A stretch of DNA of 39,027 bases, from IMG/VR virus record IMGVR_UViG_2531839663_000007. One strand, given 5' to 3'. The notes under the pieces are model-generated. The model saw nothing but the letters and a program-made list of their open reading frames with translations. It did no database searches and was not told the origin of the DNA. This DNA is from a virus (taxonomy: Duplodnaviria > Heunggongvirae > Uroviricota > Caudoviricetes). Shown in pieces: positions 1-39,027 of this stretch. The position numbers and the translations under genes are program-made. How positions within the stretch are numbered: the first letter of the stretch is position 1; every line of letters begins with the position of its first letter.

Positions 1-1053
1 TTACGGGGTAATGCCAACCGCTGCCGCCACTTTGTCGCCACTTGGCAGCGTTGCCAGAGGATTGAAACGGAGCGCCGTTTCCAGATGATCCGGTGCCAGA
101 TGTGCGTAACGCATAGTCATTTTTATATCGTGGTGTCCGAGAATTTTTTGTAAGGCCAGAATGTTTCCACCCGACATCATGAAGTGCGCCGCAAACGTAT
201 GGCGCAGAACGTGTGTGAGTTGACCGCGAGGGAGCACGATAGACGTTTTTTCCATCACGGATAAAAATTGAAAATAGCAGTCTGTGAAGAAATTGAACCC
301 ATCAAGCGCCATGATCTCTTCGTAAAGCTCTTTACTGATAGGGATGCTTCTGTTTTTCTTCCCCTTCGTTCTTACAAAGGTAATTCGGTATTTGGTCACC
401 TGTGAACGAGTAAGATTTACGGCTTCTCGCCAGCGTGCGCCTGTGCTTAAGCATATCTTAACTACCAGTGCCAGAATTGGGTCCTGACGTTTGCAATCAG
501 CCAGTAATTCAACAATCTGCTCATGGGTAAGCCATGCCATCTCTTTTTCTGCGATGGTGAATTTTCGCATGTTCTCCAGTGGGTTCGGATACGACCATTC
601 GCCCAGGCGGGATAGTTCGCTAAAAACACTACTTAGATAGCTTTGCTCCAGGTTAATGGTGACCGGGCTTGCTCCTTTCTTCCATTTCTCGCTGAAGTAG
701 ATCTCACCTGTCAGGCGTTTATCTCGATAGTGGGCAAACATTTTAGAGGTTAGATCAGTTGCAAGGGGATTGCCCAGAGCGTCAACCATCAGCAGCAATT
801 TGTCATAGACATGCTGCCCAGCTGTCAGTGATTTACCATGTAGTTTGAACCATAGCTCAACCACGTCTTTCAGTGTTCGACGATCCACTGATTCACCTAG
901 CCAGGGCTTTGCTTCGGTTTCTTCCATCGTGTGACGCTCAAAAGCCAGTGCTTCGCCTTTGGTGGCGAATTGTTTACGCACACGACGTCCACTACGTCCG
1001 GCGGGGTAACATTCGCAAAGCCATTTTCCTGTGGTGAGTTTTCGTACTGCCAT
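1..1053 (-). CDS. int: Tyrosine integrase (P2/186 Int family), 350 aa
   Basis: Full-length ORF; C-terminal region with HxxR and H..Y catalytic-type residues (LTHVLRHTFAAHF, MRYAHL); sits at prophage end next to repressor. Confidence 0.9.
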   Translation of the reverse strand: MAVRKLTTGKWLCECYPAGRSGRRVRKQFATKGEALAFERHTMEETEAKPWLGESVDRRTLKDVVELWFKLHGKSLTAGQHVYDKLLLMVDALGNPLATDLTSKMFAHYRDKRLTGEIYFSEKWKKGASPVTINLEQSYLSSVFSELSRLGEWSYPNPLENMRKFTIAEKEMAWLTHEQIVELLADCKRQDPILALVVKICLSTGARWREAVNLTRSQVTKYRITFVRTKGKKNRSIPISKELYEEIMALDGFNFFTDCYFQFLSVMEKTSIVLPRGQLTHVLRHTFAAHFMMSGGNILALQKILGHHDIKMTMRYAHLAPDHLETALRFNPLATLPSGDKVAAAVGITP

Positions 1054-1136
1054 AAAAAAGCCCTCATATCAGAGGGCTAAATTTAACTGTATATACAACC
1101 AGTAATCAATGTGTGATTGCTATGAAACATACATTG

Positions 1137-2813
1137 CTAAGCAACATGTAGTTCATCGTTGGCGGAAGTGGCTGCTTTGCGTTCCTGCTCAATAGCTAGT
1201 GACTCTCTATATTCTTTCGCCTCTGCAAACATTGTCCAGTGGGCATTGATGTTCATATCTTCAATAACCGATTTAATTTCTTTAATATTTACGTTAAAAA
1301 ACTCTTTTCGTGAGTTAATTTTATTGACCTGCTTTTCGTTGAAGACTTTATGCAGATGATTTTCTAATGACGGTGCATCATCACTATAAATCATCGCATG
1401 AACATCGAACGAAAAAGGAACACTAGCATCCCCAAGTTCACGAACACGATCAAGTGGTTCAAGGCGGCGTGTCATTCCAATTTTATATACATCTTCGCCA
1501 AATGAGCCAATATTGCTAATTATATAAACATGGCCTGATCTAGTTTGTTGAGCCATAGAAATAGCTCGTTGGTTTTTAGCTTCAGCTTCTTCATATTTTA
1601 ACTGTAGTTCAGCTATTTTTTGCTCTAAAGCTAAGCGTTGTTCTTCATTTGCAAGCATAAGCTCTTTCGTTGCTTTATTTATAGCTTGCTGAATAGCTTT
1701 CTCTTCTTTTTCGGCTTCTTTTATCGCTTTTTCATACTCTCTACGAGCTCTTTCCTCTTCACGAAGCTGTTCTTTAATCCTTCTTTGCTCCTCTTTTTCT
1801 TCGAGCATAATTTCATTAACTGCTACACCCCATTTTAGCTCGTTGAGTCTTGCCTGAAGATAGATGTCACTTATTTTTGCGGACCTAAAGGCAGAGCCAT
1901 TGTAATTTACTAGTTGAAATGCATCTTTTATTTCTTGGGAAAGTTTTCCAAAATTGTTGTGTTTGACTTTTGATAAAATACTGTCAACTCTTCCATTGAA
2001 GGCATCCAAAACAAAGTTTATGGCAGTATTACGCCTGTTTTGCTCAACATAATCACACGAAGCAGCTTTATTAGTTTTTATTAATGATTTGGTTAACTCT
2101 CTGGCTTTTTGTAATTCCTTGCCTGCATCTGTAAATTCATAATTTTCTGCCAGCTCATCAAGTACACTACGGTTAGGGATGATCCATTCATCACCATAAC
2201 CTTCAATTTTATTTTTCATTGATTTTGCAACTGCTTCATATTTTTCTGCAAACTCTTTAGCTTCATATGCTGAACCAGCAATCTCCTTTGCTCTTTCTTC
2301 TGCATCAGAAATAATTTTTACTGCATTGTCATTAGCATTTGAGATTAGCTCATTTGCTTTATTATTAGCATTATCAAGACGTTCTTTGGCTTTCAGGCGT
2401 GCATCGCGAGCGTCTTTGGTGATTGCTATAGCTTCGCTATTAGCGTTGCTTATTGTCATCTGAGCTTGATAATTTGCTTCGTTTACTGTTTTAGCCGCCT
2501 TAATTTGGGCTTCATCTATTTTTTGCTTGGCTATTGAGTCCGCATTTTTTATCTTATTCTCTGCATCCATTACTGCGCTGTGCAATTCTTCGTATTGCCA
2601 CAATGGTGCTGCTCGCCCTTCAAGCTCTGATAATTCTCGTACGGTCTGTGCTAGTTTTTCTTGATTTTCAATCAGTTGGTTAGAAAGGGCTATGTTGTTA
2701 GCGGTCAGGTTATCTATAGCCGCTTTGTGTTTTTTACTTTGTTTAAATAATATTACAGCTAGAACAGGGGCGAGAAATGCTAATAAGAGTATAACGATGG
2801 CAAATGAATTCAT
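1137..2813 (-). CDS. Membrane-anchored coiled-coil protein with C-terminal T5orf172/MUG113 (GIY-YIG-like) domain, DUF4041-type architecture, 558 aa
   Basis: N-terminal hydrophobic helix (FAIVILLLAFLAPVLAVILF), long Ala/Lys/Glu-rich coiled-coil, C-terminal motif GHVYIISN..VYKIGMTRRLEPLDRVRELGDASVPFSFDVHAMIYSDDAPSLENHLH; AAGGA RBS; visibly AT-rich versus flanks. Confidence 0.75.
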   Translation of the reverse strand: MNSFAIVILLLAFLAPVLAVILFKQSKKHKAAIDNLTANNIALSNQLIENQEKLAQTVRELSELEGRAAPLWQYEELHSAVMDAENKIKNADSIAKQKIDEAQIKAAKTVNEANYQAQMTISNANSEAIAITKDARDARLKAKERLDNANNKANELISNANDNAVKIISDAEERAKEIAGSAYEAKEFAEKYEAVAKSMKNKIEGYGDEWIIPNRSVLDELAENYEFTDAGKELQKARELTKSLIKTNKAASCDYVEQNRRNTAINFVLDAFNGRVDSILSKVKHNNFGKLSQEIKDAFQLVNYNGSAFRSAKISDIYLQARLNELKWGVAVNEIMLEEKEEQRRIKEQLREEERARREYEKAIKEAEKEEKAIQQAINKATKELMLANEEQRLALEQKIAELQLKYEEAEAKNQRAISMAQQTRSGHVYIISNIGSFGEDVYKIGMTRRLEPLDRVRELGDASVPFSFDVHAMIYSDDAPSLENHLHKVFNEKQVNKINSRKEFFNVNIKEIKSVIEDMNINAHWTMFAEAKEYRESLAIEQERKAATSANDELHVA

Positions 2814-2833
2814 TTTAAAATCCTTTTACTATA

Positions 2834-3430
2834 TTAATTCGAGACTATTGTACTTCTTATACAAGCAACCACTTCAATATCAGAAAATGCACATTCAAAG
2901 CTATTCTCTGCTGTTGTAATTTTAATCATTCCTTTAGGAAGCCTTGTGATTTTTCGAATGGAATAGGTTCCGTCGATATTGATTAACCAGTTTCCATCAA
3001 GTACTTCAGAAAATTTTTGATCACAAATGTATGTGACGAGTCCATCCTGAACAACAATTGGTGATGAAAGGTTTGCAGGAAGAAATGATGAATCGAAGAC
3101 ATATGAACCGTCTTCAATCATTTTGCCTGCGGCAAGGCGAAACTTAACAAGCTCTTCTGTAGCTGCTGTCAGCGAGCTTTGCTTAAGGCCTTGTCCGGTA
3201 GTTAACCATTTGAGGGAGGTTCCTGTTTCAAGAGCACATTGGATTATCCAGTCAGCAGGAAATGTATCCCGCAAATACCTGTTCGCTAGTGTGCTTTTTG
3301 ATACTTCCAAGTGATCAGCTAAAGCCTGTCGTGTCGTAAAGCCATAGGCTTCGACTAATCGCTCAATCGCAGCCTTACCACCTTTATTGGGATTTATTTT
3401 GATCTCACTTGGGTACTTTGATGTTGACAT
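2834..3430 (-). CDS. cI: CI-like immunity repressor (186 CI-type), 198 aa
   Basis: Recalled similarity to 186 CI (AYGF..NRY.R, ALETG..L.WL.TG, EC..D C-terminal region); position between int and divergent apl/cII. Confidence 0.8.
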   Translation of the reverse strand: MSTSKYPSEIKINPNKGGKAAIERLVEAYGFTTRQALADHLEVSKSTLANRYLRDTFPADWIIQCALETGTSLKWLTTGQGLKQSSLTAATEELVKFRLAAGKMIEDGSYVFDSSFLPANLSSPIVVQDGLVTYICDQKFSEVLDGNWLINIDGTYSIRKITRLPKGMIKITTAENSFECAFSDIEVVACIRSTIVSN

Positions 3431-3464
3431 ATCTCTTTTGCGATCCTAGTATCAGTTTTGTACC

Positions 3465-3480
3465 CAATTGGGTACTTGTC
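3465..3480. promoter_or_regulatory. Perfect 16-bp palindrome GTACCCAATTGGGTAC in the cI/apl divergent control region (candidate operator)
   Basis: Palindrome read directly between cI start (3430) and apl start (3526); partial copy TTGGGTAC near 3407-3414. Confidence 0.45.
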
Positions 3481-3525
3481 ACGATTACTACAGGCTCACC
3501 ACAAGCCAATAGGAGATGTTGCATC

Positions 3526-3747
3526 ATGACCCCTAACATTTCAATAACTCTGAATACGCCACACGTCACAATCGAGCGTTATAGCGAACTTACTGGTCTT
3601 TCAATCGACACAATCAACGATATGTTGGCGGATGGTCGCATTCCTCGGCATCGTCTTCGTAAAGACAAGAAAAGAGAAAAGGTAATGATCAACCTTGCTG
3701 CTCTTACCGTTGATGCACTTACTGATTGCAATGTTGTATTCAACTAG
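3526..3747 (+). CDS. apl: Apl/Cox-like excisionase and transcriptional regulator, 73 aa
   Basis: Small basic protein transcribed divergently from cI; AGGAG RBS 10 nt upstream of ATG at 3526; position as in 186. Confidence 0.65.
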
Positions 3748-3779
3748 TTCCATTTTGGGATACATCAGAGGTGTCGACC

Positions 3780-4289
3780 ATGTTTGATTACCAAGTTTCC
3801 AAACATCCACATTTTGATGAAGCCTGTCGTGCATTCGCACTGCGCCACAATCTGGTGCAACTGGCAGAACGTGCGGGCATGAATGTGCAGATTCTGCGGA
3901 ACAAGCTGAACCCAGCTCAACCTCATTTATTAACCGCACCAGAAATCTGGCTGCTTACCGATCTGACTGAAGATTCAACGTTGGTAGATGGTTTTCTGGC
4001 ACAGATTCATTGTCTGCCATGTGTACCGATTAATGAGGTAGCAAAAGAGAAACTGCCGCATTACGTCATGAGCGCAACTGCAGAGATCGGGCGTGTTGCA
4101 GCAGGTGCGGTATCTGGTGATGTAAAAACTAGTGCCGGTCGTCGTGATGCTATCAGCAGCATTAACTCTGTAACACGACTGATGGCGCTGGCTGCTGTTT
4201 CATTGCAAGCCCGTTTACAGGCTAATCCTGCGATGGCGAGTGCAGTTGATACCATGACTGGCCTTGGTGCTTCATTCGGTTTGCTGTGA
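3780..4289 (+). CDS. cII: CII-like lysogeny establishment regulator, 169 aa
   Basis: Size and position match 186 CII (169 aa); GAGGTG RBS; internal ATG chosen within the track ORF 3726-4289. Confidence 0.6.
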
Positions 4290-4296
4290 GGTGTTT

Positions 4297-4593
4297 ATGC
4301 TGACGAAAGAACCATCATTTGCATCGCTGCTGGTAAAACAAAGCCCGGCAATGCACTACGGTCACGGCTGGATCACGGGTGAGGATGGAAAACGCTGGCA
4401 TCCATGTCATTCACAAGATGAATTGCTGTCTGAATTGACCACGAGGAAACGGAGAAAGTCCAAATGTATGCGGCAGAAAGTGAAGTGGTTTATCAGTTTC
4501 GTTACAGAGGGGAGAGTTATTCAGTACCTGAAGATGATTTGCTCTGTTGCTATCCGTCATTGTCGGGCGATGGCAGTTACTTTTTCACGTTAA
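4297..4593 (+). CDS. Hypothetical early-region protein, 98 aa
   Basis: ORF with GAGGTG RBS right after cII; overlaps the next ORF in another frame. Confidence 0.35.
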   Translation: MLTKEPSFASLLVKQSPAMHYGHGWITGEDGKRWHPCHSQDELLSELTTRKRRKSKCMRQKVKWFISFVTEGRVIQYLKMICSVAIRHCRAMAVTFSR

Positions 4594-4688
4594 AGGATGG
4601 GACGTTTTTACGGGGAGAGCAGGTTAAAGAGACGATACGAAAAAATGTATCTCCTCTTGAGCGTTACCGTAAGAACAAAGAACGATAG
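4464..4688 (+). CDS. Hypothetical early-region protein, 74 aa
   Basis: ORF with GGAG RBS about 9 nt upstream; overlaps 4297-4593. Confidence 0.4.
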   Translation: MYAAESEVVYQFRYRGESYSVPEDDLLCCYPSLSGDGSYFFTLKDGTFLRGEQVKETIRKNVSPLERYRKNKER

Positions 4689-4710
4689 CTGCGTTTGGGG
4701 GATATGAAGT

Positions 4711-5052
4711 ATGGCAATTAATGGCGCTGCAGCAACTGTTCCATTAAGCCCCGGTGAACGCCTGAATGGACTTAATCACATTGCGGAGTTAAGGTCGAAA
4801 GTTTTTGGCCTGAATATTGAGTCAGAGCTTGAGCGGTTTATTAAAGATATGCGTGATCCACGGGATATCAATAATGAACAAAATAAACGGGCACTGGCTG
4901 CCATATTCTTTATGGCAAAAATTCCAGCTGAACGTCATAGCATCAGCATTAATGAGCTGACCACTGACGAAAAGCGGGAGCTGATTAAAGCAATGAATCA
5001 TTTTCGTGCAGTGGTGAGCTTATTTCCCAGACGGCTAACCATGCCGAATTAA
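4711..5052 (+). CDS. Hypothetical early-region protein, 113 aa
   Basis: ORF in co-directional early operon. Confidence 0.5.
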   Translation: MAINGAAATVPLSPGERLNGLNHIAELRSKVFGLNIESELERFIKDMRDPRDINNEQNKRALAAIFFMAKIPAERHSISINELTTDEKRELIKAMNHFRAVVSLFPRRLTMPN

Positions 5053-5119
5053 CCAACTAATGAAATTAATGGCGTAAACCCGCCGGGCATCCCTTTATCT
5101 AAATTCAGGAGAATTGATT

Positions 5120-5353
5120 ATGCGTAATATTGAAACCCTCACGACTAAAACCGGACCGGATGACGCAGGGCTTAATATTTTACTGACAGAGGCTCGTCTG
5201 GAAGAACGCCGGGCAAGGGCTGAAGCAATGGCTGCTCGCCTTGATAGCCTGGCGTGTCATATCTCATCCCGCCAGCTAAACCACGTGGAAGCGGCAGAAC
5301 TGCTGCGCGTGACTGCTGAAGCAATCCAGAACGAAGCGCAGGAGATCCACTAA
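5120..5353 (+). CDS. Hypothetical early-region protein, 77 aa
   Basis: AGGAG RBS upstream; stop overlaps next start (TAATG). Confidence 0.5.
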   Translation: MRNIETLTTKTGPDDAGLNILLTEARLEERRARAEAMAARLDSLACHISSRQLNHVEAAELLRVTAEAIQNEAQEIH

Positions 5354-5580
5354 TGGCTGATGCAATGGATCTCGTACAGCAGCGCGTTGAAGAAGAACGC
5401 CAGCGCCATATCCGTGCAGCCCGTGCCAAATCACCGGGCGTGTCACGCGTACTTTGCATTGAATGTGAAGCGCCAATTCCGCCAGCACGACGCCGCGCCA
5501 TTCCGGGAGTGCAGCTTTGCATTACCTGTCAGGAAATCGCAGAACTGAAAGGCAAACATTACAACGGAGGTGCTGTATGA
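5353..5580 (+). CDS. TraR/DksA-family C4 zinc-finger protein, 75 aa
   Basis: CxxC..CxxC pattern (CIECEAPIP...CITCQE) typical of TraR/DksA; coupled to neighbours. Confidence 0.7.
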   Translation: MADAMDLVQQRVEEERQRHIRAARAKSPGVSRVLCIECEAPIPPARRRAIPGVQLCITCQEIAELKGKHYNGGAV

Positions 5581-6434
5581 GCACCATCCTGAAATGGGCG
5601 GGAAATAAAACCGCCATTATGCCAGAACTGAAAAAATACCTTCCTGCTGGCCCGCGACTGGTTGAACCTTTCGCGGGTTCCTGTGCTGTGATGATGGAAA
5701 CGGATTATCCCAGCTATCTGGTTGCGGATATTAATCCTGATTTAATCAACCTCTATAAAAAGGTTGCCGCTGATTGTGAATCGTTTATATCTCGCGCCAG
5801 AGTTTTATTTGAGATCGCAAACAGGGAGGTGGCTTATTACAACATAAGGCAGGAGTTTAACTGCTCAACTGAAATTACTGATTTCATGAAAGCGGTATAT
5901 TTCCTGTATCTCAATCGTCACGGTTACCGTGGTTTATGTCGCTATAACAAGAGCGGGCATTTCAACATTCCCTACGGTAATTATAAAAATCCGTATTTCC
6001 CTGAAAAAGAACTTCGCACATTTGCAGAAAAAGCCCAGCGAGCGACGTTTATCTGCGCCAGCTTTGATGAAACGCTGGCGATGTTGAAGGCGGGAGATGT
6101 GGTGTATTGCGATCCGCCATATGACGGTAAGTTTTCCGGCTATCACACTGATGGTTTCACTGAAGATGACCAGTATCACCTGGCATCCGTTCTTGAACAT
6201 CGGTCATCAGAAGGACATCCGGTCATTGTTTCTAACAGTGACACATCCCTGATCCGTTCGCTGTATCGCAATTTTACTCACCACTATATCAAGGTAAAAC
6301 GCAGCATCGGTGTGGCAGCTGGCGAGGGTAAATCAGCAACAGAAATCATTGCTGTTTCCGGGCCGCGCTGCTGGATGGGATTTGATTATTCGCGTGGCGT
6401 GGATAGTTCTGCCGTGTACGGAGTACGTGCATGA
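5577..6434 (+). CDS. dam: DNA N6-adenine methyltransferase (Dam-like, D12 class), 285 aa
   Basis: N-terminal LKWAGNK and FAGS motifs, catalytic DPPY (VYCDPPYDG); ATGA overlaps at both ends. Confidence 0.85.
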
Positions 6435-8845
6435 GTCATGCCGATATGAACAACTGCTGCGGCTTTAACGAGGCTGCCGCAGCATTCTCATGGAACAGCC
6501 CGAAAAAGGCCATTAACCCTTATCTGGACCCGGCGGAAGTTGCGCCGGTTTCTACGCTTTCAAACCTGATCACTCTGTACGCTGCCGATAACGAGCAGGA
6601 ACAGTTGCGCCGCGAGGCACTGAGTGATCAGGTCTGGGAGCGTTATTTCTTTAATGAATCACGTGATCCTGTCCAGCGCGAAATGGAGCAGGATAAGCTC
6701 ATTAGCCGGGCAAAGCTGGCGCATGAGCAGCAGCGTTTTAATTCAGACATGGTCATTCTGGCGGACGTCAACGCCCAGCCTTCCCATATCAGCAAGCCGC
6801 TGATGCAACGTATTGAATACTTCAGCAGCCTGGGCAGGCCAAAGGCTTATTCCCGCTATTTACGTGAGACGATTAAGCCATGTCTGGAACGACTGGAGCA
6901 TGTACGCGACAGTCAGCTATCTGCATCTTTTCGCTTTATGGCAAGCCATGAAGGGCTGGACGGCCTGCTGATCCTGCCTGAAATGAGTCAGGATCAGGTG
7001 AAACGCCTGTCCACCCTGGTAGCTGCGCATATGAGTATGTGCCTTGATGCAGCTTGTGGTGATTTGTATGCCACCGATGACGTTAAGCCAGAAGAAATCC
7101 GCAAGACATGGGAAAAGGTGGCAGCGGAAACCCTGCGTCTGGATGTCATCCCACCTGCGTTTGAGCAACTCCGTCGGAAAAGAAACCGCCGTAAACCCGT
7201 GCCCTATGAACTCATTCCGGGTTCGCTGGCGCGTATGTTGTGCGCCGACTGGTGGTATCGGAAATTATGGAAGATGCGTTGCGAATGGCGGGAAGAGCAG
7301 TTGCGCGCTGTTTGCCTGGTCAGCAAAAAAGCATCTCCTTATGTCAGCTATGAAGCCGTGATGCATAAACGTGAGCAGCGTCGTAAGTCGCTGGAGTTTT
7401 TCCGTTCTCATGAACTGGTGAACGAAGACGGCGACACGCTGGACATGGAGGATGTGGTAAACGCCAGCAGCAGCAACCCTGCGCATCGCCGCAATGAGAT
7501 GATGGCCTGTGTTAAAGGTCTGGAGCTTATCGCGGAAATGCGCGGTGACTGCGCCGTTTTCTACACTATCACCTGTCCGTCGCGTTTCCATTCCACGCTA
7601 AATAACGGCAGACCAAACCCGACCTGGACAAACGCGACGGTAAGACAAAGCAGCGATTATCTGGTCGGTATGTTTGCTGCATTTCGTAAGGCGATGCACA
7701 AAGCCGGGTTGCGCTGGTATGGCGTGCGGGTGGCTGAGCCGCATCATGATGGCACAGTTCACTGGCACCTGTTGTGTTTCATGCGCAAAAAAGACCGCCG
7801 TGCCATCACTGCATTACTGCGTAAGTTTGCCATCCGTGAAGACCGCGAGGAGCTGGGCAATAACACTGGGCCGCGCTTTAAGTCTGAGTTGATTAACCCG
7901 CGCAAAGGAACGCCGACAAGCTACATCGCGAAATATATCAGTAAGAACATTGACGGTCGTGGTCTGGCTGGCGAGATCAGCAAGGAAACGGGTAAATCTC
8001 TGCGTGATAACGCTGAATACGTGAATGCCTGGGCGTCTCTGCATCGTGTTCAGCAATTCCGCTTCTTTGGTATTCCGGGGCGTCAGGCTTACCGTGAACT
8101 TCGCTTGCTGGCTGGTCAGGCGGCAAGGCAACAGGGTGACAAAAAAGCAGGTGCGCCGGTACTGGATAACCCGCGTCTTGATGCCATTCTGGCTGCTGCT
8201 GATGCTGGTTGTTTTGCCACCTACATCATGAAGCAGGGCGGCGTACTGGTTCCCCGTAAATATCACCTCATCAGAACCGCTTATGAAATCAACGAAGAGC
8301 CGACCGTCTATGGCGATCACGGCATTCGTATTTATGGCATCTGGTCACCCATTGCAGAGGGCAAGATCTGCACTCATGCAGTGAAGTGGAAAATGGTTCG
8401 TAAAGCCGTTGACGTTCAGGAGGCGGCAGCCGACCAGGGCGCTTGCGCCCCTTGGACTCGTGGCAATAACTGTCCCCTTGCTGAAAATTTGAACCAACAG
8501 GAGAAAGATAAATCAGCTGATGGGGACCCCAGAACGGACATTACCCGCATGGATGACAAGGTGTTGCACGATTACCTGCACAGTATGAACAAAAAGGAGC
8601 GCCGGGAATTGGCTGCAAGGTTACGTCTGGTGAAACCGAAACGGCGTAGAGACTACAAACAGCGAATTACAGACCATCAACGACAGCAGCTCGTCTATGA
8701 ACTGAAATCCAGAGGATTTGATGGCAGCGAGAAAGAGGTCGATTTACTCCTTCGCGGCGGCAGTATTCCGTCAGGAGCAGGCCTGCGTATCTTCTATCGG
8801 AACCAGCGTTTGCAGGAAGATGATAAGTGGCGGAACCTGTATTAA
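6431..8845 (+). CDS. A: Replication initiation endonuclease (P2 gpA-like rolling-circle initiator), 804 aa
   Basis: Large protein after early operon with HUH-type motif (VHWHLL) and [10 protein letters not shown]-like region; position as in P2/186. Confidence 0.85.
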
Positions 8846-8937
8846 TTACGCTGGTTAACAATTCGTGCTCTTAATAATACCAGGCATATCAGGCTGATAA
8901 GCGTAAAAAAACGTTTTACATCAGTAAGATTATTATA

Positions 8938-8957
8938 TACTGTAAATATAAACAGTG
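8938..8957. promoter_or_regulatory. LexA (SOS) box TACTGTAAATATAAACAGTG
   Basis: CTGT-N8-ACAG with AT-rich spacer, about 40 bp upstream of ATG 8999; adjacent half-site ending ACAG at 8967-8970. Confidence 0.55.
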
Positions 8958-8998
8958 GTTATACATACAGTATTGCGTGTGGTGTCATAGGAGGAAAG

Positions 8999-9187
8999 AT
9001 GCAGGACTATTTTTTGGAGTCTTTGAAGCTCCAGCGCATTGATTTTTTTCTTAAGCTTGTAGCGGCTAGTGAGTGTAGTGATGAAGAGAAGGGGCTGGCT
9101 CTGCAGTGGGTTTCTGAATTGACTGATGAACTCATGGCAAAAATCAGAAGCCACGAATACAACCGCTCAATGGATGTCATCAACTGA
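8999..9187 (+). CDS. Small SOS-regulated protein, possibly the N-terminal part of a Tum-like antirepressor, 62 aa
   Basis: Strong RBS GGAGGAAAG; downstream of LexA box; followed by DinI-like ORF as in 186 tum. Confidence 0.5.
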   Translation: MQDYFLESLKLQRIDFFLKLVAASECSDEEKGLALQWVSELTDELMAKIRSHEYNRSMDVIN

Positions 9188-9197
9188 GGTAACTTTT

Positions 9198-9431
9198 ATG
9201 CGCATTGAAATAATGATCGATAAAGAGCAGAAGATTAGCCAGTCTACCCTGGACGCCCTTGAATCCGAGCTTTACCGCAATCTGCGCCCCCTGTATCCCA
9301 AAACGGTAATCCGTATCCGTAAAGGTAGCTCTAACGGTGTGGAACTGACCGGACTGCAACTGGACGAAGAAAGAAAACAAGTGATGAAAATTATGCAGAA
9401 GGTGTGGGAAGACGACAGCTGGCTGCATTGA
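9198..9431 (+). CDS. DinI-family protein, 77 aa
   Basis: MRIEIMIDKEQ...VWEDDSWL resembles E. coli DinI (MRIEVTIAK...TWESADDWF); GAGGT RBS. Confidence 0.7.
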   Translation: MRIEIMIDKEQKISQSTLDALESELYRNLRPLYPKTVIRIRKGSSNGVELTGLQLDEERKQVMKIMQKVWEDDSWLH

Positions 9432-9485
9432 TTTTGTCAATAGACGCTTGTTTTTACTAATCAAAAAGGGTTACATATGAGTGAG

Positions 9486-9518
9486 AGGCGATGTCAATCA
9501 GATATCGCCTTGTTTTTT
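9486..9518 (+). terminator. Rho-independent terminator after the DinI-like gene
   Basis: Stem AGGCGAT/ATCGCCT with 11-nt loop followed by TGTTTTTT. Confidence 0.6.
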
Positions 9519-9544
9519 GTCAAGAAAAGAATAATAGGCTAAAA

Positions 9545-10222
9545 ATGAAAATTAATAATGTAGCGTTACCAATATCTCTTGCTGTAATCCTAACTGGTTG
9601 CGTGCCACATGCTTCTAACCGAAATATCACTGCTATTGAAGTGGTGAAGCCTGCTATTGGGCAAAGTGCTACCGCCTACATGGGCGATCCCATTATCACA
9701 TCTGCTACTGGATTTAAAACGGACGTACTAGAACTTGGTGCGGCTAATGGTGCATTGTCTTCTATCGCTGCTGGTACATATTGCAGTGAGGGGAATGGAA
9801 TTTACCGCAATTATCATAACCCTCAAGCTGTTGCGTTAAAAAATCTCTATGGGCAAATCGGTAACTATGTTGATTATGTTAGTTACGATGCTGCAAAAAA
9901 TGAGATATCACCGCCAAATGGTACTTCTTATACTGCATCAGAAATTTCTATCAAACGTGTTCCTGATGGGCTGTGTCGAGTTAGTAACTCATTGGTTAAG
10001 ACTATCGAATACAATGGAAATGCAGGCGGTGTAATGAAGTTCACCTATCGTGAATTTGCAAACGATATGGCTCGTGCAGCATTTACAACAGATTTTTCTG
10101 TAGATTCTAAGGGAAGTGACGTTATCGCTTACAAAGGTGCCAAGTTCAAAGTGAACAAGGCTGATAACTCGTCTATTTCTTATACAATTATTTCTGGCTT
10201 TGACAAGGCTGTCACGTTCTAG
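9545..10222 (+). CDS. Lipoprotein of unknown function (moron), 225 aa
   Basis: Signal peptide with lipobox LTGC (MKINNVALPISLAVILTGC); flanked by terminators; reduced GC. Confidence 0.7.
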   Translation: MKINNVALPISLAVILTGCVPHASNRNITAIEVVKPAIGQSATAYMGDPIITSATGFKTDVLELGAANGALSSIAAGTYCSEGNGIYRNYHNPQAVALKNLYGQIGNYVDYVSYDAAKNEISPPNGTSYTASEISIKRVPDGLCRVSNSLVKTIEYNGNAGGVMKFTYREFANDMARAAFTTDFSVDSKGSDVIAYKGAKFKVNKADNSSISYTIISGFDKAVTF

Positions 10223-10326
10223 GTTTCACGCTTGCTGAGTATGTTACGATTTTGCACATTCTGCATAAACGCGCATGTCTATGCTGCATGAGATCGCATG
10301 ATCGTTTGAGGATCTTTTGTGTTAAG

Positions 10327-10350
10327 GCCCGCCAGTTCTGGCGGGCTTTT
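10327..10350 (+). terminator. Rho-independent terminator
   Basis: Stem GCCCGCC/GGCGGGC with short loop followed by TTTT. Confidence 0.6.
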
Positions 10351-10493
10351 GCGTAGATCATGCAGGTGCATGAAAACCACTACATAAAGCGGGCAGGCGT
10401 GGCGGGGATACGAGCGCGCGCTAACTAAAAAGCTAGAGAATCTGTGAATTTTTCAATAGTATTATTCTTAGTTAACTAAAGGAGAATCTTATC

Positions 10494-11558
10494 ATGGCAG
10501 AAAACGGACCTCGTGAAGACTTGGCGAAGCTGGTGTCCCATAAACTATTGGAAAGATTTAAGTGGAAGCAACACGGTCCGACCGATCATGATTTTCCGTG
10601 TACTGAACAAGAATTACACAAGCCAGCGGAAAAAACGCAAGACCACACACATCCAGTTGATATTGTCTTTCATTATAAAGATCCTTACTTAAATAAAATT
10701 GTTTATCTAAATACTGATTTGAAAAGTTATTCAAAAGGGTCTTTAAATTCTAAAATGGTTGAAAATGCTTTAGATTCCTTAGCAAAAACTATTCATTGTG
10801 CGCAGAATAGTCAGGTATGGAAAAGTCGCTATGAGACAACCATGTCTAAAAGTGAAGTACGAGGGTTACTTTTTGTATATAATCATGATAATGACTATAA
10901 GCATAATTTCTATGACTATTTTTATCCTCCTAAACCCAAAAAAGGGAAAAGACCTGCGGCAGTTAATTTAGACAGAGTAAATGTATCTGAAAATCAGCAA
11001 ATACATATAATTGAGCCACGAACTATTAGTTATCTTATGTCTGTTGTTGCTGATATGAACGAAATGATTGCGGAAAATAAATTCCCGCGTGATGATTATG
11101 GGTTCTATTATCCTCAATTAATACTTCATAAGGTTGTGACTGCAGAAGAATATCTTCCAGCTACAGTGGAAACTCTAACATCCCCCTACATGATAATTAA
11201 ACATGGTCCAGTAATAGAATATAATAGAGCTAAAAAGGAGGACGAGCTGGTTTATCCTGAAGGGTTTATTGTTTATTACAACCGCTCCGGTAAAACAGAC
11301 TTAGAGTTTAATTATTTATTAGATACTCTAGCTAACTACCAGATATTAAACTCAAAAAATAATATTAGAATTAGAGTAGCATGTATTGATAAAAGTGAGC
11401 ACATACGGACTAATTTTATAAAAGCTATAGAAAAATTTTCATATCAGTGGGGATATGATGAATCTATGAAGGAAAAATTATTATCTATTGAGCTATATAT
11501 TGTGCCTCTATCTCGAGAGCAATATTTAACAGAAGAAAGATCATGGGATGTTAAATAA
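10494..11558 (+). CDS. Unrecognised protein, gene 1 of three-gene cargo operon, 354 aa
   Basis: AAAGGAGAA RBS 7 nt upstream; AT-rich; possible PD-(D/E)xK-like motif (PVDIVFHYKD...YLNTDLK) is inference only. Confidence 0.75.
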   Translation: MAENGPREDLAKLVSHKLLERFKWKQHGPTDHDFPCTEQELHKPAEKTQDHTHPVDIVFHYKDPYLNKIVYLNTDLKSYSKGSLNSKMVENALDSLAKTIHCAQNSQVWKSRYETTMSKSEVRGLLFVYNHDNDYKHNFYDYFYPPKPKKGKRPAAVNLDRVNVSENQQIHIIEPRTISYLMSVVADMNEMIAENKFPRDDYGFYYPQLILHKVVTAEEYLPATVETLTSPYMIIKHGPVIEYNRAKKEDELVYPEGFIVYYNRSGKTDLEFNYLLDTLANYQILNSKNNIRIRVACIDKSEHIRTNFIKAIEKFSYQWGYDESMKEKLLSIELYIVPLSREQYLTEERSWDVK

Positions 11559-12634
11559 TGAGTGAAATACACAGTGTTACAGACAAAGCTTTATACGAGG
11601 CTTTATGCCAATCACGTGTCACTGATAATGATATGGTGGAATTGTTTTTATCCCGTGGAATTTTGGTGTCAAAAAAAACTGAGCGTAAGCAACTAGCAAA
11701 AAATTTCTCAAAGCTCACTCATGATTATTATTTGCATCAGAAAATTTCTGGAATATTTGGAGGTTTTTTAAGGCGAGAGAAATCTACGGCTATAGTTATT
11801 AAGAATAATATTGATAAGCCACTACTTGTTAAGGCTGCTAATAAGCTTAAAGATCAGCTGGAAAGCGAAGATGATATATGTCATGTAATCAGTGATAAAG
11901 ATTTTATTAAAATTAGCATTACATACTTATCAACCAATTTTGGTAAAAGTGAATTTAACCAAGTAGAGAAGAAAACTGCTGTTTTTGAAATCGAGTCCCT
12001 TTCGGATGGTTTTTCAATTCGTAGGCCTGATAGTGAACAAGCTGAGATTTATAATAAAAAACTACTAAGTATTATCGAACAGGTTATACAAAAGGAAAAA
12101 GATATAGAAGCAACGACTTTAGATACAGAAGAAATCAACCTCGCGAACATCGATGACGCAGATAAAAGAACAGAATTTTTTAAGCGGCTCATCAATGGGT
12201 TGGATGGATATGTTTTAGATGATGTTACGGATGTTTATATCTACCATCCTAAACCTGCTGTCATGGAGGAGGAAGATGGGGATTCTGAAACAGGAATACA
12301 TATTAGCAAAGCATCTTTGAAAGGAGAGGGGGTGCTTAAATCTGAAGAGTTGAATTCTTTGTATGATAGAGGGTTTTATATTTGGAAAATAAGATGGAGA
12401 ATAAAGGATAAATCTACTACTCCAGATCTTTATGATTTTGAAGCTCAGTTTAGTGATCCTTTAGAGTTTAAGAGCTTTTCATATATTTCTAGAGGGGTGA
12501 GGAAATATAAAGGTGCCGGAGAATATAATAAAAATCCGAGCCAATTACCGGATGATGAAGAATATCATTTTAAAAGACTTATTGAAAAAACGGCGCGTTC
12601 AATTATAATGGATATTAATAAAGAGTATGAGTGA
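11558..12634 (+). CDS. Unrecognised acidic protein, gene 2 of three-gene cargo operon, 358 aa
   Basis: Start overlaps stop of gene 1 (TAATG); AT-rich; no Walker A or other motif recognised. Confidence 0.75.
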   Translation: MSEIHSVTDKALYEALCQSRVTDNDMVELFLSRGILVSKKTERKQLAKNFSKLTHDYYLHQKISGIFGGFLRREKSTAIVIKNNIDKPLLVKAANKLKDQLESEDDICHVISDKDFIKISITYLSTNFGKSEFNQVEKKTAVFEIESLSDGFSIRRPDSEQAEIYNKKLLSIIEQVIQKEKDIEATTLDTEEINLANIDDADKRTEFFKRLINGLDGYVLDDVTDVYIYHPKPAVMEEEDGDSETGIHISKASLKGEGVLKSEELNSLYDRGFYIWKIRWRIKDKSTTPDLYDFEAQFSDPLEFKSFSYISRGVRKYKGAGEYNKNPSQLPDDEEYHFKRLIEKTARSIIMDINKEYE

Positions 12635-12642
12635 GATAACAA

Positions 12643-13347
12643 ATGAAAACACTGGATAAAATTAAGTGGAGCAGAGTGAAGTTATCAATAACCTTCTCTG
12701 AACTAATTGATTATTTTAAACGTAATTCTTATGATGAAAGTAAAGGTTATGGTTATACTTTTGTGAATTTTACTGAACATGAAGTTTCCGCTTCTTATGT
12801 TGAAAAGTCATTGCGTACAGAAGTTATTGTATCGCCCGCGGGAGATGAGATAGAACAAGATTTTTTAGAGTATGAAACCATAAAATTTGCATTAAAGCCC
12901 GTATCTAAAAATCTCTCTTTATTGGCTATTTTTAATCCCCCTAAATCTATAAAGAAATTGACGGATAGACTTAGTGTAGATTTCAATTATAGGGTTGGAT
13001 TTGGTTCAATTACCTTAAATTTAAAGGAGTATATAAATTATCTAAGTTTACAGCATTCAATAAGTCTATTACATATTGATAAAATTAAAGTTAGCAATGT
13101 TGTGTTAAATGGGAACTCCAAGGCCTCGGTTGAGATAACTTCCACAAAAAATGCATTGTTAGAGCTAGAAAGTATTTTTACTAACAAAAAATATAATATA
13201 GATAAAGTTAGGTTGCATTGTTTGATTTACGGGGAACCTTCTTTTGTTGAGCTTTCAAAAAGCGCTTTTATTAATTCAGATTCTAATCATCTGGATTTTT
13301 ACTCCGACTTCCTCATTCAGCAATTATCTAATGATGAATTTCGTTAA
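12643..13347 (+). CDS. Unrecognised protein, gene 3 of three-gene cargo operon, 234 aa
   Basis: Starts 8 bp after gene 2; AT-rich; followed by hairpin. Confidence 0.75.
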   Translation: MKTLDKIKWSRVKLSITFSELIDYFKRNSYDESKGYGYTFVNFTEHEVSASYVEKSLRTEVIVSPAGDEIEQDFLEYETIKFALKPVSKNLSLLAIFNPPKSIKKLTDRLSVDFNYRVGFGSITLNLKEYINYLSLQHSISLLHIDKIKVSNVVLNGNSKASVEITSTKNALLELESIFTNKKYNIDKVRLHCLIYGEPSFVELSKSAFINSDSNHLDFYSDFLIQQLSNDEFR

Positions 13348-13348
13348 T

Positions 13349-13369
13349 AAAGGCGGGTATGCCCGCCTT
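13349..13369. terminator. GC hairpin AAGGCGGG-TATG-CCCGCCTT between convergent cargo operon and portal gene
   Basis: Inverted repeat read directly; T-run weak on + strand, partial on - strand. Confidence 0.4.
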
Positions 13370-13453
13370 GCTGGCGATATGTTGAGCTACGCTCAATTGA
13401 CTTTTCTATTTATATGGTTATTAATTGATTTGTTTATAATATCTGAATTTTTA

Positions 13454-14494
13454 TTAAGTTGCCTTTTCAAGCTTGTAAGGGATAAAACGTATAATCTCGT
13501 GGCCGAGCCAGCAGTTAAGCTCCATTATTAGCTTCTGTAGTGGCAATAATTCATTCCTTACAAATACATTACTTGCCTTCTCCACATCCCCAAACCCCCC
13601 AACATTATTCGGCATAATCCCCATCATTTGCGGCGGCACACGATGCGCCGCCATCATGTCGTCCCGGCTTACGTTCTTGATGTTCAGAAACTCATCCTTT
13701 GCCGCCACTTCTGACAGCGGGATGATCTGAAGCCCGTCCTTTTTGCCGTTAGGCGAGTACATAAACAGGTTGCGGAAGTTGCCCGGACCTTTGGCGCTTT
13801 TCATCGCGTTGCGGAGGTTGTTCACATCCTCCTGGTTCTGAGCGGCATCGGTCATGTACATTATGAATCCTGCATGGCTGCCATTAATATAATATTTGCG
13901 TCGGAACAGCGTGGCGGACTCGTTGAGCAGGGCTGACGGAATGGCAGAAAGATAGCCGGGCAGGCCGTAGATCTCCTGGTTGATATCGGGTTCCATCAGA
14001 TGAAAGATGCTGCCTTTCGTGAACTGATACGGCTGGGTTGTCATACCGTATTGCACAAACCAGTAGGTATCCAGGTCTAACCCGCGTCGGGTGTATTTTG
14101 CCAGAGCAGGCTCAAGGGCGATAACTTCACCGAAGCGGTTCGTGCGTTTCTCCAGGTAGGCGTTACCAAATACCAGATAGTCCTGCACAAAACGTGAAAA
14201 AGCCTGCTGGCTAAGCAGCGGGTGAGGGATGTAGGTGCTGGTTAGAATGTTGCATTTCACTGCAATGGGTGAGCTGTGATGCACGGCGGCGCGGAAGGTT
14301 CGCGCCAGTCCGTCAAAGCTGACGGGCGGCTCATACCAACGGTCCATCTGTACGCATTCCACATAGTCCAGTAATTCTCGGCGGTCCAGTACTGGAATGG
14401 GATCGCCGAAGCTGAATGCTTCGGCTGAAGTCTGGCTTTTATGCTGGGTCTGGTTCTGCGACGCAGCGCGGTTCTTCTTACTCTTTCCCATCAA
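13454..14494 (-). CDS. Q: Portal protein (P2 gpQ-like), 346 aa
   Basis: Size and position; ATGA overlap with terminase large subunit. Confidence 0.85.
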   Translation of the reverse strand: MMGKSKKNRAASQNQTQHKSQTSAEAFSFGDPIPVLDRRELLDYVECVQMDRWYEPPVSFDGLARTFRAAVHHSSPIAVKCNILTSTYIPHPLLSQQAFSRFVQDYLVFGNAYLEKRTNRFGEVIALEPALAKYTRRGLDLDTYWFVQYGMTTQPYQFTKGSIFHLMEPDINQEIYGLPGYLSAIPSALLNESATLFRRKYYINGSHAGFIMYMTDAAQNQEDVNNLRNAMKSAKGPGNFRNLFMYSPNGKKDGLQIIPLSEVAAKDEFLNIKNVSRDDMMAAHRVPPQMMGIMPNNVGGFGDVEKASNVFVRNELLPLQKLIMELNCWLGHEIIRFIPYKLEKAT

Positions 14495-16257
14495 AAAATC
14501 TCCACAATATTGCTGGTATTGGCGGACTCGCCCTGCAGCGGTTCGTTAAACAGTGCGTGCATTGTTGCCCAGGCCAGATCGGCGTGGCTGGCTTCTTCGC
14601 TGCGGCTGGCTTCATAGGTCGGGCGGTTGCCACTGGCGGTGGTGGCGCGACGGATTGCCATAAATGACTGCGCTATGTCGGTGTGTCCGGCGTCAAACTC
14701 CAGACGGCGGTGGCTGATAATGTCGTAGGCCTTGAGTACCAGAGCGTTTTTAACGTTGGGGTTGTAGACAAACTCCCGGACGGCAGGAAAGAACGCTTTC
14801 ACGTTCTCATAAACCCCGTGACCGACGCCTGTCGAGTCAATGCCGATATAGGTCACGTTGTACTGCTCGGTCAGTTTTTTGATTGCATCAGCCTGGGCGC
14901 GGAAGTCCATCCCGCGCCACTGGTGACGCTCAAGAATGCGAAACTTACCGCCTGGCACGGCTGGCGGTGCCACCACCACGCATCCGGCGCTGTCGCCGTT
15001 CTGCGTACCTTTTGCCGGGTCATAACCGATCCACACCTCGCGCCAGCCAAACGGGCGCAGGGCCAGTGCATGAAAGTCGGTCCAGACTTCCCAACTGTCC
15101 ACCATGCACGCCTGCAGTTCGCTGAGCGGGAACACGGACGCGAGATCGTCCACGAACTCGCACATCAGCAGGTTCTGGTATTCGTCCGGGCTGTACTCCA
15201 TGCGTAGCTGGTCGAGGTCGAACAGGTTACAGCCGCCGCGCACCGCATCTTCCACGGTGACTATCTGGCGGTATTGCCCGTCTGCGCACAGCAAGCCGGG
15301 GGCCAGATTGTTGTGGGACAGGTCGATGTCCACCTTATCGGCTTTGTTGCGCCCACGGTTAAACAGCGCACCGGACCAGAACGGATAAGCACTGTGTGTC
15401 AGGCTGGATGGCGTGGAAAAATAGGTTTGTCGCCATTTTTTGTGAATAGCCATACCGGAAGCCACTTTGCGCAGCTCCTGGAATTTCGGTATCCAGAAAT
15501 ATTCATCCAGATACAGGTTGCCGTGGTAACTCTGGGCCGTGCGGGCATTGGTGCCGAGGAAGTAAAGCGTGGCCCCGTTGGGAAGCACCATCGGATCGCC
15601 TTTCAGCTCCACCTCCACTTCTTTGGCGAAGTCGATGATGTACTGTTTAAAGACGTGGGCCTGTGCCTTACTGGCGGAAAGGAAAATCTGGTTACGTCCG
15701 GTAAGCAGGGCGTCAATCAGGGCTTCACGGGCAAAGTAAAAGGTCGCGCCGATCTGGCGTGACTTCAGCAGGTTGCGGATGCGGTTGGTTTTTCCGGCTT
15801 CCCACCAGTGGCGCTGGTAGTTGAACATGGAGGAATGGAAAATTTCTTCCAGCTTCTCAATCTGTTCATCGGTGAAAACGTTCTTTTCCGGCTGACGGCG
15901 TGGGCCTTTGTTGCGGTTGGCGACGTTAGGGTTTAAGTCGGCTTCGTTGCCGCCATTGTTAAACTTGCCGATCCGCGCGTGGCGTTCCGACTGGCGCGCC
16001 AGCAGGTCAATCTCTTTGAAATCTTTCCCTTCTTTGTGCTCCTTCATAATGAGCTGGCAGTAGCGTGCGGCGGTGGTGAGCTGCATCTGATCCAGCGGCC
16101 CATAGTCACCCCACTTGTCGCGTTTTTTCCAGCTGTGAACGGTTGCAACTTTCTCGCCCAGCATTTCAGCAATGCGGGCTACGCGGTATCCCTGAAAGTA
16201 CAGCAGCATGGCCTGCCGACGGGGATCGAGATCTGCGGGTGTCAGTGTGGTGTTCAT
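14491..16257 (-). CDS. P: Terminase large (ATPase) subunit (P2 gpP-like), 588 aa
   Basis: Size and position, divergent from scaffold gene. Confidence 0.85.
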   Translation of the reverse strand: MNTTLTPADLDPRRQAMLLYFQGYRVARIAEMLGEKVATVHSWKKRDKWGDYGPLDQMQLTTAARYCQLIMKEHKEGKDFKEIDLLARQSERHARIGKFNNGGNEADLNPNVANRNKGPRRQPEKNVFTDEQIEKLEEIFHSSMFNYQRHWWEAGKTNRIRNLLKSRQIGATFYFAREALIDALLTGRNQIFLSASKAQAHVFKQYIIDFAKEVEVELKGDPMVLPNGATLYFLGTNARTAQSYHGNLYLDEYFWIPKFQELRKVASGMAIHKKWRQTYFSTPSSLTHSAYPFWSGALFNRGRNKADKVDIDLSHNNLAPGLLCADGQYRQIVTVEDAVRGGCNLFDLDQLRMEYSPDEYQNLLMCEFVDDLASVFPLSELQACMVDSWEVWTDFHALALRPFGWREVWIGYDPAKGTQNGDSAGCVVVAPPAVPGGKFRILERHQWRGMDFRAQADAIKKLTEQYNVTYIGIDSTGVGHGVYENVKAFFPAVREFVYNPNVKNALVLKAYDIISHRRLEFDAGHTDIAQSFMAIRRATTASGNRPTYEASRSEEASHADLAWATMHALFNEPLQGESANTSNIVEIF

Positions 16258-16303
16258 GGCACAAACCTACAGCCTTGAATGAAGGCTTTCCCCGCCTGCG
16301 GTT

Positions 16304-16321
16304 TGTGTGGTTGTCGGTACA
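16304..16321. promoter_or_regulatory. TGT-N12-ACA element (candidate Ogr/B-type late activator site) in the P/O divergent promoter region
   Basis: TGTGTGGTTGTCGGTACA centred about 55 bp upstream of the P start codon. Confidence 0.4.
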
Positions 16322-16399
16322 AATACCGCGCATTGTTTCACTGCCCCCATCACCGCAACCATAAGGCTCCAGTAAGTTTTTTCTAACGGAGCACGGCTC

Positions 16400-17233
16400 A
16401 TGACAGTGAAAGCAAAGCGTTTTCGCATCGGGGTGGAAGGTGCCACCACCGACGGACGCGAAATCCAGCGTGAATGGCTGGAACAGATGGCAGCCAGCTA
16501 CAACCCGGCGGTGTATACCGCGCTGATTAACCTTGAGCACATCAAGTCTTATCTGCCGGACAGCACCTTTAACCGCTACGGCAAGGTGACGGCGCTGTTT
16601 GCTGAAGAAATCACGGAAGGTCCGCTGGCAGGCAAGATGGCGCTGTATGCCGACGTTGAGCCAACGGAGTCCCTGGTGGAACTGGTGAAAAAAGGCCAGA
16701 AATTATTCACCTCTATGGAAGTCAGCCCGAAGTTCGCTGATACGGGTAAAGCCTACCTGGTCGGCCTGGCTGCCACTGATGATCCCGCCAGTCTGGGTAC
16801 GGAAATGCTGACATTCAGCGCCAGTGCAGCCCATAACCCGCTGGCAAACCGCAAGCAGAATCCCGCCAATCTTTTTACCGCTGCAGAGGAAACGGTGATC
16901 GAACTGGAAGAAATCCAGGAGGACAAGCCGTCCCTGTTTGCCCGTGTCACGGCGCTGTTTACCAAAAAAGAGCAGTCCGATGACGCCCGGTTCTCTGATG
17001 TGCATAAGGCCGTGGAGCTGGTCGCCACTGAGCAGCAGAACCTGAGCGCACGCACCGAAAAATCCCTGTCTGAGCAGGAAGAACGCCTGTCTGAGCTGGA
17101 GACTGCTCTGCAGGAGCAGCAAACCGCCTTTAACGAACTGGTGAATAAGCTGAGTCATGAAGACAGCCGCCAGGACTACCGCCAGCGTGCAACAGGCGGT
17201 AACGCCCCCGCTGACACTCTGACCAATTGCTGA
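16400..17233 (+). CDS. O: Capsid scaffolding protein (P2 gpO-like), 277 aa
   Basis: Position and size; acidic coiled-coil C-terminal region. Confidence 0.85.
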   Translation: MTVKAKRFRIGVEGATTDGREIQREWLEQMAASYNPAVYTALINLEHIKSYLPDSTFNRYGKVTALFAEEITEGPLAGKMALYADVEPTESLVELVKKGQKLFTSMEVSPKFADTGKAYLVGLAATDDPASLGTEMLTFSASAAHNPLANRKQNPANLFTAAEETVIELEEIQEDKPSLFARVTALFTKKEQSDDARFSDVHKAVELVATEQQNLSARTEKSLSEQEERLSELETALQEQQTAFNELVNKLSHEDSRQDYRQRATGGNAPADTLTNC

Positions 17234-17249
17234 TGGAGCACAAAACCTG

Positions 17250-18308
17250 ATGAAGAAGAATACCCGCTTTGCTTTTAACGCTTACCTGCAGCAACTGGCA
17301 CGTCTGAACGGTGTGGCAGTTGAAGAACTGTCCAGCAAGTTCACTGTAGAGCCGTCTGTGCAGCAGACGCTGGAAGACCAGATCCAGCAGTCCGCCGCTT
17401 TCCTGACGCTGATTAACGTCACGCCAGTGACTGAGCAGTCCGGTCAGCTGCTGGGGCTGGGTGTTGGCAGCACCATTGCCGGAACCACTGACACCACCGC
17501 GAAAGAGCGTGAACCTGTCGATCCGACGCTGATGGTCGATGTGGAATACAAATGCGAACAGACCAACTTTGACACGGTGCTGACCTACGCGAAGCTGGAC
17601 CTGTGGGCGAAGTTTCAGGATTTCCAGGTGCGTATCCGTAACGCCATCGTGAAACGTCAGGCACTGGACCGCATCATGATTGGCTTTAACGGAGTGAAGC
17701 GTGCGAAAACCTCTAACCGTAGCGAAAACCCGCTGCTGCAGGATGTGAACAAAGGCTGGCTGCAGAAAATCCGTGAGGATGCACCGGATCACGTCATGGG
17801 CAGCACCACCACGGGCGGTGAAACCACACCGGGTGCGGTGAAAGTCGGGAAAGGTGGCGAATATGCCAACCTGGACGCTGTGGTGATGGATGCGGTCAAT
17901 GAGCTTATCGACGTGGTCTACCAGGACGATGACGATCTGGTGGTGATTTGTGGTCGTGAGCTGCTGTCTGACAAGTATTTCCCGCTGGTCAACAAAGAGC
18001 AGGAAAACAGTGAAAAACTGGCTGCCGATATGATCATCAGTCAGAAACGCATGGGTGGCCTGCAGGCCGTGCGTGCGCCGTTCTTCCCGCCGAATGCGCT
18101 GCTGATCACCCGTCTGGATAACCTGTCCATTTACTGGCAGGAGGACACCCGCCGCCGTTCGGTTATCGACAACCCGAAACGTGACCGGATTGAAAACTTT
18201 GAATCCGTTAACGAAGCCTATGTGGTTGAGGACTACCGCTGCGCCGCACTTGTGGAAAACATCCAGATTGGCGACTTCAGCGCCGCCGCAGCAGAAGCCG
18301 GAGCGTAA
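17250..18308 (+). CDS. N: Major capsid protein (P2 gpN-like), 352 aa
   Basis: Position and size. Confidence 0.85.
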   Translation: MKKNTRFAFNAYLQQLARLNGVAVEELSSKFTVEPSVQQTLEDQIQQSAAFLTLINVTPVTEQSGQLLGLGVGSTIAGTTDTTAKEREPVDPTLMVDVEYKCEQTNFDTVLTYAKLDLWAKFQDFQVRIRNAIVKRQALDRIMIGFNGVKRAKTSNRSENPLLQDVNKGWLQKIREDAPDHVMGSTTTGGETTPGAVKVGKGGEYANLDAVVMDAVNELIDVVYQDDDDLVVICGRELLSDKYFPLVNKEQENSEKLAADMIISQKRMGGLQAVRAPFFPPNALLITRLDNLSIYWQEDTRRRSVIDNPKRDRIENFESVNEAYVVEDYRCAALVENIQIGDFSAAAAEAGA

Positions 18309-18311
18309 TTC

Positions 18312-18962
18312 ATGAGCCTGAGTCCCGCACGGCAGCATCGCCTGCGCGTTCAGGCTGAACATGCCGCCCGTGAGGGCGGCAGTGTTCGCCACGCGTCGGG
18401 CTATGACCTGATGCTGCTGCAACTGGCGGAAGACCGCCGTCGTCTCAAGGGCGTTCAGTCCACGGTCAAAAAAGCGGAAATCAAAGTGGAGCTGCTGCCG
18501 AAGTACGCCGCCTGGGCGGAGGGTGTCCTGTCTGCCGGAGGCGCTCAACAGGATGACGTGCTGATGTACGTGATGCTGTGGCGCATTGATGCCGGAGATT
18601 ATGCCGGGGCGCTGGAGATCGGGCGTCATGCCCTGCGTCATGGCTGGGTGATGCCGCTGGGTAACCGCAACGTGCAGACCGTGCTGGCAGAGGAAATGGC
18701 AGACGCCGCACAGAGCGCAATGCTTGCCGTCACCGGCTTTGATGCTGATCTGTTGCTGCAGACGCTGGAGCTGACAGACGGTCTGGATATGCCGGACCAG
18801 TCACGGGCACGTCTGCATAAAGCGATTGGCGCTGTCCTGAGTGAAAGCAACCCGGCTTCCGCCCTTAATCATCTCAACCATGCGTTACAGCTCGATCCTC
18901 GCTGTGGCGTGAAAAAAGACAAACAGCAGCTGGAGCGCAGACTGCGCAATGACAGCCGCTGA
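18312..18962 (+). CDS. M: Terminase small/endonuclease subunit (P2 gpM-like), 216 aa
   Basis: Position and size. Confidence 0.8.
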   Translation: MSLSPARQHRLRVQAEHAAREGGSVRHASGYDLMLLQLAEDRRRLKGVQSTVKKAEIKVELLPKYAAWAEGVLSAGGAQQDDVLMYVMLWRIDAGDYAGALEIGRHALRHGWVMPLGNRNVQTVLAEEMADAAQSAMLAVTGFDADLLLQTLELTDGLDMPDQSRARLHKAIGAVLSESNPASALNHLNHALQLDPRCGVKKDKQQLERRLRNDSR

Positions 18963-19057
18963 CAGAACGTGCCCCCGCGCACGGGCGGCACGGGGTGGCG
19001 AAAGGCACTGCCACATCAAAACCCCGTCCACCGCCCTCTATTTCAGGAGAAAGCAGC

Positions 19058-19522
19058 ATGAAGTTTGTTGCGCCAGAACAGGCACCGGAACAGGCGGAAA
19101 TCATCAGGAATACGCCGTTCTGGCCTGATGTGGACCTGTCGGAGTTTCGCAGCGTGATGCGCACTGACGGCACGGTGACGCAGCCGCGTTTAAAGCAGGT
19201 TGCGCTGTCGGCAATTTCGGAGGTCAACGCAGAGCTGTATGAGTTTCGCAGACGCCAGCAGATGCTGGGGTATGCCTCGCTGGCAGAAGTTCCGGCGGAA
19301 CAGCTGGACGGCAAAAGTGAGCGCATTCAGCACTATTTCAACGCGGTTTACTGCTGGGCACGCGCCATGCTCAACGAACGATACCAGGACTATGACGCCA
19401 CGGCGTCCGGTGTGAAGCGGGGCGAGGAACTGGCGGAAGCAAGCGGTGATTTGTGGCGTGACGCCCGCTGGGCCATCAGCCGGGTGCAGGATGCGCCGCA
19501 CTGCACAGTGGAGCTTATCTGA
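19058..19522 (+). CDS. L: Head completion/stabilisation protein (P2 gpL-like), 154 aa
   Basis: AGGAG RBS, internal ATG of track ORF; position. Confidence 0.75.
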   Translation: MKFVAPEQAPEQAEIIRNTPFWPDVDLSEFRSVMRTDGTVTQPRLKQVALSAISEVNAELYEFRRRQQMLGYASLAEVPAEQLDGKSERIQHYFNAVYCWARAMLNERYQDYDATASGVKRGEELAEASGDLWRDARWAISRVQDAPHCTVELI

Positions 19523-19725
19523 TGAAAGTGCGTGCGCATCAGTATGACACGGTGGACGCGCTTTGCTGGCGTCATTACGGGCGCACGCAGGGGGTCACGG
19601 AGCAGGTACTGAAGGCAAATCCGGGGCTTGCCGAATACGGCCCCTTTTTACCTCACGGGCTGCAGGTGGAGCTGCCGGACATTCCGACCACCACCACCGT
19701 GCAGACCGTCCAGCTATGGGACTGA
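19522..19725 (+). CDS. X: Tail protein X (P2 gpX-like), 67 aa
   Basis: 67 aa as in P2 X; position. Confidence 0.8.
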   Translation: MKVRAHQYDTVDALCWRHYGRTQGVTEQVLKANPGLAEYGPFLPHGLQVELPDIPTTTTVQTVQLWD

Positions 19726-19728
19726 ATT

Positions 19729-19944
19729 ATGACGCTTGAGCGAATCAGCGCCTTTATCACGTATTGCATCGCCGTCGTGCTGGCCTGGCTGGGCGATTTG
19801 TCCATCAAGGATATCTCAACGCTGGGCGGCCTGATGATTGGTGTGCTGATGCTGGCTATCAACTGGTACTACAAACACAAAGCCTACCAGCTTCTGCGCG
19901 ACGGGCAGATCTCGAGGGAGGACTATGAATCCATCAGTCGTTAA
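19729..19944 (+). CDS. Putative holin, 71 aa
   Basis: Small protein with hydrophobic core and charged C-terminus directly upstream of endolysin. Confidence 0.6.
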   Translation: MTLERISAFITYCIAVVLAWLGDLSIKDISTLGGLMIGVLMLAINWYYKHKAYQLLRDGQISREDYESISR

Positions 19945-20437
19945 ACGCTGCCTTGTCGGGGCCGTGCTGGCTATTGCTGCCACGCTGCCGGGCTTTCAGC
20001 AGCTTCATACGTCCGTGGAAGGGCTGAAACTGATTGCCGATTACGAAGGCTGTCGCCTGCAGCCGTATCAGTGCAGCGCGGGTGTCTGGACCGACGGCAT
20101 TGGTAATACATCGGGCGTCATTCCCGGCAAAACAATCACGGAACGACAGGCAGCAGAAGGGCTGATCTCCAACGTGCTGCGTGTGGAGCGGGTGCTGGAA
20201 AGGTGTGTGAAGCAACAGCCACCACAGAAGGTGTATGACGCTACGGTGTCGTTTGCCTTCAACGTGGGAACTAGCAATGCCTGCAGTTCCACACTGGTGA
20301 AATTGCTCAATCAGCGGCGCTGGGCGGATGCGTGCCGACAGTTACCGCGCTGGGTTTATGTGAAAGGTGTGTTTAATCAGGGGCTGGATAACCGCCGTGC
20401 GCGGGAGATGGCCTGGTGTTTACAGGGAGCAAACTGA
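19925..20437 (+). CDS. K: Endolysin, T4-type lysozyme (GH24) with N-terminal signal-anchor (SAR-like), 170 aa
   Basis: Catalytic region EGLKLIADYEGCRLQPYQCSAGVWTDGIGNT; hydrophobic N-terminus. Confidence 0.8.
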   Translation: MNPSVVKRCLVGAVLAIAATLPGFQQLHTSVEGLKLIADYEGCRLQPYQCSAGVWTDGIGNTSGVIPGKTITERQAAEGLISNVLRVERVLERCVKQQPPQKVYDATVSFAFNVGTSNACSSTLVKLLNQRRWADACRQLPRWVYVKGVFNQGLDNRRAREMAWCLQGAN

Positions 20438-20438
20438 A

Positions 20439-20816
20439 ATGAAAAAGAAATTAATCAGCGGGCTGTTTCTGATGTTATGGATGGCGCTGTTAATTGCAGC
20501 AATGGTGTATCCGCAGGGGATTTTTCCGGTACTGGCAGCGTCCGGCGTTTGGGTAGCCTGTTTACTGACATGGGCGGTAATTCCGGTAGCACTGGCTGCG
20601 TTAATTAAGAATGGCCCGCTCTGGCAGGAGTTGAGGGCATCTTTGCTGAAGACCATTACCCGAGAAGAAAACGTATTTATCAGCTGGGTGATGCGATTGC
20701 TGATTGTCGTAAGTCTCGCCTGGACGGGGTGGGCTATTACCCTGGTCTTTTATCTGCTGACCGTTATTGCCTTCTGGATCACCCGTAATCAGATGGCGCA
20801 ACAGGTAGCAGCATGA
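20439..20816 (+). CDS. lysA: LysA-like lysis-timing membrane protein, 125 aa
   Basis: Multiple hydrophobic helices; position after endolysin. Confidence 0.65.
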   Translation: MKKKLISGLFLMLWMALLIAAMVYPQGIFPVLAASGVWVACLLTWAVIPVALAALIKNGPLWQELRASLLKTITREENVFISWVMRLLIVVSLAWTGWAITLVFYLLTVIAFWITRNQMAQQVAA

Positions 20817-21241
20817 ACCGGTTGCTGCTGGTTGTGCTGGCGTTATTACTGGCGGCGCTGGGCTGGCAGACGTGGCGGCTGGCTGATGCCAGCCAGACCA
20901 TCAGCACGCAGGCAGACGAGCTGCAGAGCAAAAGTCAGGCACTGGCAAAGAGCAACAGCCAGCTTATCAGCCTGTCCATTCTGACTGAAACTAATAACCG
21001 GGAGCAGGCGCGGCTCTATGCCGAAGCAGAACAGACCAGCGCACAGCTGAGACAACGACAACGCCGGATCGAGGAACTGAAACGTGAGAACGAGGATTTA
21101 CGCCGCTGGGCTGATACTCCTTTGCCTGCTGACATTATCCGGCTGCGGGAACGTCCGGCACTCACCGGAGGTGCAGCTTACCGTCAGTGGTTGTCCGCGA
21201 GTGACGCCGTGTCGGCTGGATCAGACAGCGCCGCGCACTAA
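20813..21241 (+). CDS. lysB: LysB, Rz-like inner-membrane spanin, 142 aa
   Basis: N-terminal TM helix, coiled-coil; position. Confidence 0.7.
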   Translation: MNRLLLVVLALLLAALGWQTWRLADASQTISTQADELQSKSQALAKSNSQLISLSILTETNNREQARLYAEAEQTSAQLRQRQRRIEELKRENEDLRRWADTPLPADIIRLRERPALTGGAAYRQWLSASDAVSAGSDSAAH

Positions 21242-21374
21242 CGGTGATCTGAACGCATTGCTGGATGAAACGGAGGCCGCCTGGGCGGTCTGTGCAGACA
21301 AAGTGGACATGATTATTGCGTGTCAGGAGCGAAACAGTGAACAAACCACAATCCCTGCGCCACGCCCTCAATAA
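21084..21374 (+). CDS. lysC: LysC, Rz1-like outer-membrane lipoprotein spanin, 96 aa, overlapping lysB in another frame
   Basis: Lipobox LSGC; starts inside lysB out of frame and extends beyond it. Confidence 0.65.
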   Translation: MRTRIYAAGLILLCLLTLSGCGNVRHSPEVQLTVSGCPRVTPCRLDQTAPRTNGDLNALLDETEAAWAVCADKVDMIIACQERNSEQTTIPAPRPQ

Positions 21375-21768
21375 AGCGGTGCCTTATGTCCGCAATAACC
21401 CGGACAAACTGCATCTGTTTGTGGATAACGGTTCGCTGGTTGCCACGGGGGGCAGCTCCATGTCATGGGAGTACCGCTACACCCTGAACGTGGTGATTGA
21501 GGATTTCAGCGGCGACCAGAATCTGCTGATGGCCCCGGTTTTGCTGTGGCTGCGGGATAACCAGCCCGATGCCATCAATAACCCGGCGTTACGGGAAAAG
21601 CTATTCACCTTTGAGGTGGATATTCTGCGCAACGATGTCTGTGATATCAGCCTTAACCTGCAACTGACGGAGCGTGTGCTGGTCAGCACTGACGGCAGTG
21701 TGTCGAACGTTGAAGCGGTAGCGGAACCTGATGAACCTGAAGAAATGTGGACGGTGAAACGTGGCTGA
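21337..21768 (+). CDS. R: Tail completion protein (P2 gpR-like), about 143 aa; GTG start inferred
   Basis: AGGAGC RBS before GTG 21337; motifs DNGS, YTLNV, PVL.WLR.NQPD. Confidence 0.75.
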   Translation: MNKPQSLRHALNKAVPYVRNNPDKLHLFVDNGSLVATGGSSMSWEYRYTLNVVIEDFSGDQNLLMAPVLLWLRDNQPDAINNPALREKLFTFEVDILRNDVCDISLNLQLTERVLVSTDGSVSNVEAVAEPDEPEEMWTVKRG

Positions 21769-22207
21769 ACTGCAGAAGGTGGACAACTGGCTGAGTGCAT
21801 TATTGGCGAATCTGGAGCCAGCCGCAAGAAGCCGCATGATGCGCCAGCTGGCGCAGGAACTGCGCCGGACACAGCAGCAGAACATCAGGATGCAGCGCAA
21901 TCCTGATGGCAGCAGTTATGAGCCGCGCAGGGTAACAGCACGCAGCAAAAAGGGGCGCATCAAACGTCAGATGTTTACAAAGCTGCGCACCACAAAATAC
22001 CTGAAAACTGCCGCCAGCGCCGACTCTGCCAGCGTGCAGTTTGAAGGCAAGGTACAGCGCATTGCCCGTGTTCATCACTACGGCTTACGTGATCGCGTCA
22101 GCCGCAAAGGACCGGAGGTCCGTTACGCAGAGCGTCGCCTTCTGGGTGTAAATGATGATGTTGAGGCAATGACCCGCGACATGATTCTGCAATGGCTGGC
22201 GGGGTGA
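21761..22207 (+). CDS. S: Tail completion protein (P2 gpS-like), 148 aa
   Basis: Position and size; GTG start overlapping R stop. Confidence 0.75.
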   Translation: MAELQKVDNWLSALLANLEPAARSRMMRQLAQELRRTQQQNIRMQRNPDGSSYEPRRVTARSKKGRIKRQMFTKLRTTKYLKTAASADSASVQFEGKVQRIARVHHYGLRDRVSRKGPEVRYAERRLLGVNDDVEAMTRDMILQWLAG

Positions 22208-22211
22208 TTTT

Positions 22212-22229
22212 TGTATCAGCACTGATACA
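22212..22229. promoter_or_regulatory. TGT-N12-ACA dyad (candidate Ogr/B-type late activator site) upstream of V
   Basis: TGTATCAGCACTGATACA, near-perfect palindrome in the S/V intergenic region. Confidence 0.4.
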
Positions 22230-22275
22230 AGTTGCAGCACTGCCGCCTTTCTTCCCCTGATGGCAACCTTTCCCT

Positions 22276-22854
22276 ATGAACGCACAATTAACCGAAATCA
22301 TGCGCCTTATCACCAACCTGATCCGCACTGGGGTAGTCACCGAAGTGGACAGGACAAACTGGCTTTGCCGGGTGAAAACGGGCGACCTTGAAACTAACTG
22401 GATTAACTGGCTGACGCTGCGCGCGGGTAATGCCCGCACATGGTGGAAACCATCAGAAGGTGAGCAGGTGGTGCTGCTGAGTCTGGGCGGCAATCTGGAG
22501 ACTGCCTTTGCGCTGCCCGCTGTCTATTCGAATCAGTTCGCACCACCGTCGACGTCGGCGGACGCCTGCGTGACAGAACATCCTGACGGTGGCTGGTTTG
22601 AATATGAACCCGCCACCGGGCGCTGGTATGTCAGGGGCATCAAATCTATGGTCATTGAGGCCGTCGACAACATCACCCTGAAAACCAGTGAGTTTGTGCT
22701 GGAGGCTGACCGCACGCGTATTAACAGCGAAGTGGTGATCAATGGTGGTGTTACCCAGAGTGGCGGTGCAATGAGTTCTAACGGGATCGTGGTTGATGCG
22801 CATCAGCATACTGGTGTCCTGAAAGGCGGCGACACAACCGGAGGCCCGGTATGA
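22276..22854 (+). CDS. V: Baseplate spike protein (P2 gpV-like), 192 aa
   Basis: N-terminus MNAQLTEIMRLITNLIRTG parallels P2 V; position. Confidence 0.85.
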   Translation: MNAQLTEIMRLITNLIRTGVVTEVDRTNWLCRVKTGDLETNWINWLTLRAGNARTWWKPSEGEQVVLLSLGGNLETAFALPAVYSNQFAPPSTSADACVTEHPDGGWFEYEPATGRWYVRGIKSMVIEAVDNITLKTSEFVLEADRTRINSEVVINGGVTQSGGAMSSNGIVVDAHQHTGVLKGGDTTGGPV

Positions 22855-23210
22855 CGCTTTATAGCGGGATGAACAATACCAGCGGCAAAGTCATTACTGA
22901 TATTGACCATCTGCGCCAGTCGGTGCGGGACATTCTGCTGACACCGCAGGGGAGCCGCATTGCCCGTCGTGAATATGGTTCCCTGCTGTCGGCACTGATA
23001 GACCAGCCACAAAATCCGGCATTACGCCTGCAGGTCATGTCGGCAGTGTATGTGGCGCTGAGTCGCTGGGAGCCACGGCTGACGCTGAATTCCATCACCA
23101 TCAACAGCAACTTTGACGGTTCTATGGTGGTGGAGCTGACCGGGCGGCGGAATAACGGTGTGCCTGTGTCCCTTTCCGTATCAACAGGAGCAGAGAATGG
23201 CAGTGATTGA
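22851..23210 (+). CDS. W: Baseplate protein (P2 gpW / gp25-like), 119 aa
   Basis: Position and size; ATGA overlap. Confidence 0.8.
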   Translation: MTLYSGMNNTSGKVITDIDHLRQSVRDILLTPQGSRIARREYGSLLSALIDQPQNPALRLQVMSAVYVALSRWEPRLTLNSITINSNFDGSMVVELTGRRNNGVPVSLSVSTGAENGSD

Positions 23211-24105
23211 CCTTTCGCAGTTGCCTGCACCGCAGATTGTGGATGTGCCGGACTTTGAGACGCTGCTTGCCGAACGCAAGGCCGAATTTGTTGCGCTTCA
23301 TCCGAAAGATGAACAGGAAGCAGTGATCCGTACGCTGGAACTGGAATCTGAACCCGTCACCAAATTGCTTCAGGAGAACGCTTACCGTGAGTTGCTTCTG
23401 CGCCAGCGCATTAACGAAGCCGCGCATGCTGTGATGGTGGCTTACGCGATGGGCGGCGATCTTGACCAGCTCGCTGCCAACTACAACGTGAAACGCCTGA
23501 CGGTGACGCCTGCTGATAATGACGCTGTGCCACCCGTTGCGGCTGTGATGGAAAGCGATGAAGCGTTACGCCTGCGTGTGCCTGCGGCTTTTGAAGGGCT
23601 TTCGGTTGCGGGGCCAACCGCAGCTTATGAATTTCATGCCCGAAGCGCCGACGGTCGGGTGGCGGATGCCAGTGCAACCAGCCCGGCACCTGCAGAGGTG
23701 GTGCTTACGGTCCTAAGCCGTGAAGGCGACGGAACAGCAGAAAAAGACCTGCTGGACGTGGTGGAAAAAGCTCTGAACAGTGAGAACGTTCGCCCGGTGG
23801 CTGACCGTCTGACGGTTCGCAGCGCAGAAATCATCCCGTATCGCGTGGAAGCCACCATTTTTCTCTATCCGGGGCCGGAAGCAGAGCCGGTAATGGCAGC
23901 GGCAAAAGCCAGCCTGCAGAAATACATCGCCAGTCAGACGCGGCTTGGTCGGGATATTCGCCGTAGCGCCATCTTTGCCGCCCTGCATGTTGAGGGTGTG
24001 CAGCGTGTGGAGCTGGCTTCGCCGCTGGCGGATGTGGTTTTGAACAAAACGCAGGCGGCATCATGTACGGAGTGGAGCGTGACCAACGGGGGAACGGATG
24101 AATAG
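23197..24105 (+). CDS. J: Baseplate protein (P2 gpJ-like), 302 aa
   Basis: Internal ATG with AGGAG RBS gives 302 aa as in P2 J. Confidence 0.8.
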   Translation: MAVIDLSQLPAPQIVDVPDFETLLAERKAEFVALHPKDEQEAVIRTLELESEPVTKLLQENAYRELLLRQRINEAAHAVMVAYAMGGDLDQLAANYNVKRLTVTPADNDAVPPVAAVMESDEALRLRVPAAFEGLSVAGPTAAYEFHARSADGRVADASATSPAPAEVVLTVLSREGDGTAEKDLLDVVEKALNSENVRPVADRLTVRSAEIIPYRVEATIFLYPGPEAEPVMAAAKASLQKYIASQTRLGRDIRRSAIFAALHVEGVQRVELASPLADVVLNKTQAASCTEWSVTNGGTDE

Positions 24106-24703
24106 TCTGCTGCCATCGGGGTCAACTTCACTGGAGCGCCGACTGGCGCAAACGTGCAGCGGGATTTCTGATTTGCAGGTGCCGCTGCGTGACTTGTGGA
24201 ATCCGGCTACCTGTCCGGTCAGCTTCCTGCCTTATCTCGCCTGGGCGTTCTCTGTGGATCGCTGGGACGAGGGCTGGACAGAAAGCGTCAAACGCCAGGT
24301 AGTGAAGGATGCTTTTTATATTCATCAGCATAAAGGAACCACCAGTGCCGTGCGGCGGGTGGTGGAACCGTTCGGATTCCTGATCCGCATTATTGAGTGG
24401 TGGCAGACCGGAGAAACACCGGGCACGTTTCGCCTGGATATCGGCGTGCAGGACCAGGGCATCACTGAAGATACCTATCTGGAACTTGAGCGACTGATAA
24501 GCGATGCCAAACCATGTAGCCGCCACATGATCGGCATGTCCATCAATCTGCAGACCAGCGGTCCGCATTGGGTGGGAGCCGCCAGCTATCTTGGCGAAGA
24601 AATCACGATCTATCCGTATATCAACGAAACGATTATTTCCGGTGGCACCGCGCATGAAGGCGGGGCGGTCCATGTTATTGACACAATGAGAGTGAATCCA
24701 TGA
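24098..24703 (+). CDS. I: Baseplate/tail protein (P2 gpI-like), 201 aa
   Basis: Position and size. Confidence 0.8.
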   Translation: MNSLLPSGSTSLERRLAQTCSGISDLQVPLRDLWNPATCPVSFLPYLAWAFSVDRWDEGWTESVKRQVVKDAFYIHQHKGTTSAVRRVVEPFGFLIRIIEWWQTGETPGTFRLDIGVQDQGITEDTYLELERLISDAKPCSRHMIGMSINLQTSGPHWVGAASYLGEEITIYPYINETIISGGTAHEGGAVHVIDTMRVNP

Positions 24704-25971
24704 GCACAAAATTTTATACCCTGCTGACGGATATTGGCGCGGCGAAACTTGCCAGCGCCGCCGCGCTCGGTGTGCCGCTAAAAATTACCCATATGGCGGT
24801 GGGCGATGGCGGTGGAGTATTGCCAACGCCGGACGCAAAGCAGACGGCACTGGTAAATGAGAAACGCCGGGCTGCGCTGAATATGCTTTATATCGACCCG
24901 CAGAACAGCAGCCAGATTATTGCCGAACAGGTGATCCCTGAAAACGAGGGCGGTTGGTGGATACGTGAAGTGGGCTTGTTTGATGAGTCCGGGGCATTGA
25001 TTGCCGTGGGCAACTGCCCGGAAAGCTATAAGCCGCAACTGGCTGAAGGTAGCGGGCGCACTCAGACCGTGCGCATGGTGCTGATTACCAGCAGCACGGA
25101 CAATATCACCCTGAAAATCGACCCTGCTGTAGTGCTGGCAACCCGCAAGTATGTGGATGACAAGGCACTGGAGCTGAAGGTGTACGCGGATGATCAGATG
25201 GCAAAACATCTTGCCGCACCGGACCCGCATTCACAGTACGCGCCAAAAGCCAGCCCGACATTTACCGGAACCCCCAAAGCGCCAACGCCAGCGGCGGGGA
25301 ATAATACCACGCAGGTTGCGACCACTGCGTTTGTACAGGCGGCACTGACGGCCCTTATTAATGGTGCGCCAGCCACGCTGGACACGCTGAAAGAAATAGC
25401 CGCAGCCATTAACAATGATCCGAATTTCAGTACCACCATTAACAATGCGCTGGCACTAAAAGCACCGTTGTCGAGTCCGGCACTCACCGGAACGCCAACA
25501 GCCCCCACGGCGGCGCAGTCGGTCAACAATACACAGATTGCCACTACGGCTTTTGTGAAATCGGCGATTGCAGGAATGGTGGGTTCTGCACCTGCTGCAC
25601 TGGATACACTGAACGAACTGGCGGCGGCACTGGGGAATGATCCGAACTTTGCCACGACAATGCTTAATGCGCTGGCAGGTAAACAACCGCTGGACAATAC
25701 GCTTACCAATTTGAGTGGAAAGGATGTGGCTGGTCTTCTCGCATACCTTGGTTTGGGAGAAGGCTCAGCATTACCTGTTGGGGTGCCTGTTCCGTGGCCT
25801 TCAGCCACTCCGCCAACAGGCTGGTTGAAATGCAATGGTGCGGCTTTTTCTGCTGAAGAATACCCGGAACTGGCAAAGGCTTACCCGACAAATAAATTGC
25901 CTGATTTACGCGGTGAATTTATCGTGGATGGGATGATGGGCGTGGGGTGGATTCCTCTCGTGGTTTGTTGA
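24700..25971 (+). CDS. H: Tail fibre protein (P2 gpH-like) conserved part fused to a frameshifted, truncated variable segment, 423 aa
   Basis: N-terminal and collar repeats as in P2 H; C-terminus leaves frame after GEF through a 1-nt deletion relative to the intact inverted copy at about 28,050. Confidence 0.8.
   Translation: MSTKFYTLLTDIGAAKLASAAALGVPLKITHMAVGDGGGVLPTPDAKQTALVNEKRRAALNMLYIDPQNSSQIIAEQVIPENEGGWWIREVGLFDESGALIAVGNCPESYKPQLAEGSGRTQTVRMVLITSSTDNITLKIDPAVVLATRKYVDDKALELKVYADDQMAKHLAAPDPHSQYAPKASPTFTGTPKAPTPAAGNNTTQVATTAFVQAALTALINGAPATLDTLKEIAAAINNDPNFSTTINNALALKAPLSSPALTGTPTAPTAAQSVNNTQIATTAFVKSAIAGMVGSAPAALDTLNELAAALGNDPNFATTMLNALAGKQPLDNTLTNLSGKDVAGLLAYLGLGEGSALPVGVPVPWPSATPPTGWLKCNGAAFSAEEYPELAKAYPTNKLPDLRGEFIVDGMMGVGWIPLVVC
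25736..25761. other. Candidate invertase crossover site L1 (gix/hix-like), TTCTCGCATACC-TT-GGTTTGGGAGAA
   Basis: 26-bp site with half-sites resembling the TTATCCAAAACC consensus; inner half is the inverse of the right site. Confidence 0.5.
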
Positions 25972-26024
25972 CATCTCAAGACCATTTATTTGCTTCTCAT
26001 GGGCACTGGTTTGACAAGTTCGTA

Positions 26025-26058
26025 ATAACTTCGTATAGCATACATTATACGAAGTTAT
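26025..26058. other. loxP site, exact 34-bp wild-type sequence (ATAACTTCGTATA-GCATACAT-TATACGAAGTTAT)
   Basis: Exact match read directly, immediately followed by the duplicated gpH fragment. Confidence 0.9.
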
Positions 26059-26061
26059 ACG

Positions 26062-26416
26062 ATTAACAATGATCCGAATTTCAGTACCACCATTAACAAT
26101 GCGCTGGCACTAAAAGCACCGTTGTCGAGTCCGGCACTCACCGGAACGCCAACAGCCCCCACGGCGGCGCAGTCGGTCAACAATACACAGATTGCCACTA
26201 CGGCTTTTGTGAAATCGGCGATTGCAGGAATGGTGGGTTCTGCACCTGCTGCACTGGATACACTGAACGAACTGGCGGCGGCACTGGGGAATGATCCGAA
26301 CTTTGCCACGACAATGCTTAATGCGCTGGCAGGTAAACAACCGCTGGACAATACGCTTACCAATTTGAGTGGAAAGGATGTGGCTGGTCTTCTCGCATAC
26401 CTTGGTTTGGGAGAAG
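26062..26416 (+). repeat. 355-bp direct duplication of gpH coding sequence 25,408-25,762, including a second copy of the crossover site
   Basis: Identical sequence on visual comparison, diverging right after GGGAGAAG. Confidence 0.8.
26390..26415. other. Candidate invertase crossover site L2, direct repeat of L1
   Basis: Same 26-bp sequence as 25,736-25,761. Confidence 0.5.
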
Positions 26417-26795
26417 CGGCAAAACGGGATGTGGGGACAGGGAAAAATCAGATACCGGACATGGCCTCTTTTGCCAGTGGTGATGGATGGATGAAATTAC
26501 CCAACGGGAAAATCCTGCAATATGGTCGTGGTGCGGTTACGCCGACATTATCGACGCAAACAATGAGAATTACATTCAGCATCCCTTTCCCCAAAAAAGC
26601 GGACTGCGCCATGCTTACTCATTCTGGTGATGGCGGTGCGCCTTTAGGCGCTGGGCGAGGGTTCGTGATGACTGCAGAAGGCCCAACGTTAACCGGCTTT
26701 AATTCTGCTTACAGAACGTCATCAACCAGCGACACGGTATCGATGAATTACAGTTGGTGGGCTGTTGGTGAGTAATTTTATTCAGGGTGATTTAT

Positions 26796-27239
26796 ATGAA
26801 CGAATATATTTATAGCGCAAGGCATAATGCTTTTTTCCCTGTGGATATGATTGATAAATATAAATCAGAGGGATGGGATTTATCAGATGCTAAGGAAGTG
26901 AATCAAAATATTATCAGTGAGTTTATGGCTGAACCGCCACAAGGAAAAATCCGTATTGCCGGAAATGATGGGCTGCCTGCGTGGGCAGATATTCCTCCAC
27001 CCACGCATGAAGAGCTTATTGAAATTACTGAATCAGAAAGACAGCTATTAATTAACCAGGCCAACGAATACATGAACAGTAAACAATGGCCCGGTAAAGC
27101 CGCTATTGGTCGTCTGGAAGGTGACGAACTGGCGCAATATAATTTGTGGCTGGATTATCTGGACGCACTGGAGCTGGTCGATACTTCCGGTGCGCCAGAT
27201 ATTGAATGGCCTACGCCTCCGGCAGTTCAGGCCAGATGA
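26796..27239 (+). CDS. Tail fibre assembly chaperone, 148 aa
   Basis: Follows the tail-fibre C-terminal segment; C-terminal motif LWLDYLDALELVDTSGAPDIEWPTPP shared with the minus-strand chaperone. Confidence 0.7.
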   Translation: MNEYIYSARHNAFFPVDMIDKYKSEGWDLSDAKEVNQNIISEFMAEPPQGKIRIAGNDGLPAWADIPPPTHEELIEITESERQLLINQANEYMNSKQWPGKAAIGRLEGDELAQYNLWLDYLDALELVDTSGAPDIEWPTPPAVQAR

Positions 27240-27813
27240 CATCCGGCGCGGTGCTGGTATCTGTTGCCGTCACCGCGTCAATGTAATCCAGCACAGCGTT
27301 AAGGCGGGTTGTTTCTGCCTGCGTCAGTTTACGTCCGGCCTGCAATTTCAGCTGAATCAGACTGATGGAGGCCATTGCAGTATCAATCAGCGACTGGCGC
27401 TGTGCTTCTGCTGCATCTACTGCTGCGCCGTGCTGTGCCTCGGTATCCGTCACCCATTTCTCACCATCCCATTTATCGTATGGCGTTAACGGGGCGATAG
27501 TGGTTGTATTATCAGGGTAATCACCCGGAGCTGTGATTTCTTTTGATTCCCCTGTTTCGGTGCTAAAAACGATTTCACCGCGATGGTCTGGCATATATTC
27601 CCATGATTTTAAATCTGCTGAACGGCAGATAGTATAACCAGCCTTATATGTACCAGGAGCATCTAAACAGGAATACGCCGGAATACCGACACCCACAACA
27701 AGATATTCGGTTGATGTGGAAAGATATTCCTTCGTCTCAGCATCAAAATTATAAACGGTAATGTTTCCTGCCTTTGTAGTAATGAGTTCGCTATTTAATA
27801 CGGCTTTATTCAT
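27211..27813 (-). CDS. Tail fibre assembly chaperone, alternative copy inside invertible segment, 200 aa
   Basis: C-terminal motif VLDYIDAVTATDTSTAPDVIWPELP; convergent with plus-strand chaperone. Confidence 0.7.
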   Translation of the reverse strand: MNKAVLNSELITTKAGNITVYNFDAETKEYLSTSTEYLVVGVGIPAYSCLDAPGTYKAGYTICRSADLKSWEYMPDHRGEIVFSTETGESKEITAPGDYPDNTTTIAPLTPYDKWDGEKWVTDTEAQHGAAVDAAEAQRQSLIDTAMASISLIQLKLQAGRKLTQAETTRLNAVLDYIDAVTATDTSTAPDVIWPELPEA

Positions 27814-28289
27814 CAGGCTGCCCTCACGATATAGTTAAATGCGACGTTGCGCGGCCGGGTTTCAGAACCACCAACCGATACCGTAGAAATTGAATTTGCC
27901 GTAATAAGTTCCCCGAAAGCATCAGCCGTAACTACAAACCGACCTCCCGTTGGATCAAAACCTGTTAGCGCATAGTACTTGTCAAACCAGTGCCCATGAG
28001 AAGCAAATAAATGGTCTTGAGATGTCAACAAACCACGAGAGGAATCCACCCCACGCCCATCATCCCATCCACGAATAAATTCACCGCGTAAATCAGGCAA
28101 TTTATTTGTCGGGTAAGCCTTTGCCAGTTCCGGGTATTCTTCAGCAGAAAAAGCCGCACCATTGCATTTCAACCAGCCTGTTGGCGGAGTGGCTGAAGGC
28201 CACGGAACAGGCACCCCAACAGGTAATGCTGAGCCTTCTCCCAAACCAACGTTTAAGAAAATGCAGAGGTAACAGCTAACTGGCATCAT
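27813..28289 (-). CDS. Alternative tail-fibre C-terminal variable segment (Mu S / P1 S type); in-frame coding ends near 28,248, so it is expressed only after inversion fuses it to gpH
   Basis: Contains GSALPVGVPVPWPSATPPTGWLKCNGAAFSAEEYPELAKAYPTNKLPDLRGEF identical to gpH end, then an intact domain; stop overlaps chaperone start. Confidence 0.65.
   Translation of the reverse strand: MMPVSCYLCIFLNVGLGEGSALPVGVPVPWPSATPPTGWLKCNGAAFSAEEYPELAKAYPTNKLPDLRGEFIRGWDDGRGVDSSRGLLTSQDHLFASHGHWFDKYYALTGFDPTGGRFVVTADAFGELITANSISTVSVGGSETRPRNVAFNYIVRAA
28236..28261. other. Candidate invertase crossover site R, TTCTCCCAAACC-AA-CGTTTAAGAAAA, inverted relative to L1/L2
   Basis: Left half matches gix-type half-site TTATCCAAAACC at 10 of 12 positions; boundary of the long inverted homology. 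Confidence 0.5.
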
Positions 28290-28316
28290 CTCCGGTTTTT
28301 ATTCAGGGGGATGATC

Positions 28317-28883
28317 ATGCTTATTGGCTATGTACGCGTGTCAACAAATGACCAGAACACCGATTTGCAACGTAATGCACTGAACTGCGCGGGATGTGAG
28401 CGGATTTTTGAGGACAAAATCAGTGGCACTAAGTCCGACAGACCGGGGCTGAAAAAACTACTCAGGACACTATCGGCAGGAGACACGCTGGTTGTCTGGA
28501 AGCTGGACAGGTTGGGGCGCAGTATGCGGCATCTTGTTACGCTGATAGAAGAGTTGCGCCAGCGTGGTGTGAATTTCAGAAGCCTGACTGACAGTATTGA
28601 TACCAGTACCCCAATGGGCCGTTTCTTTTTTCATGTCATGGGTGCCCTGGCTGAAATGGAACGCGAACTGATAGTTGAACGTACCAGGGCAGGGCTGGCT
28701 GCAGCTCGTGCCAAAGGCAGAGTAGGTGGACGCCGTCCTAAGTTGACCACCGAACAGTGGGCACAGATTGGGCGTTTACTCGAGGCCGGAGAATCAAGAC
28801 AGCGTATTGCACTGATTTTTGATGTAGGCGTTTCTACCATTTATAGAAAATTTCCGGCAAATAAGATCAATGAATCCCCCTGA
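28317..28883 (+). CDS. Serine DNA invertase (Hin/Gin/Cin/Pin family), 188 aa
   Basis: N-terminus LIGYVRVSTNDQ with catalytic Ser, resolvase domain and C-terminal HTH (GVSTIYRKF); close recalled similarity to Hin. Confidence 0.9.
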   Translation: MLIGYVRVSTNDQNTDLQRNALNCAGCERIFEDKISGTKSDRPGLKKLLRTLSAGDTLVVWKLDRLGRSMRHLVTLIEELRQRGVNFRSLTDSIDTSTPMGRFFFHVMGALAEMERELIVERTRAGLAAARAKGRVGGRRPKLTTEQWAQIGRLLEAGESRQRIALIFDVGVSTIYRKFPANKINESP

Positions 28884-28931
28884 ATCAGCATTATGTTGAT
28901 TATCCCTGCAAGCAGACAAATACCGTTATTT

Positions 28932-28949
28932 TGTGTGAATAACGACACA
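28932..28949. promoter_or_regulatory. TGT-N12-ACA element (candidate Ogr/B-type late activator site) upstream of FI
   Basis: TGTGTGAATAACGACACA in the invertase/FI intergenic region. Confidence 0.4.
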
Positions 28950-29025
28950 ACTGCGCTTAGCTGTTTGTCAGGCACAATCACTTCAACATAGGGCGAAGCC
29001 TAATCCAATCAGGAGGTTCGCCACT

Positions 29026-30198
29026 ATGGCTCAGGATTACCACCACGGGGTGCGCGTTGTTGAAGTCAACGAAGGCACCCGATCTATTACCACGGTGAGC
29101 ACCGCCATCGTGGGTATGGTCTGCACGGGCGATGATGCCGATGCAAAAATGTTTCCTCTTAATAAACCCGTGCTGATCACTGATGTGCTGACTGCCAGCG
29201 GTAAAGCGGGTGAGTCAGGTACTCTGGCCCGTTCGCTGGATGCCATCGCTGACCAGGCAAAACCCGTGACCATTGTTGTGCGTGTGCCGCAGGGTGAAAC
29301 GGAAGACGAAACCACGACCAATATCATCGGCGCAGTGACTGCTGAAGGTAAAAAAACAGGTATGAAAGCCCTGTTATCTGCCCAGTCACAGCTCGGCGTT
29401 AAACCGCGCATTCTCGGCGTGCCAGGCCACGACACCAAGGCGGTAGCTACTGAGTTGCTGAGCGTGGCGCAAAGCCTGCGTGGATTTGCTTACCTGTCAG
29501 CGTATGGCTGCAAGACAGTGCAGGAGGCGATCACTTACCGCGAAAACTTCAGCCAGCGCGAAGGGATGCTGATCTGGCCTGACTTTACTGGCTGGGACAC
29601 GGTGCTGAATGCCGAAGCAACGGCATATGCCACCGCCCGTGCGCTTGGTCTGCGCGCCAAAATTGACGAGCAGACCGGATGGCACAAAAGCCTGTCCAAC
29701 GTGGGCGTGAACGGTGTCACCGGCATTTCTGCAGATGTGTTCTGGGATCTGCAGGACCCGGCAACCGATGCAGGTCTGCTGAACCAGAACGACGTCACCA
29801 CGCTTGTGCGTAAAGACGGTTTCCGCTTCTGGGGTTCCCGCTGCCTGAGTGATGACCCGCTCTTTGCCTTCGAAAACTACACCCGCACGGCGCAGGTGCT
29901 GATGGACACGATGGCAGAAGCACACATGTGGGCGGTGGATAAACCGCTTAACCCGTCGCTGGCCCGCGACATTATCGAAGGTATCCGCGCCAAAATGCGC
30001 AGCCTGGTCAGTCAGGGCTATCTCATTGGTGGTGATTGCTGGCTGGATGAGTCGGTGAACGACAAAGACACGCTGAAAGCCGGAAAACTCACCATCGACT
30101 ACGACTACACGCCAGTGCCGCCACTTGAAAACCTGATGCTGCGTCAGCGCATCACCGATCAGTACCTGGTGAATTTCGCCAGCCAGGTCAGCGCGTAA
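29026..30198 (+). CDS. FI: Tail sheath protein (P2 gpFI-like), 390 aa
   Basis: Position and size. Confidence 0.85.
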
Positions 30199-30207
30199 GG
30201 GGACAAC

Positions 30208-30723
30208 ATGGCTTTACCACGCAAATTAAAACACCTGAACCTGTTTAACGACGGGAACAACTGGCAGGGGATCGTTGAGTCGCTGACGCTGCCGAAATTT
30301 ACCCGCAAATATGAGAAGTATCGCGGCGGCGGAATGCCGGGTGCGGTGGATGTGGATCTGGGGCTTGATGACAGTGCGCTGGACACAGAATTTTCCATTG
30401 GTGGTACTGAACTGCTGCTGTTTAAGCAGATGGGCAAAGCCACGGTGGATGGCATCCAGCTGCGCTTTACCGGCTCTATTCAGCGTGACGATACCGGGGA
30501 AGTGCAGGCCGTGGAGCTTGTCGTGCGTGGACGTCACAAAGAAGTGGATTCCGGCGAGTGGAAGACGGGCGAAAGCAACACCACCAAAGTGACCAGTACC
30601 AACAGCTACGCGAAGCTGACCATCAATGGTGAGGTGCTCTATGAAGTGGACCTTATCAACATGGTGGAAATTGTGGACGGTGTGGACCTGATGGAAGCGC
30701 ACCGCAACGCCCTCGGCCTCTGA
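30208..30723 (+). CDS. FII: Tail tube protein (P2 gpFII-like), 171 aa
   Basis: Position and size. Confidence 0.85.
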   Translation: MALPRKLKHLNLFNDGNNWQGIVESLTLPKFTRKYEKYRGGGMPGAVDVDLGLDDSALDTEFSIGGTELLLFKQMGKATVDGIQLRFTGSIQRDDTGEVQAVELVVRGRHKEVDSGEWKTGESNTTKVTSTNSYAKLTINGEVLYEVDLINMVEIVDGVDLMEAHRNALGL

Positions 30724-30777
30724 TATATCTGAACGGCGCGGGATACCGCGCCAGAGCCCAATTGACAGGACAGCAAA

Positions 30778-31080
30778 ATGAGCGATAAGCAGACTGAAAA
30801 GACCATTCAACTGGATACCCCCATCAAGCGCGGTAAAACAGAAATCACCGAAATTGTGCTGCGTAAACCGCAGTCCGGTGCGCTGCGCGGTACACGCCTG
30901 CAGGCCATTATGGATATGGATGTAAACGCGATGATGACCGTGATCCCCCGCATCTCCAGTCCGGCACTGACTGCACAGGAAATTGCAGAGATGGACCCGG
31001 CAGATCTCACTGCCATGTCGGTTGAGGTTGTCACTTTTTTGTTGAAGAAGTCGGTGCTTGCCGGTTTACCGACAGCCTGA
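30778..31080 (+). CDS. E: Tail assembly chaperone (P2 gpE-like), 100 aa
   Basis: Position between tube and tape-measure genes; contains slippery heptamer near its 3' end. Confidence 0.8.
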   Translation: MSDKQTEKTIQLDTPIKRGKTEITEIVLRKPQSGALRGTRLQAIMDMDVNAMMTVIPRISSPALTAQEIAEMDPADLTAMSVEVVTFLLKKSVLAGLPTA

Positions 31081-31214
31081 CGGTTGACGATCTGGTGGCA
31101 GATATCGCCACCATTTTTCACTGGCCGCCATCCGTTACTGACGTTATGCCGCTGACCGAAGTGCTGGAATGGCGGTATAAAGCGATTCAGAGAAGCGGGG
31201 CCAACGATGAGTGA
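30778..31214 (+). CDS. E+E' fusion made by programmed -1 ribosomal frameshift at T-TTT-TTG (31,035-31,041)
   Basis: Slippery heptamer in the E frame; the -1 frame stays open to a TGA at 31,212-31,214 overlapping the T start. Confidence 0.6.
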
Positions 31215-34200
31215 TAACAACCTGCGTCTGCAGGTCATTCTTAATGCGGTTGACAAGCTCACCCGCCCATTTCGATCTGCGCAGGCCAGTTCAAGAGAAC
31301 TGGCTGCTGCTGTCAAAAAATCCCGCGATGCAATAAAGCAGCTTGATCAGGCCGGGAGCAGTCTGGACAGCTTCCGAAAGCTGCAGGCAGAAAATCAGAA
31401 ATTAGGCGACAGGCTGAACTATGCCCGCCAGCGTGCAAATTTGCTCAGTCAGGAACTGGGAGCGATGGGGCCGCCTTCGCAACGTCAGGTTGTTGCTCTG
31501 GGCCGTCAACGGCTGGCTGTTCAGCGCCTGGAAGAACGCCAGAAAAAGCTGCAGCAGCAGACGGCGCTTGTGCGTGCTGAACTGTACCGGGCGGGAATTT
31601 CTGCGAAAGACGATGCGGGAGCAACTGCCCGTTTAGCCCGTGAAACATCACGTTATAACCAGGAACTTTCGAAACAGGAGGCGCGGCTGAAGCGACTGGG
31701 GGAAGCTCAGCGCAGGATGAATGCAGCGCGTGCCAGTTATGCCCGTTCGCTGGAGGTGCGTGATCGTATTGCAGGTGCCGGAGCCACCACCACGGCTGCA
31801 GGGCTGGCAATGGGTGCGCCAGTGATGGCGGCAGTAAAAAGCTATACCAGCATGGAAGATGCCATGAAAGGTGTGGCAAAGCAGGTCAATGGTCTGCGTG
31901 ACGATAATGGCAACCGCACTGCACGTTTTTATGAAATGCAGGATGCCATCAAGGCTGCCAGCGAACAGTTGCCGATGGAAAACGGTGCGGTGGACTTCGC
32001 TGCACTGGTTGAAGGTGGTGCGCGCATGAACGTCGCAAACCCTGACGACAGCTGGGAAGATCAGAAACGTGACCTGCTGGCCTTCGCCAGTACGGCAGCA
32101 AAGGCGGCAACAGCCTTTGAGCTGCCAGCGGATGAACTGTCAGAAAGTCTGGGGAAAATCGCCCAGCTCTACAAAATCCCCACCCGCAATATTGAACAGC
32201 TCGGTGATGCGCTGAACTATCTGGATGATAACGCCATGTCGAAAGGGGCAGACATCATTGATGTGATGCAACGTCTGGGCGGTGTGGCTGACCGTCTGGA
32301 TTATCGTAAAGCGGCGGCGCTGGGTTCCACCTTCCTGACACTGGGCGCTGCGCCAGAGGTTGCAGCCAGTGCAGCAAACGCGATGGTGCGTGAATTGTCC
32401 ATTGCCACCATGCAAAGCAAGAGTTTCTTTGAAGGGATGAATCTGCTGAAACTCAATCCTGAAGTGATTGAAAAGCAGATGACGAAGGATGCGATGGGAA
32501 CCATCCAGCGCGTGCTGGAGAAGGTAAACGCGCTGCCGCAGGACAAGCGCCTGTCTGCCATGACTATGTTGTTTGGTAAAGAGTTTGGCGATGACGCGGC
32601 GAAACTGGCAAACAACCTGCCGGAACTGCAGCGTCAGTTAAAACTGACAGCGGGCAATGATGCGCTCGGCTCCATGCAGAAAGAATCCGACATTAACAAG
32701 GATTCACTTTCTGCGCAGTGGTTGCTGGTCAAAACCGGAGCGCAGAACACCTTCAGCAGCCTGGGCGAAACGCTGCGCCAGCCGCTGATGGATATTCTGT
32801 ACACGGTGAAAAGCGTCACGGAGGCGTTGCGTCGCTGGGTGGAAGCTAACCCGGAACTGACAGGCACACTGATGAAAGCATCGGCTGTTGTGGCTGCGGT
32901 TACCGTCGGCCTCGGCACCTTAGCGGTGGCGCTGGCTGCAGTGCTGGGGCCGCTGGCAGTGATCCGTCTGGGATTCTCTGTGTTGGGTATCAAAACGTTA
33001 TCTTCCGTTACGGCAGCAGTAACTCGAACCAGCAGCGCGTTGTCCTGGCTGGCTGGCGCACCACTGGCACTGCTGCGACGCGGGCTTGCTTCATCGGGCA
33101 ACGCCGCAGGTTTACTTACTGCGCCGTTGTCGTCTTTGCGCCGCACGGCATCACTGACGGGAAATGTCCTGAAAACTGTAGCAGGTGCGCCGGTTGCACT
33201 TTTGCGGTCTGGATTATCCGGTTTACGTGCTGTTGCTGTGATGTTTATGAATCCTCTGGCGGTACTGCGCGGTGGACTGGCCGCCGCAGGCACGGTGCTG
33301 CGAGTACTGGCATCTGGTCCACTGGCGATGCTGCGCGTTGCCCTGTATGCCATATCTGGTCTGTTAGGTGCTCTGCTTAGTCCGATAGGTCTTGTGGTTA
33401 CTGCACTGGCGGGTGTGGCGCTGGTTGTCTGGAAATACTGGCAACCCATCACCGCATTTCTCGGTGGCGTGGTGGAAGGATTCAAAGCGGCGGCAGGTCC
33501 CATCAGTGCAGCGTTTGAACCACTTAAGCCCGTGTTCCAGTGGATTGGCGACAAAGTGCAGGCGCTGTGGGGCTGGTTTACTGATCTGCTGACGCCTGTT
33601 AAGTCGACCTCTGCCGAACTGCAGAGCGCAGCGGCAATGGGGCGACGATTCGGGGAGGCACTGGCGGAAGGGCTGAATATGGTCATGCATCCGCTGGACT
33701 CCCTGAAATCCGGCGTTTCCTGGTTGCTGGATAAACTCGGCATTGTCAGTAAAGAGGCTGCAAAGGCGAAACTGCCGGAAAGCGTGACGCGTCAGCAACC
33801 TGCGACGGTGAATGCAGACGGTAAAGTGATGATGCCATCGGGTGGTTTTCCGTCATGGGGATATGGCTTTGCGGGGATGTATGACAGCGGCGGCTATATC
33901 CCGCGCGGGCAGTTTGGCATCGTCGGTGAAAACGGGCCGGAAATTGTCAACGGCCCGGCAAACGTGACCAGCCGGAGAAATACCGCTGCACTGGCTGCGG
34001 TTGTTGCCGGAATGATGGGCGTTGCTGCCGCGCCTACAGAGCTTCCACCGTTACATCCTTTGGCACTTCCCGCGAAAGGCGGCGAAGCGATGGTGAGTCG
34101 TGCAGCCACTGTGCCGCCCGTTCAACGGATTGAGGCACCGACGCAGATCATCATTCAGACGCAGCCAGGACAAAGTGCGCAGGATATTGCGCGGGAGGTG

Positions 34201-34284
34201 GCCCGCCAGCTTGATGAACGTGAACGCAGGCTGAAGGCAAAAGCTAGGAGTAACTACAGCGATCAGGGGGGATACGACGCATGA
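31207..34284 (+). CDS. T: Tail tape measure protein (P2 gpT-like), 1025 aa
   Basis: Very long Ala/Leu-rich protein with coiled-coil and hydrophobic central region; position. Confidence 0.85.
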   Translation: MSDNNLRLQVILNAVDKLTRPFRSAQASSRELAAAVKKSRDAIKQLDQAGSSLDSFRKLQAENQKLGDRLNYARQRANLLSQELGAMGPPSQRQVVALGRQRLAVQRLEERQKKLQQQTALVRAELYRAGISAKDDAGATARLARETSRYNQELSKQEARLKRLGEAQRRMNAARASYARSLEVRDRIAGAGATTTAAGLAMGAPVMAAVKSYTSMEDAMKGVAKQVNGLRDDNGNRTARFYEMQDAIKAASEQLPMENGAVDFAALVEGGARMNVANPDDSWEDQKRDLLAFASTAAKAATAFELPADELSESLGKIAQLYKIPTRNIEQLGDALNYLDDNAMSKGADIIDVMQRLGGVADRLDYRKAAALGSTFLTLGAAPEVAASAANAMVRELSIATMQSKSFFEGMNLLKLNPEVIEKQMTKDAMGTIQRVLEKVNALPQDKRLSAMTMLFGKEFGDDAAKLANNLPELQRQLKLTAGNDALGSMQKESDINKDSLSAQWLLVKTGAQNTFSSLGETLRQPLMDILYTVKSVTEALRRWVEANPELTGTLMKASAVVAAVTVGLGTLAVALAAVLGPLAVIRLGFSVLGIKTLSSVTAAVTRTSSALSWLAGAPLALLRRGLASSGNAAGLLTAPLSSLRRTASLTGNVLKTVAGAPVALLRSGLSGLRAVAVMFMNPLAVLRGGLAAAGTVLRVLASGPLAMLRVALYAISGLLGALLSPIGLVVTALAGVALVVWKYWQPITAFLGGVVEGFKAAAGPISAAFEPLKPVFQWIGDKVQALWGWFTDLLTPVKSTSAELQSAAAMGRRFGEALAEGLNMVMHPLDSLKSGVSWLLDKLGIVSKEAAKAKLPESVTRQQPATVNADGKVMMPSGGFPSWGYGFAGMYDSGGYIPRGQFGIVGENGPEIVNGPANVTSRRNTAALAAVVAGMMGVAAAPTELPPLHPLALPAKGGEAMVSRAATVPPVQRIEAPTQIIIQTQPGQSAQDIAREVARQLDERERRLKAKARSNYSDQGGYDA

Positions 34285-34766
34285 TGATGGTGCTGGGATT
34301 GTACGTGTTTATGCTGCGCACCGTGCCGTATCAGGAGCTGCAGTATCAACGCAGCTGGCGACATGCGGCAAACAGCCGGGTAAACCGACGTCCGTCCACG
34401 CAGTTTCTGGGACCGGACAACGACATGCTGACGCTTTCCGGTGTTCTTATGCCGGAGATAACAGGTGGCAGGATGTCGTTGCTGGCACTGGAGCAGATGG
34501 CAGAACAGGGGAAAGCATGGCCCCTGATTGAAGGCAGCGGCACGATTTATGGCATGTATGTGATTGAGGGACTGAATCAGACTAAAACGGAGTTTTTCCG
34601 CGATGGTATGCCGCGCCGGATTGAGTTTACCCTGTCGCTCAAACGGGTGGATGAATCCCTGTCCGATATGTTCGGTGATCTCAGTGCGCAGCTGAATAAT
34701 TTGCAGGATACGGCAACGTCTGCCTTAAGCGATATCAGTAAAACGGTGGGAGGGCTGCTGTCGTGA
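34281..34766 (+). CDS. U: Tail protein (P2 gpU-like), 161 aa
   Basis: Position and size; ATGA overlap. Confidence 0.8.
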   Translation: MMMVLGLYVFMLRTVPYQELQYQRSWRHAANSRVNRRPSTQFLGPDNDMLTLSGVLMPEITGGRMSLLALEQMAEQGKAWPLIEGSGTIYGMYVIEGLNQTKTEFFRDGMPRRIEFTLSLKRVDESLSDMFGDLSAQLNNLQDTATSALSDISKTVGGLLS

Positions 34767-35863
34767 ATTTCAGCTCTGAACTGCTTAACAAAGGCAACAA
34801 AACTCCCGCATTCAGCATCAGTATTGAGGGGAAGGATATCACCACTGTGCTGGATAACCGCCTGATGAGTCTGACGTTGACGGACAATCGGGGCTTTGAA
34901 GCAGACCAGCTTGATCTGGAGCTGGACGACGCCGACGGAAAAATCGTGCTGCCGCGCCGTGGTGCGGTCATCACGCTGGCGCTGGGCTGGAAGGGGCAGC
35001 CGCTTTTCCCGAAAGGGGCATTCACGGTGGACGAGATTGAACACACCGGCGCACCGGATCGCCTGACTATCCGGGCGCGAAGTGCTGATTTTAGGGAAAC
35101 GCTGAATACCCGCCGTGAAAAATCGTGGCACAAGACCACTGTCGGGGAAGTGGTGAAGGAAATAGCCGCGCGTCATAAGCTGAAGATGGCACTGGGTAAA
35201 GACCTGTCGGATAAGCCCGTGGAGCATATAGACCAGACTAATGAGAGTGACGGCAGTTTTCTGATGCGGCTGGCGCGCCAGTACGGTGCCATCGCGTCGG
35301 TGAAAAATGGCAATCTGTTATTCATCCGGCAGGGACAGGGCAAAAGCGCCAGCGGTAAACCTCTGCCGGTGATCTCAATCACACGTAAGGACGGCGACAG
35401 TCACCGCTTTACCCTGGCAGATCGCGGAGCCTACACGGGCGTAATTGCCAGTTGGTTGCATACCCGCGAACCCGCGAAGAAAGAAAGCACCACGGTGAAG
35501 CGTAAGCGCAGGACTAAGAAGCAGAAGAAAGAGCCGGAAGCGAAGCAGGGCGATTACCTGGTGGGTACGGATGAAAACGTGCTGGTACTTAATCGCACTT
35601 ATGCCAACCGGAGCAACGCCGAACGGGCAGCGAAAATGCAGTGGGAACGCCTGCAACGCGGAGTTGCGTCATTCTCGCTACAACTGGCGGAAGGGCGGGC
35701 AGATCTCTACACGGAAATGCCAGTGAAAGTCAGTGGCTTTAAACAGCCGATAGATGATGCGGAATGGACCATTACGACTCTGACGCATACCGTCAGCCCG
35801 GATAACGGTTTTACGACCAGTCTGGAGCTTGAAGTGAGGATTGATGATTTCGAAATGGAATGA
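34763..35863 (+). CDS. D: Tail protein / late control gene D product (P2 gpD-like), 366 aa
   Basis: Position and size. Confidence 0.8.
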   Translation: MNFSSELLNKGNKTPAFSISIEGKDITTVLDNRLMSLTLTDNRGFEADQLDLELDDADGKIVLPRRGAVITLALGWKGQPLFPKGAFTVDEIEHTGAPDRLTIRARSADFRETLNTRREKSWHKTTVGEVVKEIAARHKLKMALGKDLSDKPVEHIDQTNESDGSFLMRLARQYGAIASVKNGNLLFIRQGQGKSASGKPLPVISITRKDGDSHRFTLADRGAYTGVIASWLHTREPAKKESTTVKRKRRTKKQKKEPEAKQGDYLVGTDENVLVLNRTYANRSNAERAAKMQWERLQRGVASFSLQLAEGRADLYTEMPVKVSGFKQPIDDAEWTITTLTHTVSPDNGFTTSLELEVRIDDFEME

Positions 35864-35953
35864 TTCTTCGCAATGGAGAACTTTTAAGTTTGCAAAATGG
35901 AATAATGCGGTATCATTATTGTGAATTTAGCAAAAATGGGGAGAACTCGAAAA

Positions 35954-36172
35954 ATGATGATTTGCCCACTGTGTGGAAGTGCCGCCCATACTCGCAGCAG
36001 TTTTCAGGTATCTTCATTGACCAAAGAGCGTTACAACCAGTGCCAGAATATTAACTGCAGCCATACTTTTGTAACCCATGAAACTTTTGTTCGTTCGATT
36101 GCAACGCCAAAAGAGTCAAATCCGGTTCAGCCGCATCCAATGAAATCAGGACAGGTGGCGCTCTCTCTTTGA
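35954..36172 (+). CDS. ogr: Ogr/B-type zinc-finger late-gene transcription activator, about 72 aa
   Basis: CPLCGSAAH...CQNINCSHTF zinc-finger pattern as in P2 Ogr; last prophage gene before host DNA. Confidence 0.85.
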   Translation: MMICPLCGSAAHTRSSFQVSSLTKERYNQCQNINCSHTFVTHETFVRSIATPKESNPVQPHPMKSGQVALSL

Positions 36173-36252
36173 CGCTGCCGCCAATTTGTCGCCATCATTA
36201 AAAAACAGTGCGTCTAACATCATGATTTTAAAAGGCATAAATTTCAGGCAAC

Positions 36253-36295
36253 AAAAAACCCATCAACCTTGAACCGAAATGGCGGGGTTGATGGG
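36253..36295 (-). terminator. Probable rho-independent terminator downstream of ybjL
   Basis: 10-bp stems CCCATCAACC/GGTTGATGGG with loop, followed on the minus strand by TTTTTT. Confidence 0.4.
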
Positions 36296-36407
36296 CTCCA
36301 CAAAATGGGGACATCAAAGAAAAGCAGTGGCACTAATTAAGACTGATGCCCTGCGGAAAAGTTCTGCGGTTGTGCAAAAAAATTTCATTTTCAGGGCAAC
36401 TTCAGTT

Positions 36408-38093
36408 TTATCCTAATCCTGGCCATACCATGACGATGATTGTCCCTGCCAGCGTCAGCAGGACGTTGGCGATTGCATAGGTGCCCGCATAGCCCAGCGC
36501 CGGGATGTTACTGCGAGCTGTATCACTGATGATCTCCATTGCCGGCGCGCAGGTACGTGCGCCCATCATTGCGCCGAACAACAGCGCGCGGTTCATTCGC
36601 AATACATAAGCACCGAACAAGAAACAGATAACCACGGGCACCAGACTGACAATCAATCCGGCAATCAACATCTGACCGCCAATCGCGCCCAGGCCGTTAT
36701 TAATACCGCTACCGGCGCTCAGACCAACGCCTGCCATAAACACCATCAAGCCGAACTCTTTCACCATGCTTAATGCACCCTGCGGAATGTAACCGAAGGT
36801 CGGGTGGTTAGCACGCATAAAGCCCAGCATAATTCCGGCGAATAACAACCCGGCAGCGTTCCCCATGCCGAAACTGAATGTGCTGAACTGGAAGGTGATC
36901 ATCCCGATCATCAGCCCAATAACAAAGAAGGCGCAGAATGCCAGCAGGTCAGTGACCTGGCTGTGAATCGAGATAAAGCCGATGCGATCGGCGATGGTTT
37001 TTACGCGGCGGGCATCGCCGCTGACTTGTAAAACGTCACCTTTGTTAAGCACGACGTTGTCATCTATCGGCATCTCAATCTGGCTACGAATGACGCGGTT
37101 AAGGAAGCAACCGTGATCGGTCAACTTCAGTTGTGCGAGACGTTTACCTACAGCGTTATGGTTTTTAACGACCACTTCTTCAGTGACGATACGCATGTCG
37201 AGAAGGTCACGATCGAAAACTTCTTTACCGTTACGGAAGCTGGGATCGAGTCGGGCATGGGCGTCGGGATAGCCTACCAACGCTATTTCATCGCCCATTT
37301 GTAGCACGGCATCACCGTCTGGATTTGCCAGAATCCCGTTACGTCGAATACGTTCAATGTAGCAGCCGGTTTGTCGATAAATACCCAGTTCACGCAGATT
37401 TTTGCCGTCGGTCCAGGCCACCAGTTCCGGGCCGACGCGATAGGCGCGGATCACCGGTAAATAAACCTTACGGTTGGCATCAGTGTCCAGGCCACGTTCG
37501 CGGGCGATTTGCTGGGCGCTGGTCTGTAAGTCCTGATGCTGCAATTTCGGCAAGTAACGCGCACCAACAATCAAACTCACCAGACCGATTAAATAGGTTA
37601 AGGCATACCCGAGGCTCAGATTATCCAGTGCCAGTGAGAGCTGCCTGCTTTCCATGCCGGAATGACGCAGTGTATCGCCAGCACCGACCAGAACCGGTGT
37701 CGACGTCATAGAGCCTGCTAACATACCGGCCGTCAGGCCAATATCCCAGCCAAACAGCTTACCTAACCCTAAGGCGATCACCAGCGCACTGCCAACCATC
37801 ACCAGTGCTAACATTAGGTAATTTTTCCCATCGCGAAAAAAAATGGAAAAAAAGTTCGGTCCGGCTTCGACCCCGACGCAGAAAATAAACAGCATAAAGC
37901 CAAGATTAAGCGCATCGGTGTTAATGCTGAAATGTTGTTGGCCTAATAACAGCGATACGACTAAAACGCCAATGGAATTACCCAGTTGGATCGAACCAAG
38001 TCGTAACTTTCCGAGACATAGCCCAAGCGCGAGGACCACAAATAATAACAGAATGTAATTCCCATTTAACAATTCGGCGACGTTTATATTCAC
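36408..38093 (-). CDS. ybjL: Putative transport protein YbjL (AAE-family transporter), 561 aa
   Basis: Recognised E. coli YbjL sequence and neighbourhood with ybjM and grxA. Confidence 0.9.
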
Positions 38094-38362
38094 GGAGGCT
38101 AACTTCTTGTTTACTAGTAAGCTGTTGAAAGAAATGGTAATTTACGATAATGTTTTTTACCAGAATTCAGGGCGCAGATTCATTCAGCGCACCTAAACGA
38201 TAGTAAAGTAACAATATATTTTACTAGTGTAATCACATTAGGTATCAACGGCTATATGAATTGCGTTGGCCTATATTAGCATGGAATGCGAAGCGGCTTT
38301 ATCTTACTGAACGCCACACTGGCGAAAAATGTGTTCGATAGACGCAGTGTCAGGAGGAACGA

Positions 38363-38740
38363 GTGAAACATAAACAACGTTGGGCGGGGGCAATCTGCTG
38401 TTTTGTCCTCTTCATTGTGGTGTGCCTTTTTCTGGCGACGCACATGAAAGGCGCTTTTCGGGCTGCCGGGCATCCTGAAATCGGCTTGCTATTTTTCATT
38501 CTTCCTGGAGCAGTCGCCAGCTTCTTTTCACAGCGTAGAGAAGTCCTGAAACCTCTGTTTGGCGCAATGCTGGCGGCACCCTGTTCGATGCTCATTATGC
38601 GGCTGTTTTTTTCACCGACGCGCTCATTCTGGCAAGAGCTGGCATGGTTACTAAGCGCGGTGTTCTGGTGTGCGCTGGGGGCACTGTGTTTCTTATTTAT
38701 CAGTAGTTTGTTTAAACCACAGCACAGAAAAAATCAGTAA
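38363..38740 (+). CDS. ybjM: Inner membrane protein YbjM, 125 aa
   Basis: Recognised E. coli YbjM sequence; GTG start. Confidence 0.85.
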   Translation: MKHKQRWAGAICCFVLFIVVCLFLATHMKGAFRAAGHPEIGLLFFILPGAVASFFSQRREVLKPLFGAMLAAPCSMLIMRLFFSPTRSFWQELAWLLSAVFWCALGALCFLFISSLFKPQHRKNQ

Positions 38741-38741
38741 A

Positions 38742-38762
38742 GCCCTCAACGCGAGGGCTTGT
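38742..38762. terminator. Hairpin between convergent ybjM and grxA
   Basis: Stem AGCCCTC/GAGGGCT with 5-nt loop. Confidence 0.5.
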
Positions 38763-38769
38763 CAGACGA

Positions 38770-39027
38770 TCAGGCGTCCAGATTTTCTTTCACCCATGCA
38801 GCAAAATCGGTATAGCCGCCGATATGTTGCTGATCGACAAAAATCTGCGGCACGGTTTCTACGGGTTTACCTGCCTTTTGTTGTAGATCTTCTTTAGTGA
38901 TCCCTTCCGCACGAATATCTACATACTGATACTGAAAATCATCGCGTTCATTGCTCAATTTCTCAGCCAGATCTTTTGCACGCACACAGTAAGGGCAACC
39001 CGAACGACCAAAAATAACGGTTTGCAT
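38770..39027 (-). CDS. grxA: Glutaredoxin 1, 85 aa
   Basis: CPYC active site; recognised E. coli GrxA sequence; start codon at window end. Confidence 0.9.
   Translation of the reverse strand: MQTVIFGRSGCPYCVRAKDLAEKLSNERDDFQYQYVDIRAEGITKEDLQQKAGKPVETVPQIFVDQQHIGGYTDFAAWVKENLDA

Follow-up and report, generated by a model that had tools for sequence, protein, structure and literature searches.

A SNIPE/PD-λ-1-family gene, probably encoding a membrane-anchored nuclease of direct antiphage defence, in a P2/186-like prophage between cI and int

The stretch of viral DNA analyzed here, 39,027 nucleotides of the IMG/VR record IMGVR_UViG_2531839663_000007 (hereafter the window), carries at positions 1137..2813 of the minus strand a gene of the SNIPE/PD-λ-1 family. 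Its product is most probably (with a probability of roughly 0.85) a membrane-anchored nuclease, carried as a moron in the slot between the genes cI and int and acting in direct defence at the injection of phage DNA. Judged by profile matches and alignments, the protein is a homologue of the SNIPE protein that was studied experimentally, not that protein itself, and within the family as documented it is nothing unusual, since the variation of its N-terminal sequence and length falls within the range published for the family. The finding as such is already known, because PADLOC and the current RefSeq annotation detect the gene as a named defence family, the mechanism of which was characterized in a study published in 2026. 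Little new knowledge is therefore gained from the recognition of the gene by standard defence-finder profiles.

PD-λ-1 was recovered in 2022 in an E. coli screen that selected functionally for genes acting against λ (Vassallo et al. 2022, PMC9519451) and was renamed SNIPE in 2026, when its mechanism was solved as that of a membrane-bound nuclease cutting siphovirus DNA during injection (Saxton et al. 2026, PMC13190303). [quoted passage not shown] A topology with the N-terminus out and the C-terminus in was demonstrated experimentally, the mutation E414A abolished both defence and toxicity, and W257R made tape-measure binding stronger (PMC13190303). Protection was found against siphoviruses only, with no myovirus or podovirus of the BASEL set being affected (PMC13190303). 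The published set comprised 474 homologues; one transmembrane helix is given for 59% of homologues, and the N-terminal region was the least conserved and most length-variable part (PMC13190303). In Streptococcus thermophilus, a PD-Lambda-1 homologue protected against siphoviruses by >3 logs and carried no fitness cost; of two homologues from this species sharing 98.5% identity, however, one was active and the other inert (PMC12322248). Antiphage activity of the family has thus been shown experimentally (PMC9519451, PMC13190303, PMC12322248), and yet, as that pair indicates, activity can not be assumed for a given member from homology.

The open reading frame starts with ATG and encodes 558 aa followed by a stop codon (1137-1139), in agreement with an earlier reading made from the sequence alone (the sequence-only reading). 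According to our own arithmetic, based on the GC content of the gene (0.371), the probability of an open frame this long arising by chance is about 1e-17. The gene had also been described as clearly more AT-rich than both int and cI. This is true for int (GC 0.483), but the difference from cI is only slight (GC 0.402; GC3 0.322 vs 0.277 in the SNIPE gene). The GC content of the whole window is 0.502.

A search of Pfam (T5orf172, DUF4041) and of defence databases with profile HMMs, which the sequence-only reading had named as a check, gave matches in both Pfam and PADLOC. The PADLOC model PDLC03976 for PD-Lambda-1 matched aa 106-550 with an E value of 8e-120, covering profile positions 36-481 of 491, and a second PD-Lambda-1 model, PDLC03977, matched with an E value of 1.9e-116, the two together spanning aa 106-551. 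The protein also matched PHROG 1847, a family of unknown function (E 1e-132), and in recent RefSeq records the gene is labelled 'SNIPE associated domain-containing protein'. A nearly full-length PD-λ-1 profile match, DUF4041, a GIY-YIG domain with the catalytic Glu and a predicted anchor, by which SNIPE members are recognized, are all present, and the gene stands singly, flanked by cI at a distance of 20 nt and by int at 83 nt.

The N-terminal part of the protein begins with a predicted transmembrane anchor (aa 5-23, AIVILLLAFLAPVLAVILF; 2745..2801, minus strand), which has a 19-residue Kyte-Doolittle mean of 3.16 and is the sole segment of the protein exceeding 1.6. The single N-terminal hydrophobic helix proposed earlier as a membrane tether is thus supported by the hydrophobicity analysis, and an equivalent segment occurs in 42 of 45 sampled family members. 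Four residues precede the anchor and KQSKKHK follows it, and by the positive-inside rule the N-terminus is predicted to lie outside and the C-terminus inside. A helical stalk rich in Ala, Lys, Glu and Asn follows (aa 24-205; 2199..2744, minus strand), with self-similarity at offsets of 11, 25, 36, 47 and 58 residues and with weak matches to DivIVA and to ATP synthase subunits b/E; matches of these types are among the categories listed for the N-terminal portions found in SNIPE homologues with one transmembrane helix (PMC13190303).

[quoted passage not shown] The central domain contains the Pfam match to DUF4041 (PF13250, an accession that now carries the name SNIPE) at aa 267-322, i.e., window positions 1848-2015 (E 3.1e-12; 46.6 bits vs a gathering score of 27). 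The nuclease domain was assigned from the Pfam matches to MUG113 (aa 443-520, E 1.6e-19) and T5orf172 (aa 427-520, E 5.8e-17) together with the motifs GHVY430IISN, VYK444IG446MT, R449/R450, E484 and N497/N500; all three Pfam matches exceed the gathering scores, and the C-terminal T5orf172/MUG113 domain noted in the sequence-only reading was therefore confirmed. The coiled coil of about 400 residues claimed in the same reading did not stand. In the AlphaFold2 model (59 homologues, mean pLDDT 81, pTM 0.39), aa 24-420 are not one coiled coil but are split into a continuous helix (aa 2-204), a compact helical domain (approximately aa 217-309) that contains DUF4041 and a long helix (aa 316-425), after which comes an α/β domain (aa 427-520). 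A PDB sequence search with the full protein found no match at E values up to 1, a Foldseek search with the full-length model was flooded by long-helix proteins, none of them significant, and the NCBIfam profiles yielded coiled-coil matches only, all below threshold.

For comparison, the reference gene was recovered from E. coli 118UI by means of a 43-nt stretch of the published E414A primer. It encodes 500 aa starting with MTQTPLLLAI, as in the cloning primer, and adjoins ren in a lambdoid prophage. Both proteins are single-gene and prophage-borne, and the layout in the AlphaFold2 model, i.e., a short periplasmic N-terminus, one transmembrane helix, a stalk, DUF4041, a long helix and the GIY-YIG domain, fits the published description of the reference. 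The window protein is longer, however, with 558 aa as against 500, its stalk being about 70 residues longer and unrelated in sequence, and its gene lies in a 186-like prophage, with cI and int on either side, instead of next to ren. In BLASTP, aa 265-555 aligned with aa 196-487 of the reference with 49% identity over 293 residues (E 1e-76), and no significant similarity was found across the N-terminal 264 residues of the window protein. The region credited with ManYZ contact in the model for the reference is not conserved in the window protein. In an alignment of 45 sequences, identity to the reference increased along the protein, from 7% in the stalk and 10% in the segment before DUF4041 to 28% in DUF4041, which is the domain of specificity, 45% in the linker helix and 70% in the nuclease domain.

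The residue equivalent to the catalytic E414 of the reference is E484 in the BLASTP alignment (codon 1362..1364, minus strand), with the context DAPSL-E-NHLH in the window protein and DAPSL-E-KKLH around E414, as given by the E414A primer. Glu occupies this position in 44 of the 45 aligned sequences, and Y430, K444, G446, R449, R450, E484, N497 and N500 are either invariant or conserved to 90% or more among 45-61 diverse homologues. On these alignments, the catalytic residues of the nuclease domain are intact. The position of W257 in the reference is taken by K327 in the window protein, where Lys or Arg is the majority state (33 of 45 sampled sequences).

The window is a P2/186-like Peduoviridae prophage, with genes for the tail sheath (29026-30198) and the tape measure protein (31207-34284), and its first 4300 positions (1-4300) are 98.8% identical to Escherichia phage vB_EcoM-813R9. 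In E. coli genomes, prophages with the int-SNIPE-cI region adjoin rcdA. Directly upstream of the SNIPE gene lies the gene for a CI repressor of the 186 type (2834..3430, minus strand; Pfam Phage_CI_repr and Phage_CI_C), and downstream of it the gene for a tyrosine integrase of the P2/186 type (1..1053, minus strand; Pfam Int_N and Phage_integrase). The spacer between cI and the SNIPE gene is 20 nt long (2814..2833, minus strand) and contains AAGGA, a Shine-Dalgarno-like sequence, 7 nt ahead of the ATG. A promoter of its own for the SNIPE gene was considered and dropped, as this spacer is so short and no promoter-like site was found in it. In phage 186, according to its annotation, cI and int abut and the lysogenic operon is transcribed from pL and pE. 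Because of the common strand, the 20-nt spacing, the lack of a promoter-like site in between and the operon of phage 186, we infer that the SNIPE gene is transcribed together with cI in the lysogen, cI presumably being the first gene of the lysogenic operon. Between the SNIPE stop codon and the int ATG there is a GC-rich hairpin with a T-run that resembles a terminator (1054..1078, minus strand). An alignment showed that the hairpin is conserved, with co-varying changes in the stem, in prophages with other cargo, although single-nucleotide differences defeat a search for the exact pattern; on this comparison it belongs to the phage backbone and not to the cargo.

The SNIPE gene is cargo and not a core P2/186 gene, as had been claimed in the sequence-only reading. 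The slot between cI and int is empty in phage 186, holds a 63-aa ORF in BLR(DE3) and GPEC1292, a 323-aa unknown protein in CFT073, a P-loop NTPase with a small ORF in PSJ-29 and a 349-aa unknown protein in Klebsiella phage 4LV2017, and contains several extra genes where a 53%-identical SNIPE relative is present. In Klebsiella prophages the order cI-SNIPE-int is identical and the SNIPE gene stands alone. The same integrase type was found in 1,136 of 5,426 complete E. coli genomes, and only 164 of those 1,136 carry the SNIPE gene, which contradicts, as far as distribution is concerned, the notion of a conserved core gene in all related prophages. In P2-related phages of Vibrio, the interval from cI to int was previously reported as a hotspot of defence genes (PMC9122126), and in enterobacterial 186-like prophages the slot is likewise a site of cargo exchange.

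An exhaustive search recovered 1,407 cluster representatives of homologues at E <=1e-30. Identical proteins of 558 aa occur in E. coli, and forms 83-85% identical to them were found in Klebsiella, Citrobacter, Salmonella, Enterobacter and others. Relative to an 84%-identical Klebsiella allele, pN was 0.096 and pS 0.766, a value at which synonymous sites are saturated. By region, pN was highest in the stalk (0.153) and lay between 0.054 and 0.057 in the central domain, the linker and the nuclease domain. On these sequence comparisons the SNIPE gene is under strong purifying selection, with the stalk/adaptor region evolving faster.

By homology with the reference, the nuclease would be held at the membrane via its anchor; during injection by a siphovirus, the central DUF4041 domain would engage both the tape measure protein and the arriving DNA, and the GIY-YIG domain, with E484 as its catalytic Glu, would cut the DNA as it enters, so that the cell survives. 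The resident prophage would remain unaffected since only DNA that is being injected is attacked. This would constitute direct defence rather than abortive infection. The sequence-only reading had suggested an effector of either phage exclusion or abortive infection; the defence role is borne out by the homology to PD-λ-1/SNIPE, and exclusion at entry is the option that was shown for the reference, but abortive infection was not upheld. As an abortive-infection or toxic effector, the nuclease would have to be released or activated against the host chromosome and kill the cell before phage release. The enzyme is evidently capable of self-damage, since the reference SNIPE without its anchor cuts the chromosome and is toxic (PMC13190303). 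However, the predicted anchor is retained in the window protein, and with the reference it is injected phage DNA and not host DNA that is degraded: 32P-labelled λ DNA was degraded on entry, and the induced resident λ prophage was spared (PMC13190303). Moreover, infection even at high multiplicity does not kill cells that carry the full-length reference SNIPE, in contrast to those with the abortive-infection control PD-λ-3, and for this reason the reference does not act by abortive infection (PMC13190303). Abortive infection is accordingly a very improbable explanation for the window gene. It is about as improbable that the protein serves the prophage itself, either by excluding related P2/186-like phages or as a nuclease in its own lytic cycle. 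The gene lies where a Peduoviridae prophage has its lysogenic operon region, classically a place for exclusion genes, but its absence from most prophages with the same integrase argues that the phage life cycle does not require it, and the reference, apart from its lack of effect on the myoviruses and podoviruses of the BASEL set, leaves the induction of resident λ unaffected.

In GenBank phage records and JGI annotation the gene is labelled as 'chromosome segregation ATPase' or 'vacuolar-type H+-ATPase subunit H', which, along with the weak coiled-coil matches to SMC, DivIVA and ATP synthase subunits b/E, would point to a coiled-coil protein with a structural or cell-cycle function; a mobile GIY-YIG homing endonuclease might be considered as well, as T5orf172 domains are also found in endonucleases encoded by phages. 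Both identities are barely credible. The match to SMC_prok_A reached 15.5 bits, in contrast to a cut-off of 729.4, and was limited to the linker helix; the other coiled-coil matches were also far below the cut-offs and confined to the helical stalk, and Pfam revealed no ATPase domain. A membrane anchor and DUF4041 are not features of homing endonucleases, and there is no intron or intein context. The two ATPase labels rest on coiled-coil noise and are effectively refuted by the profile scores, and the correction of these misleading phage-record labels is one use of the assignment to the SNIPE family made here.

The window gene represents a natural allele that is common, with 164 carriers among 5,426 complete E. 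coli genomes and further occurrences in Klebsiella, Citrobacter, Salmonella and Enterobacter, and its N-terminal half is wholly unlike that of the studied protein. An allele differing in this half could help to dissect the specificity of SNIPE. With its longer, unrelated stalk resembling ATP synthase subunit b, its diverged DUF4041 surface and K327, the allele could conceivably differ in specificity, being independent of ManYZ or using another inner-membrane conduit and acting on a different set of siphoviruses, a tentative proposal to which we would give somewhat short of even odds. If it is true, the pair of natural alleles in E. coli would lend itself readily to mapping the way in which SNIPE proteins locate the sites of injection.

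The S. thermophilus homologues belong to the same family according to defence-finder tools, but they differ in their Gram-positive host and chromosomal locus, and their activity and range are allele-specific. The GIY-YIG nucleases Slx1/HIGLE, I-TevI, UvrC, Eco29kI and PD-T4-3 are more remote, with 13-28% identity over 57-92 aligned residues, and they are soluble proteins with other targeting domains. Superinfection-exclusion proteins of the HK97 gp15 type are, like SNIPE, prophage-encoded, located in the inner membrane and active at genome injection, with a specificity that is linked, as in SNIPE, both to the tape measure protein and to a sugar permease of the host. These proteins block entry without a nuclease, whereas members of the SNIPE family destroy the entering DNA. 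Zorya and Kiwa resemble SNIPE in being membrane-located defences that act where the phage genome is injected or close by, but they are multi-gene systems of unrelated proteins and are thought to sense perturbation of the envelope and not the tape measure protein (PMC13190303). Consistent with the mode of defence proposed here, there is no disadvantage for a prophage with a contractile tail in bearing a weapon by which, in the reference, myoviruses and resident prophages are left unharmed.

The position between the repressor gene cI and the integrase gene int, where the window holds its gene for a nuclease of the SNIPE/PD-λ-1 defence family, is a cargo swap site of enterobacterial 186-like prophages. 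Comparison of this position covered the related loci L003, L005-L009 and L014. The slot is empty in phage 186, whereas elsewhere it holds a 63-aa ORF, unknown proteins of 323 aa or 349 aa, a P-loop NTPase pair, or a multi-gene set including a Peptidase_M78/HTH pair. The length of cI also differs among related prophages, from 570 to 942 nt. A second variable slot lies on the far side of int, between int and the chromosome junction (L009:5041-6269 and L008:5076-5408), at the place that orf69 has in phage 186; strain GPEC1292 carries a Panacea-domain protein and a 251-aa unknown protein there.

The leader upstream of int (window 1054-1128, minus strand; about 85 nt) is conserved across prophages with different cargo. 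Within it are an inverted repeat of the form ATGTATG..CATACAT and a promoter-like element, TTGACA-N16/17-TAAAAT, of which the window has a weaker version. It also includes a GC hairpin followed by a T-run and ending at the int ATG. Changes in the stem of this hairpin co-vary. The hairpin and T-run could act either to terminate the lysogenic transcript or to attenuate int.

Two phage records (GenBank ON470620 and OM835953) name the SNIPE gene 'chromosome segregation ATPase', and JGI records call it 'vacuolar-type H+-ATPase subunit H'; both labels are wrong and were derived from coiled-coil similarity. The helical stalk of the protein, between the membrane anchor and the central domain (aa 24-205; window 2199-2744, minus strand), showed self-similarity at offsets of 11, 25, 36, 47 and 58 residues, a hendecad-like periodicity reminiscent of the dimerisation domain of ATP synthase b. 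The pattern may point to a right-handed coiled coil. In E. coli DETEC-S560 (NZ_CP116094.1, 1542550-1545564), the gene matches in two pieces, beneath which an IS4-like ISVsa5 transposase is annotated; together, the split match and the annotation suggest that the defence gene was interrupted there by an insertion sequence.

The interval from gpA to the portal gene, a classic P2 hotspot, houses further ORFs on the plus strand. PADLOC matched three in succession to Hp1 (window 10494-11558; 2.7e-62), Hp2 (11558-12634; 7.9e-40) and Hp3 (12643-13347; 3.1e-14), none of which had a match in Pfam. We take this trio to be the Rst_3HP system, a name that was found in the literature. In the same slot, a 243-aa ORF (9491-10222) had no match in PADLOC or Pfam. 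In Escherichia phage vB_EcoM-813R9, a Hypoth_Ymh protein is encoded where the window has the Hp1-3 genes, although the two phages are otherwise near-identical. They also differ in the second P2 hotspot (Z/fun position), at the junction of gpS and gpV, which is empty in the window (22207-22276) but contains two genes in vB_EcoM-813R9, one for a hypothetical protein and the other for a 'putative enzyme with ATPase activity'. In the early region, at a position where phage 186 has other genes, the window carries a gene for a Dam-like orphan DNA adenine methyltransferase (5517-6434, plus strand; PADLOC oMTase, E = 1.5e-110).

The right part of the window includes host rather than phage genes, i.e., an Asp-Al_Ex/TrkA_C permease (36408-38093, minus strand) and YbjM (38363-38740, plus strand), which places the end of the prophage before about 36.4 kb. 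The first base of the window coincides exactly with the int stop codon.

Follow-up and report, generated by a model that had tools for sequence, protein, structure and literature searches.

The window (the whole stretch of DNA analysed, 39,027 nt) is a P2/186-family, Fels-2-like prophage with a 186-type CI repressor. After its replication gene gpA (6431-8845), where phage 186 carries p95-tum, lie a LexA box, a 62-aa open reading frame (ORF1, tumA) and a 77-aa DinI-like open reading frame (ORF2, tumB), all three at the positions given by the first-pass annotation of this DNA. The synteny of the gpA-tum region is shared with 186, Fels-2 and PSP3. The features are as follows:

8915..8920, plus strand: putative -35 hexamer TTTACA of a p95-like SOS promoter (read from the sequence; 17 bp upstream of TACTGT)
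8938..8957, no strand assigned: LexA (SOS) box TACTGTAAATATAAACAGTG, whose left half is also the putative -10 hexamer TACTGT (8938-8943)
8953..8972, no strand assigned: degenerate second LexA-like site CAGTGGTTATACATACAGTA, right half intact, left half degenerate
8989..8994, plus strand: Shine-Dalgarno AGGAGG of tumA (read from the sequence; 4 nt before ATG 8999)
8999..9187, plus strand: tumA, putative antirepressor gene, 62 aa, related by profile homology to the N-terminal domain of Tum
9186..9189, plus strand: Shine-Dalgarno GAGG of the DinI-like gene (read from the sequence; 8 nt before ATG 9198)
9198..9431, plus strand: tumB, dinI-like gene, 77 aa (Pfam DinI, phrog_189)
9485..9521, plus strand: intrinsic-terminator-like hairpin and T-run (11-pair stem with 5 GC pairs, then GTTTTTTGTC)
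2834..3430, minus strand: cI, 186-type immunity repressor and presumed TumA target (Pfam Phage_CI_repr and Phage_CI_C)

The first-pass annotation had described a CTGT-N8-ACAG motif about 40 bp upstream of a 62-aa ORF with a strong ribosome-binding site, and both observations hold: the box ends 41 nt before the ATG, and the AGGAGG stands at its place in front of it. We scanned the whole window with the 20-mer consensus TACTGTATATATATACAGTA, allowing up to three mismatches and using 100 shuffles as control. The sole match is the box at 8938-8957, with 17 of its 20 letters as in the consensus; none of the shuffles yields a match. The CTGT-N8-ACAG core by itself is weak evidence: it occurs once in the window against a chance expectation of 0.46, and 39 of the 100 shuffles contain at least one. 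Conservation adds to this result. Across a comparative set of 33 species-level related loci (16 with both genes intact), 25 carry a perfect core 20-77 nt upstream of the ORF1 start and a further six carry it with one mismatch, the remaining two being a contig end and a pseudogene, which indicates that the box is more than a chance match. It is also conserved upstream of tumA in Fels-2 and PSP3, and its position is kept across Escherichia, Citrobacter, Enterobacter, Serratia, Pantoea, Tatumella and Erwinia loci even though synonymous sites of the adjacent gene are saturated there (dS about 1.3).

The promoter of the locus is probably of the p95 type. The annotated layout of p95 in 186 is TTCACA, 18 bp, TACTGT, and that of the window would be TTTACA, 17 bp, TACTGT. 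A consensus promoter scan did not flag this promoter and found no strong sigma-70 site there, because the -10 agrees at only three of six positions; the two hexamers are therefore assigned by analogy with 186. As expected of a 186 Tum-type antirepressor gene, tumA has a LexA box that overlaps its putative promoter. In a MAFFT alignment the right half of the degenerate site CAGTGGTTATACATACAGTA falls on the corresponding half of the 186 LexA box, and one relative (L018) has 7/8 of the core at the equivalent position; a functional role for this second site is putative and uncertain.

The product of ORF1 belongs to phrog_698 (profile search, E 9.7e-38) and cross-matches phrog_8554 (1.1e-8) and phrog_1993 (0.002). 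The N-terminus of 186 Tum matches all three of these families, phrog_698 among them in register at E 5.9e-6. An hhalign comparison of the ORF1 family with 186 Tum is likewise in register (residues 1-62 against 1-63, E 5e-4, with a probability of only 32%), and the comparison with PSP3 TumA alone is weak (E 0.078). The proposed similarity of the 62-aa ORF to the Tum N-terminus thus fails by BLASTP, which gives no alignment with 186 Tum, and is recovered by profile comparison at a remote level. With profile E-values from 1e-8 to 5e-4 and about 21% identity, ORF1 appears to be a remote but consistent homologue of the N-terminal, non-DinI part of 186 Tum. Pfam and NCBIfam contain no family for ORF1, and a PDB sequence search with it found nothing. 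The AlphaFold2 model of TumA, computed from an alignment of database proteins, is a two-helix hairpin (pLDDT 89), for which Foldseek against BFVD returned generic helical hairpins only, none at E <= 0.001. Literature searches found no published biochemistry for the phrog_698 family and nothing relevant under the names TumA and TumB.

The gene is under strong purifying selection (median dN/dS 0.07 over 29 orthologues, 27 of them with defined dS), and 30 of the 33 related loci have it as an ORF of 61-63 aa. TumA is 98% identical to ECHS_RS04495 of E. coli HS (61 of 62 residues) and to STM2728 of Fels-2. On the opposite strand, a 73-aa ORF (8933-9154, minus strand) was rejected as a shadow ORF; stop codons interrupt it in four of the five relatives checked.

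The DinI-like identity of the 77-aa ORF is confirmed by Pfam DinI (PF06183), which matches ORF2 along its full 63-position profile (E 6.6e-23) with 81.3 bits, where the gathering threshold is 24.2. ORF2 also matches phrog_189 (profile positions 71-148) and the solved DinI structure 1GHH (E 2.7e-6, residues 1-75), and it contains the acidic C-terminal motif WEDDSW. It is identical to the Fels-2 and E. coli HS proteins (77/77 in HS), 78% identical to PSP3 TumB and 41% identical to residues 71-145 of 186 Tum, the C-terminal half of that protein. Its score is below the equivalog cut-off for chromosomal DinI (NCBIfam NF007893, 42.7 vs 111 bits). By these sequence comparisons ORF2 is a phage DinI-like paralogue of the TumB type and not an orthologue of host dinI. 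By analogy with DinI, and with products noted in the 186 record as one that 'modulates SOS induction', it may bind RecA filaments and modulate the SOS response. In Gifsy prophages, deletions of dinI homologues did not significantly affect induction (PMC3121763).

The two genes had been described as overlapping out of frame. This is so for the longest reading of ORF2, which starts at ATG 9126, has 101 aa and overlaps the last 62 nt of ORF1 (9126-9187), and does not apply to ATG 9198, which Fels-2 and E. coli HS have as their annotated start and which leaves the genes 10 nt apart. The GAGG in front of this start overlaps the tumA stop codon TGA (9185-9187). The hairpin that follows the DinI-like gene sits at the position equivalent to that of the partial terminator t95a directly after tum in 186, and may act as a terminator. 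Further downstream, the 243-codon ORF at 9491-10222 is a lipoprotein gene that starts at 9545. Its equal length had made it a candidate homologue of 186 orf97, which was ruled out (E 4.5); the gene downstream of tum in 186 is unrelated to that of the window.

The single fused ORF of 186, with 146 aa, is not found in the window: ORF1 stops at 9185-9187 and the new start at 9198 lies in another frame. The same split is annotated as tumA/tumB in PSP3 and is also present in Fels-2 and E. coli HS, and of 5,426 complete E. coli genomes about 1,100, roughly a fifth, carry the locus. All 16 intact orthologous pairs have an intergenic gap of 9-12 nt, with a relative frame of 0 in five loci, +1 in four and +2 in seven, and in relatives stop codons interrupt the upstream extension of the ORF2 frame. 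In 13 of the 33 loci the LexA box and tumA stand without any DinI-like gene, and in another four the DinI-like gene is broken, which makes the first gene the conserved core of the locus.

Among the closest known systems, Fels-2 (Felsduovirus) has STM2728 and STM2726.1 in a locus of 97.2% DNA identity. Its two genes measure 189 and 234 nt, as here, and it agrees with the window in the 10-nt gap, in the relative frame and in the lipoprotein gene that follows; its CI is 41.5% identical to that of the window. Bunny et al. (2002), as cited in PMC3121763, are the primary source for the split tum of Fels-2 and for lexA-null lethality. In PSP3, a LexA box TACTGTATAAATATACAGTA is followed by tumA (60 aa) and a DinI-like tumB (77 aa), annotated as 'similar to 5' end 186 tum; UV induction of prophage' and 'similar to dinI and 3' end of 186 tum', respectively. 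PSP3 differs from the window in that its TumA is about 22% identical to ORF1 and belongs to PHROG 1993 and not 698, a link by profile only; that its box stands about 21 nt from the ATG, as opposed to 41 nt; and that its two genes share one frame, separated by TAG and one codon, whereas those of the window are in different frames. PMC3121763 describes tum as split in both Fels-2 and PSP3 and places the antirepressor activity of PSP3 in the upstream gene. The published wording 'split by a stop codon' is literally true for PSP3 only, as the genes of Fels-2 and of the window also differ in frame.

Phage 186 itself has p95-tum after gene A, an annotated LexA site overlapping the p95 -10 TACTGT, a terminator after the gene, a CI target of the same type, and the same domain order, N-terminal antirepressor followed by DinI-like part. 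The difference is that both domains are fused in one Tum, although translation from an internal GTG, preceded by a Shine-Dalgarno of its own, also yields the DinI-like part alone, where the window has a separate gene. Tum of 186 is known to bind CI and to keep it from its operators (cited in PMC3121763 and PMC7708051), and repression is restored once the SOS signal decays (PMC7708051). A similar operon logic is found in Gifsy-1, -2 and -3 (GfoA, GftA and GfhA), where a small operon behind a LexA box encodes a DinI homologue together with a small antirepressor, which binds a non-cleavable repressor and thereby inactivates it (PMC3121763). Unlike the window, these lambdoid prophages have dinI first and a repressor of another family; the likeness is one of operon logic, and no homology of their antirepressors to ORF1 is claimed.

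The repressor of the window fits this type of switch. Its only reported families are Phage_CI_repr (8.1e-32) and Phage_CI_C (3.5e-27), indicating that it has no autocleavage domain of the LexA/S24 type, and it is 32% identical to 186 CI. The window therefore presents the tum locus after gpA in a P2/186-family prophage together with a 186-type CI that lacks such a domain.

The genetic evidence comes from DuoHS, a prophage of E. coli HS whose 651-bp tum-dinI locus (ECHS_RS04495 and ECHS_RS04500) has 99.1% DNA identity to the window and shares its LexA box, spacing and flanking gpA; DuoHS differs in its CI allele and in its downstream cargo genes. As reported in PMC12055606 (2025), in-frame deletion of ECHS_RS04495 ('tum') abolished mitomycin C lysis and virion foci, and lexA(Ind-) separately had the same effect. 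The deletion fused the start and stop codons of tum and retained the DinI-like gene with its ribosome-binding site; the published primers map to 8979-9001 and 9185-9207 of the window. A polar effect of the deletion is formally conceivable, the text consulted describing no complementation. The result would carry over to the window by homology of TumA and not of the TumA-CI pair, since the two CI proteins are 55% identical overall (74% in the N-terminal and 41% in the C-terminal domain). The arrangement of tumA and a DinI-like gene is accordingly already known and was genetically tested in a near-identical E. coli prophage, so that the finding is correct and ordinary; our own observations concern sequence features, homology, conservation and selection.

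Taken together, we consider it highly probable (about 0.9) that the locus is the DNA-damage switch of a Fels-2/186-type prophage, in which a LexA-repressed promoter controls two genes, the antirepressor gene tumA and the DinI-like one behind it. Synteny, the 186-type CI, the homology to Tum and the DuoHS genetics support what the first-pass annotation suggested, a 186-like switch induced in an SOS-dependent manner. In the lysogen, host LexA bound to the box, which overlaps the -10 of the p95-like promoter, would silence the short operon. Upon DNA damage, activated RecA would promote self-cleavage of LexA and the operon would be transcribed. TumA, a predicted 62-aa helical hairpin, would then act as antirepressor by binding directly to the non-self-cleaving 186-type CI of the window, which would lose its hold on the lytic promoter so that the prophage enters lytic growth. 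Since CI would be sequestered and not destroyed, this step should be reversible on restoration of LexA. The DinI-like protein, translated from its own ribosome-binding site, most likely modulates the activity of RecA filaments and hence the strength or duration of the SOS signal, and would be an accessory and not the inducer.

The first-pass annotation had left two options, a natural pair of genes or a frameshifted tum, and the comparative data decide for the former. A single tum broken by a pseudogene-forming frameshift or a sequencing error, leaving the prophage unable to respond to SOS, is suggested by the 146-aa Tum of 186, which spans both domains, and by the different frames of ORF1 and ORF2, the latter being open back to 9126 inside the end of ORF1. 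A single lesion does not explain a near-constant gap with varying frame in 16 loci, a split that recurs in Fels-2, PSP3, E. coli HS and about 1,100 E. coli genomes, a second gene with its own Shine-Dalgarno and ATG, stop codons in the upstream extension of relatives, a dN/dS of 0.07 in ORF1, or the inducibility reported for DuoHS, which is itself split. Most relatives lack a single continuous ORF, and we regard this reading as refuted and its probability as negligible. The fused form in 186 and the 62-nt overlap of frames could equally be invoked for a programmed ribosomal frameshift or stop-codon readthrough, by which some fused Tum would be the active antirepressor. Such recoding would have to differ among orthologues (readthrough, +1 or +2) as the frame varies, the overlap frame is closed in relatives, inspection by eye of 9126-9187 reveals no slippery heptamer of the canonical X XXY YYZ form, and 13 loci keep the box and tumA with no DinI-like gene to be joined; it is extremely improbable.

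The DinI-like protein might instead be the real inducer, for example via RecA or CI, with the 62-aa ORF as an accessory or leader peptide. Only ORF2 has clear pairwise similarity to 186 Tum, and databases label the whole of 186 Tum as a DinI-type protein. This proposal is very unlikely, as induction of DuoHS was lost when the 62-aa gene alone was deleted, antirepressor activity in PSP3 resides in the upstream gene, 17 of the 33 loci lack an intact DinI-like gene while 30 have tumA as a 61-63-aa ORF, and the 186 record notes C-terminal-only products as modulators and not antirepressors. Finally, the box could be fortuitous and both genes constitutive or lytic-phase 'moron' genes unrelated to induction; the expected frequency of the bare core and the lack of a strong sigma-70 site in the promoter scan agree with this. 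The absence of the full 20-mer from all shuffles, the conserved position of the box across seven genera despite synonymous saturation, and the block of induction of near-identical DuoHS by lexA(Ind-) (PMC12055606) argue against a chance match and leave it scarcely credible.

The LexA-controlled antirepressor switch indicates how this prophage wakes: induction should follow the SOS response by way of LexA and an antirepressor, and should be reversible and leave CI uncleaved, which is relevant for predicting phage release under DNA-damaging antibiotics. There is also a gain for annotation, since RefSeq calls tumA a 'hypothetical protein', some records misname it 'levan regulatory protein', and neither Pfam nor NCBIfam has a model for it, even though roughly one complete E. 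coli genome in five carries the gene and genetic evidence exists for it.

Two minor points are new. One is the loss or disruption of the DinI-like gene in 17 of the 33 species-level loci; the other is that divergent CI alleles accompany a nearly invariant TumA. TumA is 97-98% identical across Escherichia, Salmonella and Klebsiella prophages whose CI repressors are only 41-55% identical to one another, with 53-74% identity in their DNA-binding N-terminal domain against 25-52% in the C-terminal one. We raise, as a tentative and rather doubtful extension, that TumA of this type is a broad-specificity antirepressor. Should it recognise the conserved N-terminal domain of CI, Fels-2-like prophages of different immunity that share a host could all be induced by a single TumA made in the SOS response. 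On this view the DinI-like gene would be dispensable as a partner, given its loss in about half of the species-level loci. The contrast between a nearly invariant TumA and divergent CI alleles offers a cheap, testable lead on cross-induction among P2-family prophages.

The window is a P2/186-family prophage. In phage 186, the annotated SOS operon lies at the same site as here, directly after gene A, and comprises the promoter p95, a LexA site over its -10 element TACTGT, tum, the partial terminator t95a and orf97. The corresponding features of the window are as follows.

1-1053, minus strand: integrase
2834-3430, minus strand: 186-type CI (Pfam Phage_CI_repr and Phage_CI_C, with no other family; 32% identity to 186 CI)
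after CI, plus strand: apl/cII-like ORFs
6431-8845: gpA replication gene
8915-8920 (TTTACA), 17 bp, 8938-8943 (TACTGT): putative promoter, by analogy with the layout of 186 p95
8938-8957: LexA box TACTGTAAATATAAACAGTG, read from the sequence
8989-8994: AGGAGG, ribosome-binding site of ORF1, read from the sequence
8999 (ATG) to 9185-9187 (TGA), plus strand: ORF1 (tumA), 62 codons
9186-9189: GAGG, ribosome-binding site of ORF2, overlapping the ORF1 TGA, read from the sequence
9198 (ATG) to 9431, plus strand: ORF2 (tumB, DinI-like), 77 codons
9485-9511: terminator-like hairpin followed by a T-run, at the position of 186 t95a

The box, the reading frames and the ribosome-binding site stand as described in the first-pass annotation. 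The overlap it reported between ORF1 and ORF2 requires the earliest ATG, at 9126; a start at the ATG at 9198, where the gene is annotated to begin in Fels-2 and E. coli HS and which is served by a separate ribosome-binding site, leaves a gap of 10 nt. Across the 651 bp around the locus, identity is 97-98% with Klebsiella phage 4LV2017 and related phages, Salmonella phage Fels-2 and RE2010, and 99.1-99.8% with the E. coli chromosomes that match best, strain HS included. This stretch is detected in 1,125 of 5,426 complete E. coli genomes.

The 20-mer of the LexA box agrees with the consensus TACTGTATATATATACAGTA at 17 of 20 positions; it is the sole such match in the 39 kb and is reached in none of 100 shuffles. 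The bare CTGT-N8-ACAG core is common by chance (0.46 expected per window, present in 39 of 100 shuffles). By analogy with 186, we infer a p95-like promoter whose -10 element lies under the box. A consensus promoter scan did not flag this promoter upstream of ORF1 because its -10 element agrees at only three of six positions. A degenerate second LexA-like site, CAGTGGTTATACATACAGTA (8953-8972), starts inside the 3' end of the canonical box; ACAGTA, the right half of this second site, is kept in Fels-2 and aligned with the 186 box, and one relative (L018) has a 7-of-8 core at the equivalent position. In Pantoea and Erwinia relatives, as in 186 and PSP3, the sole box lies about 20 nt from the ATG, as opposed to 41-49 nt.

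ORF1 is a genuine gene. Compared with 29 orthologues from other species its median dN is 0.089 and its median dS 1.27 (saturated), and the 27 orthologues with a defined dS give a median dN/dS of 0.07. The antisense ORF opposite it is interrupted by stops in four of the five relatives checked. ORF1 has no match in Pfam, NCBIfam or PDB. As regards its alignment to 186 Tum, BLASTP yields nothing, and the relationship becomes visible in profile searches. These place ORF1 as a full-length member of phrog_698 (E 9.7e-38), with further matches to phrog_8554 (1.1e-8) and phrog_1993 (0.002); the first 70 residues of 186 Tum match the same three families (phrog_1993, 1.5e-23; phrog_8554, 3.4e-12; phrog_698, 5.9e-6), Tum residues 6-44 falling on phrog_698 profile positions 6-44, and PSP3 TumA is a phrog_1993 member. 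When 19 ORF1 orthologues were compared with 186 Tum by hhalign, residues 1-62 paired with Tum 1-63 (E 5e-4), with a probability of only 32% from a low-diversity alignment; in a multiple alignment, a Cys and an Ala-Leu pair are conserved at matching positions. These profile data indicate that the homology of ORF1 to the Tum N-terminal domain is real but remote. AlphaFold2 models ORF1 as a hairpin of two helices, residues 2-23 and 28-61 (pLDDT 89), whose turn holds the invariant Cys26; a fold search of this model against viral models was uninformative.

ORF2 is clearly a DinI-family protein, scoring 81.3 bits against Pfam DinI (cut-off 24.2), matching the solved DinI structure 1GHH at E 2.7e-6 and sharing 41% identity with 186 Tum residues 71-145. 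The Fels-2 and HS proteins have the same sequence (100% identity), and PSP3 TumB is 78% identical. With 42.7 bits ORF2 falls well under the cut-off of 111 for the NCBIfam chromosomal DinI equivalog, and is therefore a phage DinI-like paralogue rather than the host gene.

The two reading frames had been proposed to be either a natural two-gene arrangement or a single tum broken by a frameshift. We compared 33 loci, each from a different species, that encode an ORF1 relative. ORF1 is 61-63 aa long in 30 of them, and a LexA box lies 20-77 nt upstream, with a perfect core in 25 loci and one core mismatch in 6; of the two without a box, one ends at a contig end (only 53 nt of upstream sequence) and the other is a frameshifted pseudogene. 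In the 16 loci where both genes are intact, the gap is constantly 9-12 nt while the relative frame is 0 in five, +1 in four and +2 in seven, and the upstream extension of the ORF2 frame contains stops in relatives. A frameshifted single tum is rejected on these grounds, as is a conserved recoding signal, which would not produce a constant gap with a varying frame. The locus therefore consists of two adjacent genes, possibly with coupled translation, as is also annotated in PSP3.

The DinI-like partner is dispensable. Its gene is absent from 13 of the 33 loci (L009, L011, L018, L023, L028-L035 and L037) and disrupted by a stop or frameshift in four (L010, L019, L022 and L036); 12 of the 13 loci that lack it retain a LexA-like box and a tumA of full or nearly full length, the exception being L035, with a tumA pseudogene and no box. 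This loss or disruption of the gene, in 17 of 33 species-level loci altogether, goes slightly beyond what we found in print.

The locus is of a known kind, its form having been described for PSP3 and Fels-2 and validated genetically in DuoHS, the E. coli HS prophage. The PSP3 record describes tumA, which has a canonical LexA box upstream, as 'similar to 5' end 186 tum; UV induction of prophage' and tumB as 'similar to dinI and 3' end of 186 tum'. Previous work noted that 186 Tum resembles an antirepressor fused to DinI (Lemire et al. 2011, PMC3121763), that the tum region is divided in two in Fels-2 and PSP3 (PMC3121763, citing Bunny, Liu and Roth 2002, whose title places the Fels-2 prophage behind lexA-null lethality in Salmonella), and that the PSP3 antirepressor activity resides in the upstream gene (PMC3121763). 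Unlike in 186, the antirepressor and DinI-like domains are unfused here, the antirepressor domain is highly divergent (about 21% identity) and the downstream gene encodes a lipoprotein unrelated to orf97.

The proposed SOS-dependent induction is supported by the nearly identical DuoHS locus, where an in-frame 'tum' deletion and, separately, a lexA(Ind-) allele each abolished mitomycin C-induced lysis and virion formation (Phollow paper, PMC12055606). Induction in a lexA(Ind-) background was among the checks called for in the first-pass annotation. The deleted gene, for which the supplementary data of that paper give primers, is ECHS_RS04495, a 189-nt ORF in HS whose product is identical to ORF1 at 61 of 62 residues. 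The deletion primer junctions map to 8979-9001 and 9185-9207 of the window; therefore only the 62-aa gene was deleted, and the DinI-like gene and its ribosome-binding site were kept. This experimentally supported antirepressor gene is named 'hypothetical protein' in RefSeq E. coli genomes; some phage records and UniRef misname ORF1 orthologues 'levan regulatory (domain) protein', and several gene callers lengthen them to 87-109 aa.

We propose that LexA would sit on the box over the -10 element of the p95-like promoter and be removed upon DNA damage, whereupon TumA would build up and sequester the 186-type CI, which has no autocleavage domain, so derepressing the lytic promoter. This step may be reversible when LexA returns, as shown in 186 (PMC7708051). 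For the DinI-like protein, the probable but unproven role is to tune the activity of RecA filaments. The 186 record notes the equivalent C-terminal products as modulators of SOS induction. Against such a role, dinI deletions in Gifsy prophages had no significant effect on induction (PMC3121763).

Also slightly beyond what we found in print, this type of TumA is nearly invariant, whereas its presumed target CI is not. TumA identity is 97-98% across DuoHS, Fels-2, the Klebsiella 4LV2017 type and RE2010, and tumA DNA occurs in 1,101 of 5,426 E. coli genomes (at least 95% identity in 1,052 records), whereas megablast detects the window cI allele in only 171 E. coli genomes. In phages whose tum locus matches at 97-98% identity, CI is only 41-51% identical to that of the window, and DuoHS CI reaches 55%. 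Among five CIs from prophages carrying this tum locus (window, DuoHS, Fels-2, Kp4871-2 and RE2010), the N-terminal HTH domains share 53-74% identity and the C-terminal domains 25-52% (64-74% and 28-41%, respectively, against the window's). This contrast suggests either that the antirepressor has broad specificity or that the module reassorts freely. The better conservation of the N-terminal domain hints, speculatively, that TumA recognises this part of CI and might act across immunity types.

Beyond the terminator, the lipoprotein gene (9491-10222, plus strand; true start probably 9545) encodes a phrog_1353 product that starts MKINNVALPISLAVILTGC, with a lipobox, and is also found in Fels-2 and E. 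coli HS. The terminator hairpin overlaps a spurious upstream extension of this ORF. The lipoprotein gene lies where 186 has orf97, and its maximal ORF equally has 243 codons; homology to orf97 is rejected, the sequences being unrelated. Three successive genes at 10494-13347 on the plus strand (354, 358 and 234 aa), lying after the tum/DinI operon and before the portal gene (13454-14494, minus strand), match PADLOC Hp1, Hp2 and Hp3 (E 2.7e-62, 7.9e-40 and 3.1e-14), the first also weakly matching NCBIfam GapS4a. These models are those of '3HP', the three-hypothetical-protein anti-phage system known from cargo hotspots of P2. The second defence cargo of the prophage is a gene of 558 aa (1137-2813, minus strand) between the integrase and cI that matches the defence protein PD-Lambda-1 (E 2.2e-119), with DUF4041 and T5orf172/MUG113 domains.

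Follow-up and report, generated by a model that had tools for sequence, protein, structure and literature searches.

A Predicted Lipoprotein Gene in a Variable Slot between the SOS Operon and cos of a Fels-2/186-Type Prophage

Introduction

The Llp protein of phage T5 and the Cor proteins of phages phi80, N15, and HK022 are outer-membrane lipoproteins of about 60–80 amino acids (aa) that inactivate FhuA, and T5 Llp is made in lytic growth. Superinfection exclusion is also provided by gp15 of HK97, a small YebO-family protein of the inner membrane which is encoded by a moron (Cumby et al. 2012, PMC3594210). Morons are recognized as extra DNA of deviant GC content which carries its own promoter, active in the repressed prophage, and its own downstream terminator (Juhala et al. 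2000; Cumby et al. 2012).

With regard to gene layout, the SOS operon of phage 186 (Brumby et al. 1996, cited in PMC5322425) is the system with which the locus described here is best compared. In the 186 record (NC_001317), the order is p95 (an SOS-dependent promoter with a LexA box), tum (DinI-like and LexA-repressed), t95a, orf97, t95b, and cos. The t95a element is annotated as "partial termination of p95 transcript," and orf97 carries the annotation "expression from plasmid blocks 186 infection" (NC_001317). In P2, the region between replication gene A and cos (the gpA-to-gpQ hotspot) is variable, low in GC, and exchanged, and contains tin and old. A survey of P2 hotspot loci also lists WP_000700647, which was entered as "hypothetical" (Rousset et al. 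2022, PMC9122126).

Here, we analyzed the gene of this hypothetical protein in the IMG/VR virus record IMGVR_UViG_2531839663_000007, whose whole stretch of 39,027 nucleotides is referred to below as the window. An earlier note on this DNA had proposed a self-contained, independently transcribed lipoprotein moron, and we compared the locus with the systems above.

Results

The window is a Fels-2/186-type (Peduoviridae) prophage, and the lipoprotein gene is the final gene of its right arm. The coding sequence (9545..10222, plus strand, 225 aa) is the same as Fels-2 STM2726, EcHS_A0921, and WP_000700647. Its frame, beginning at ATG 9545, is nested in a longer ORF (9491–10222, 243 aa). The start at ATG 9545 is favored because the RefSeq entry WP_000700647 is the 225-aa form and homologues begin at the same point.

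The putative signal peptide and lipobox are encoded by codons 1–19 (9545–9601, plus strand; MKINNVALPISLAVILTGC). This segment agrees with the PROSITE-type lipoprotein rule, which asks for a basic n-region, a hydrophobic h-region, and a lipobox [LVI][ASTVI][GAS]C whose Cys lies at position 15–35: Lys2 is the basic residue of the n-region, the lipobox reads LTGC, and Cys19 is the lipobox Cys. Multiple alignment showed that Cys19 and Gly18 are unchanged in 22 close relatives (alignment A1) and that Cys19 is also present in 27 distant ones (alignment A2). With the same type of pattern, a lipobox was detected in 211 of the 246 full-length family members. The residue at position +2 is Val in the window protein and A, V, T, or S across the family; Asp was not found there. 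Based on these features, the protein is predicted to be exported and lipid-modified at Cys19 and, under the Lol-avoidance rule of Enterobacteria (+2 residue not Asp), to be sorted to the outer membrane. The earlier description of a 225-aa lipoprotein with lipobox LTGC is thus well supported by the PROSITE-type rule and the invariant Cys19 of the homologues.

The mature protein has 206 aa and is predicted to be all-beta (AlphaFold2 model, pLDDT 80). The gene is under strong purifying selection, with dN/dS values of 0.04–0.07. Together, the low dN/dS and the invariant lipobox argue that it is a functional gene.

Sequence and structure searches placed the protein in a family but gave no function. 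It matches phrog_1353 over its full length (E = 3.1e-105, residues 1–223 vs. profile positions 1–230 of 230) and is therefore a member of this family, to which PHROGs gives no function, so that membership is silent on mechanism. No Pfam, NCBIfam, or PADLOC match was found for the lipoprotein or for the distant relatives scanned, and the best hit of a profile search against PDB sequences had E = 0.2. The earlier note had suggested structure prediction followed by a fold search: the former gave the AlphaFold2 model mentioned above, and the latter, run against PDB and BFVD, returned no significant match to a solved or viral structure. Homology to a tail or structural protein, which that note had named as evidence against its proposal, was seen in neither the sequence-family nor the fold searches. 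No functional study of the gene emerged when the literature was searched with locus tags and accessions. Since PADLOC gave no match, the protein is probably distinct from the "lipoprotein" defense gene that Vassallo et al. 2022 described.

Comparison with related prophages revealed that the gene resides in an inserted cassette of 841 bp (9432..10272, plus strand, GC 0.397), which consists of a hairpin (T1, described below), the lipoprotein gene, and a 50-bp tail. This cassette is missing from otherwise near-identical prophages, and the divergence extends from the DinI stop codon to the first base of the cos module. The same slot is occupied by 81 bp of unrelated sequence in Escherichia coli MS7163, where it is empty of a gene, and by a reverse-oriented 111-aa ORF in the prophage of E. 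coli B. The base composition of the lipoprotein ORF (GC 0.407, GC3 0.314) deviates from that of gpA (GC 0.528, GC3 0.569); the DinI gene has a GC of 0.479 and a GC3 of 0.577, and the whole window a GC of 0.502. The lower GC than the backbone noted before is therefore confirmed (0.41 vs. 0.53, and 0.31 vs. 0.57 at third positions). Extra DNA of deviant base composition is what is expected of a moron, and by these sequence comparisons we regard the gene as a horizontally acquired, discrete moron-like insertion.

The cassette is followed by a cos packaging region of 148 bp (10273..10421, plus strand), with a predicted 19-nt cohesive end, GGCGTGGCGGGGATACGAG, at 10396–10414. The region can be aligned to the joined phage ends of both 186 (cohesive end GGCGTGGCGGGGAAAGCAT) and P2 (GGCGAGGCGGGGAAAGCAC), the flanks GCGGGCA and GCGCGC included. 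About 1,230 E. coli genomes without the lipoprotein also have this region, at 84–96% identity. Beyond cos, three genes (10494–13347) match PADLOC Hp1, Hp2, and Hp3 (PADLOC-DB v2). The 56 cassette-bearing loci contain about 31 different cargoes beyond cos, implying that the lipoprotein gene is not tied to any one defense system. Thus, in the Fels-2/186-type prophages examined, hypervariable defense cargo is located between cos and the portal gene, and a second, smaller variable slot, which holds the lipoprotein gene, lies between tum and cos. Given these data, the idea that the lipoprotein is an accessory part of the neighboring three-gene defense system, to which it is adjacent on the same strand and similar in low GC, can practically be dismissed: cos lies in between, none of the 56 loci has the three-gene system of 10494–13347, and some cassettes are followed by next to no cargo beyond cos (185–359 bp).

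Upstream of the cassette we found a p95-like SOS promoter (8915..8957, plus strand), with a −35 element TTTACA at 8915–8920, a 17-nt spacer, and a −10 element TACTGT at 8938–8943. A LexA box, TACTGTAAATATAAACAGTG (8938–8957, plus strand), overlaps the −10 TACTGT and is the sole perfect match to CTGT-N8-ACAG in the window. The geometry is as in the annotated 186 p95, where the −10 TACTGT likewise opens the LexA box. The first gene of the operon is a 62-aa ORF (8999..9187, plus strand; Fels-2 STM2728; phrog_698, E = 1e-37), which is 97–100% conserved across all Fels-2-type loci examined. It is followed by a DinI-family gene (9198..9431, plus strand; Pfam DinI, E = 7e-23; phrog_189), the counterpart of the C-terminal, DinI-like part of 186 Tum; the Fels-2 record likens this gene to PsP3 TumB. 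An Rfam scan of 8700–10600 detected no RNA family.

The first hairpin with a U-tract, T1 (9485..9518, plus strand), has an 11-bp stem at 9485–9511, followed by UUGUUUUUUG to 9518. It begins 53 nt past the DinI-family gene and ends 26 nt before the lipoprotein ATG. Its predicted stability is −16.6 kcal/mol (z = −3.9), and none of 200 shuffled sequences folds as well. Among homologues of 82–96% amino-acid identity, its pairing is kept via two compensatory base-pair changes; 87% of alignment cells are paired, as against at most 67% in slid controls. In comparison, 186 t95a has a stability of −19.2 kcal/mol and a gap of 27 nt to the next start. T1 corresponds in position to t95a and, by this analogy, may partially terminate or attenuate the SOS transcript.

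The second hairpin, T2 (10324..10350, plus strand), is GC-rich, with an 11-bp stem at 10324–10349 and UUUU (−21.8 kcal/mol, z = −4.3). It is the lone terminator candidate downstream of the lipoprotein gene and was missed by a consensus terminator scan because its U run is short (four U). T2 is part of the conserved cos region of 148 bp and is kept in loci without the lipoprotein, which places it outside the inserted cassette. By alignment, its counterpart in the right-end cos flank of 186 is a hairpin with no U run and no annotation as a terminator. Of the two terminators said to flank the gene, both are therefore real hairpins, but the second is a part of cos and not of the cassette; the label moron is appropriate for a discrete foreign insertion whose slot is empty or differently filled in relatives, but probably not in the sense of a self-contained unit.

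With respect to transcription, we consider it likely, based on layout homology and published expression data, that the lipoprotein gene is read from the SOS promoter via a leaky T1 and is not independently transcribed. The 26-nt gap from T1 to the ATG contains no usable sigma-70 site. The only promoter-like match there, at 9517–9546, was rejected, as transcription would begin downstream of the ATG. In a microarray study of Salmonella TA100 (Fels-2+) treated with the mutagen MX, STM2726, STM2727, and STM2728 were all up-regulated (p < 0.05), with fold changes of 2.6 to 14.8 that the paper does not assign to single genes, and these three genes form the only Fels-2 multi-gene operon listed (PMC2225428). 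Prophage replication could be a contributor to this rise.

The alternative is that the cassette is a self-contained moron with its own constitutive promoter, in which T1 insulates the gene from the SOS operon and T2 forms its end, and which acts in lysogenic conversion, being expressed while the prophage is quiet. Such a unit would be expected to be an insertion of deviant GC with a hairpin on either side, as is observed here. Upstream of T1, four diverged variants have the conserved blocks cTTGTTT and TTACAT at a spacing of exactly 17 nt, and these blocks could represent a weak promoter. However, this candidate agrees with the consensus at only 3/6 + 3/6 positions and lacks key −10 bases, and a transcript started there would meet T1 at once. 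Sister cassettes (79–80% identity) have no T1 and carry a good TTGATG-17-TATGAT promoter, and distant relatives have clear promoter-like sites, some with a terminator and then a promoter upstream of the gene; autonomous expression thus occurs in the family. For the window itself, the gap between T1 and the ATG is too short, T2 belongs to cos, 186 has the same layout with its distal gene served by p95 via a partial terminator, and STM2726 is co-induced with the two genes upstream of it. Considering all of this, we think it unlikely that the gene is self-contained, and the earlier view that it is independently transcribed is not sustained.

To examine the relatives, we analyzed the distribution of the family. 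The superfamily is large: 2,434 representatives were found at E ≤ 1e-3, and at 50% identity there are about 2,400 clusters. In its members, about 80 aa at the C-terminus form a conserved domain, and the charged residues R169, E170, R177, D187, and K197 are invariant. Relatives occur on 58 + 79 + 5 viral contigs of IMG/VR. In siphovirus-type loci, the usual order is tail chaperone, lipoprotein, and tape measure, and a tape-measure-sized ORF is at most two genes away in 42 of the 73 unique loci. Some relatives are located in accessory, defense-rich islands. The identical protein was found on at least 1,000 contigs, including those of clinical Klebsiella (K. pneumoniae), Salmonella, and E. coli, and a scan of species-representative genomes gave one locus only. 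The 90%-identity cluster of the protein also contains branched-chain aminotransferases, which we disregarded as a database clustering artifact.

The superfamily is also present in many free-living Proteobacteria; in Pseudoalteromonas, for example, a relative is a stand-alone chromosomal gene surrounded by core metabolic genes. Such chromosomal relatives suggest a general envelope function which was later borrowed by phages. The protein might accordingly be a host-fitness envelope factor derived from a captured cellular lipoprotein family and involved in serum or complement resistance, adhesion, or stress tolerance (cf. lambda Bor and Lom, and plasmid TraT). The size and cellular distribution of the superfamily, the predicted outer-membrane sorting, and the identical copies in clinical isolates are all compatible with this possibility. 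On the other hand, the protein has no Pfam match and hence none to the Bor, TraT, Lom, or Ail models in Pfam, the SOS-linked expression would suit a role in the phage cycle better than a constitutive benefit to the host, and the recurrent sites by tape-measure genes and in defense-rich islands point to phage–phage conflict. We regard a host-fitness role as rather improbable.

Many periplasmic immunity proteins, which inhibit envelope-acting toxins or enzymes such as T6SS effectors, bacteriocins, or lysozyme, are small all-beta lipoproteins. The window protein resembles them in this respect; its five invariant charged residues suggest a putative binding site, and some relatives are found in accessory islands. 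Yet none of the contexts examined showed an adjoining effector gene, and there is no fold likeness to known inhibitor families, which makes an immunity or inhibitor function very unlikely.

Discussion

The locus resembles the 186 SOS operon in several aspects. Both have a LexA box over a −10 TACTGT, a DinI-like, Tum-type product (the first product in 186), a terminator-like hairpin ending 26–27 nt ahead of the distal gene, and, as the last gene before a homologous cos, a distal gene for an exported or membrane protein. On the other hand, Orf97 has an N-terminal membrane helix whereas the window protein is a predicted lipoprotein, Tum is split in the window into the 62-aa ORF and the DinI-like ORF, and the window has no separate t95b, its sole downstream hairpin being inside the cos flank. 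Orf97 was considered as a homologue, since it occupies the same position and has the same ORF length of 243 codons, and was rejected (BLASTP, E = 4.5). The lipoprotein appears from sequence to be only a positional analogue of Orf97.

The P2 hotspot is likewise a variable, low-GC, exchanged region between gene A and cos. However, P2 old and tin run leftward from their own promoter near cos, whereas the window gene is co-oriented with the SOS operon; in addition, the lipoprotein has no PADLOC match, and the hypervariable cargo of the window lineage is on the other side of cos. The HK97 moron is also a single envelope-protein gene added to a temperate phage, and gp15 and YebO, like the lipoprotein, have non-phage cellular relatives. 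Distant relatives of the lipoprotein occupy the gp15 slot between the tail assembly chaperone and tape measure genes, a likeness of position only. Unlike the window protein, gp15 is not a lipoprotein, and the window gene is far from tail genes.

With Llp and Cor, the window protein would share the nature of a phage-encoded outer-membrane lipoprotein, and the lytic timing of Llp resembles the SOS timing proposed here; its mature form, at 206 aa, is much longer than these proteins of about 60–80 aa. A Pfam scan gave no hit to any Llp, Cor, Bor, or TraT model contained there, a comparison with family models and not a pairwise one, and fold searches of PDB and BFVD gave no significant match to any structure. 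As no Llp/Cor family match was found, receptor blocking is to be taken as an analogy only. P2-type phages adsorb to LPS, and hence a block of a protein receptor would give no protection against sibling phages.

The following model may be proposed. The LexA-repressed promoter (8915–8957) would drive the 62-aa gene and the DinI/Tum-type gene, and most of the lipoprotein mRNA would come from SOS transcripts that pass a leaky T1. The lipoprotein would then be expressed at a low level in the quiet lysogen and at a higher one upon LexA cleavage. The Tum-type protein would lift prophage immunity, and at that time the lipoprotein, which probably acts at the cell envelope, would alter the envelope so that productive infection of the induced cell by other or sibling phages is barred. 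This might be achieved by masking a surface component or, within the periplasm, by disturbing the tail tip or tape measure. Such exclusion would be analogous to that by 186 Orf97, T5 Llp, and HK97 gp15, with homology to any of them not implied. Envelope-level exclusion is reasonable because orf97, in the same position, is annotated as a block to 186 infection upon plasmid expression and because distant relatives of the lipoprotein are in the HK97 gp15 slot. Drawn as it is from these analogies, phage exclusion can be assigned to the lipoprotein only tentatively, and we consider it possible yet doubtful. The whole explanation, which combines the SOS-operon architecture with an envelope exclusion function, is the best that we can offer, and we would give it an even chance.

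A further, more speculative idea concerns the entire family. The protein may typify a large unnamed family of phage-borne outer-membrane lipoproteins which were captured repeatedly by temperate phages of different morphotypes: by siphoviruses, next to the tape-measure gene, and by P2/186-type myoviruses, in the SOS operon by cos. These proteins would form a new superinfection-exclusion class that targets the tail tip or tape measure of an incoming phage within the periplasm, and in 186-type phages they would be induced along with the antirepressor. At present, we think this is improbable. The placement of the family by tape-measure genes gives a hypothesis that is concrete and cheap to test. 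More broadly, these phage-associated lipoproteins make up a large group without annotation, whose predicted fold is unlike anything solved.

If the SOS-coupled model is true, 186/Fels-2-type phages would induce an envelope protein just as their own immunity is lifted, and such timing would fit a role in shielding the induced cell from superinfection. Considering how widely the identical protein is distributed, any change that it caused in phage sensitivity would matter for phage therapy and typing. In addition, the map of the P2-type hotspot gains a detail, namely the second small variable slot between tum and cos.

Prophage Type and Gene Map

The window represents a prophage from the P2 family, of Fels-2/186 type. 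It carries an integrase gene (1–1053), a CI repressor gene (2834–3430), the replication gene gpA (6431–8845) and, on the minus strand, portal and terminase genes (13454–16257); host genes of the ybjL/ybjM type follow from ~36.4 kb onward. The lipoprotein gene (9545–10222, plus strand) corresponds to STM2726 of Fels-2, EcHS_A0921 of E. coli HS and RefSeq WP_000700647, and is annotated as "hypothetical" in every record. Over the surrounding 981 bp, identity is 98.7–100% with Salmonella phage Fels-2, with ~25 Klebsiella prophage records and with 50 complete genomes of E. coli.

Between the integrase and CI repressor genes, a minus-strand gene (1137–2813) encodes a 558-aa protein with DUF4041 and a C-terminal T5orf172/MUG113 domain, a make-up like that of a defence protein combining a DUF4041 coiled coil with a DNA-binding/cleavage domain (Vassallo et al. 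2022). This gene would make a second defence-type cargo site within the same prophage. At 27211–28883, a minus-strand tail-fibre assembly gene and a tail-collar-domain gene adjoin a serine invertase/resolvase gene (28311–28883); the arrangement resembles a Gin/Cin/Hin-type invertible segment for switching tail fibres and thereby host range.

A Conserved Lipoprotein Family

The lipoprotein, the two hairpins and the low GC content described in the earlier note are all present in the window. The 225-aa frame begins at the ATG at 9545 and has the signal peptide MKINNVALPISLAVILTGC. Gly18 and Cys19 are invariant in 22 of 22 close homologues, and Cys19 in all 27 homologues with identity down to 22%; a PROSITE-type lipobox was matched in 211 of 246 full-length relatives. 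None has Asp at +2, and sorting to the outer membrane is therefore predicted. Compared with diverged homologues from the same slot, the gene has a dN/dS of 0.04–0.065, indicating that it is functional. From its sequence, the protein is predicted to be exported, lipid-anchored and sorted to the outer membrane, and it is under purifying selection. C80 and C144 are also invariant across the close family, which would fit a periplasmic disulphide. GC and GC3 are 0.407 and 0.314 for this ORF versus 0.528 and 0.569 for gpA.

Searches of Pfam, NCBIfam and PADLOC gave no match, and the sole family hit was phrog_1353, a function-unknown family. The AlphaFold2 model is confident (mean pLDDT 80, pTM 0.60) and all-beta with ~17 strands. 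Because neither a further sequence family nor a solved structure was matched, the protein shows no connection with known exclusion lipoproteins. When 1.84 billion representative proteins were searched with a profile, 2,434 relatives were detected at E ≤ 1e-3 (1,256 at E ≤ 1e-10), mostly lipoproteins of 210–240 aa; the named ones include proteins of Vibrio, Photobacterium, Pseudoalteromonas, Providencia, Geobacter and Gallionella. They share the C-terminal motif ...SFQQTLxYNGKxGxxxxFxYREFSxxxARxAFTxxxxYDLSE..YKGA..EI..A.N..I.YKV, and Y156, G158, Y168, R169, E170, R177, D187, K197, N208, Y213 and F219 are invariant. At the Brenneria locus L011, a 228-aa ORF (4202–4888) lies directly 5' of the 224-aa homologue (5001–5675) and may be its tandem paralogue. 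The 90%-identity cluster of the protein collection that holds window:9545-10219 also contains 308-aa branched-chain amino-acid aminotransferases, one of them the representative. Their presence looks like a clustering artefact, and the mixed cluster may be the reason for the few close hits in the first homology search.

An Insert Adjoining cos

Partial matches were found in ~1,230 further E. coli genomes, all restricted to query positions 834–981 (window 10273–10420). This 148-bp block (10273–10421) is 84–96% identical in these genomes, with variable DNA on either side. In MS7163, 81 unrelated bases separate the DinI gene from the 148-bp module, and in the E. coli B prophage the same gap holds a reverse-oriented 111-aa ORF. 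These cassette-free layouts show that the lipoprotein cassette is a discrete 841-bp insert (9432–10272), limited by the DinI stop codon and the first base of the module; it is a foreign insert ending the right arm.

As judged by alignment, the module is the predicted cos site of the phage. The joined ends of phage 186 read ...CATAAAGTGGGCA/GGCGTGGCGGGGAAAGCAT/TGCGCGC, with a 19-nt cohesive end according to the NC_001317 annotation. The window counterpart is ...CATAAAGCGGGCA/GGCGTGGCGGGGATACGAG/CGCGCGC, giving a predicted cohesive end GGCGTGGCGGGGATACGAG at 10396–10414, and P2 cos can likewise be aligned with the module. Repeated GCATG motifs and the downstream hairpin T2 (10324–10350) lie inside the block, T2 within the right flank of cos. 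T2 has an 11-bp GC-rich stem (−21.8 kcal/mol) followed by just four U, and the 186 hairpin aligned with it has neither a U run nor a terminator annotation.

Probable Expression from a 186-Type SOS Operon

The annotated genome of phage 186 served as the template for reading the operon. Its p95 is annotated as "SOS-dependent transcription of SOS operon" (a LexA site overlaps its −10 TACTGT); tum as DinI-like and LexA-repressed; t95a as "partial termination of p95 transcript"; and orf97 as "expression from plasmid blocks 186 infection", followed by t95b and then cos. The window shows the same series as 186 p95-tum-t95a-orf97-cos. Its p95-like promoter TTTACA-17-TACTGT, with the sole perfect LexA box of the window (8938–8957), is followed by a 62-aa ORF, a DinI-family ORF, the upstream hairpin T1 (9485–9518), the accessory gene and cos. 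From the hairpin end to the start of the accessory gene there are 26 nt in the window and 27 nt in 186, and T1 and t95a are alike in stability (−16.6 and −19.2 kcal/mol). The 186-type layout is therefore present, although the lipoprotein has no homology to orf97. T1 consists of an 11-bp stem and a U-tract (z = −3.9), and two compensatory double changes preserve its pairing in four diverged variants (87% of cells paired versus at most 67% for slid controls).

We found no usable promoter, and no room for one, between T1 and the ATG: the single consensus match (9517–9546) would start transcription downstream of the ATG. Upstream of T1, four diverged variants all keep a distance of exactly 17 nt from cTTGTTT to TTACAT across a spacer of variable sequence; these blocks appear promoter-like, although the hexamers are poor (3/6 each). 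In a microarray study of Fels-2-positive Salmonella TA100 exposed to the mutagen MX, all three genes of the predicted operon STM2726-STM2727-STM2728 were significantly up, with fold changes from 14.8 (gene with the best P-value) to 2.6 (worst P-value), and this was the only Fels-2 multi-gene operon in the study's list (PMC2225428). A gradient over a leaky terminator would give such a range, although the values are not assigned to individual genes in the paper. Induction of the lipoprotein gene by DNA damage together with upstream genes is thus supported by published data. The lack of promoter room, the 186-like layout and this co-induction argue against the independent transcription proposed in the earlier note; most likely, the gene is a distal, attenuated member of the SOS operon, and we hold this transcriptional architecture with good confidence.

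Sister cassettes with 79–80% amino-acid identity (L020, L062 and L064) lack T1 and have a conserved promoter-like TTGATG-16/17-TATGAT (TATGCT in L020) ~45 nt 5' of the lipoprotein ATG, indicating that the mode of expression changed within the family. Over evolutionary time, the gene apparently moved between read-through and autonomous expression.

Defence Cargo beyond cos

Three co-oriented genes (10494–13347; 354, 358 and 234 aa; GC 0.30–0.34) between cos and the portal gene match PADLOC Hp1, Hp2 and Hp3 (E = 3e-62, 8e-40 and 3e-14). They are probably the trio lacking predicted domains for which protection against P1 was reported (Rousset et al. 2022). In NCBIfam, the first gene additionally gives a weak match to GapS4a (E = 2e-10, far under the cut-off). 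Hypervariable defence cargo lies on the cos-to-portal side in this lineage, whereas P2 tin and old lie on the opposite side of cos.

We rejected the idea that the lipoprotein belongs to this or any other defence cargo: the 56 cassette-bearing loci have ~31 different cargoes, none of them the trio, and some are nearly cargo-free.

Distribution of Relatives

In IMG/VR, the close family is represented on 58 viral contigs; almost all of these are P2-type and carry the gene in the same slot. At six loci (L018, L060 and L062-65), gpA is 70–74% and the cassette 74–82% identical; gene and backbone diverged together, which implies long residence in the slot and not recent spread alone. In L020 (Logan SRR20799052 contig; 4982–5865, 9330–10678), an 80%-identical lipoprotein gene and the cos module are flanked by a CS1-type fimbrial operon and a ybjL-type permease gene, and no P2 genes are recognisable; this permease type also flanks the window prophage. 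The locus probably represents what is left of a decayed prophage in which the lipoprotein gene survived.

Relatives with 54–61% identity lie in islands that also encode resolvases, an AbiC-like protein, OLD nucleases or MobA, and at least one relative stands alone in a chromosome amid core genes. Vibrio-, Photobacterium- and Cronobacter-type relatives are found in siphovirus-type prophages (79 + 5 viral contigs). Of 73 unique siphovirus-type loci, 42 have a co-oriented ORF of 600 aa or more no farther than two genes away, and the one representative scanned is a tape-measure protein (PHROGs). Minor tail and tail assembly chaperone(s) usually come first, then the lipoprotein, sometimes a small ORF, and finally the tape measure, an order also seen in the deposited Acinetobacter phage Ab1656-2 genome and in K. 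aerogenes and Providencia prophages. In HK97, the slot of these relatives is taken by gene 15, which was the first moron to be described and encodes a superinfection-exclusion protein (PMC3594210).

Possible Function

The lipoprotein would most likely be made by read-through of T1. In a possible scenario, once the Tum-type protein inactivates immunity, it would alter the envelope so that the induced cell is closed to other phages. Such a role would parallel 186 Orf97 (on over-expression), HK97 gp15 (in lysogens) and T5 Llp, which acts during lytic growth. P2-type phages use LPS for adsorption, so that a defence against siblings is unlikely to work by masking a protein receptor, and the tape-measure link hints instead that the tail tip is interfered with in the periplasm. 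We regard phage exclusion as a tentative, rather doubtful assignment; the main alternatives are a host-fitness envelope factor and an immunity or inhibitor protein.

P2-type phages are already known to carry low-GC accessory genes between gene A and cos, such as P2 tin and old and those of the hotspot described by Rousset et al., whose listing includes WP_000700647 as "hypothetical", and the 186 SOS operon is known as well; what is new is the uncharacterised lipoprotein occupying that position. Its interest lies in a large, unnamed, phage-linked lipoprotein family without a recognisable fold relative that recurs beside tape-measure genes.

Follow-up and report, generated by a model that had tools for sequence, protein, structure and literature searches.

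The DNA stretch analysed here (the window, 39,027 nucleotides) comes from a P2/Fels-2-like prophage and carries, between the cos site (10396-10414) and the portal gene, an operon of three genes encoding the proteins Hp1, Hp2 and Hp3. The genes and the elements flanking them are as follows:

10327-10350, plus strand: Rho-independent terminator, GCCCGCCAG-tt-CTGGCGGGC followed by TTTT
10358-10421, no strand assigned: P2-type cos region, recognised by identity to Fels-2 and by alignment with the P2 and P4 cos
10422-10493, plus strand: AT-rich operon leader of 72 nt, with the ribosome binding site (RBS) AAGGAG at 10479-10484
10494-11558, plus strand: Hp1 gene, ORF of 354 aa
11558-12634, plus strand: Hp2 gene, ORF of 358 aa
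12643-13347, plus strand: Hp3 gene, ORF of 234 aa
13350-13369, no strand assigned: GC-rich hairpin, AAGGCGGG-TATG-CCCGCCTT, between the convergent 3HP operon and portal gene

The original prediction described three tightly linked plus-strand genes which are more AT-rich than their surroundings, and both statements are confirmed by the data. The Hp1 and Hp2 genes overlap by one nucleotide at the junction gttaaaTAATGagt, while a gap of 8 nt separates the Hp2 and Hp3 genes at gagTGAgataacaaATGaaa. The three genes have a GC content of 31-34% compared to about 53-58% for the backbone. Along positions 10501-13500 the GC fraction is 0.31-0.35, whereas it amounts to 0.53 for gene A and covers the range 0.51-0.62 in the structural genes, and the GC3 of the operon genes is 0.26-0.27 against 0.57 for gene A. 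As had also been noted, a Walker A motif is absent from all three proteins. Likewise, a hydrophobic segment was looked for in Hp1, Hp2 and Hp3 and found in none of them.

A strong RBS and a terminator upstream of the operon as well as a GC hairpin downstream of it had been postulated, and all of these elements could be located. The RBS lies 9 nt ahead of the Hp1 ATG, in a leader which is identical in E. coli 23CRST009. A sigma-70 scan of this 72-nt leader, with 9 of 12 matching positions as the minimum, detected no promoter. The upstream terminator ends the early/cargo transcription unit consisting of gene A, a DinI-like gene and a 243-aa ORF. Fels-2 has exactly the same terminator, and that of E. 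coli 23CRST009 is nearly the same. Because the T-run of the upstream terminator comprises only four T, a simple terminator scan passed over it. The downstream hairpin has no T-run on the plus strand, but TTTATT on the minus strand. It is likely a bidirectional terminator and, since TTTATT is found on the minus strand only, it looks at least equally good as terminator of the convergent portal operon.

The sequence in the cos region which corresponds to the cohesive end is GGCGTGGCGGGGATACGAG at 10396-10414. The cos stretch equals the Fels-2 sequence through position 10421, where the homology ends, and can be aligned to the cos sequences given for P2 and P4 in Table S2 of Rousset et al. 2022 (PMC9122126). 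On its left side, the cargo slot is bounded by this cos region. The locus had been interpreted as the hotspot between gene A and the portal gene, at the position where P2 carries tin and old. While the first part of this interpretation holds, the second does not, as in the P2 clone sequence old and tin lie across cos, towards gene A. The short cos-to-portal interval of Fels-2-type P2-like phages is a cargo slot in its own right (3HP here, AbiU in Fels-2), separate from the position of old and tin. The expected swapping of cargo at this locus is evident as well: most related P2-like prophages have a slot without the trio or with other defence genes, and in Fels-2, whose flanks agree with those found here as far as the final base of cos, AbiU follows instead. 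In a megablast search of the operon against phage records just the cos-proximal 123 nt matched, so this operon variant is absent from the deposited phage genomes. With at least 99.9% identity it is present in five of 5,426 complete E. coli genomes. The same prophage carries a second system, PD-Lambda-1.

The operon had been put forward as a candidate new defence system of unrecognised proteins which may, however, be an obscure hotspot system that had been described before, and a PADLOC search had been recommended as a check. In this search all three proteins are matched over most of their length, protein 1 by the Hp1 model PDLC03004 (E 2.7e-62), protein 2 by the Hp2 model PDLC03005 (E 7.9e-40) and protein 3 by the Hp3 model PDLC03006 (E 3.1e-14). 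In addition, BLASTP gives full-length, colinear alignments to the proteins of pFR109, the 'hp + hp + hp' clone from E. coli E1114 (Rousset et al. 2022, PMC9122126) which has the DefenseFinder name Rst_3HP. The E values are 4e-64, 3e-42 and 6e-17 for Hp1, Hp2 and Hp3, respectively, at identities of just 37%, 29% and 25%. The genes are adjacent and co-directional in the order Hp1-Hp2-Hp3, which is the gene order of 3HP. Because PADLOC recognises all three proteins and because they are homologous to the validated 3HP of pFR109, the operon is not a new system, and the second of the two suggestions turned out to be the correct one. On the basis of these matches the operon is a divergent member of the known 3HP (Rst_3HP) anti-phage system, and this membership supports the view that the P2 A-Q hotspot houses an operon for anti-phage defence here.

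This "hp+hp+hp" system was cloned from an E. coli P2 hotspot and protects against phage P1 (Rousset et al. 2022, Cell Host Microbe, PMC9122126). Out of eight phages the founder protected against one, P1 only (Rousset et al. 2022, PMC9122126). The 3HP system type is therefore already known, published and validated in 2022 and detectable by PADLOC and DefenseFinder. The founder and the operon studied here both have three co-directional genes in the same order, coding for 333/359/227 aa and 354/358/234 aa, respectively, and their full-length homologous proteins are matched by the same PADLOC models. Both occupy the cos-proximal gpA-gpQ hotspot in a P2-like prophage, with transcription directed away from cos. 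Besides the low identities, they differ in their position, as the operon lies on the portal side of cos. The pFR109 clone contains the same cos stretch in reverse complement. Judged from this orientation, the copy of E1114 appears to be placed towards gene A, on the side of cos that is occupied by old and tin in P2.

Hp1, Hp2 and Hp3 have hundreds of homologues each. In total 75 related loci had enough downstream DNA to be included in a count of gene order, and at all of them, in several phyla, Hp1, Hp2 and Hp3 are adjacent, co-directional and in the same order, with all the third genes belonging to one family. Because of these homologues and the constant gene order we regard the Hp1, Hp2 and Hp3 genes as genuine. 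The trio is found in many genomes and in variable non-phage contexts, with neighbours such as integrases, restriction-modification methylases, UvrD-like helicases, AAA_15/21 ATPases, conjugation genes and a Tn7-like TniQ. Conservation, the matches to defence models and these variable contexts speak against chance ORFs in AT-rich DNA as well as against a function in morphogenesis or replication, and both readings were rejected.

RdgC and RexA, whose fold is predicted below for Hp2 and Hp3, suggest another role for the operon, namely in the DNA transactions of the prophage itself rather than in defence. RdgC inhibits RecA and RexA biases the lambda switch, and the operon begins only about 70 nt from cos, so that modulation of RecA or recombination, a bias of the lysis-lysogeny decision or processing of the cos ends could be considered. 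However, we regard this as very improbable, because a homologous trio alone on a plasmid protects against P1, because the trio occurs in many genomes amid integrases, restriction-modification, conjugation genes and TniQ, because in most related P2-like prophages it is missing or its slot is filled with other defence genes, and because its base composition is that of foreign cargo.

GAPS4 consists of GAPS4a and GAPS4b, with WP_055466294.1 and WP_028132564.1 as representatives of GAPS4b. GAPS4a contains the motif HGxD-SxK, the Asp of which is essential, and degrades host and phage DNA in vivo, the DNase being triggered by DNA breaks. The complex is an a2b2 assembly in which the b dimer is predicted as a ring and globular helical domains of b serve as docking sites for the a subunits (Mahata et al., bioRxiv 10.1101/2023.03.28.534373, 10.1101/2025.09.07.674715). 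The NCBIfam model GapS4a (NF047933) matches Hp1 at residues 15-211 with an E value of 1.9e-10. Since the score is 40.5 bits and the cut-off 270, Hp1 is not a GapS4a family member in the sense of NCBI, and the link to GAPS4 is one of remote homology. The same model matches 30 of 55 members of the Hp1 family. PGAP names Hp1 a PD-(D/E)XK nuclease domain-containing protein, and Pfam PF26115, the GAPS4 PD-(D/E)XK nuclease domain, is precomputed on every Hp1 homologue. A local single-sequence Pfam scan of Hp1, Hp2 and Hp3 gave no match and did not report PF26115 for Hp1.

The elements H53-P54-x-D56 and D75-L76-K77 are invariant in the Hp1 family, with P54, D56, D75, L76 and K77 retained across 55 sequences at identities down to 30%. 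C36, H42 and C102 of Hp1 are invariant as well. Hp1 therefore shows, by motif and by Pfam domain, the conserved D...(D/E)xK signature of the PD-(D/E)xK superfamily, and the weak pattern of this type which had been suspected in protein 1 is real. A PDB profile search with Hp1 gave no meaningful match, and tblastn against phages found 3HP-type relatives only. We predict that Hp1 is a PD-(D/E)xK nuclease effector of the GAPS4a type which has a C-terminal domain besides, and propose D56, D75 and K77 as its catalytic residues. RNA cleavage is also within the reach of PD-(D/E)xK enzymes. In a 3HP defence of this kind Hp1 would attack tRNA, mRNA or rRNA, and the RdgC-fold proteins would bind some other cue than DNA ends, be it nucleic acid or protein. 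This is improbable in our opinion, as GAPS4a, a degrader of DNA, is the closest characterised relative and RdgC, RexA and IML3-CHL4 are all DNA binders.

PDB profile searches with Hp2 and Hp3 were without meaningful match too, so that for none of the three proteins was the fold revealed by sequence alone. The folds are read from predicted structures; for Hp3, the homologues used came from an exhaustive HMMER search. In the prediction for Hp2, an RdgC-like body comes after a four-helix N-terminal domain (about residues 7-66). Hp3 is predicted as a complete, stand-alone RdgC/IML3/CENP-L fold, and its elements follow the same order as those of the Hp2 body. The RdgC fold, with its base, centre and tip domains, is recognised in these single-chain predictions, while at the sequence level Hp2 and Hp3 have neither a Pfam match nor a PDB profile match to RdgC. 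Profile-profile comparisons of Hp3 with Hp2 and with Hp1 gave no significant similarity, and only predicted structure and topology therefore speak for Hp2 and Hp3 being paralogues. When the whole Hp3 family was scanned with Pfam and NCBIfam, the only matches were single, scattered and attributable to chance, and a PHROGs scan of all three proteins gave only function-unknown families. The NCBIfam model GapS4b (NF047934) is matched by 15 of 55 Hp2 family members (best E 2.4e-9), but not by the operon's own Hp2 at E<=1. On these scores Hp2 is a distant relative of GapS4b by remote homology, short of membership.

RdgC, RexA, IML3 and CHL4 belong to an established class of DNA-binding folds, two members of which, IML3 and CHL4, pair up as a heterodimer. 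RexA is an RdgC-fold protein which is able to act without a closed ring. Hp2 is predicted to be a DNA-binding ring subunit and dock for the nuclease, and Hp3 to be the second half of the ring. Overall, we consider it probable that the operon is a divergent 3HP carried as cargo between cos and portal gene of an E. coli prophage, in which the RdgC-fold pair Hp2-Hp3 controls the nuclease Hp1. Hp1 would be the effector, a GAPS4a-type PD-(D/E)xK nuclease. As structural RdgC-fold paralogues, Hp2 and Hp3 would assemble into a pseudo-symmetric, DNA-embracing heterodimer, by analogy to IML3/CENP-L with CHL4/CENP-N or to the GAPS4b homodimer ring in GAPS4, and the extra N-terminal helical domain of Hp2 would be the docking site for Hp1. 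The ring may bind an abnormal DNA state caused by infection, such as free ends, breaks, or linear injected or replicating phage DNA. Binding would release the Hp1 nuclease, which would then degrade DNA and block the phage, perhaps at the expense of the cell. The pairing of Hp2 with Hp3, the site where Hp1 docks, the trigger and the choice of DNA as substrate are inferences on our part, and 3HP would be a three-part relative of the DNA-break-sensing GAPS4.

The part played by Hp3 can be seen differently. Hp2 could form a homodimeric ring like GAPS4b, with Hp3 outside of it as a separate regulator, either an inhibitor or antitoxin-like lid which spares host DNA or a sensor of phage proteins which sets specificity. 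After all, GAPS4 manages with two proteins and a b2 ring, and the tested 3HP is narrow (P1 only) whereas GAPS4 is broad. Hp3 also evolves much faster, with a median identity in the family of about 20% compared to 30-40% for Hp1 and Hp2, which is typical of specificity or sensor subunits. However, Hp3 is predicted with the complete RdgC/IML3 fold in the element order of the Hp2 body, as in the heterodimeric IML3-CHL4, and it is present at 75 of 75 loci without exception, and we are inclined to regard a mere regulator outside the ring as rather unlikely. In a more specific version of the heterodimer, which we put forward tentatively, 3HP would be related to GAPS4 but have a heterodimeric ring. 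Hp2 and Hp3 may both go back to one RdgC-fold subunit whose gene was duplicated long ago, and they would clasp DNA like CENP-L/CENP-N and gate the PD-(D/E)xK nuclease, with the fast-evolving Hp3 tuning the DNA state or the phage that is recognised.

Neither Rousset et al. 2022 (PMC9122126) nor a 2024 survey gives a domain assignment or a proposed mechanism for 3HP, and the survey still enters it without known domain family. What is new here is a mechanistic reading, suggested by sequences and predicted folds, of 3HP as a DNA-cutting enzyme with two DNA-clasping proteins. It supplies testable hypotheses: the catalytic residues D56, D75 and K77 of Hp1, the RdgC-fold proteins Hp2 and Hp3 as a DNA-binding module, and the evolutionary link of 3HP to GAPS4, a DNase triggered by DNA breaks. 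If true, the heterodimeric ring would give 3HP a mechanism and unite GAPS4 and 3HP in a broader superfamily of nuclease defence systems built on RdgC rings.

Like old and tin of P2 and AbiU of Fels-2, 3HP is cos-adjacent cargo of P2-like phages which excludes other phages, but the proteins and mechanisms are unrelated. With RdgC, RexA and IML3-CHL4, Hp2 and Hp3 have the predicted fold in common, whereas sequence similarity is undetectable by Pfam, PDB and profile searches. In 3HP, in contrast to these proteins, the fold is coupled to a dedicated nuclease, and while RdgC is a homodimer, 3HP encodes two different RdgC-fold subunits.

Neither of the two GAPS4 papers mentions 3HP or RdgC (Mahata et al., bioRxiv 10.1101/2023.03.28.534373, 10.1101/2025.09.07.674715). 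GAPS4 is encoded by two genes or one fusion, whereas 3HP comes with an obligatory RdgC-like Hp3; this protein is encoded at every locus examined, and fused forms of 3HP were not found among the homologues listed. The C-terminal domain of Hp1 is not alignable with GAPS4a, the second catalytic motif is DxK in Hp1 but SxK in GAPS4a, and GAPS4 is a broad-range system while the tested 3HP is P1-specific. On the other hand, both systems share an N-terminal PD-(D/E)xK nuclease of Pfam PF26115 with related motifs (HPxD...DxK in Hp1, HGxD...SxK in GAPS4a), and the second gene of 3HP is distantly related to GapS4b. Finally, the predicted GAPS4b ring, with the nuclease on its helical domain, matches the predicted RdgC-like fold of Hp2 with its N-terminal helices.

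The three genes at 10494-13347 belong to a defence system which is already known. Their products, here called Hp1, Hp2 and Hp3 after the PADLOC 3HP models (Rst_3HP in DefenseFinder), lie among the following features:

10327-10350: clean terminator, GCCCGCCAG/CTGGCGGGC then TTTT
10396-10414: cohesive-end equivalent GGCGTGGCGGGGATACGAG within the conserved cos stretch, from the alignment with Fels-2
10494-11558, plus strand: ORF 1, Hp1 (354 aa)
11558-12634, plus strand: ORF 2, Hp2 (358 aa)
12643-13347, plus strand: ORF 3, Hp3 (234 aa)
13350-13369: GC-rich hairpin of 8 bp, 3' of Hp3

The PADLOC search proposed as a check in the original prediction matched all three models (Hp1 2.7e-62, Hp2 7.9e-40, Hp3 3.1e-14). 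From the P2 gpA-gpQ hotspot eight further systems were cloned by Rousset et al. 2022 (PMC9122126), whose Table S2A gives pFR109 from E. coli E1114, the founder 3HP clone protective against phage P1, as "hp + hp + hp" together with the protein sequences. Over their whole length Hp1, Hp2 and Hp3 align with pFR109 proteins 1 (37% identity, E 4e-64), 2 (29%, E 3e-42) and 3 (25%, E 6e-17), and the gene order is the same. Therefore the operon is a divergent member of the validated 3HP system, and its earlier description as a candidate new defence system can not be maintained.

The first two genes overlap by 1 nt (TAATG), the second and third are separated by 8 nt (TGA-gataacaa-ATG), and an AAGGAG ribosome binding site is found 9 nt 5' of the first ATG. 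GC content is 0.31-0.35 across the operon versus 0.51-0.62 in the structural genes, and GC3 is 0.26-0.27 in the operon genes versus 0.57 in gene A. Neither a Walker A motif nor a hydrophobic segment was found in any of the three proteins. Coordinates, junctions and GC values thus agree with the layout originally described (three linked AT-rich genes with overlap, gap, RBS, terminator and hairpin, lacking Walker A). Because the T-run of the hairpin is present only on the minus strand (…CCCGCCTTTATTAACG in that strand's reading), the hairpin probably also terminates the convergent portal operon; judged from its sequence it looks like primarily a portal/terminase terminator which the 3HP operon shares.

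The operon is carried by an E. coli prophage of the P2/Fels-2 type, whose genes run in the order integrase, CI, CII, Dam methylase, replication endonuclease A, a small ORF and a DinI-like gene, followed by portal and terminase genes on the opposite strand. Compared with Fels-2 the prophage is identical across the terminator and cos region up to 10421, with no homology beyond. As this identity stops just past cos, the operon fills the interval which separates cos from the portal gene. Fels-2 has a single 565-aa gene at this place, coding for AbiU, and the slot is therefore a defence-cargo site:

Fels-2 (NC_010463.1) 2691-4388: STM2723.1, annotated as hypothetical protein, AbiU/AIPR (PADLOC AbiU 2.7e-112, Pfam AIPR 8.8e-43)

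The operon had been placed at the position of tin and old, which is right for the A-Q interval; however, the order in the published P2 clone is Q-end, terminator, cos and then old/tin (Rousset et al. 2022, PMC9122126), so that cos separates the operon from the old/tin position. Within the accessible part of the pFR109 clone the cos stretch (as window 10361-10422) is inverted relative to the side of its genes, which implies that the E1114 genes would lie on the gene A side and those of the window on the portal side. On this partial sequence the two divergent cassettes appear to have been acquired independently. A search of 5,426 complete E. coli genomes found the exact operon (nucleotide identity of at least 99.9%) in five; no deposited phage record contains it.

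Two further cargo genes are found in the prophage:

1137-2813, minus strand: 558-aa protein between integrase and CI repressor (PADLOC PD-Lambda-1 8e-120; Pfam DUF4041 and T5orf172/MUG113)
9491-10222, plus strand: 243-aa ORF on the gene A side of cos, phrog_1353 (function unknown)

The first lies in another AT-rich region (GC 0.35-0.39), and by its PD-Lambda-1 match the prophage has, besides 3HP, one more known defence gene, placed at a separate cargo site. The gene A-side cargo varies independently among near-identical prophages: the window and Fels-2 carry the 243-aa ORF, strain W444 has two small ORFs and strain 23CRST009 nothing, and presence of the ORF is independent of the 3HP operon. 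With a lipoprotein-like N-terminus (…LAVILTGC), pI 9.0 and GC 0.40 it matches STM2726 of Fels-2 in position and length, gave no match in PADLOC, Pfam or NCBIfam, and may be a surface-acting moron or superinfection-exclusion gene.

The three genes form an obligate trio. We scanned one genome per species and obtained 80 loci, which come from Gamma-, Beta- and Alphaproteobacteria, Acidobacteria, Verrucomicrobia, Desulfobacterota, one cyanobacterium and others. Wherever there was room, an Hp2 homologue (77/77 loci) directly follows Hp1 and an ORF of 221-249 aa (75/75) directly follows Hp2. All third ORFs make up a single family with pFR109 protein 3, and Hp3 evolves fastest of the three (median identity to the window protein about 20%). 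The neighbourhoods, with integrases, restriction-modification methylases, UvrD-like helicases, AAA_15/21 ATPases, Fic, TniQ or TrbL, are typical of mobile or defence islands. A role of the operon in DNA transactions of the phage itself is unlikely, because the trio occurs in non-phage contexts and the homologue defends from a plasmid.

Three loci (L015, L019, L024) are short MAG contigs labelled Lactobacillales, Bacillota and Paceibacterota (Gram-positive or CPR bins), with Hp1 HMM scores as high as in enterobacterial homologues, and may reflect mis-binning rather than the true distribution. Hp2 is encoded by two ORFs instead of one in L015 and L047 (Photorhabdus), which suggests frameshift or decay.

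Hp1 carries the catalytic motif of a PD-(D/E)xK nuclease. H53, P54, D56, D75, L76 and K77 are invariant in 55 homologues aligned down to 30% identity, every homologue has the precomputed Pfam domain PF26115 (UniRef name "GAPS4 PD-(D/E)XK nuclease domain"), and NCBIfam GapS4a matches 30 of 55 diverse Hp1 homologues as well as Hp1 residues 15-211 (1.9e-10, score far under the family cut-off). The speculative pattern VDIVFHYKD ... TDLK was therefore correctly guessed. E3, C36, H42, C102, N130 and D132 are likewise invariant, among which C36, H42 and C102 could be a metal-binding site. Hp1 has a canonical PD...DxK where GAPS4a, the nuclease of the GAPS4 system, has HGxD-SxK, whose Asp is essential for defence (Mahata et al., bioRxiv 10.1101/2023.03.28.534373, 10.1101/2025.09.07.674715).

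The AlphaFold2 model of Hp2 (pLDDT 84.6) consists of a four-helix N-terminal domain and a mixed alpha/beta body. NCBIfam GapS4b is matched by 15 of 55 Hp2 homologues (best E 2.4e-9) but not by the Hp2 of the window. For Hp3 a PDB profile search and family-wide Pfam and NCBIfam scans gave nothing; its model, built from a 116-sequence alignment from an exhaustive HMMER search, is very confident (pLDDT 96.7, pTM 0.89). The predicted models of Hp3 and Hp2 residues 76-357 share the element order beta-alpha-beta4-alpha-beta-alpha-beta2-alpha-beta3-alpha, so that Hp2 looks like an Hp3 with an extra N-terminal helical domain; similarity between their sequence profiles is not significant. We assign both to the RdgC fold, a recognised DNA-binding class which includes lambda RexA.

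GAPS4 is a GAPS4a2-GAPS4b2 complex, predicted as a ring of two b subunits with the nuclease subunits docked on the helical globular domains of b (Mahata et al., bioRxiv). Based on homology and fold we propose that Hp2 and Hp3 would pair as an RdgC-like heterodimer that sits on DNA as a ring or a horseshoe, for which IML3-CHL4, two RdgC-fold proteins bound as a heterodimer to DNA, is a precedent. Somewhat doubtful is a ring made by an Hp2 homodimer, with Hp3 outside it as a regulator or specificity factor. In the Hp2-Hp3 heterodimer the N-terminal domain of Hp2 would be the docking site for Hp1, and an abnormal DNA state sensed during infection would switch on DNA cleavage; RNA as the target of Hp1 is quite improbable.

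The GAPS4 preprints (Mahata et al.) mention neither 3HP nor RdgC, and a full-text search for RdgC and anti-phage defence returned just two papers, the one on RexA and an unrelated one on a toxin-antitoxin system. Within the searchable literature the 3HP-GAPS4 link and the RdgC-fold assignment of Hp2 and Hp3 are thus unreported, apart from the placement of Hp1 together with GAPS4a in Pfam. As a "new defence system" the operon is of little interest, to which the mechanistic reading adds moderately; what is new is a divergent member of a known system.

Follow-up and report, generated by a model that had tools for sequence, protein, structure and literature searches.

Gin/Pin-type tail-fibre switches are textbook systems, and those closest to the locus described here are the G segment of Mu with its invertase Gin, the C segment of P1 with Cin and the P segment of e14 with Pin. 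In these systems, a small serine invertase adjoins a segment flanked by two inverted 26-bp sites; the segment holds two fibre C-termini and two convergent chaperone genes, and the constant N-terminal part of the fibre is encoded outside. Such switches have also been published for P2-like E. coli prophages. In strain E2348/69, an invertase and inverted repeats of a P2-like prophage switch the C-terminal end of the fibre, and clonal cultures contain both variants side by side; one of the EPEC loci is a genuine shufflon, with three repeats and three C-termini (Goldberg et al. 2014, PMC4272514).

We analysed a 39,027-nucleotide stretch of DNA (the window) that derives from contig AFAD02000018.1 of the 2012 draft WGS assembly of E. 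coli strain 2.4168. A reading made from the sequence alone (the sequence-only reading) had described a Hin/Gin-type invertible tail-fibre segment with three crossover-site copies, a long inverted homology and a frameshifted fibre gene. The biology at this locus is already known. The real locus is almost certainly an ordinary two-site Gin-type tail-fibre switch in a P2-like prophage, which looks unusual because a read carrying an untrimmed Cre/loxP mate-pair linker was assembled into the contig, creating a false 654-base block.

The invertible segment and its relatives

The segment lies within a complete P2 tail module (V-W-J-I-H ... FI-FII), and we collected its features, together with those of the inserted block, in the table. 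We propose that the real layout would run from the constant part of the H gene (Hc) through the left crossover site to the two variable ends and their chaperone genes, the second chaperone and Sv being on the minus strand, and then to the right site and the invertase. The invertase would act on the two inverted 26-bp sites, exchanging strands at their central dinucleotide, and inversion would fuse the constant part of H to either of two C-terminal receptor-binding ends, each with its own chaperone.

Table. Features of the tail-fibre segment and of the inserted block, in window coordinates
Feature	Position	Strand	Basis or remark
Hc, constant 5' part of P2 H-type tail-fibre gene, through left crossover site	24700..25762	+	Pfam Phage_tail_fib N-terminal domain, E 4e-65; collinear with TW10690 and MB06022
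Left crossover site, gix-like, TTCTCGCATACC TT GGTTTGGGAGAA	25736..25761	+	18/26 match to Mu gix; single real left site, first assembled copy
Artefact: left arm of linker read, first 258 nt of Sv joined to Hc in flipped orientation	25763..26020	+	Reverse complement of 27990-28248 except for a 1-nt gap
Artefact: 42-nt Cre/loxP mate-pair library linker, CGTAATAACTTCGTATAGCATACATTATACGAAGTTATACGA	26021..26062	+	42/42 exact match; loxP proper at 26025-26058
Artefact as second copy: right arm of linker read and continuation, Hc 3' end and left site	26063..26416	+	Exact repeat of 25409-25762
Second assembled copy of left crossover site (L2 of the sequence-only reading)	26390..26415	+	Identical to 25736-25761; inside duplicated block
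Sv', variable fibre C-terminus, expressed in assembled orientation	26416..26775	+	Pfam Gp53-like_C, E 5e-12
U'-like tail-fibre assembly chaperone for Sv'	26796..27239	+	Pfam Caudo_TAP, E 5e-30
U-like tail-fibre assembly chaperone for Sv	27211..27813	-	Pfam Caudo_TAP, E 6e-33
Sv, alternative fibre C-terminus (tail-collar domain), silent in assembled orientation	27813..28249	-	Pfam Collar, E 1e-15
Right crossover site, gix-like, TTCTCCCAAACC AA CGTTTAAGAAAA	28236..28261	+	17/26 match to Mu gix
Gin-family serine DNA invertase, 188 aa	28317..28883	+	Pfam Resolvase, E 2e-53, and HTH_7, E 1e-15

The serine invertase reading frame described earlier is present, and its product has the features of a small serine recombinase: an N-terminal catalytic domain, an active-site serine and a C-terminal helix-turn-helix, as judged from Pfam and from the match of residues 1-184 to the Mu Gin structures 3uj3 and 4m6f (E 1e-92). 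The catalytic-serine motif YVRVSTNDQ is intact. The 5' region of the invertase gene aligns with gin, and a crude scan for Fis motifs, which are very degenerate, gave one candidate here versus three in gin, none of them clearly at homologous positions. Both convergent genes that had been called chaperones carry the Caudo_TAP domain.

The crossover sites are two inverted 26-bp sequences, each with imperfect 12-bp half-sites around a 2-bp core, and the two cores are complementary. The left site reads TTCTCGCATACCTTGGTTTGGGAGAA in both of its assembled copies, its inverted partner on the right reads TTCTCCCAAACCAACGTTTAAGAAAA, and the inner half-sites of the two are exact inverted repeats of each other. 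The sequence-only reading had proposed alignment to known gix, hix or cix sites as a test of its claim, and the sites match Mu gix at 17 to 18 of 26 positions, with the same 12-2-12 layout and TTnnnnnAAACC half-site pattern. The half-site consensus common to the segment sites and to gixL and gixR from the Mu record is TTCTCCTAAACC.

Unlike the Mu G segment, this segment is part of a P2-type tail cluster rather than a Mu or P1 genome, is about 1.85 kb instead of 3 kb, has variable ends from other families (gp53-like C and tail collar) and carries TT/AA rather than TC/GA as the central dinucleotide. The E2348/69 loci, which we likened to it by their description, share the P2-like prophage setting and the invertase-driven switch of the fibre C-terminus (PMC4272514). 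The third repeat of the EPEC shufflon is real; that of the present segment arose in assembly.

Near-identical prophages are found in other E. coli strains in both orientations, with TW10690 representing orientation A and MB06022 orientation B. Alignments switch strand at 26402-26416 and at 28235-28252, the latter being the boundary between inverted and collinear alignment to MB06022, and the exchange thereby maps inside the 26-bp sites. The Gin-like invertase, the gix-pattern sites, the two C-termini with their chaperones and the occurrence of both orientations in relatives thus bear out the proposal of a Hin/Gin-type invertible tail-fibre segment. DNA matching the 4.2-kb region occurs in 3,303 of 5,426 complete E. 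coli genomes, and 22 of these genomes hold most of the region.

A library linker inside the fibre gene

The 42-nt string at 26021-26062 contains a perfect loxP (34/34), for which the chance expectation is none, and native P1-family lox contexts match just 34 to 37 nt of the 42. We take the string to be the Roche 454 GS FLX Titanium linker, and the sequencing platform was presumably 454. Two papers quote the identical 42-nt string verbatim as a mate-pair adapter and describe it just as a mate-pair or Cre/loxP adapter (PMC5199103, PMC5710592). The linker had escaped the sequence-only reading.

Among the GTDB representative genomes, 94 stretches of unrelated drafts from many phyla contain this 42-mer, with carriers that include Paracaedibacter, Legionella, Gemmata, Leptospira, Kitasatospora and Streptococcus, and it often lies at contig ends or on tiny contigs with about 1x coverage. 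It is also found in Lactococcus phage Q33 and in a Nonomuraea record. None of the other linker-containing loci that we sampled showed a local back-jump like that of the 2.4168 contig, and they are therefore evidence of contamination only, not of geometry. The practical value of these results is a data-quality warning: the untrimmed library linker in the public record AFAD02000018.1 gives rise to a spurious duplication, a spurious pseudogene and what looks like an additional recombination site, and many further public draft genomes, together with one phage record or more, contain this 42-mer. A linker screen is advisable as the first step in scans for recombination sites, loxP-like sequences, signatures of engineered strains or "unusual" invertible segments.

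The sequence on the two sides of the linker has a distinctive geometry. To its right, the contig jumps back 611 bp to 25409, which produces an exact 355-nt direct duplication (25408-25762 and 26062-26416, with a spacing of 654) that abuts the linker and has one junction base in common with it. The two arms share one strand, and the start of the right arm at 25409 maps upstream of the end of the left arm at Sv +258. Downstream of the repeat, the contig follows the true genome path in orientation A. The inverted homology of about 260 bp reported previously does exist in the deposited letters, at 25748-26019 versus 27990-28249, where the two copies differ by a single 1-nt gap and a single mismatch within the site, but it was created by the linker read and is not genomic. 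The same holds for the three site copies: all are present in the contig, but the third belongs to the linker-made block. The second of the two direct sites that, on the sequence-only reading, could support deletion also lies within this block, and the deletion proposed between them (L1-L2) is an artefact.

A 1-nt deletion (TT>T at 25921/2) is found in the left arm only, while the right-hand copy of Sv in the window and both relatives have TT. Because of this deletion, the H reading frame as deposited ends early at 25971. In the deposited contig, a truncated 423-aa fibre and a 217-aa orphan ORF are both called as genes. Removal of 25763-26416 brings Sv' in frame with Hc and gives an intact fibre of 473 aa. 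In-silico flipping gives an intact fibre of 494 aa that is identical at 490 of 494 positions to the annotated fibre of MB06022. The frameshift described for the present orientation is therefore true of the deposited letters and is gone once the block is removed. The further claim that only a flip or an L1-L2 deletion would give a functional fibre is not supported: the block-free present orientation already encodes an intact product.

The closest relative lacks 25763-26416, being shorter by exactly 654 bp, and TW10690 has the duplicated 355-nt stretch once. The window is collinear with MB06022 up to 26019 and with TW10690 from 26062 onward. The junction is spanned by none of the 5,426 complete E. 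coli genomes, and the linker junction is absent from the GTDB representative genomes. We conclude that the 654-bp block in the deposited contig is, with very high probability, non-genomic.

We propose that the 42-nt linker was retained in a read of a library fragment circularised by Cre/loxP (mate-pair or paired-end), and we infer that one low-coverage read caused the whole block. The fragment would have spanned 25409 to a point 258 nt inside Sv, and its source would have been a DNA molecule with the segment flipped. The assembler would then have threaded the contig through this read, from Hc and the site to the 5' part of Sv, through the linker and back to 25409. This would leave the contig with the left site twice, with the start of Sv copied in inverted form over 260 bp and with a one-base homopolymer error that cuts the H frame short.

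This reading agrees with what is expected of a mate-pair linker left in an assembly: the 42-nt linker is exact, the arms are same-strand and out of order, as fits a circularised fragment, and the linker recurs in unrelated drafts. It is atypical in that the read was built into the interior of a 959-kb contig and not into one of its ends, and in that the implied fragment is unusually short. Such libraries are normally size-selected at several kb, and the implied fragment of about 611 bp counts against a linker read, as does one unexplained extra T (26020) where the Sv arm meets the linker.

Other origins for the block

We weighed the opposite view that the block is genuine in 2.4168, that is, a loxP-bearing tandem duplication in the fibre gene with two direct and one inverted gix site, where the invertase would both invert the segment and delete L1-L2 to repair the fibre gene, and we consider this very improbable. 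One way to obtain a real block is a laboratory scar from insertion-duplication mutagenesis, in which a suicide plasmid with a 611-bp internal H fragment from flipped DNA integrated by a single crossover; Cre then excised the backbone, so that a lone loxP separates two direct copies of the Hc end. An integration of this Campbell type with later Cre excision would give the same order of fragment end, lox and fragment start, and a PCR error on the plasmid copy could account for the 1-nt deletion. The loxP is perfect, as is also expected of a genuine laboratory scar, and this is a point against a linker read. However, loxP is flanked on either side by exactly the 4 nt that flank it in the mate-pair linker (eight flank matches would occur by chance at about 1.5e-5), and this 42-mer recurs as a contaminant in many unrelated draft assemblies. 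Beside loxP there is no trace of a vector or cloning site, genomic sequence starting directly to the right of the linker and ending one base (the T at 26020) before it on the left, and no FRT, further lox site or marker was found within the 39-kb window. The flanks are not those of a vector or cassette, and 2.4168 is listed by strain name alone among wild-type genomes, as a draft WGS assembly. A laboratory scar is thus very unlikely.

The linker read could instead join two different P2-like prophages of one strain, so that the window would be a chimera of two loci. This view draws on the region from 21700 to 24200, which is just 94 to 96% identical to TW10690, compared to about 99.6% in the right part of the window. 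However, the change occurs near 24200, 1.5 kb before the junction, and identity to TW10690 is uniformly about 99.5 to 100% over 24200-31900, without a step at 25762/26062. From this uniformity it follows that the cleaned contig is one continuous natural prophage. The 355-nt stretches that border the block show 100% mutual identity, and the gene order is that of a complete P2 tail module, both of which also speak against a chimera. We hold this origin to be highly unlikely as well.

A natural segment with two direct sites and one inverted site, a long inverted homology and a frameshifted fibre repaired by a flip or an L1-L2 deletion has next to no chance of being correct: the sites and homology exist in the deposited letters and three-site tail-fibre shufflons occur naturally in an EPEC P2-like prophage (PMC4272514), but the extra site is inside the exact 355-nt duplication that starts directly after the linker, there is no third C-terminal end beside it, the relatives have two sites, the three-site layout occurs in 0 of 5,426 complete E. 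coli genomes, and nothing in nature would account for a synthetically flanked P1 loxP in a P2-type H gene.

On the linker-read origin that we favor, the left arm of the read would show the flipped junction within strain 2.4168 itself. The stray read is probably a record of both orientations coexisting in the sequenced culture, which suggests that the invertase is active in the lysogen.

A mate-pair linker in the fibre segment

The deposited sequence contains the features first read from it, namely two identical 26-bp crossover sites, an inverted partner site, a long inverted homology, a pair of convergent chaperone genes inside the segment and an invertase gene. The stretch from the inverted homology to the second left site contains a perfect wild-type loxP (34/34; chance expectation none), the only lox-type site of the window; a search of the window for FRT sites returned none. 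The loxP is part of a 42-mer, CGTAATAACTTCGTATAGCATACATTATACGAAGTTATACGA, which is present with zero mismatches and which we take to be the linker used in Roche 454 GS FLX Titanium paired-end sequencing. With 59 nt around loxP as the query, P1-family phages and plasmids matched over just 34 to 37 nt; two unrelated records, Lactococcus phage Q33 and a Nonomuraea chromosome, matched over 41 to 42 nt. The 42-mer is printed verbatim as one of two adapters screened out of mate-pair libraries (PMC5199103), and a second paper reports it as the adapter used to make a Cre/loxP mate-pair library (PMC5710592).

When GTDB representative genomes were scanned, 94 stretches of draft assemblies carried the 42-mer, including Paracaedibacter, Legionella, Gemmata, Leptospira, Kitasatospora, Dechloromonas and Streptococcus drafts, and many of the matches were at contig ends or in ~230-bp contigs with ~1x coverage. 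The 42-mer is a recurrent technical contaminant of assemblies. In phage Q33 (L002, JX564242.1, 1501-1541), the linker sits between the portal and minor-capsid genes and overlaps the annotated portal CDS, and Nonomuraea gerenzanensis carries copies at 8 places in its chromosome (L003, NZ_LT559118.1, 1501-1542). These copies, like those in the linker-bearing loci L007 to L086, are probably further untrimmed-linker artefacts. The value of the case is as a warning on linker contamination in public assemblies.

The duplicated block and its read geometry

The closest natural relative, Escherichia coli TW10690, has 99.6% identity over the right-hand part and is shorter than the window by exactly 654 bp. 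The sequence-only reading had counted the second left site, L2, as an additional crossover site. Because an exact direct repeat begins right after loxP, L2 is merely the end of a duplicated block.

Features of the fibre segment and its surroundings
Feature	Window position	Counterpart or detail
P2-type integrase	1-1053 (-)
558-aa protein	1137-2813 (-)
CI-type repressor	2834-3430 (-)
243-aa ORF	9491-10222
Three consecutive genes	10494-13347 (+)
Alignment to TW10690	21700-25762	TW10690 1-4063
Alignment to TW10690	26062-31900	TW10690 3709-9547
Inverted alignment to TW10690	25748-26019	TW10690 Sv gene
Truncated fibre call	24700-25971	423 aa
Left crossover site	25736-25761	26 bp
Second left site (L2)	26390-26415	26 bp, identical
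Inverted partner site	28236-28261
Inverted homology	25748-26019	27990-28249; 272 nt
Artefactual block	25763-26416	654 bp
TT>T loss	25921/2	left arm
42-mer	26021-26062
loxP	26025-26058
Exact direct repeat	26062-26416	25408-25762; 355 nt
ORF call	26122-26775	217 aa
Invertase gene	28317-28883	188 aa

A read across the linker of a Cre-circularised fragment runs from fragment end through linker to fragment start on a single strand, and the arms in the window fit this pattern. The left arm stops 258 nt into Sv, the variable C terminus that is silent as assembled, which is joined through the crossover site to Hc, the constant 5' part of fibre gene H. This is the flipped orientation, and the arm is collinear with E. 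coli MB06022 as far as 26019. The right arm resumes at 25409, 611 bp upstream, in the assembled orientation and collinear with TW10690. The flipped arm of this stray read suggests that the sequenced culture was a mixture of both orientations. A lone extra T at 26020 separates the end of the Sv-derived arm from the linker; native Sv continues with A, and the T is absent from the 42-nt linker.

We found nothing when the exact junction was sought in GTDB representative genomes, and no record among complete E. coli genomes, phages and plasmids spanned it. The back-jump geometry was also sought at the linker sites of four other assemblies (three Leptospira and Streptococcus macacae); these showed no local duplication and therefore document contamination only.

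The frameshifted fibre, earlier taken as a property of the genome, is due solely to the TT>T loss in the left arm; the window's own Sv copy, like both relatives, retains TT. The loss would be a homopolymer miscall of the kind expected of single-read pyrosequencing coverage. The original observation holds as sequence text, but the unusual features of the segment are an assembly artefact.

Only one public contig, AFAD02000018.1 (assembly GCA_000194555.2), carries the truncated fibre product; there the artefact has been called as two genes, this fibre and an ORF that starts inside the duplicated block. If the contig runs in the orientation of the window, its linker falls at about 304,207-304,248 (offset +278,186). 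The assembly, a draft submitted in May 2012, belongs to E. coli strain 2.4168 (PMC9638481). The loxP had raised the idea of a laboratory Cre/lox scar, from insertion-duplication mutagenesis or a recombineering-made duplication; we dropped it because the 42-nt string, flanks included, is the mate-pair linker and recurs in unrelated assemblies. No sign of engineering was found when looked for in strain 2.4168, and its draft dates from an era when such mate-pair libraries were common.

The Gin-type switch in the cleaned locus

Deleting the 654-bp block (25763-26416) in silico gave an intact fibre of 473 aa composed of Hc and the expressed C terminus, Sv'. In silico exchange at the central dinucleotides gave an intact Hc-Sv fibre of 494 aa, identical to the annotated MB06022 fibre at 490/494 residues, and both crossover sites came back unchanged. 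Because identity to TW10690 is uniform over 24200-31900 (0 to 5 mismatches per 500 nt), with no step at the junction, the cleaned contig is one continuous natural prophage, and a chimera of two prophages is ruled out.

The proposed Gin-type invertible fibre switch is borne out by its invertase, its gix-like sites, its paired C termini and chaperones and the occurrence of both orientations in relatives. The invertase has a Resolvase plus HTH_7 architecture, matches Mu Gin structures over residues 1-184 (E 1e-92) and retains an intact catalytic-serine motif. Its gene aligns with gin in the 5' region, where a Fis-dependent enhancer would lie; a crude Fis-motif scan gave one candidate, against three in gin, and none stood clearly at a homologous position. 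The crossover sites have a 12-2-12 layout with complementary cores (TT and AA) share the half-site TT....AAACC and are identical to Mu gixL/R at 17 to 18 of 26 positions when the comparison is anchored by hand on the 26-bp sites. The segment holds two alternative C termini, one of the gp53-like C type and the other a tail collar, and a Caudo_TAP chaperone for each. Other E. coli carry near-identical prophages in either orientation, and the alignments change strand within the 26-bp sites. Coexisting segment orientations, and one genuine three-repeat shufflon, are described for P2-like prophages in E. coli cultures (PMC4272514). The remaining element is a standard Gin-type switch of a kind already known. 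In TW10690 (L001, 3001-4422), the annotation gives H as a pseudogene fragment (3001-3390, labelled "missing C-terminus"), and a gp53-like CDS follows as a distinct gene.

The prophage and its other genes

The window is a P2-type prophage, with the gene order integrase, repressor, replication gene, portal/terminase, capsid, lysis, baseplate V-W-J-I, fibre H, switch region, tail sheath FI, tube FII, tape measure and D. A sharp mosaic boundary with TW10690 lies at ~24200, with 15 to 56 mismatches per 500 nt upstream (21700-24200; genes S, V, W, J) and 0 to 5 downstream (24200-31900). This points to recombination among P2-like prophages, either inside gene I or where J meets I.

The 558-aa protein encoded between the integrase and repressor genes has a PADLOC match to PD-Lambda-1, an anti-phage system (E 8e-120), and Pfam DUF4041 and T5orf172/MUG113 domains; its gene is a defence gene in a prophage hotspot. 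The 243-aa ORF had no match to anything searched. Next to it, between the replication and portal genes, three consecutive genes match PADLOC Hp1, Hp2 and Hp3 (E 3e-62, 8e-40 and 3e-14). A search for Pfam domains in these genes returned none, and the first has an additional weak NCBIfam GapS4a match. As a trio they are a candidate defence system, occupying the "old/tin"-type cargo position of P2.
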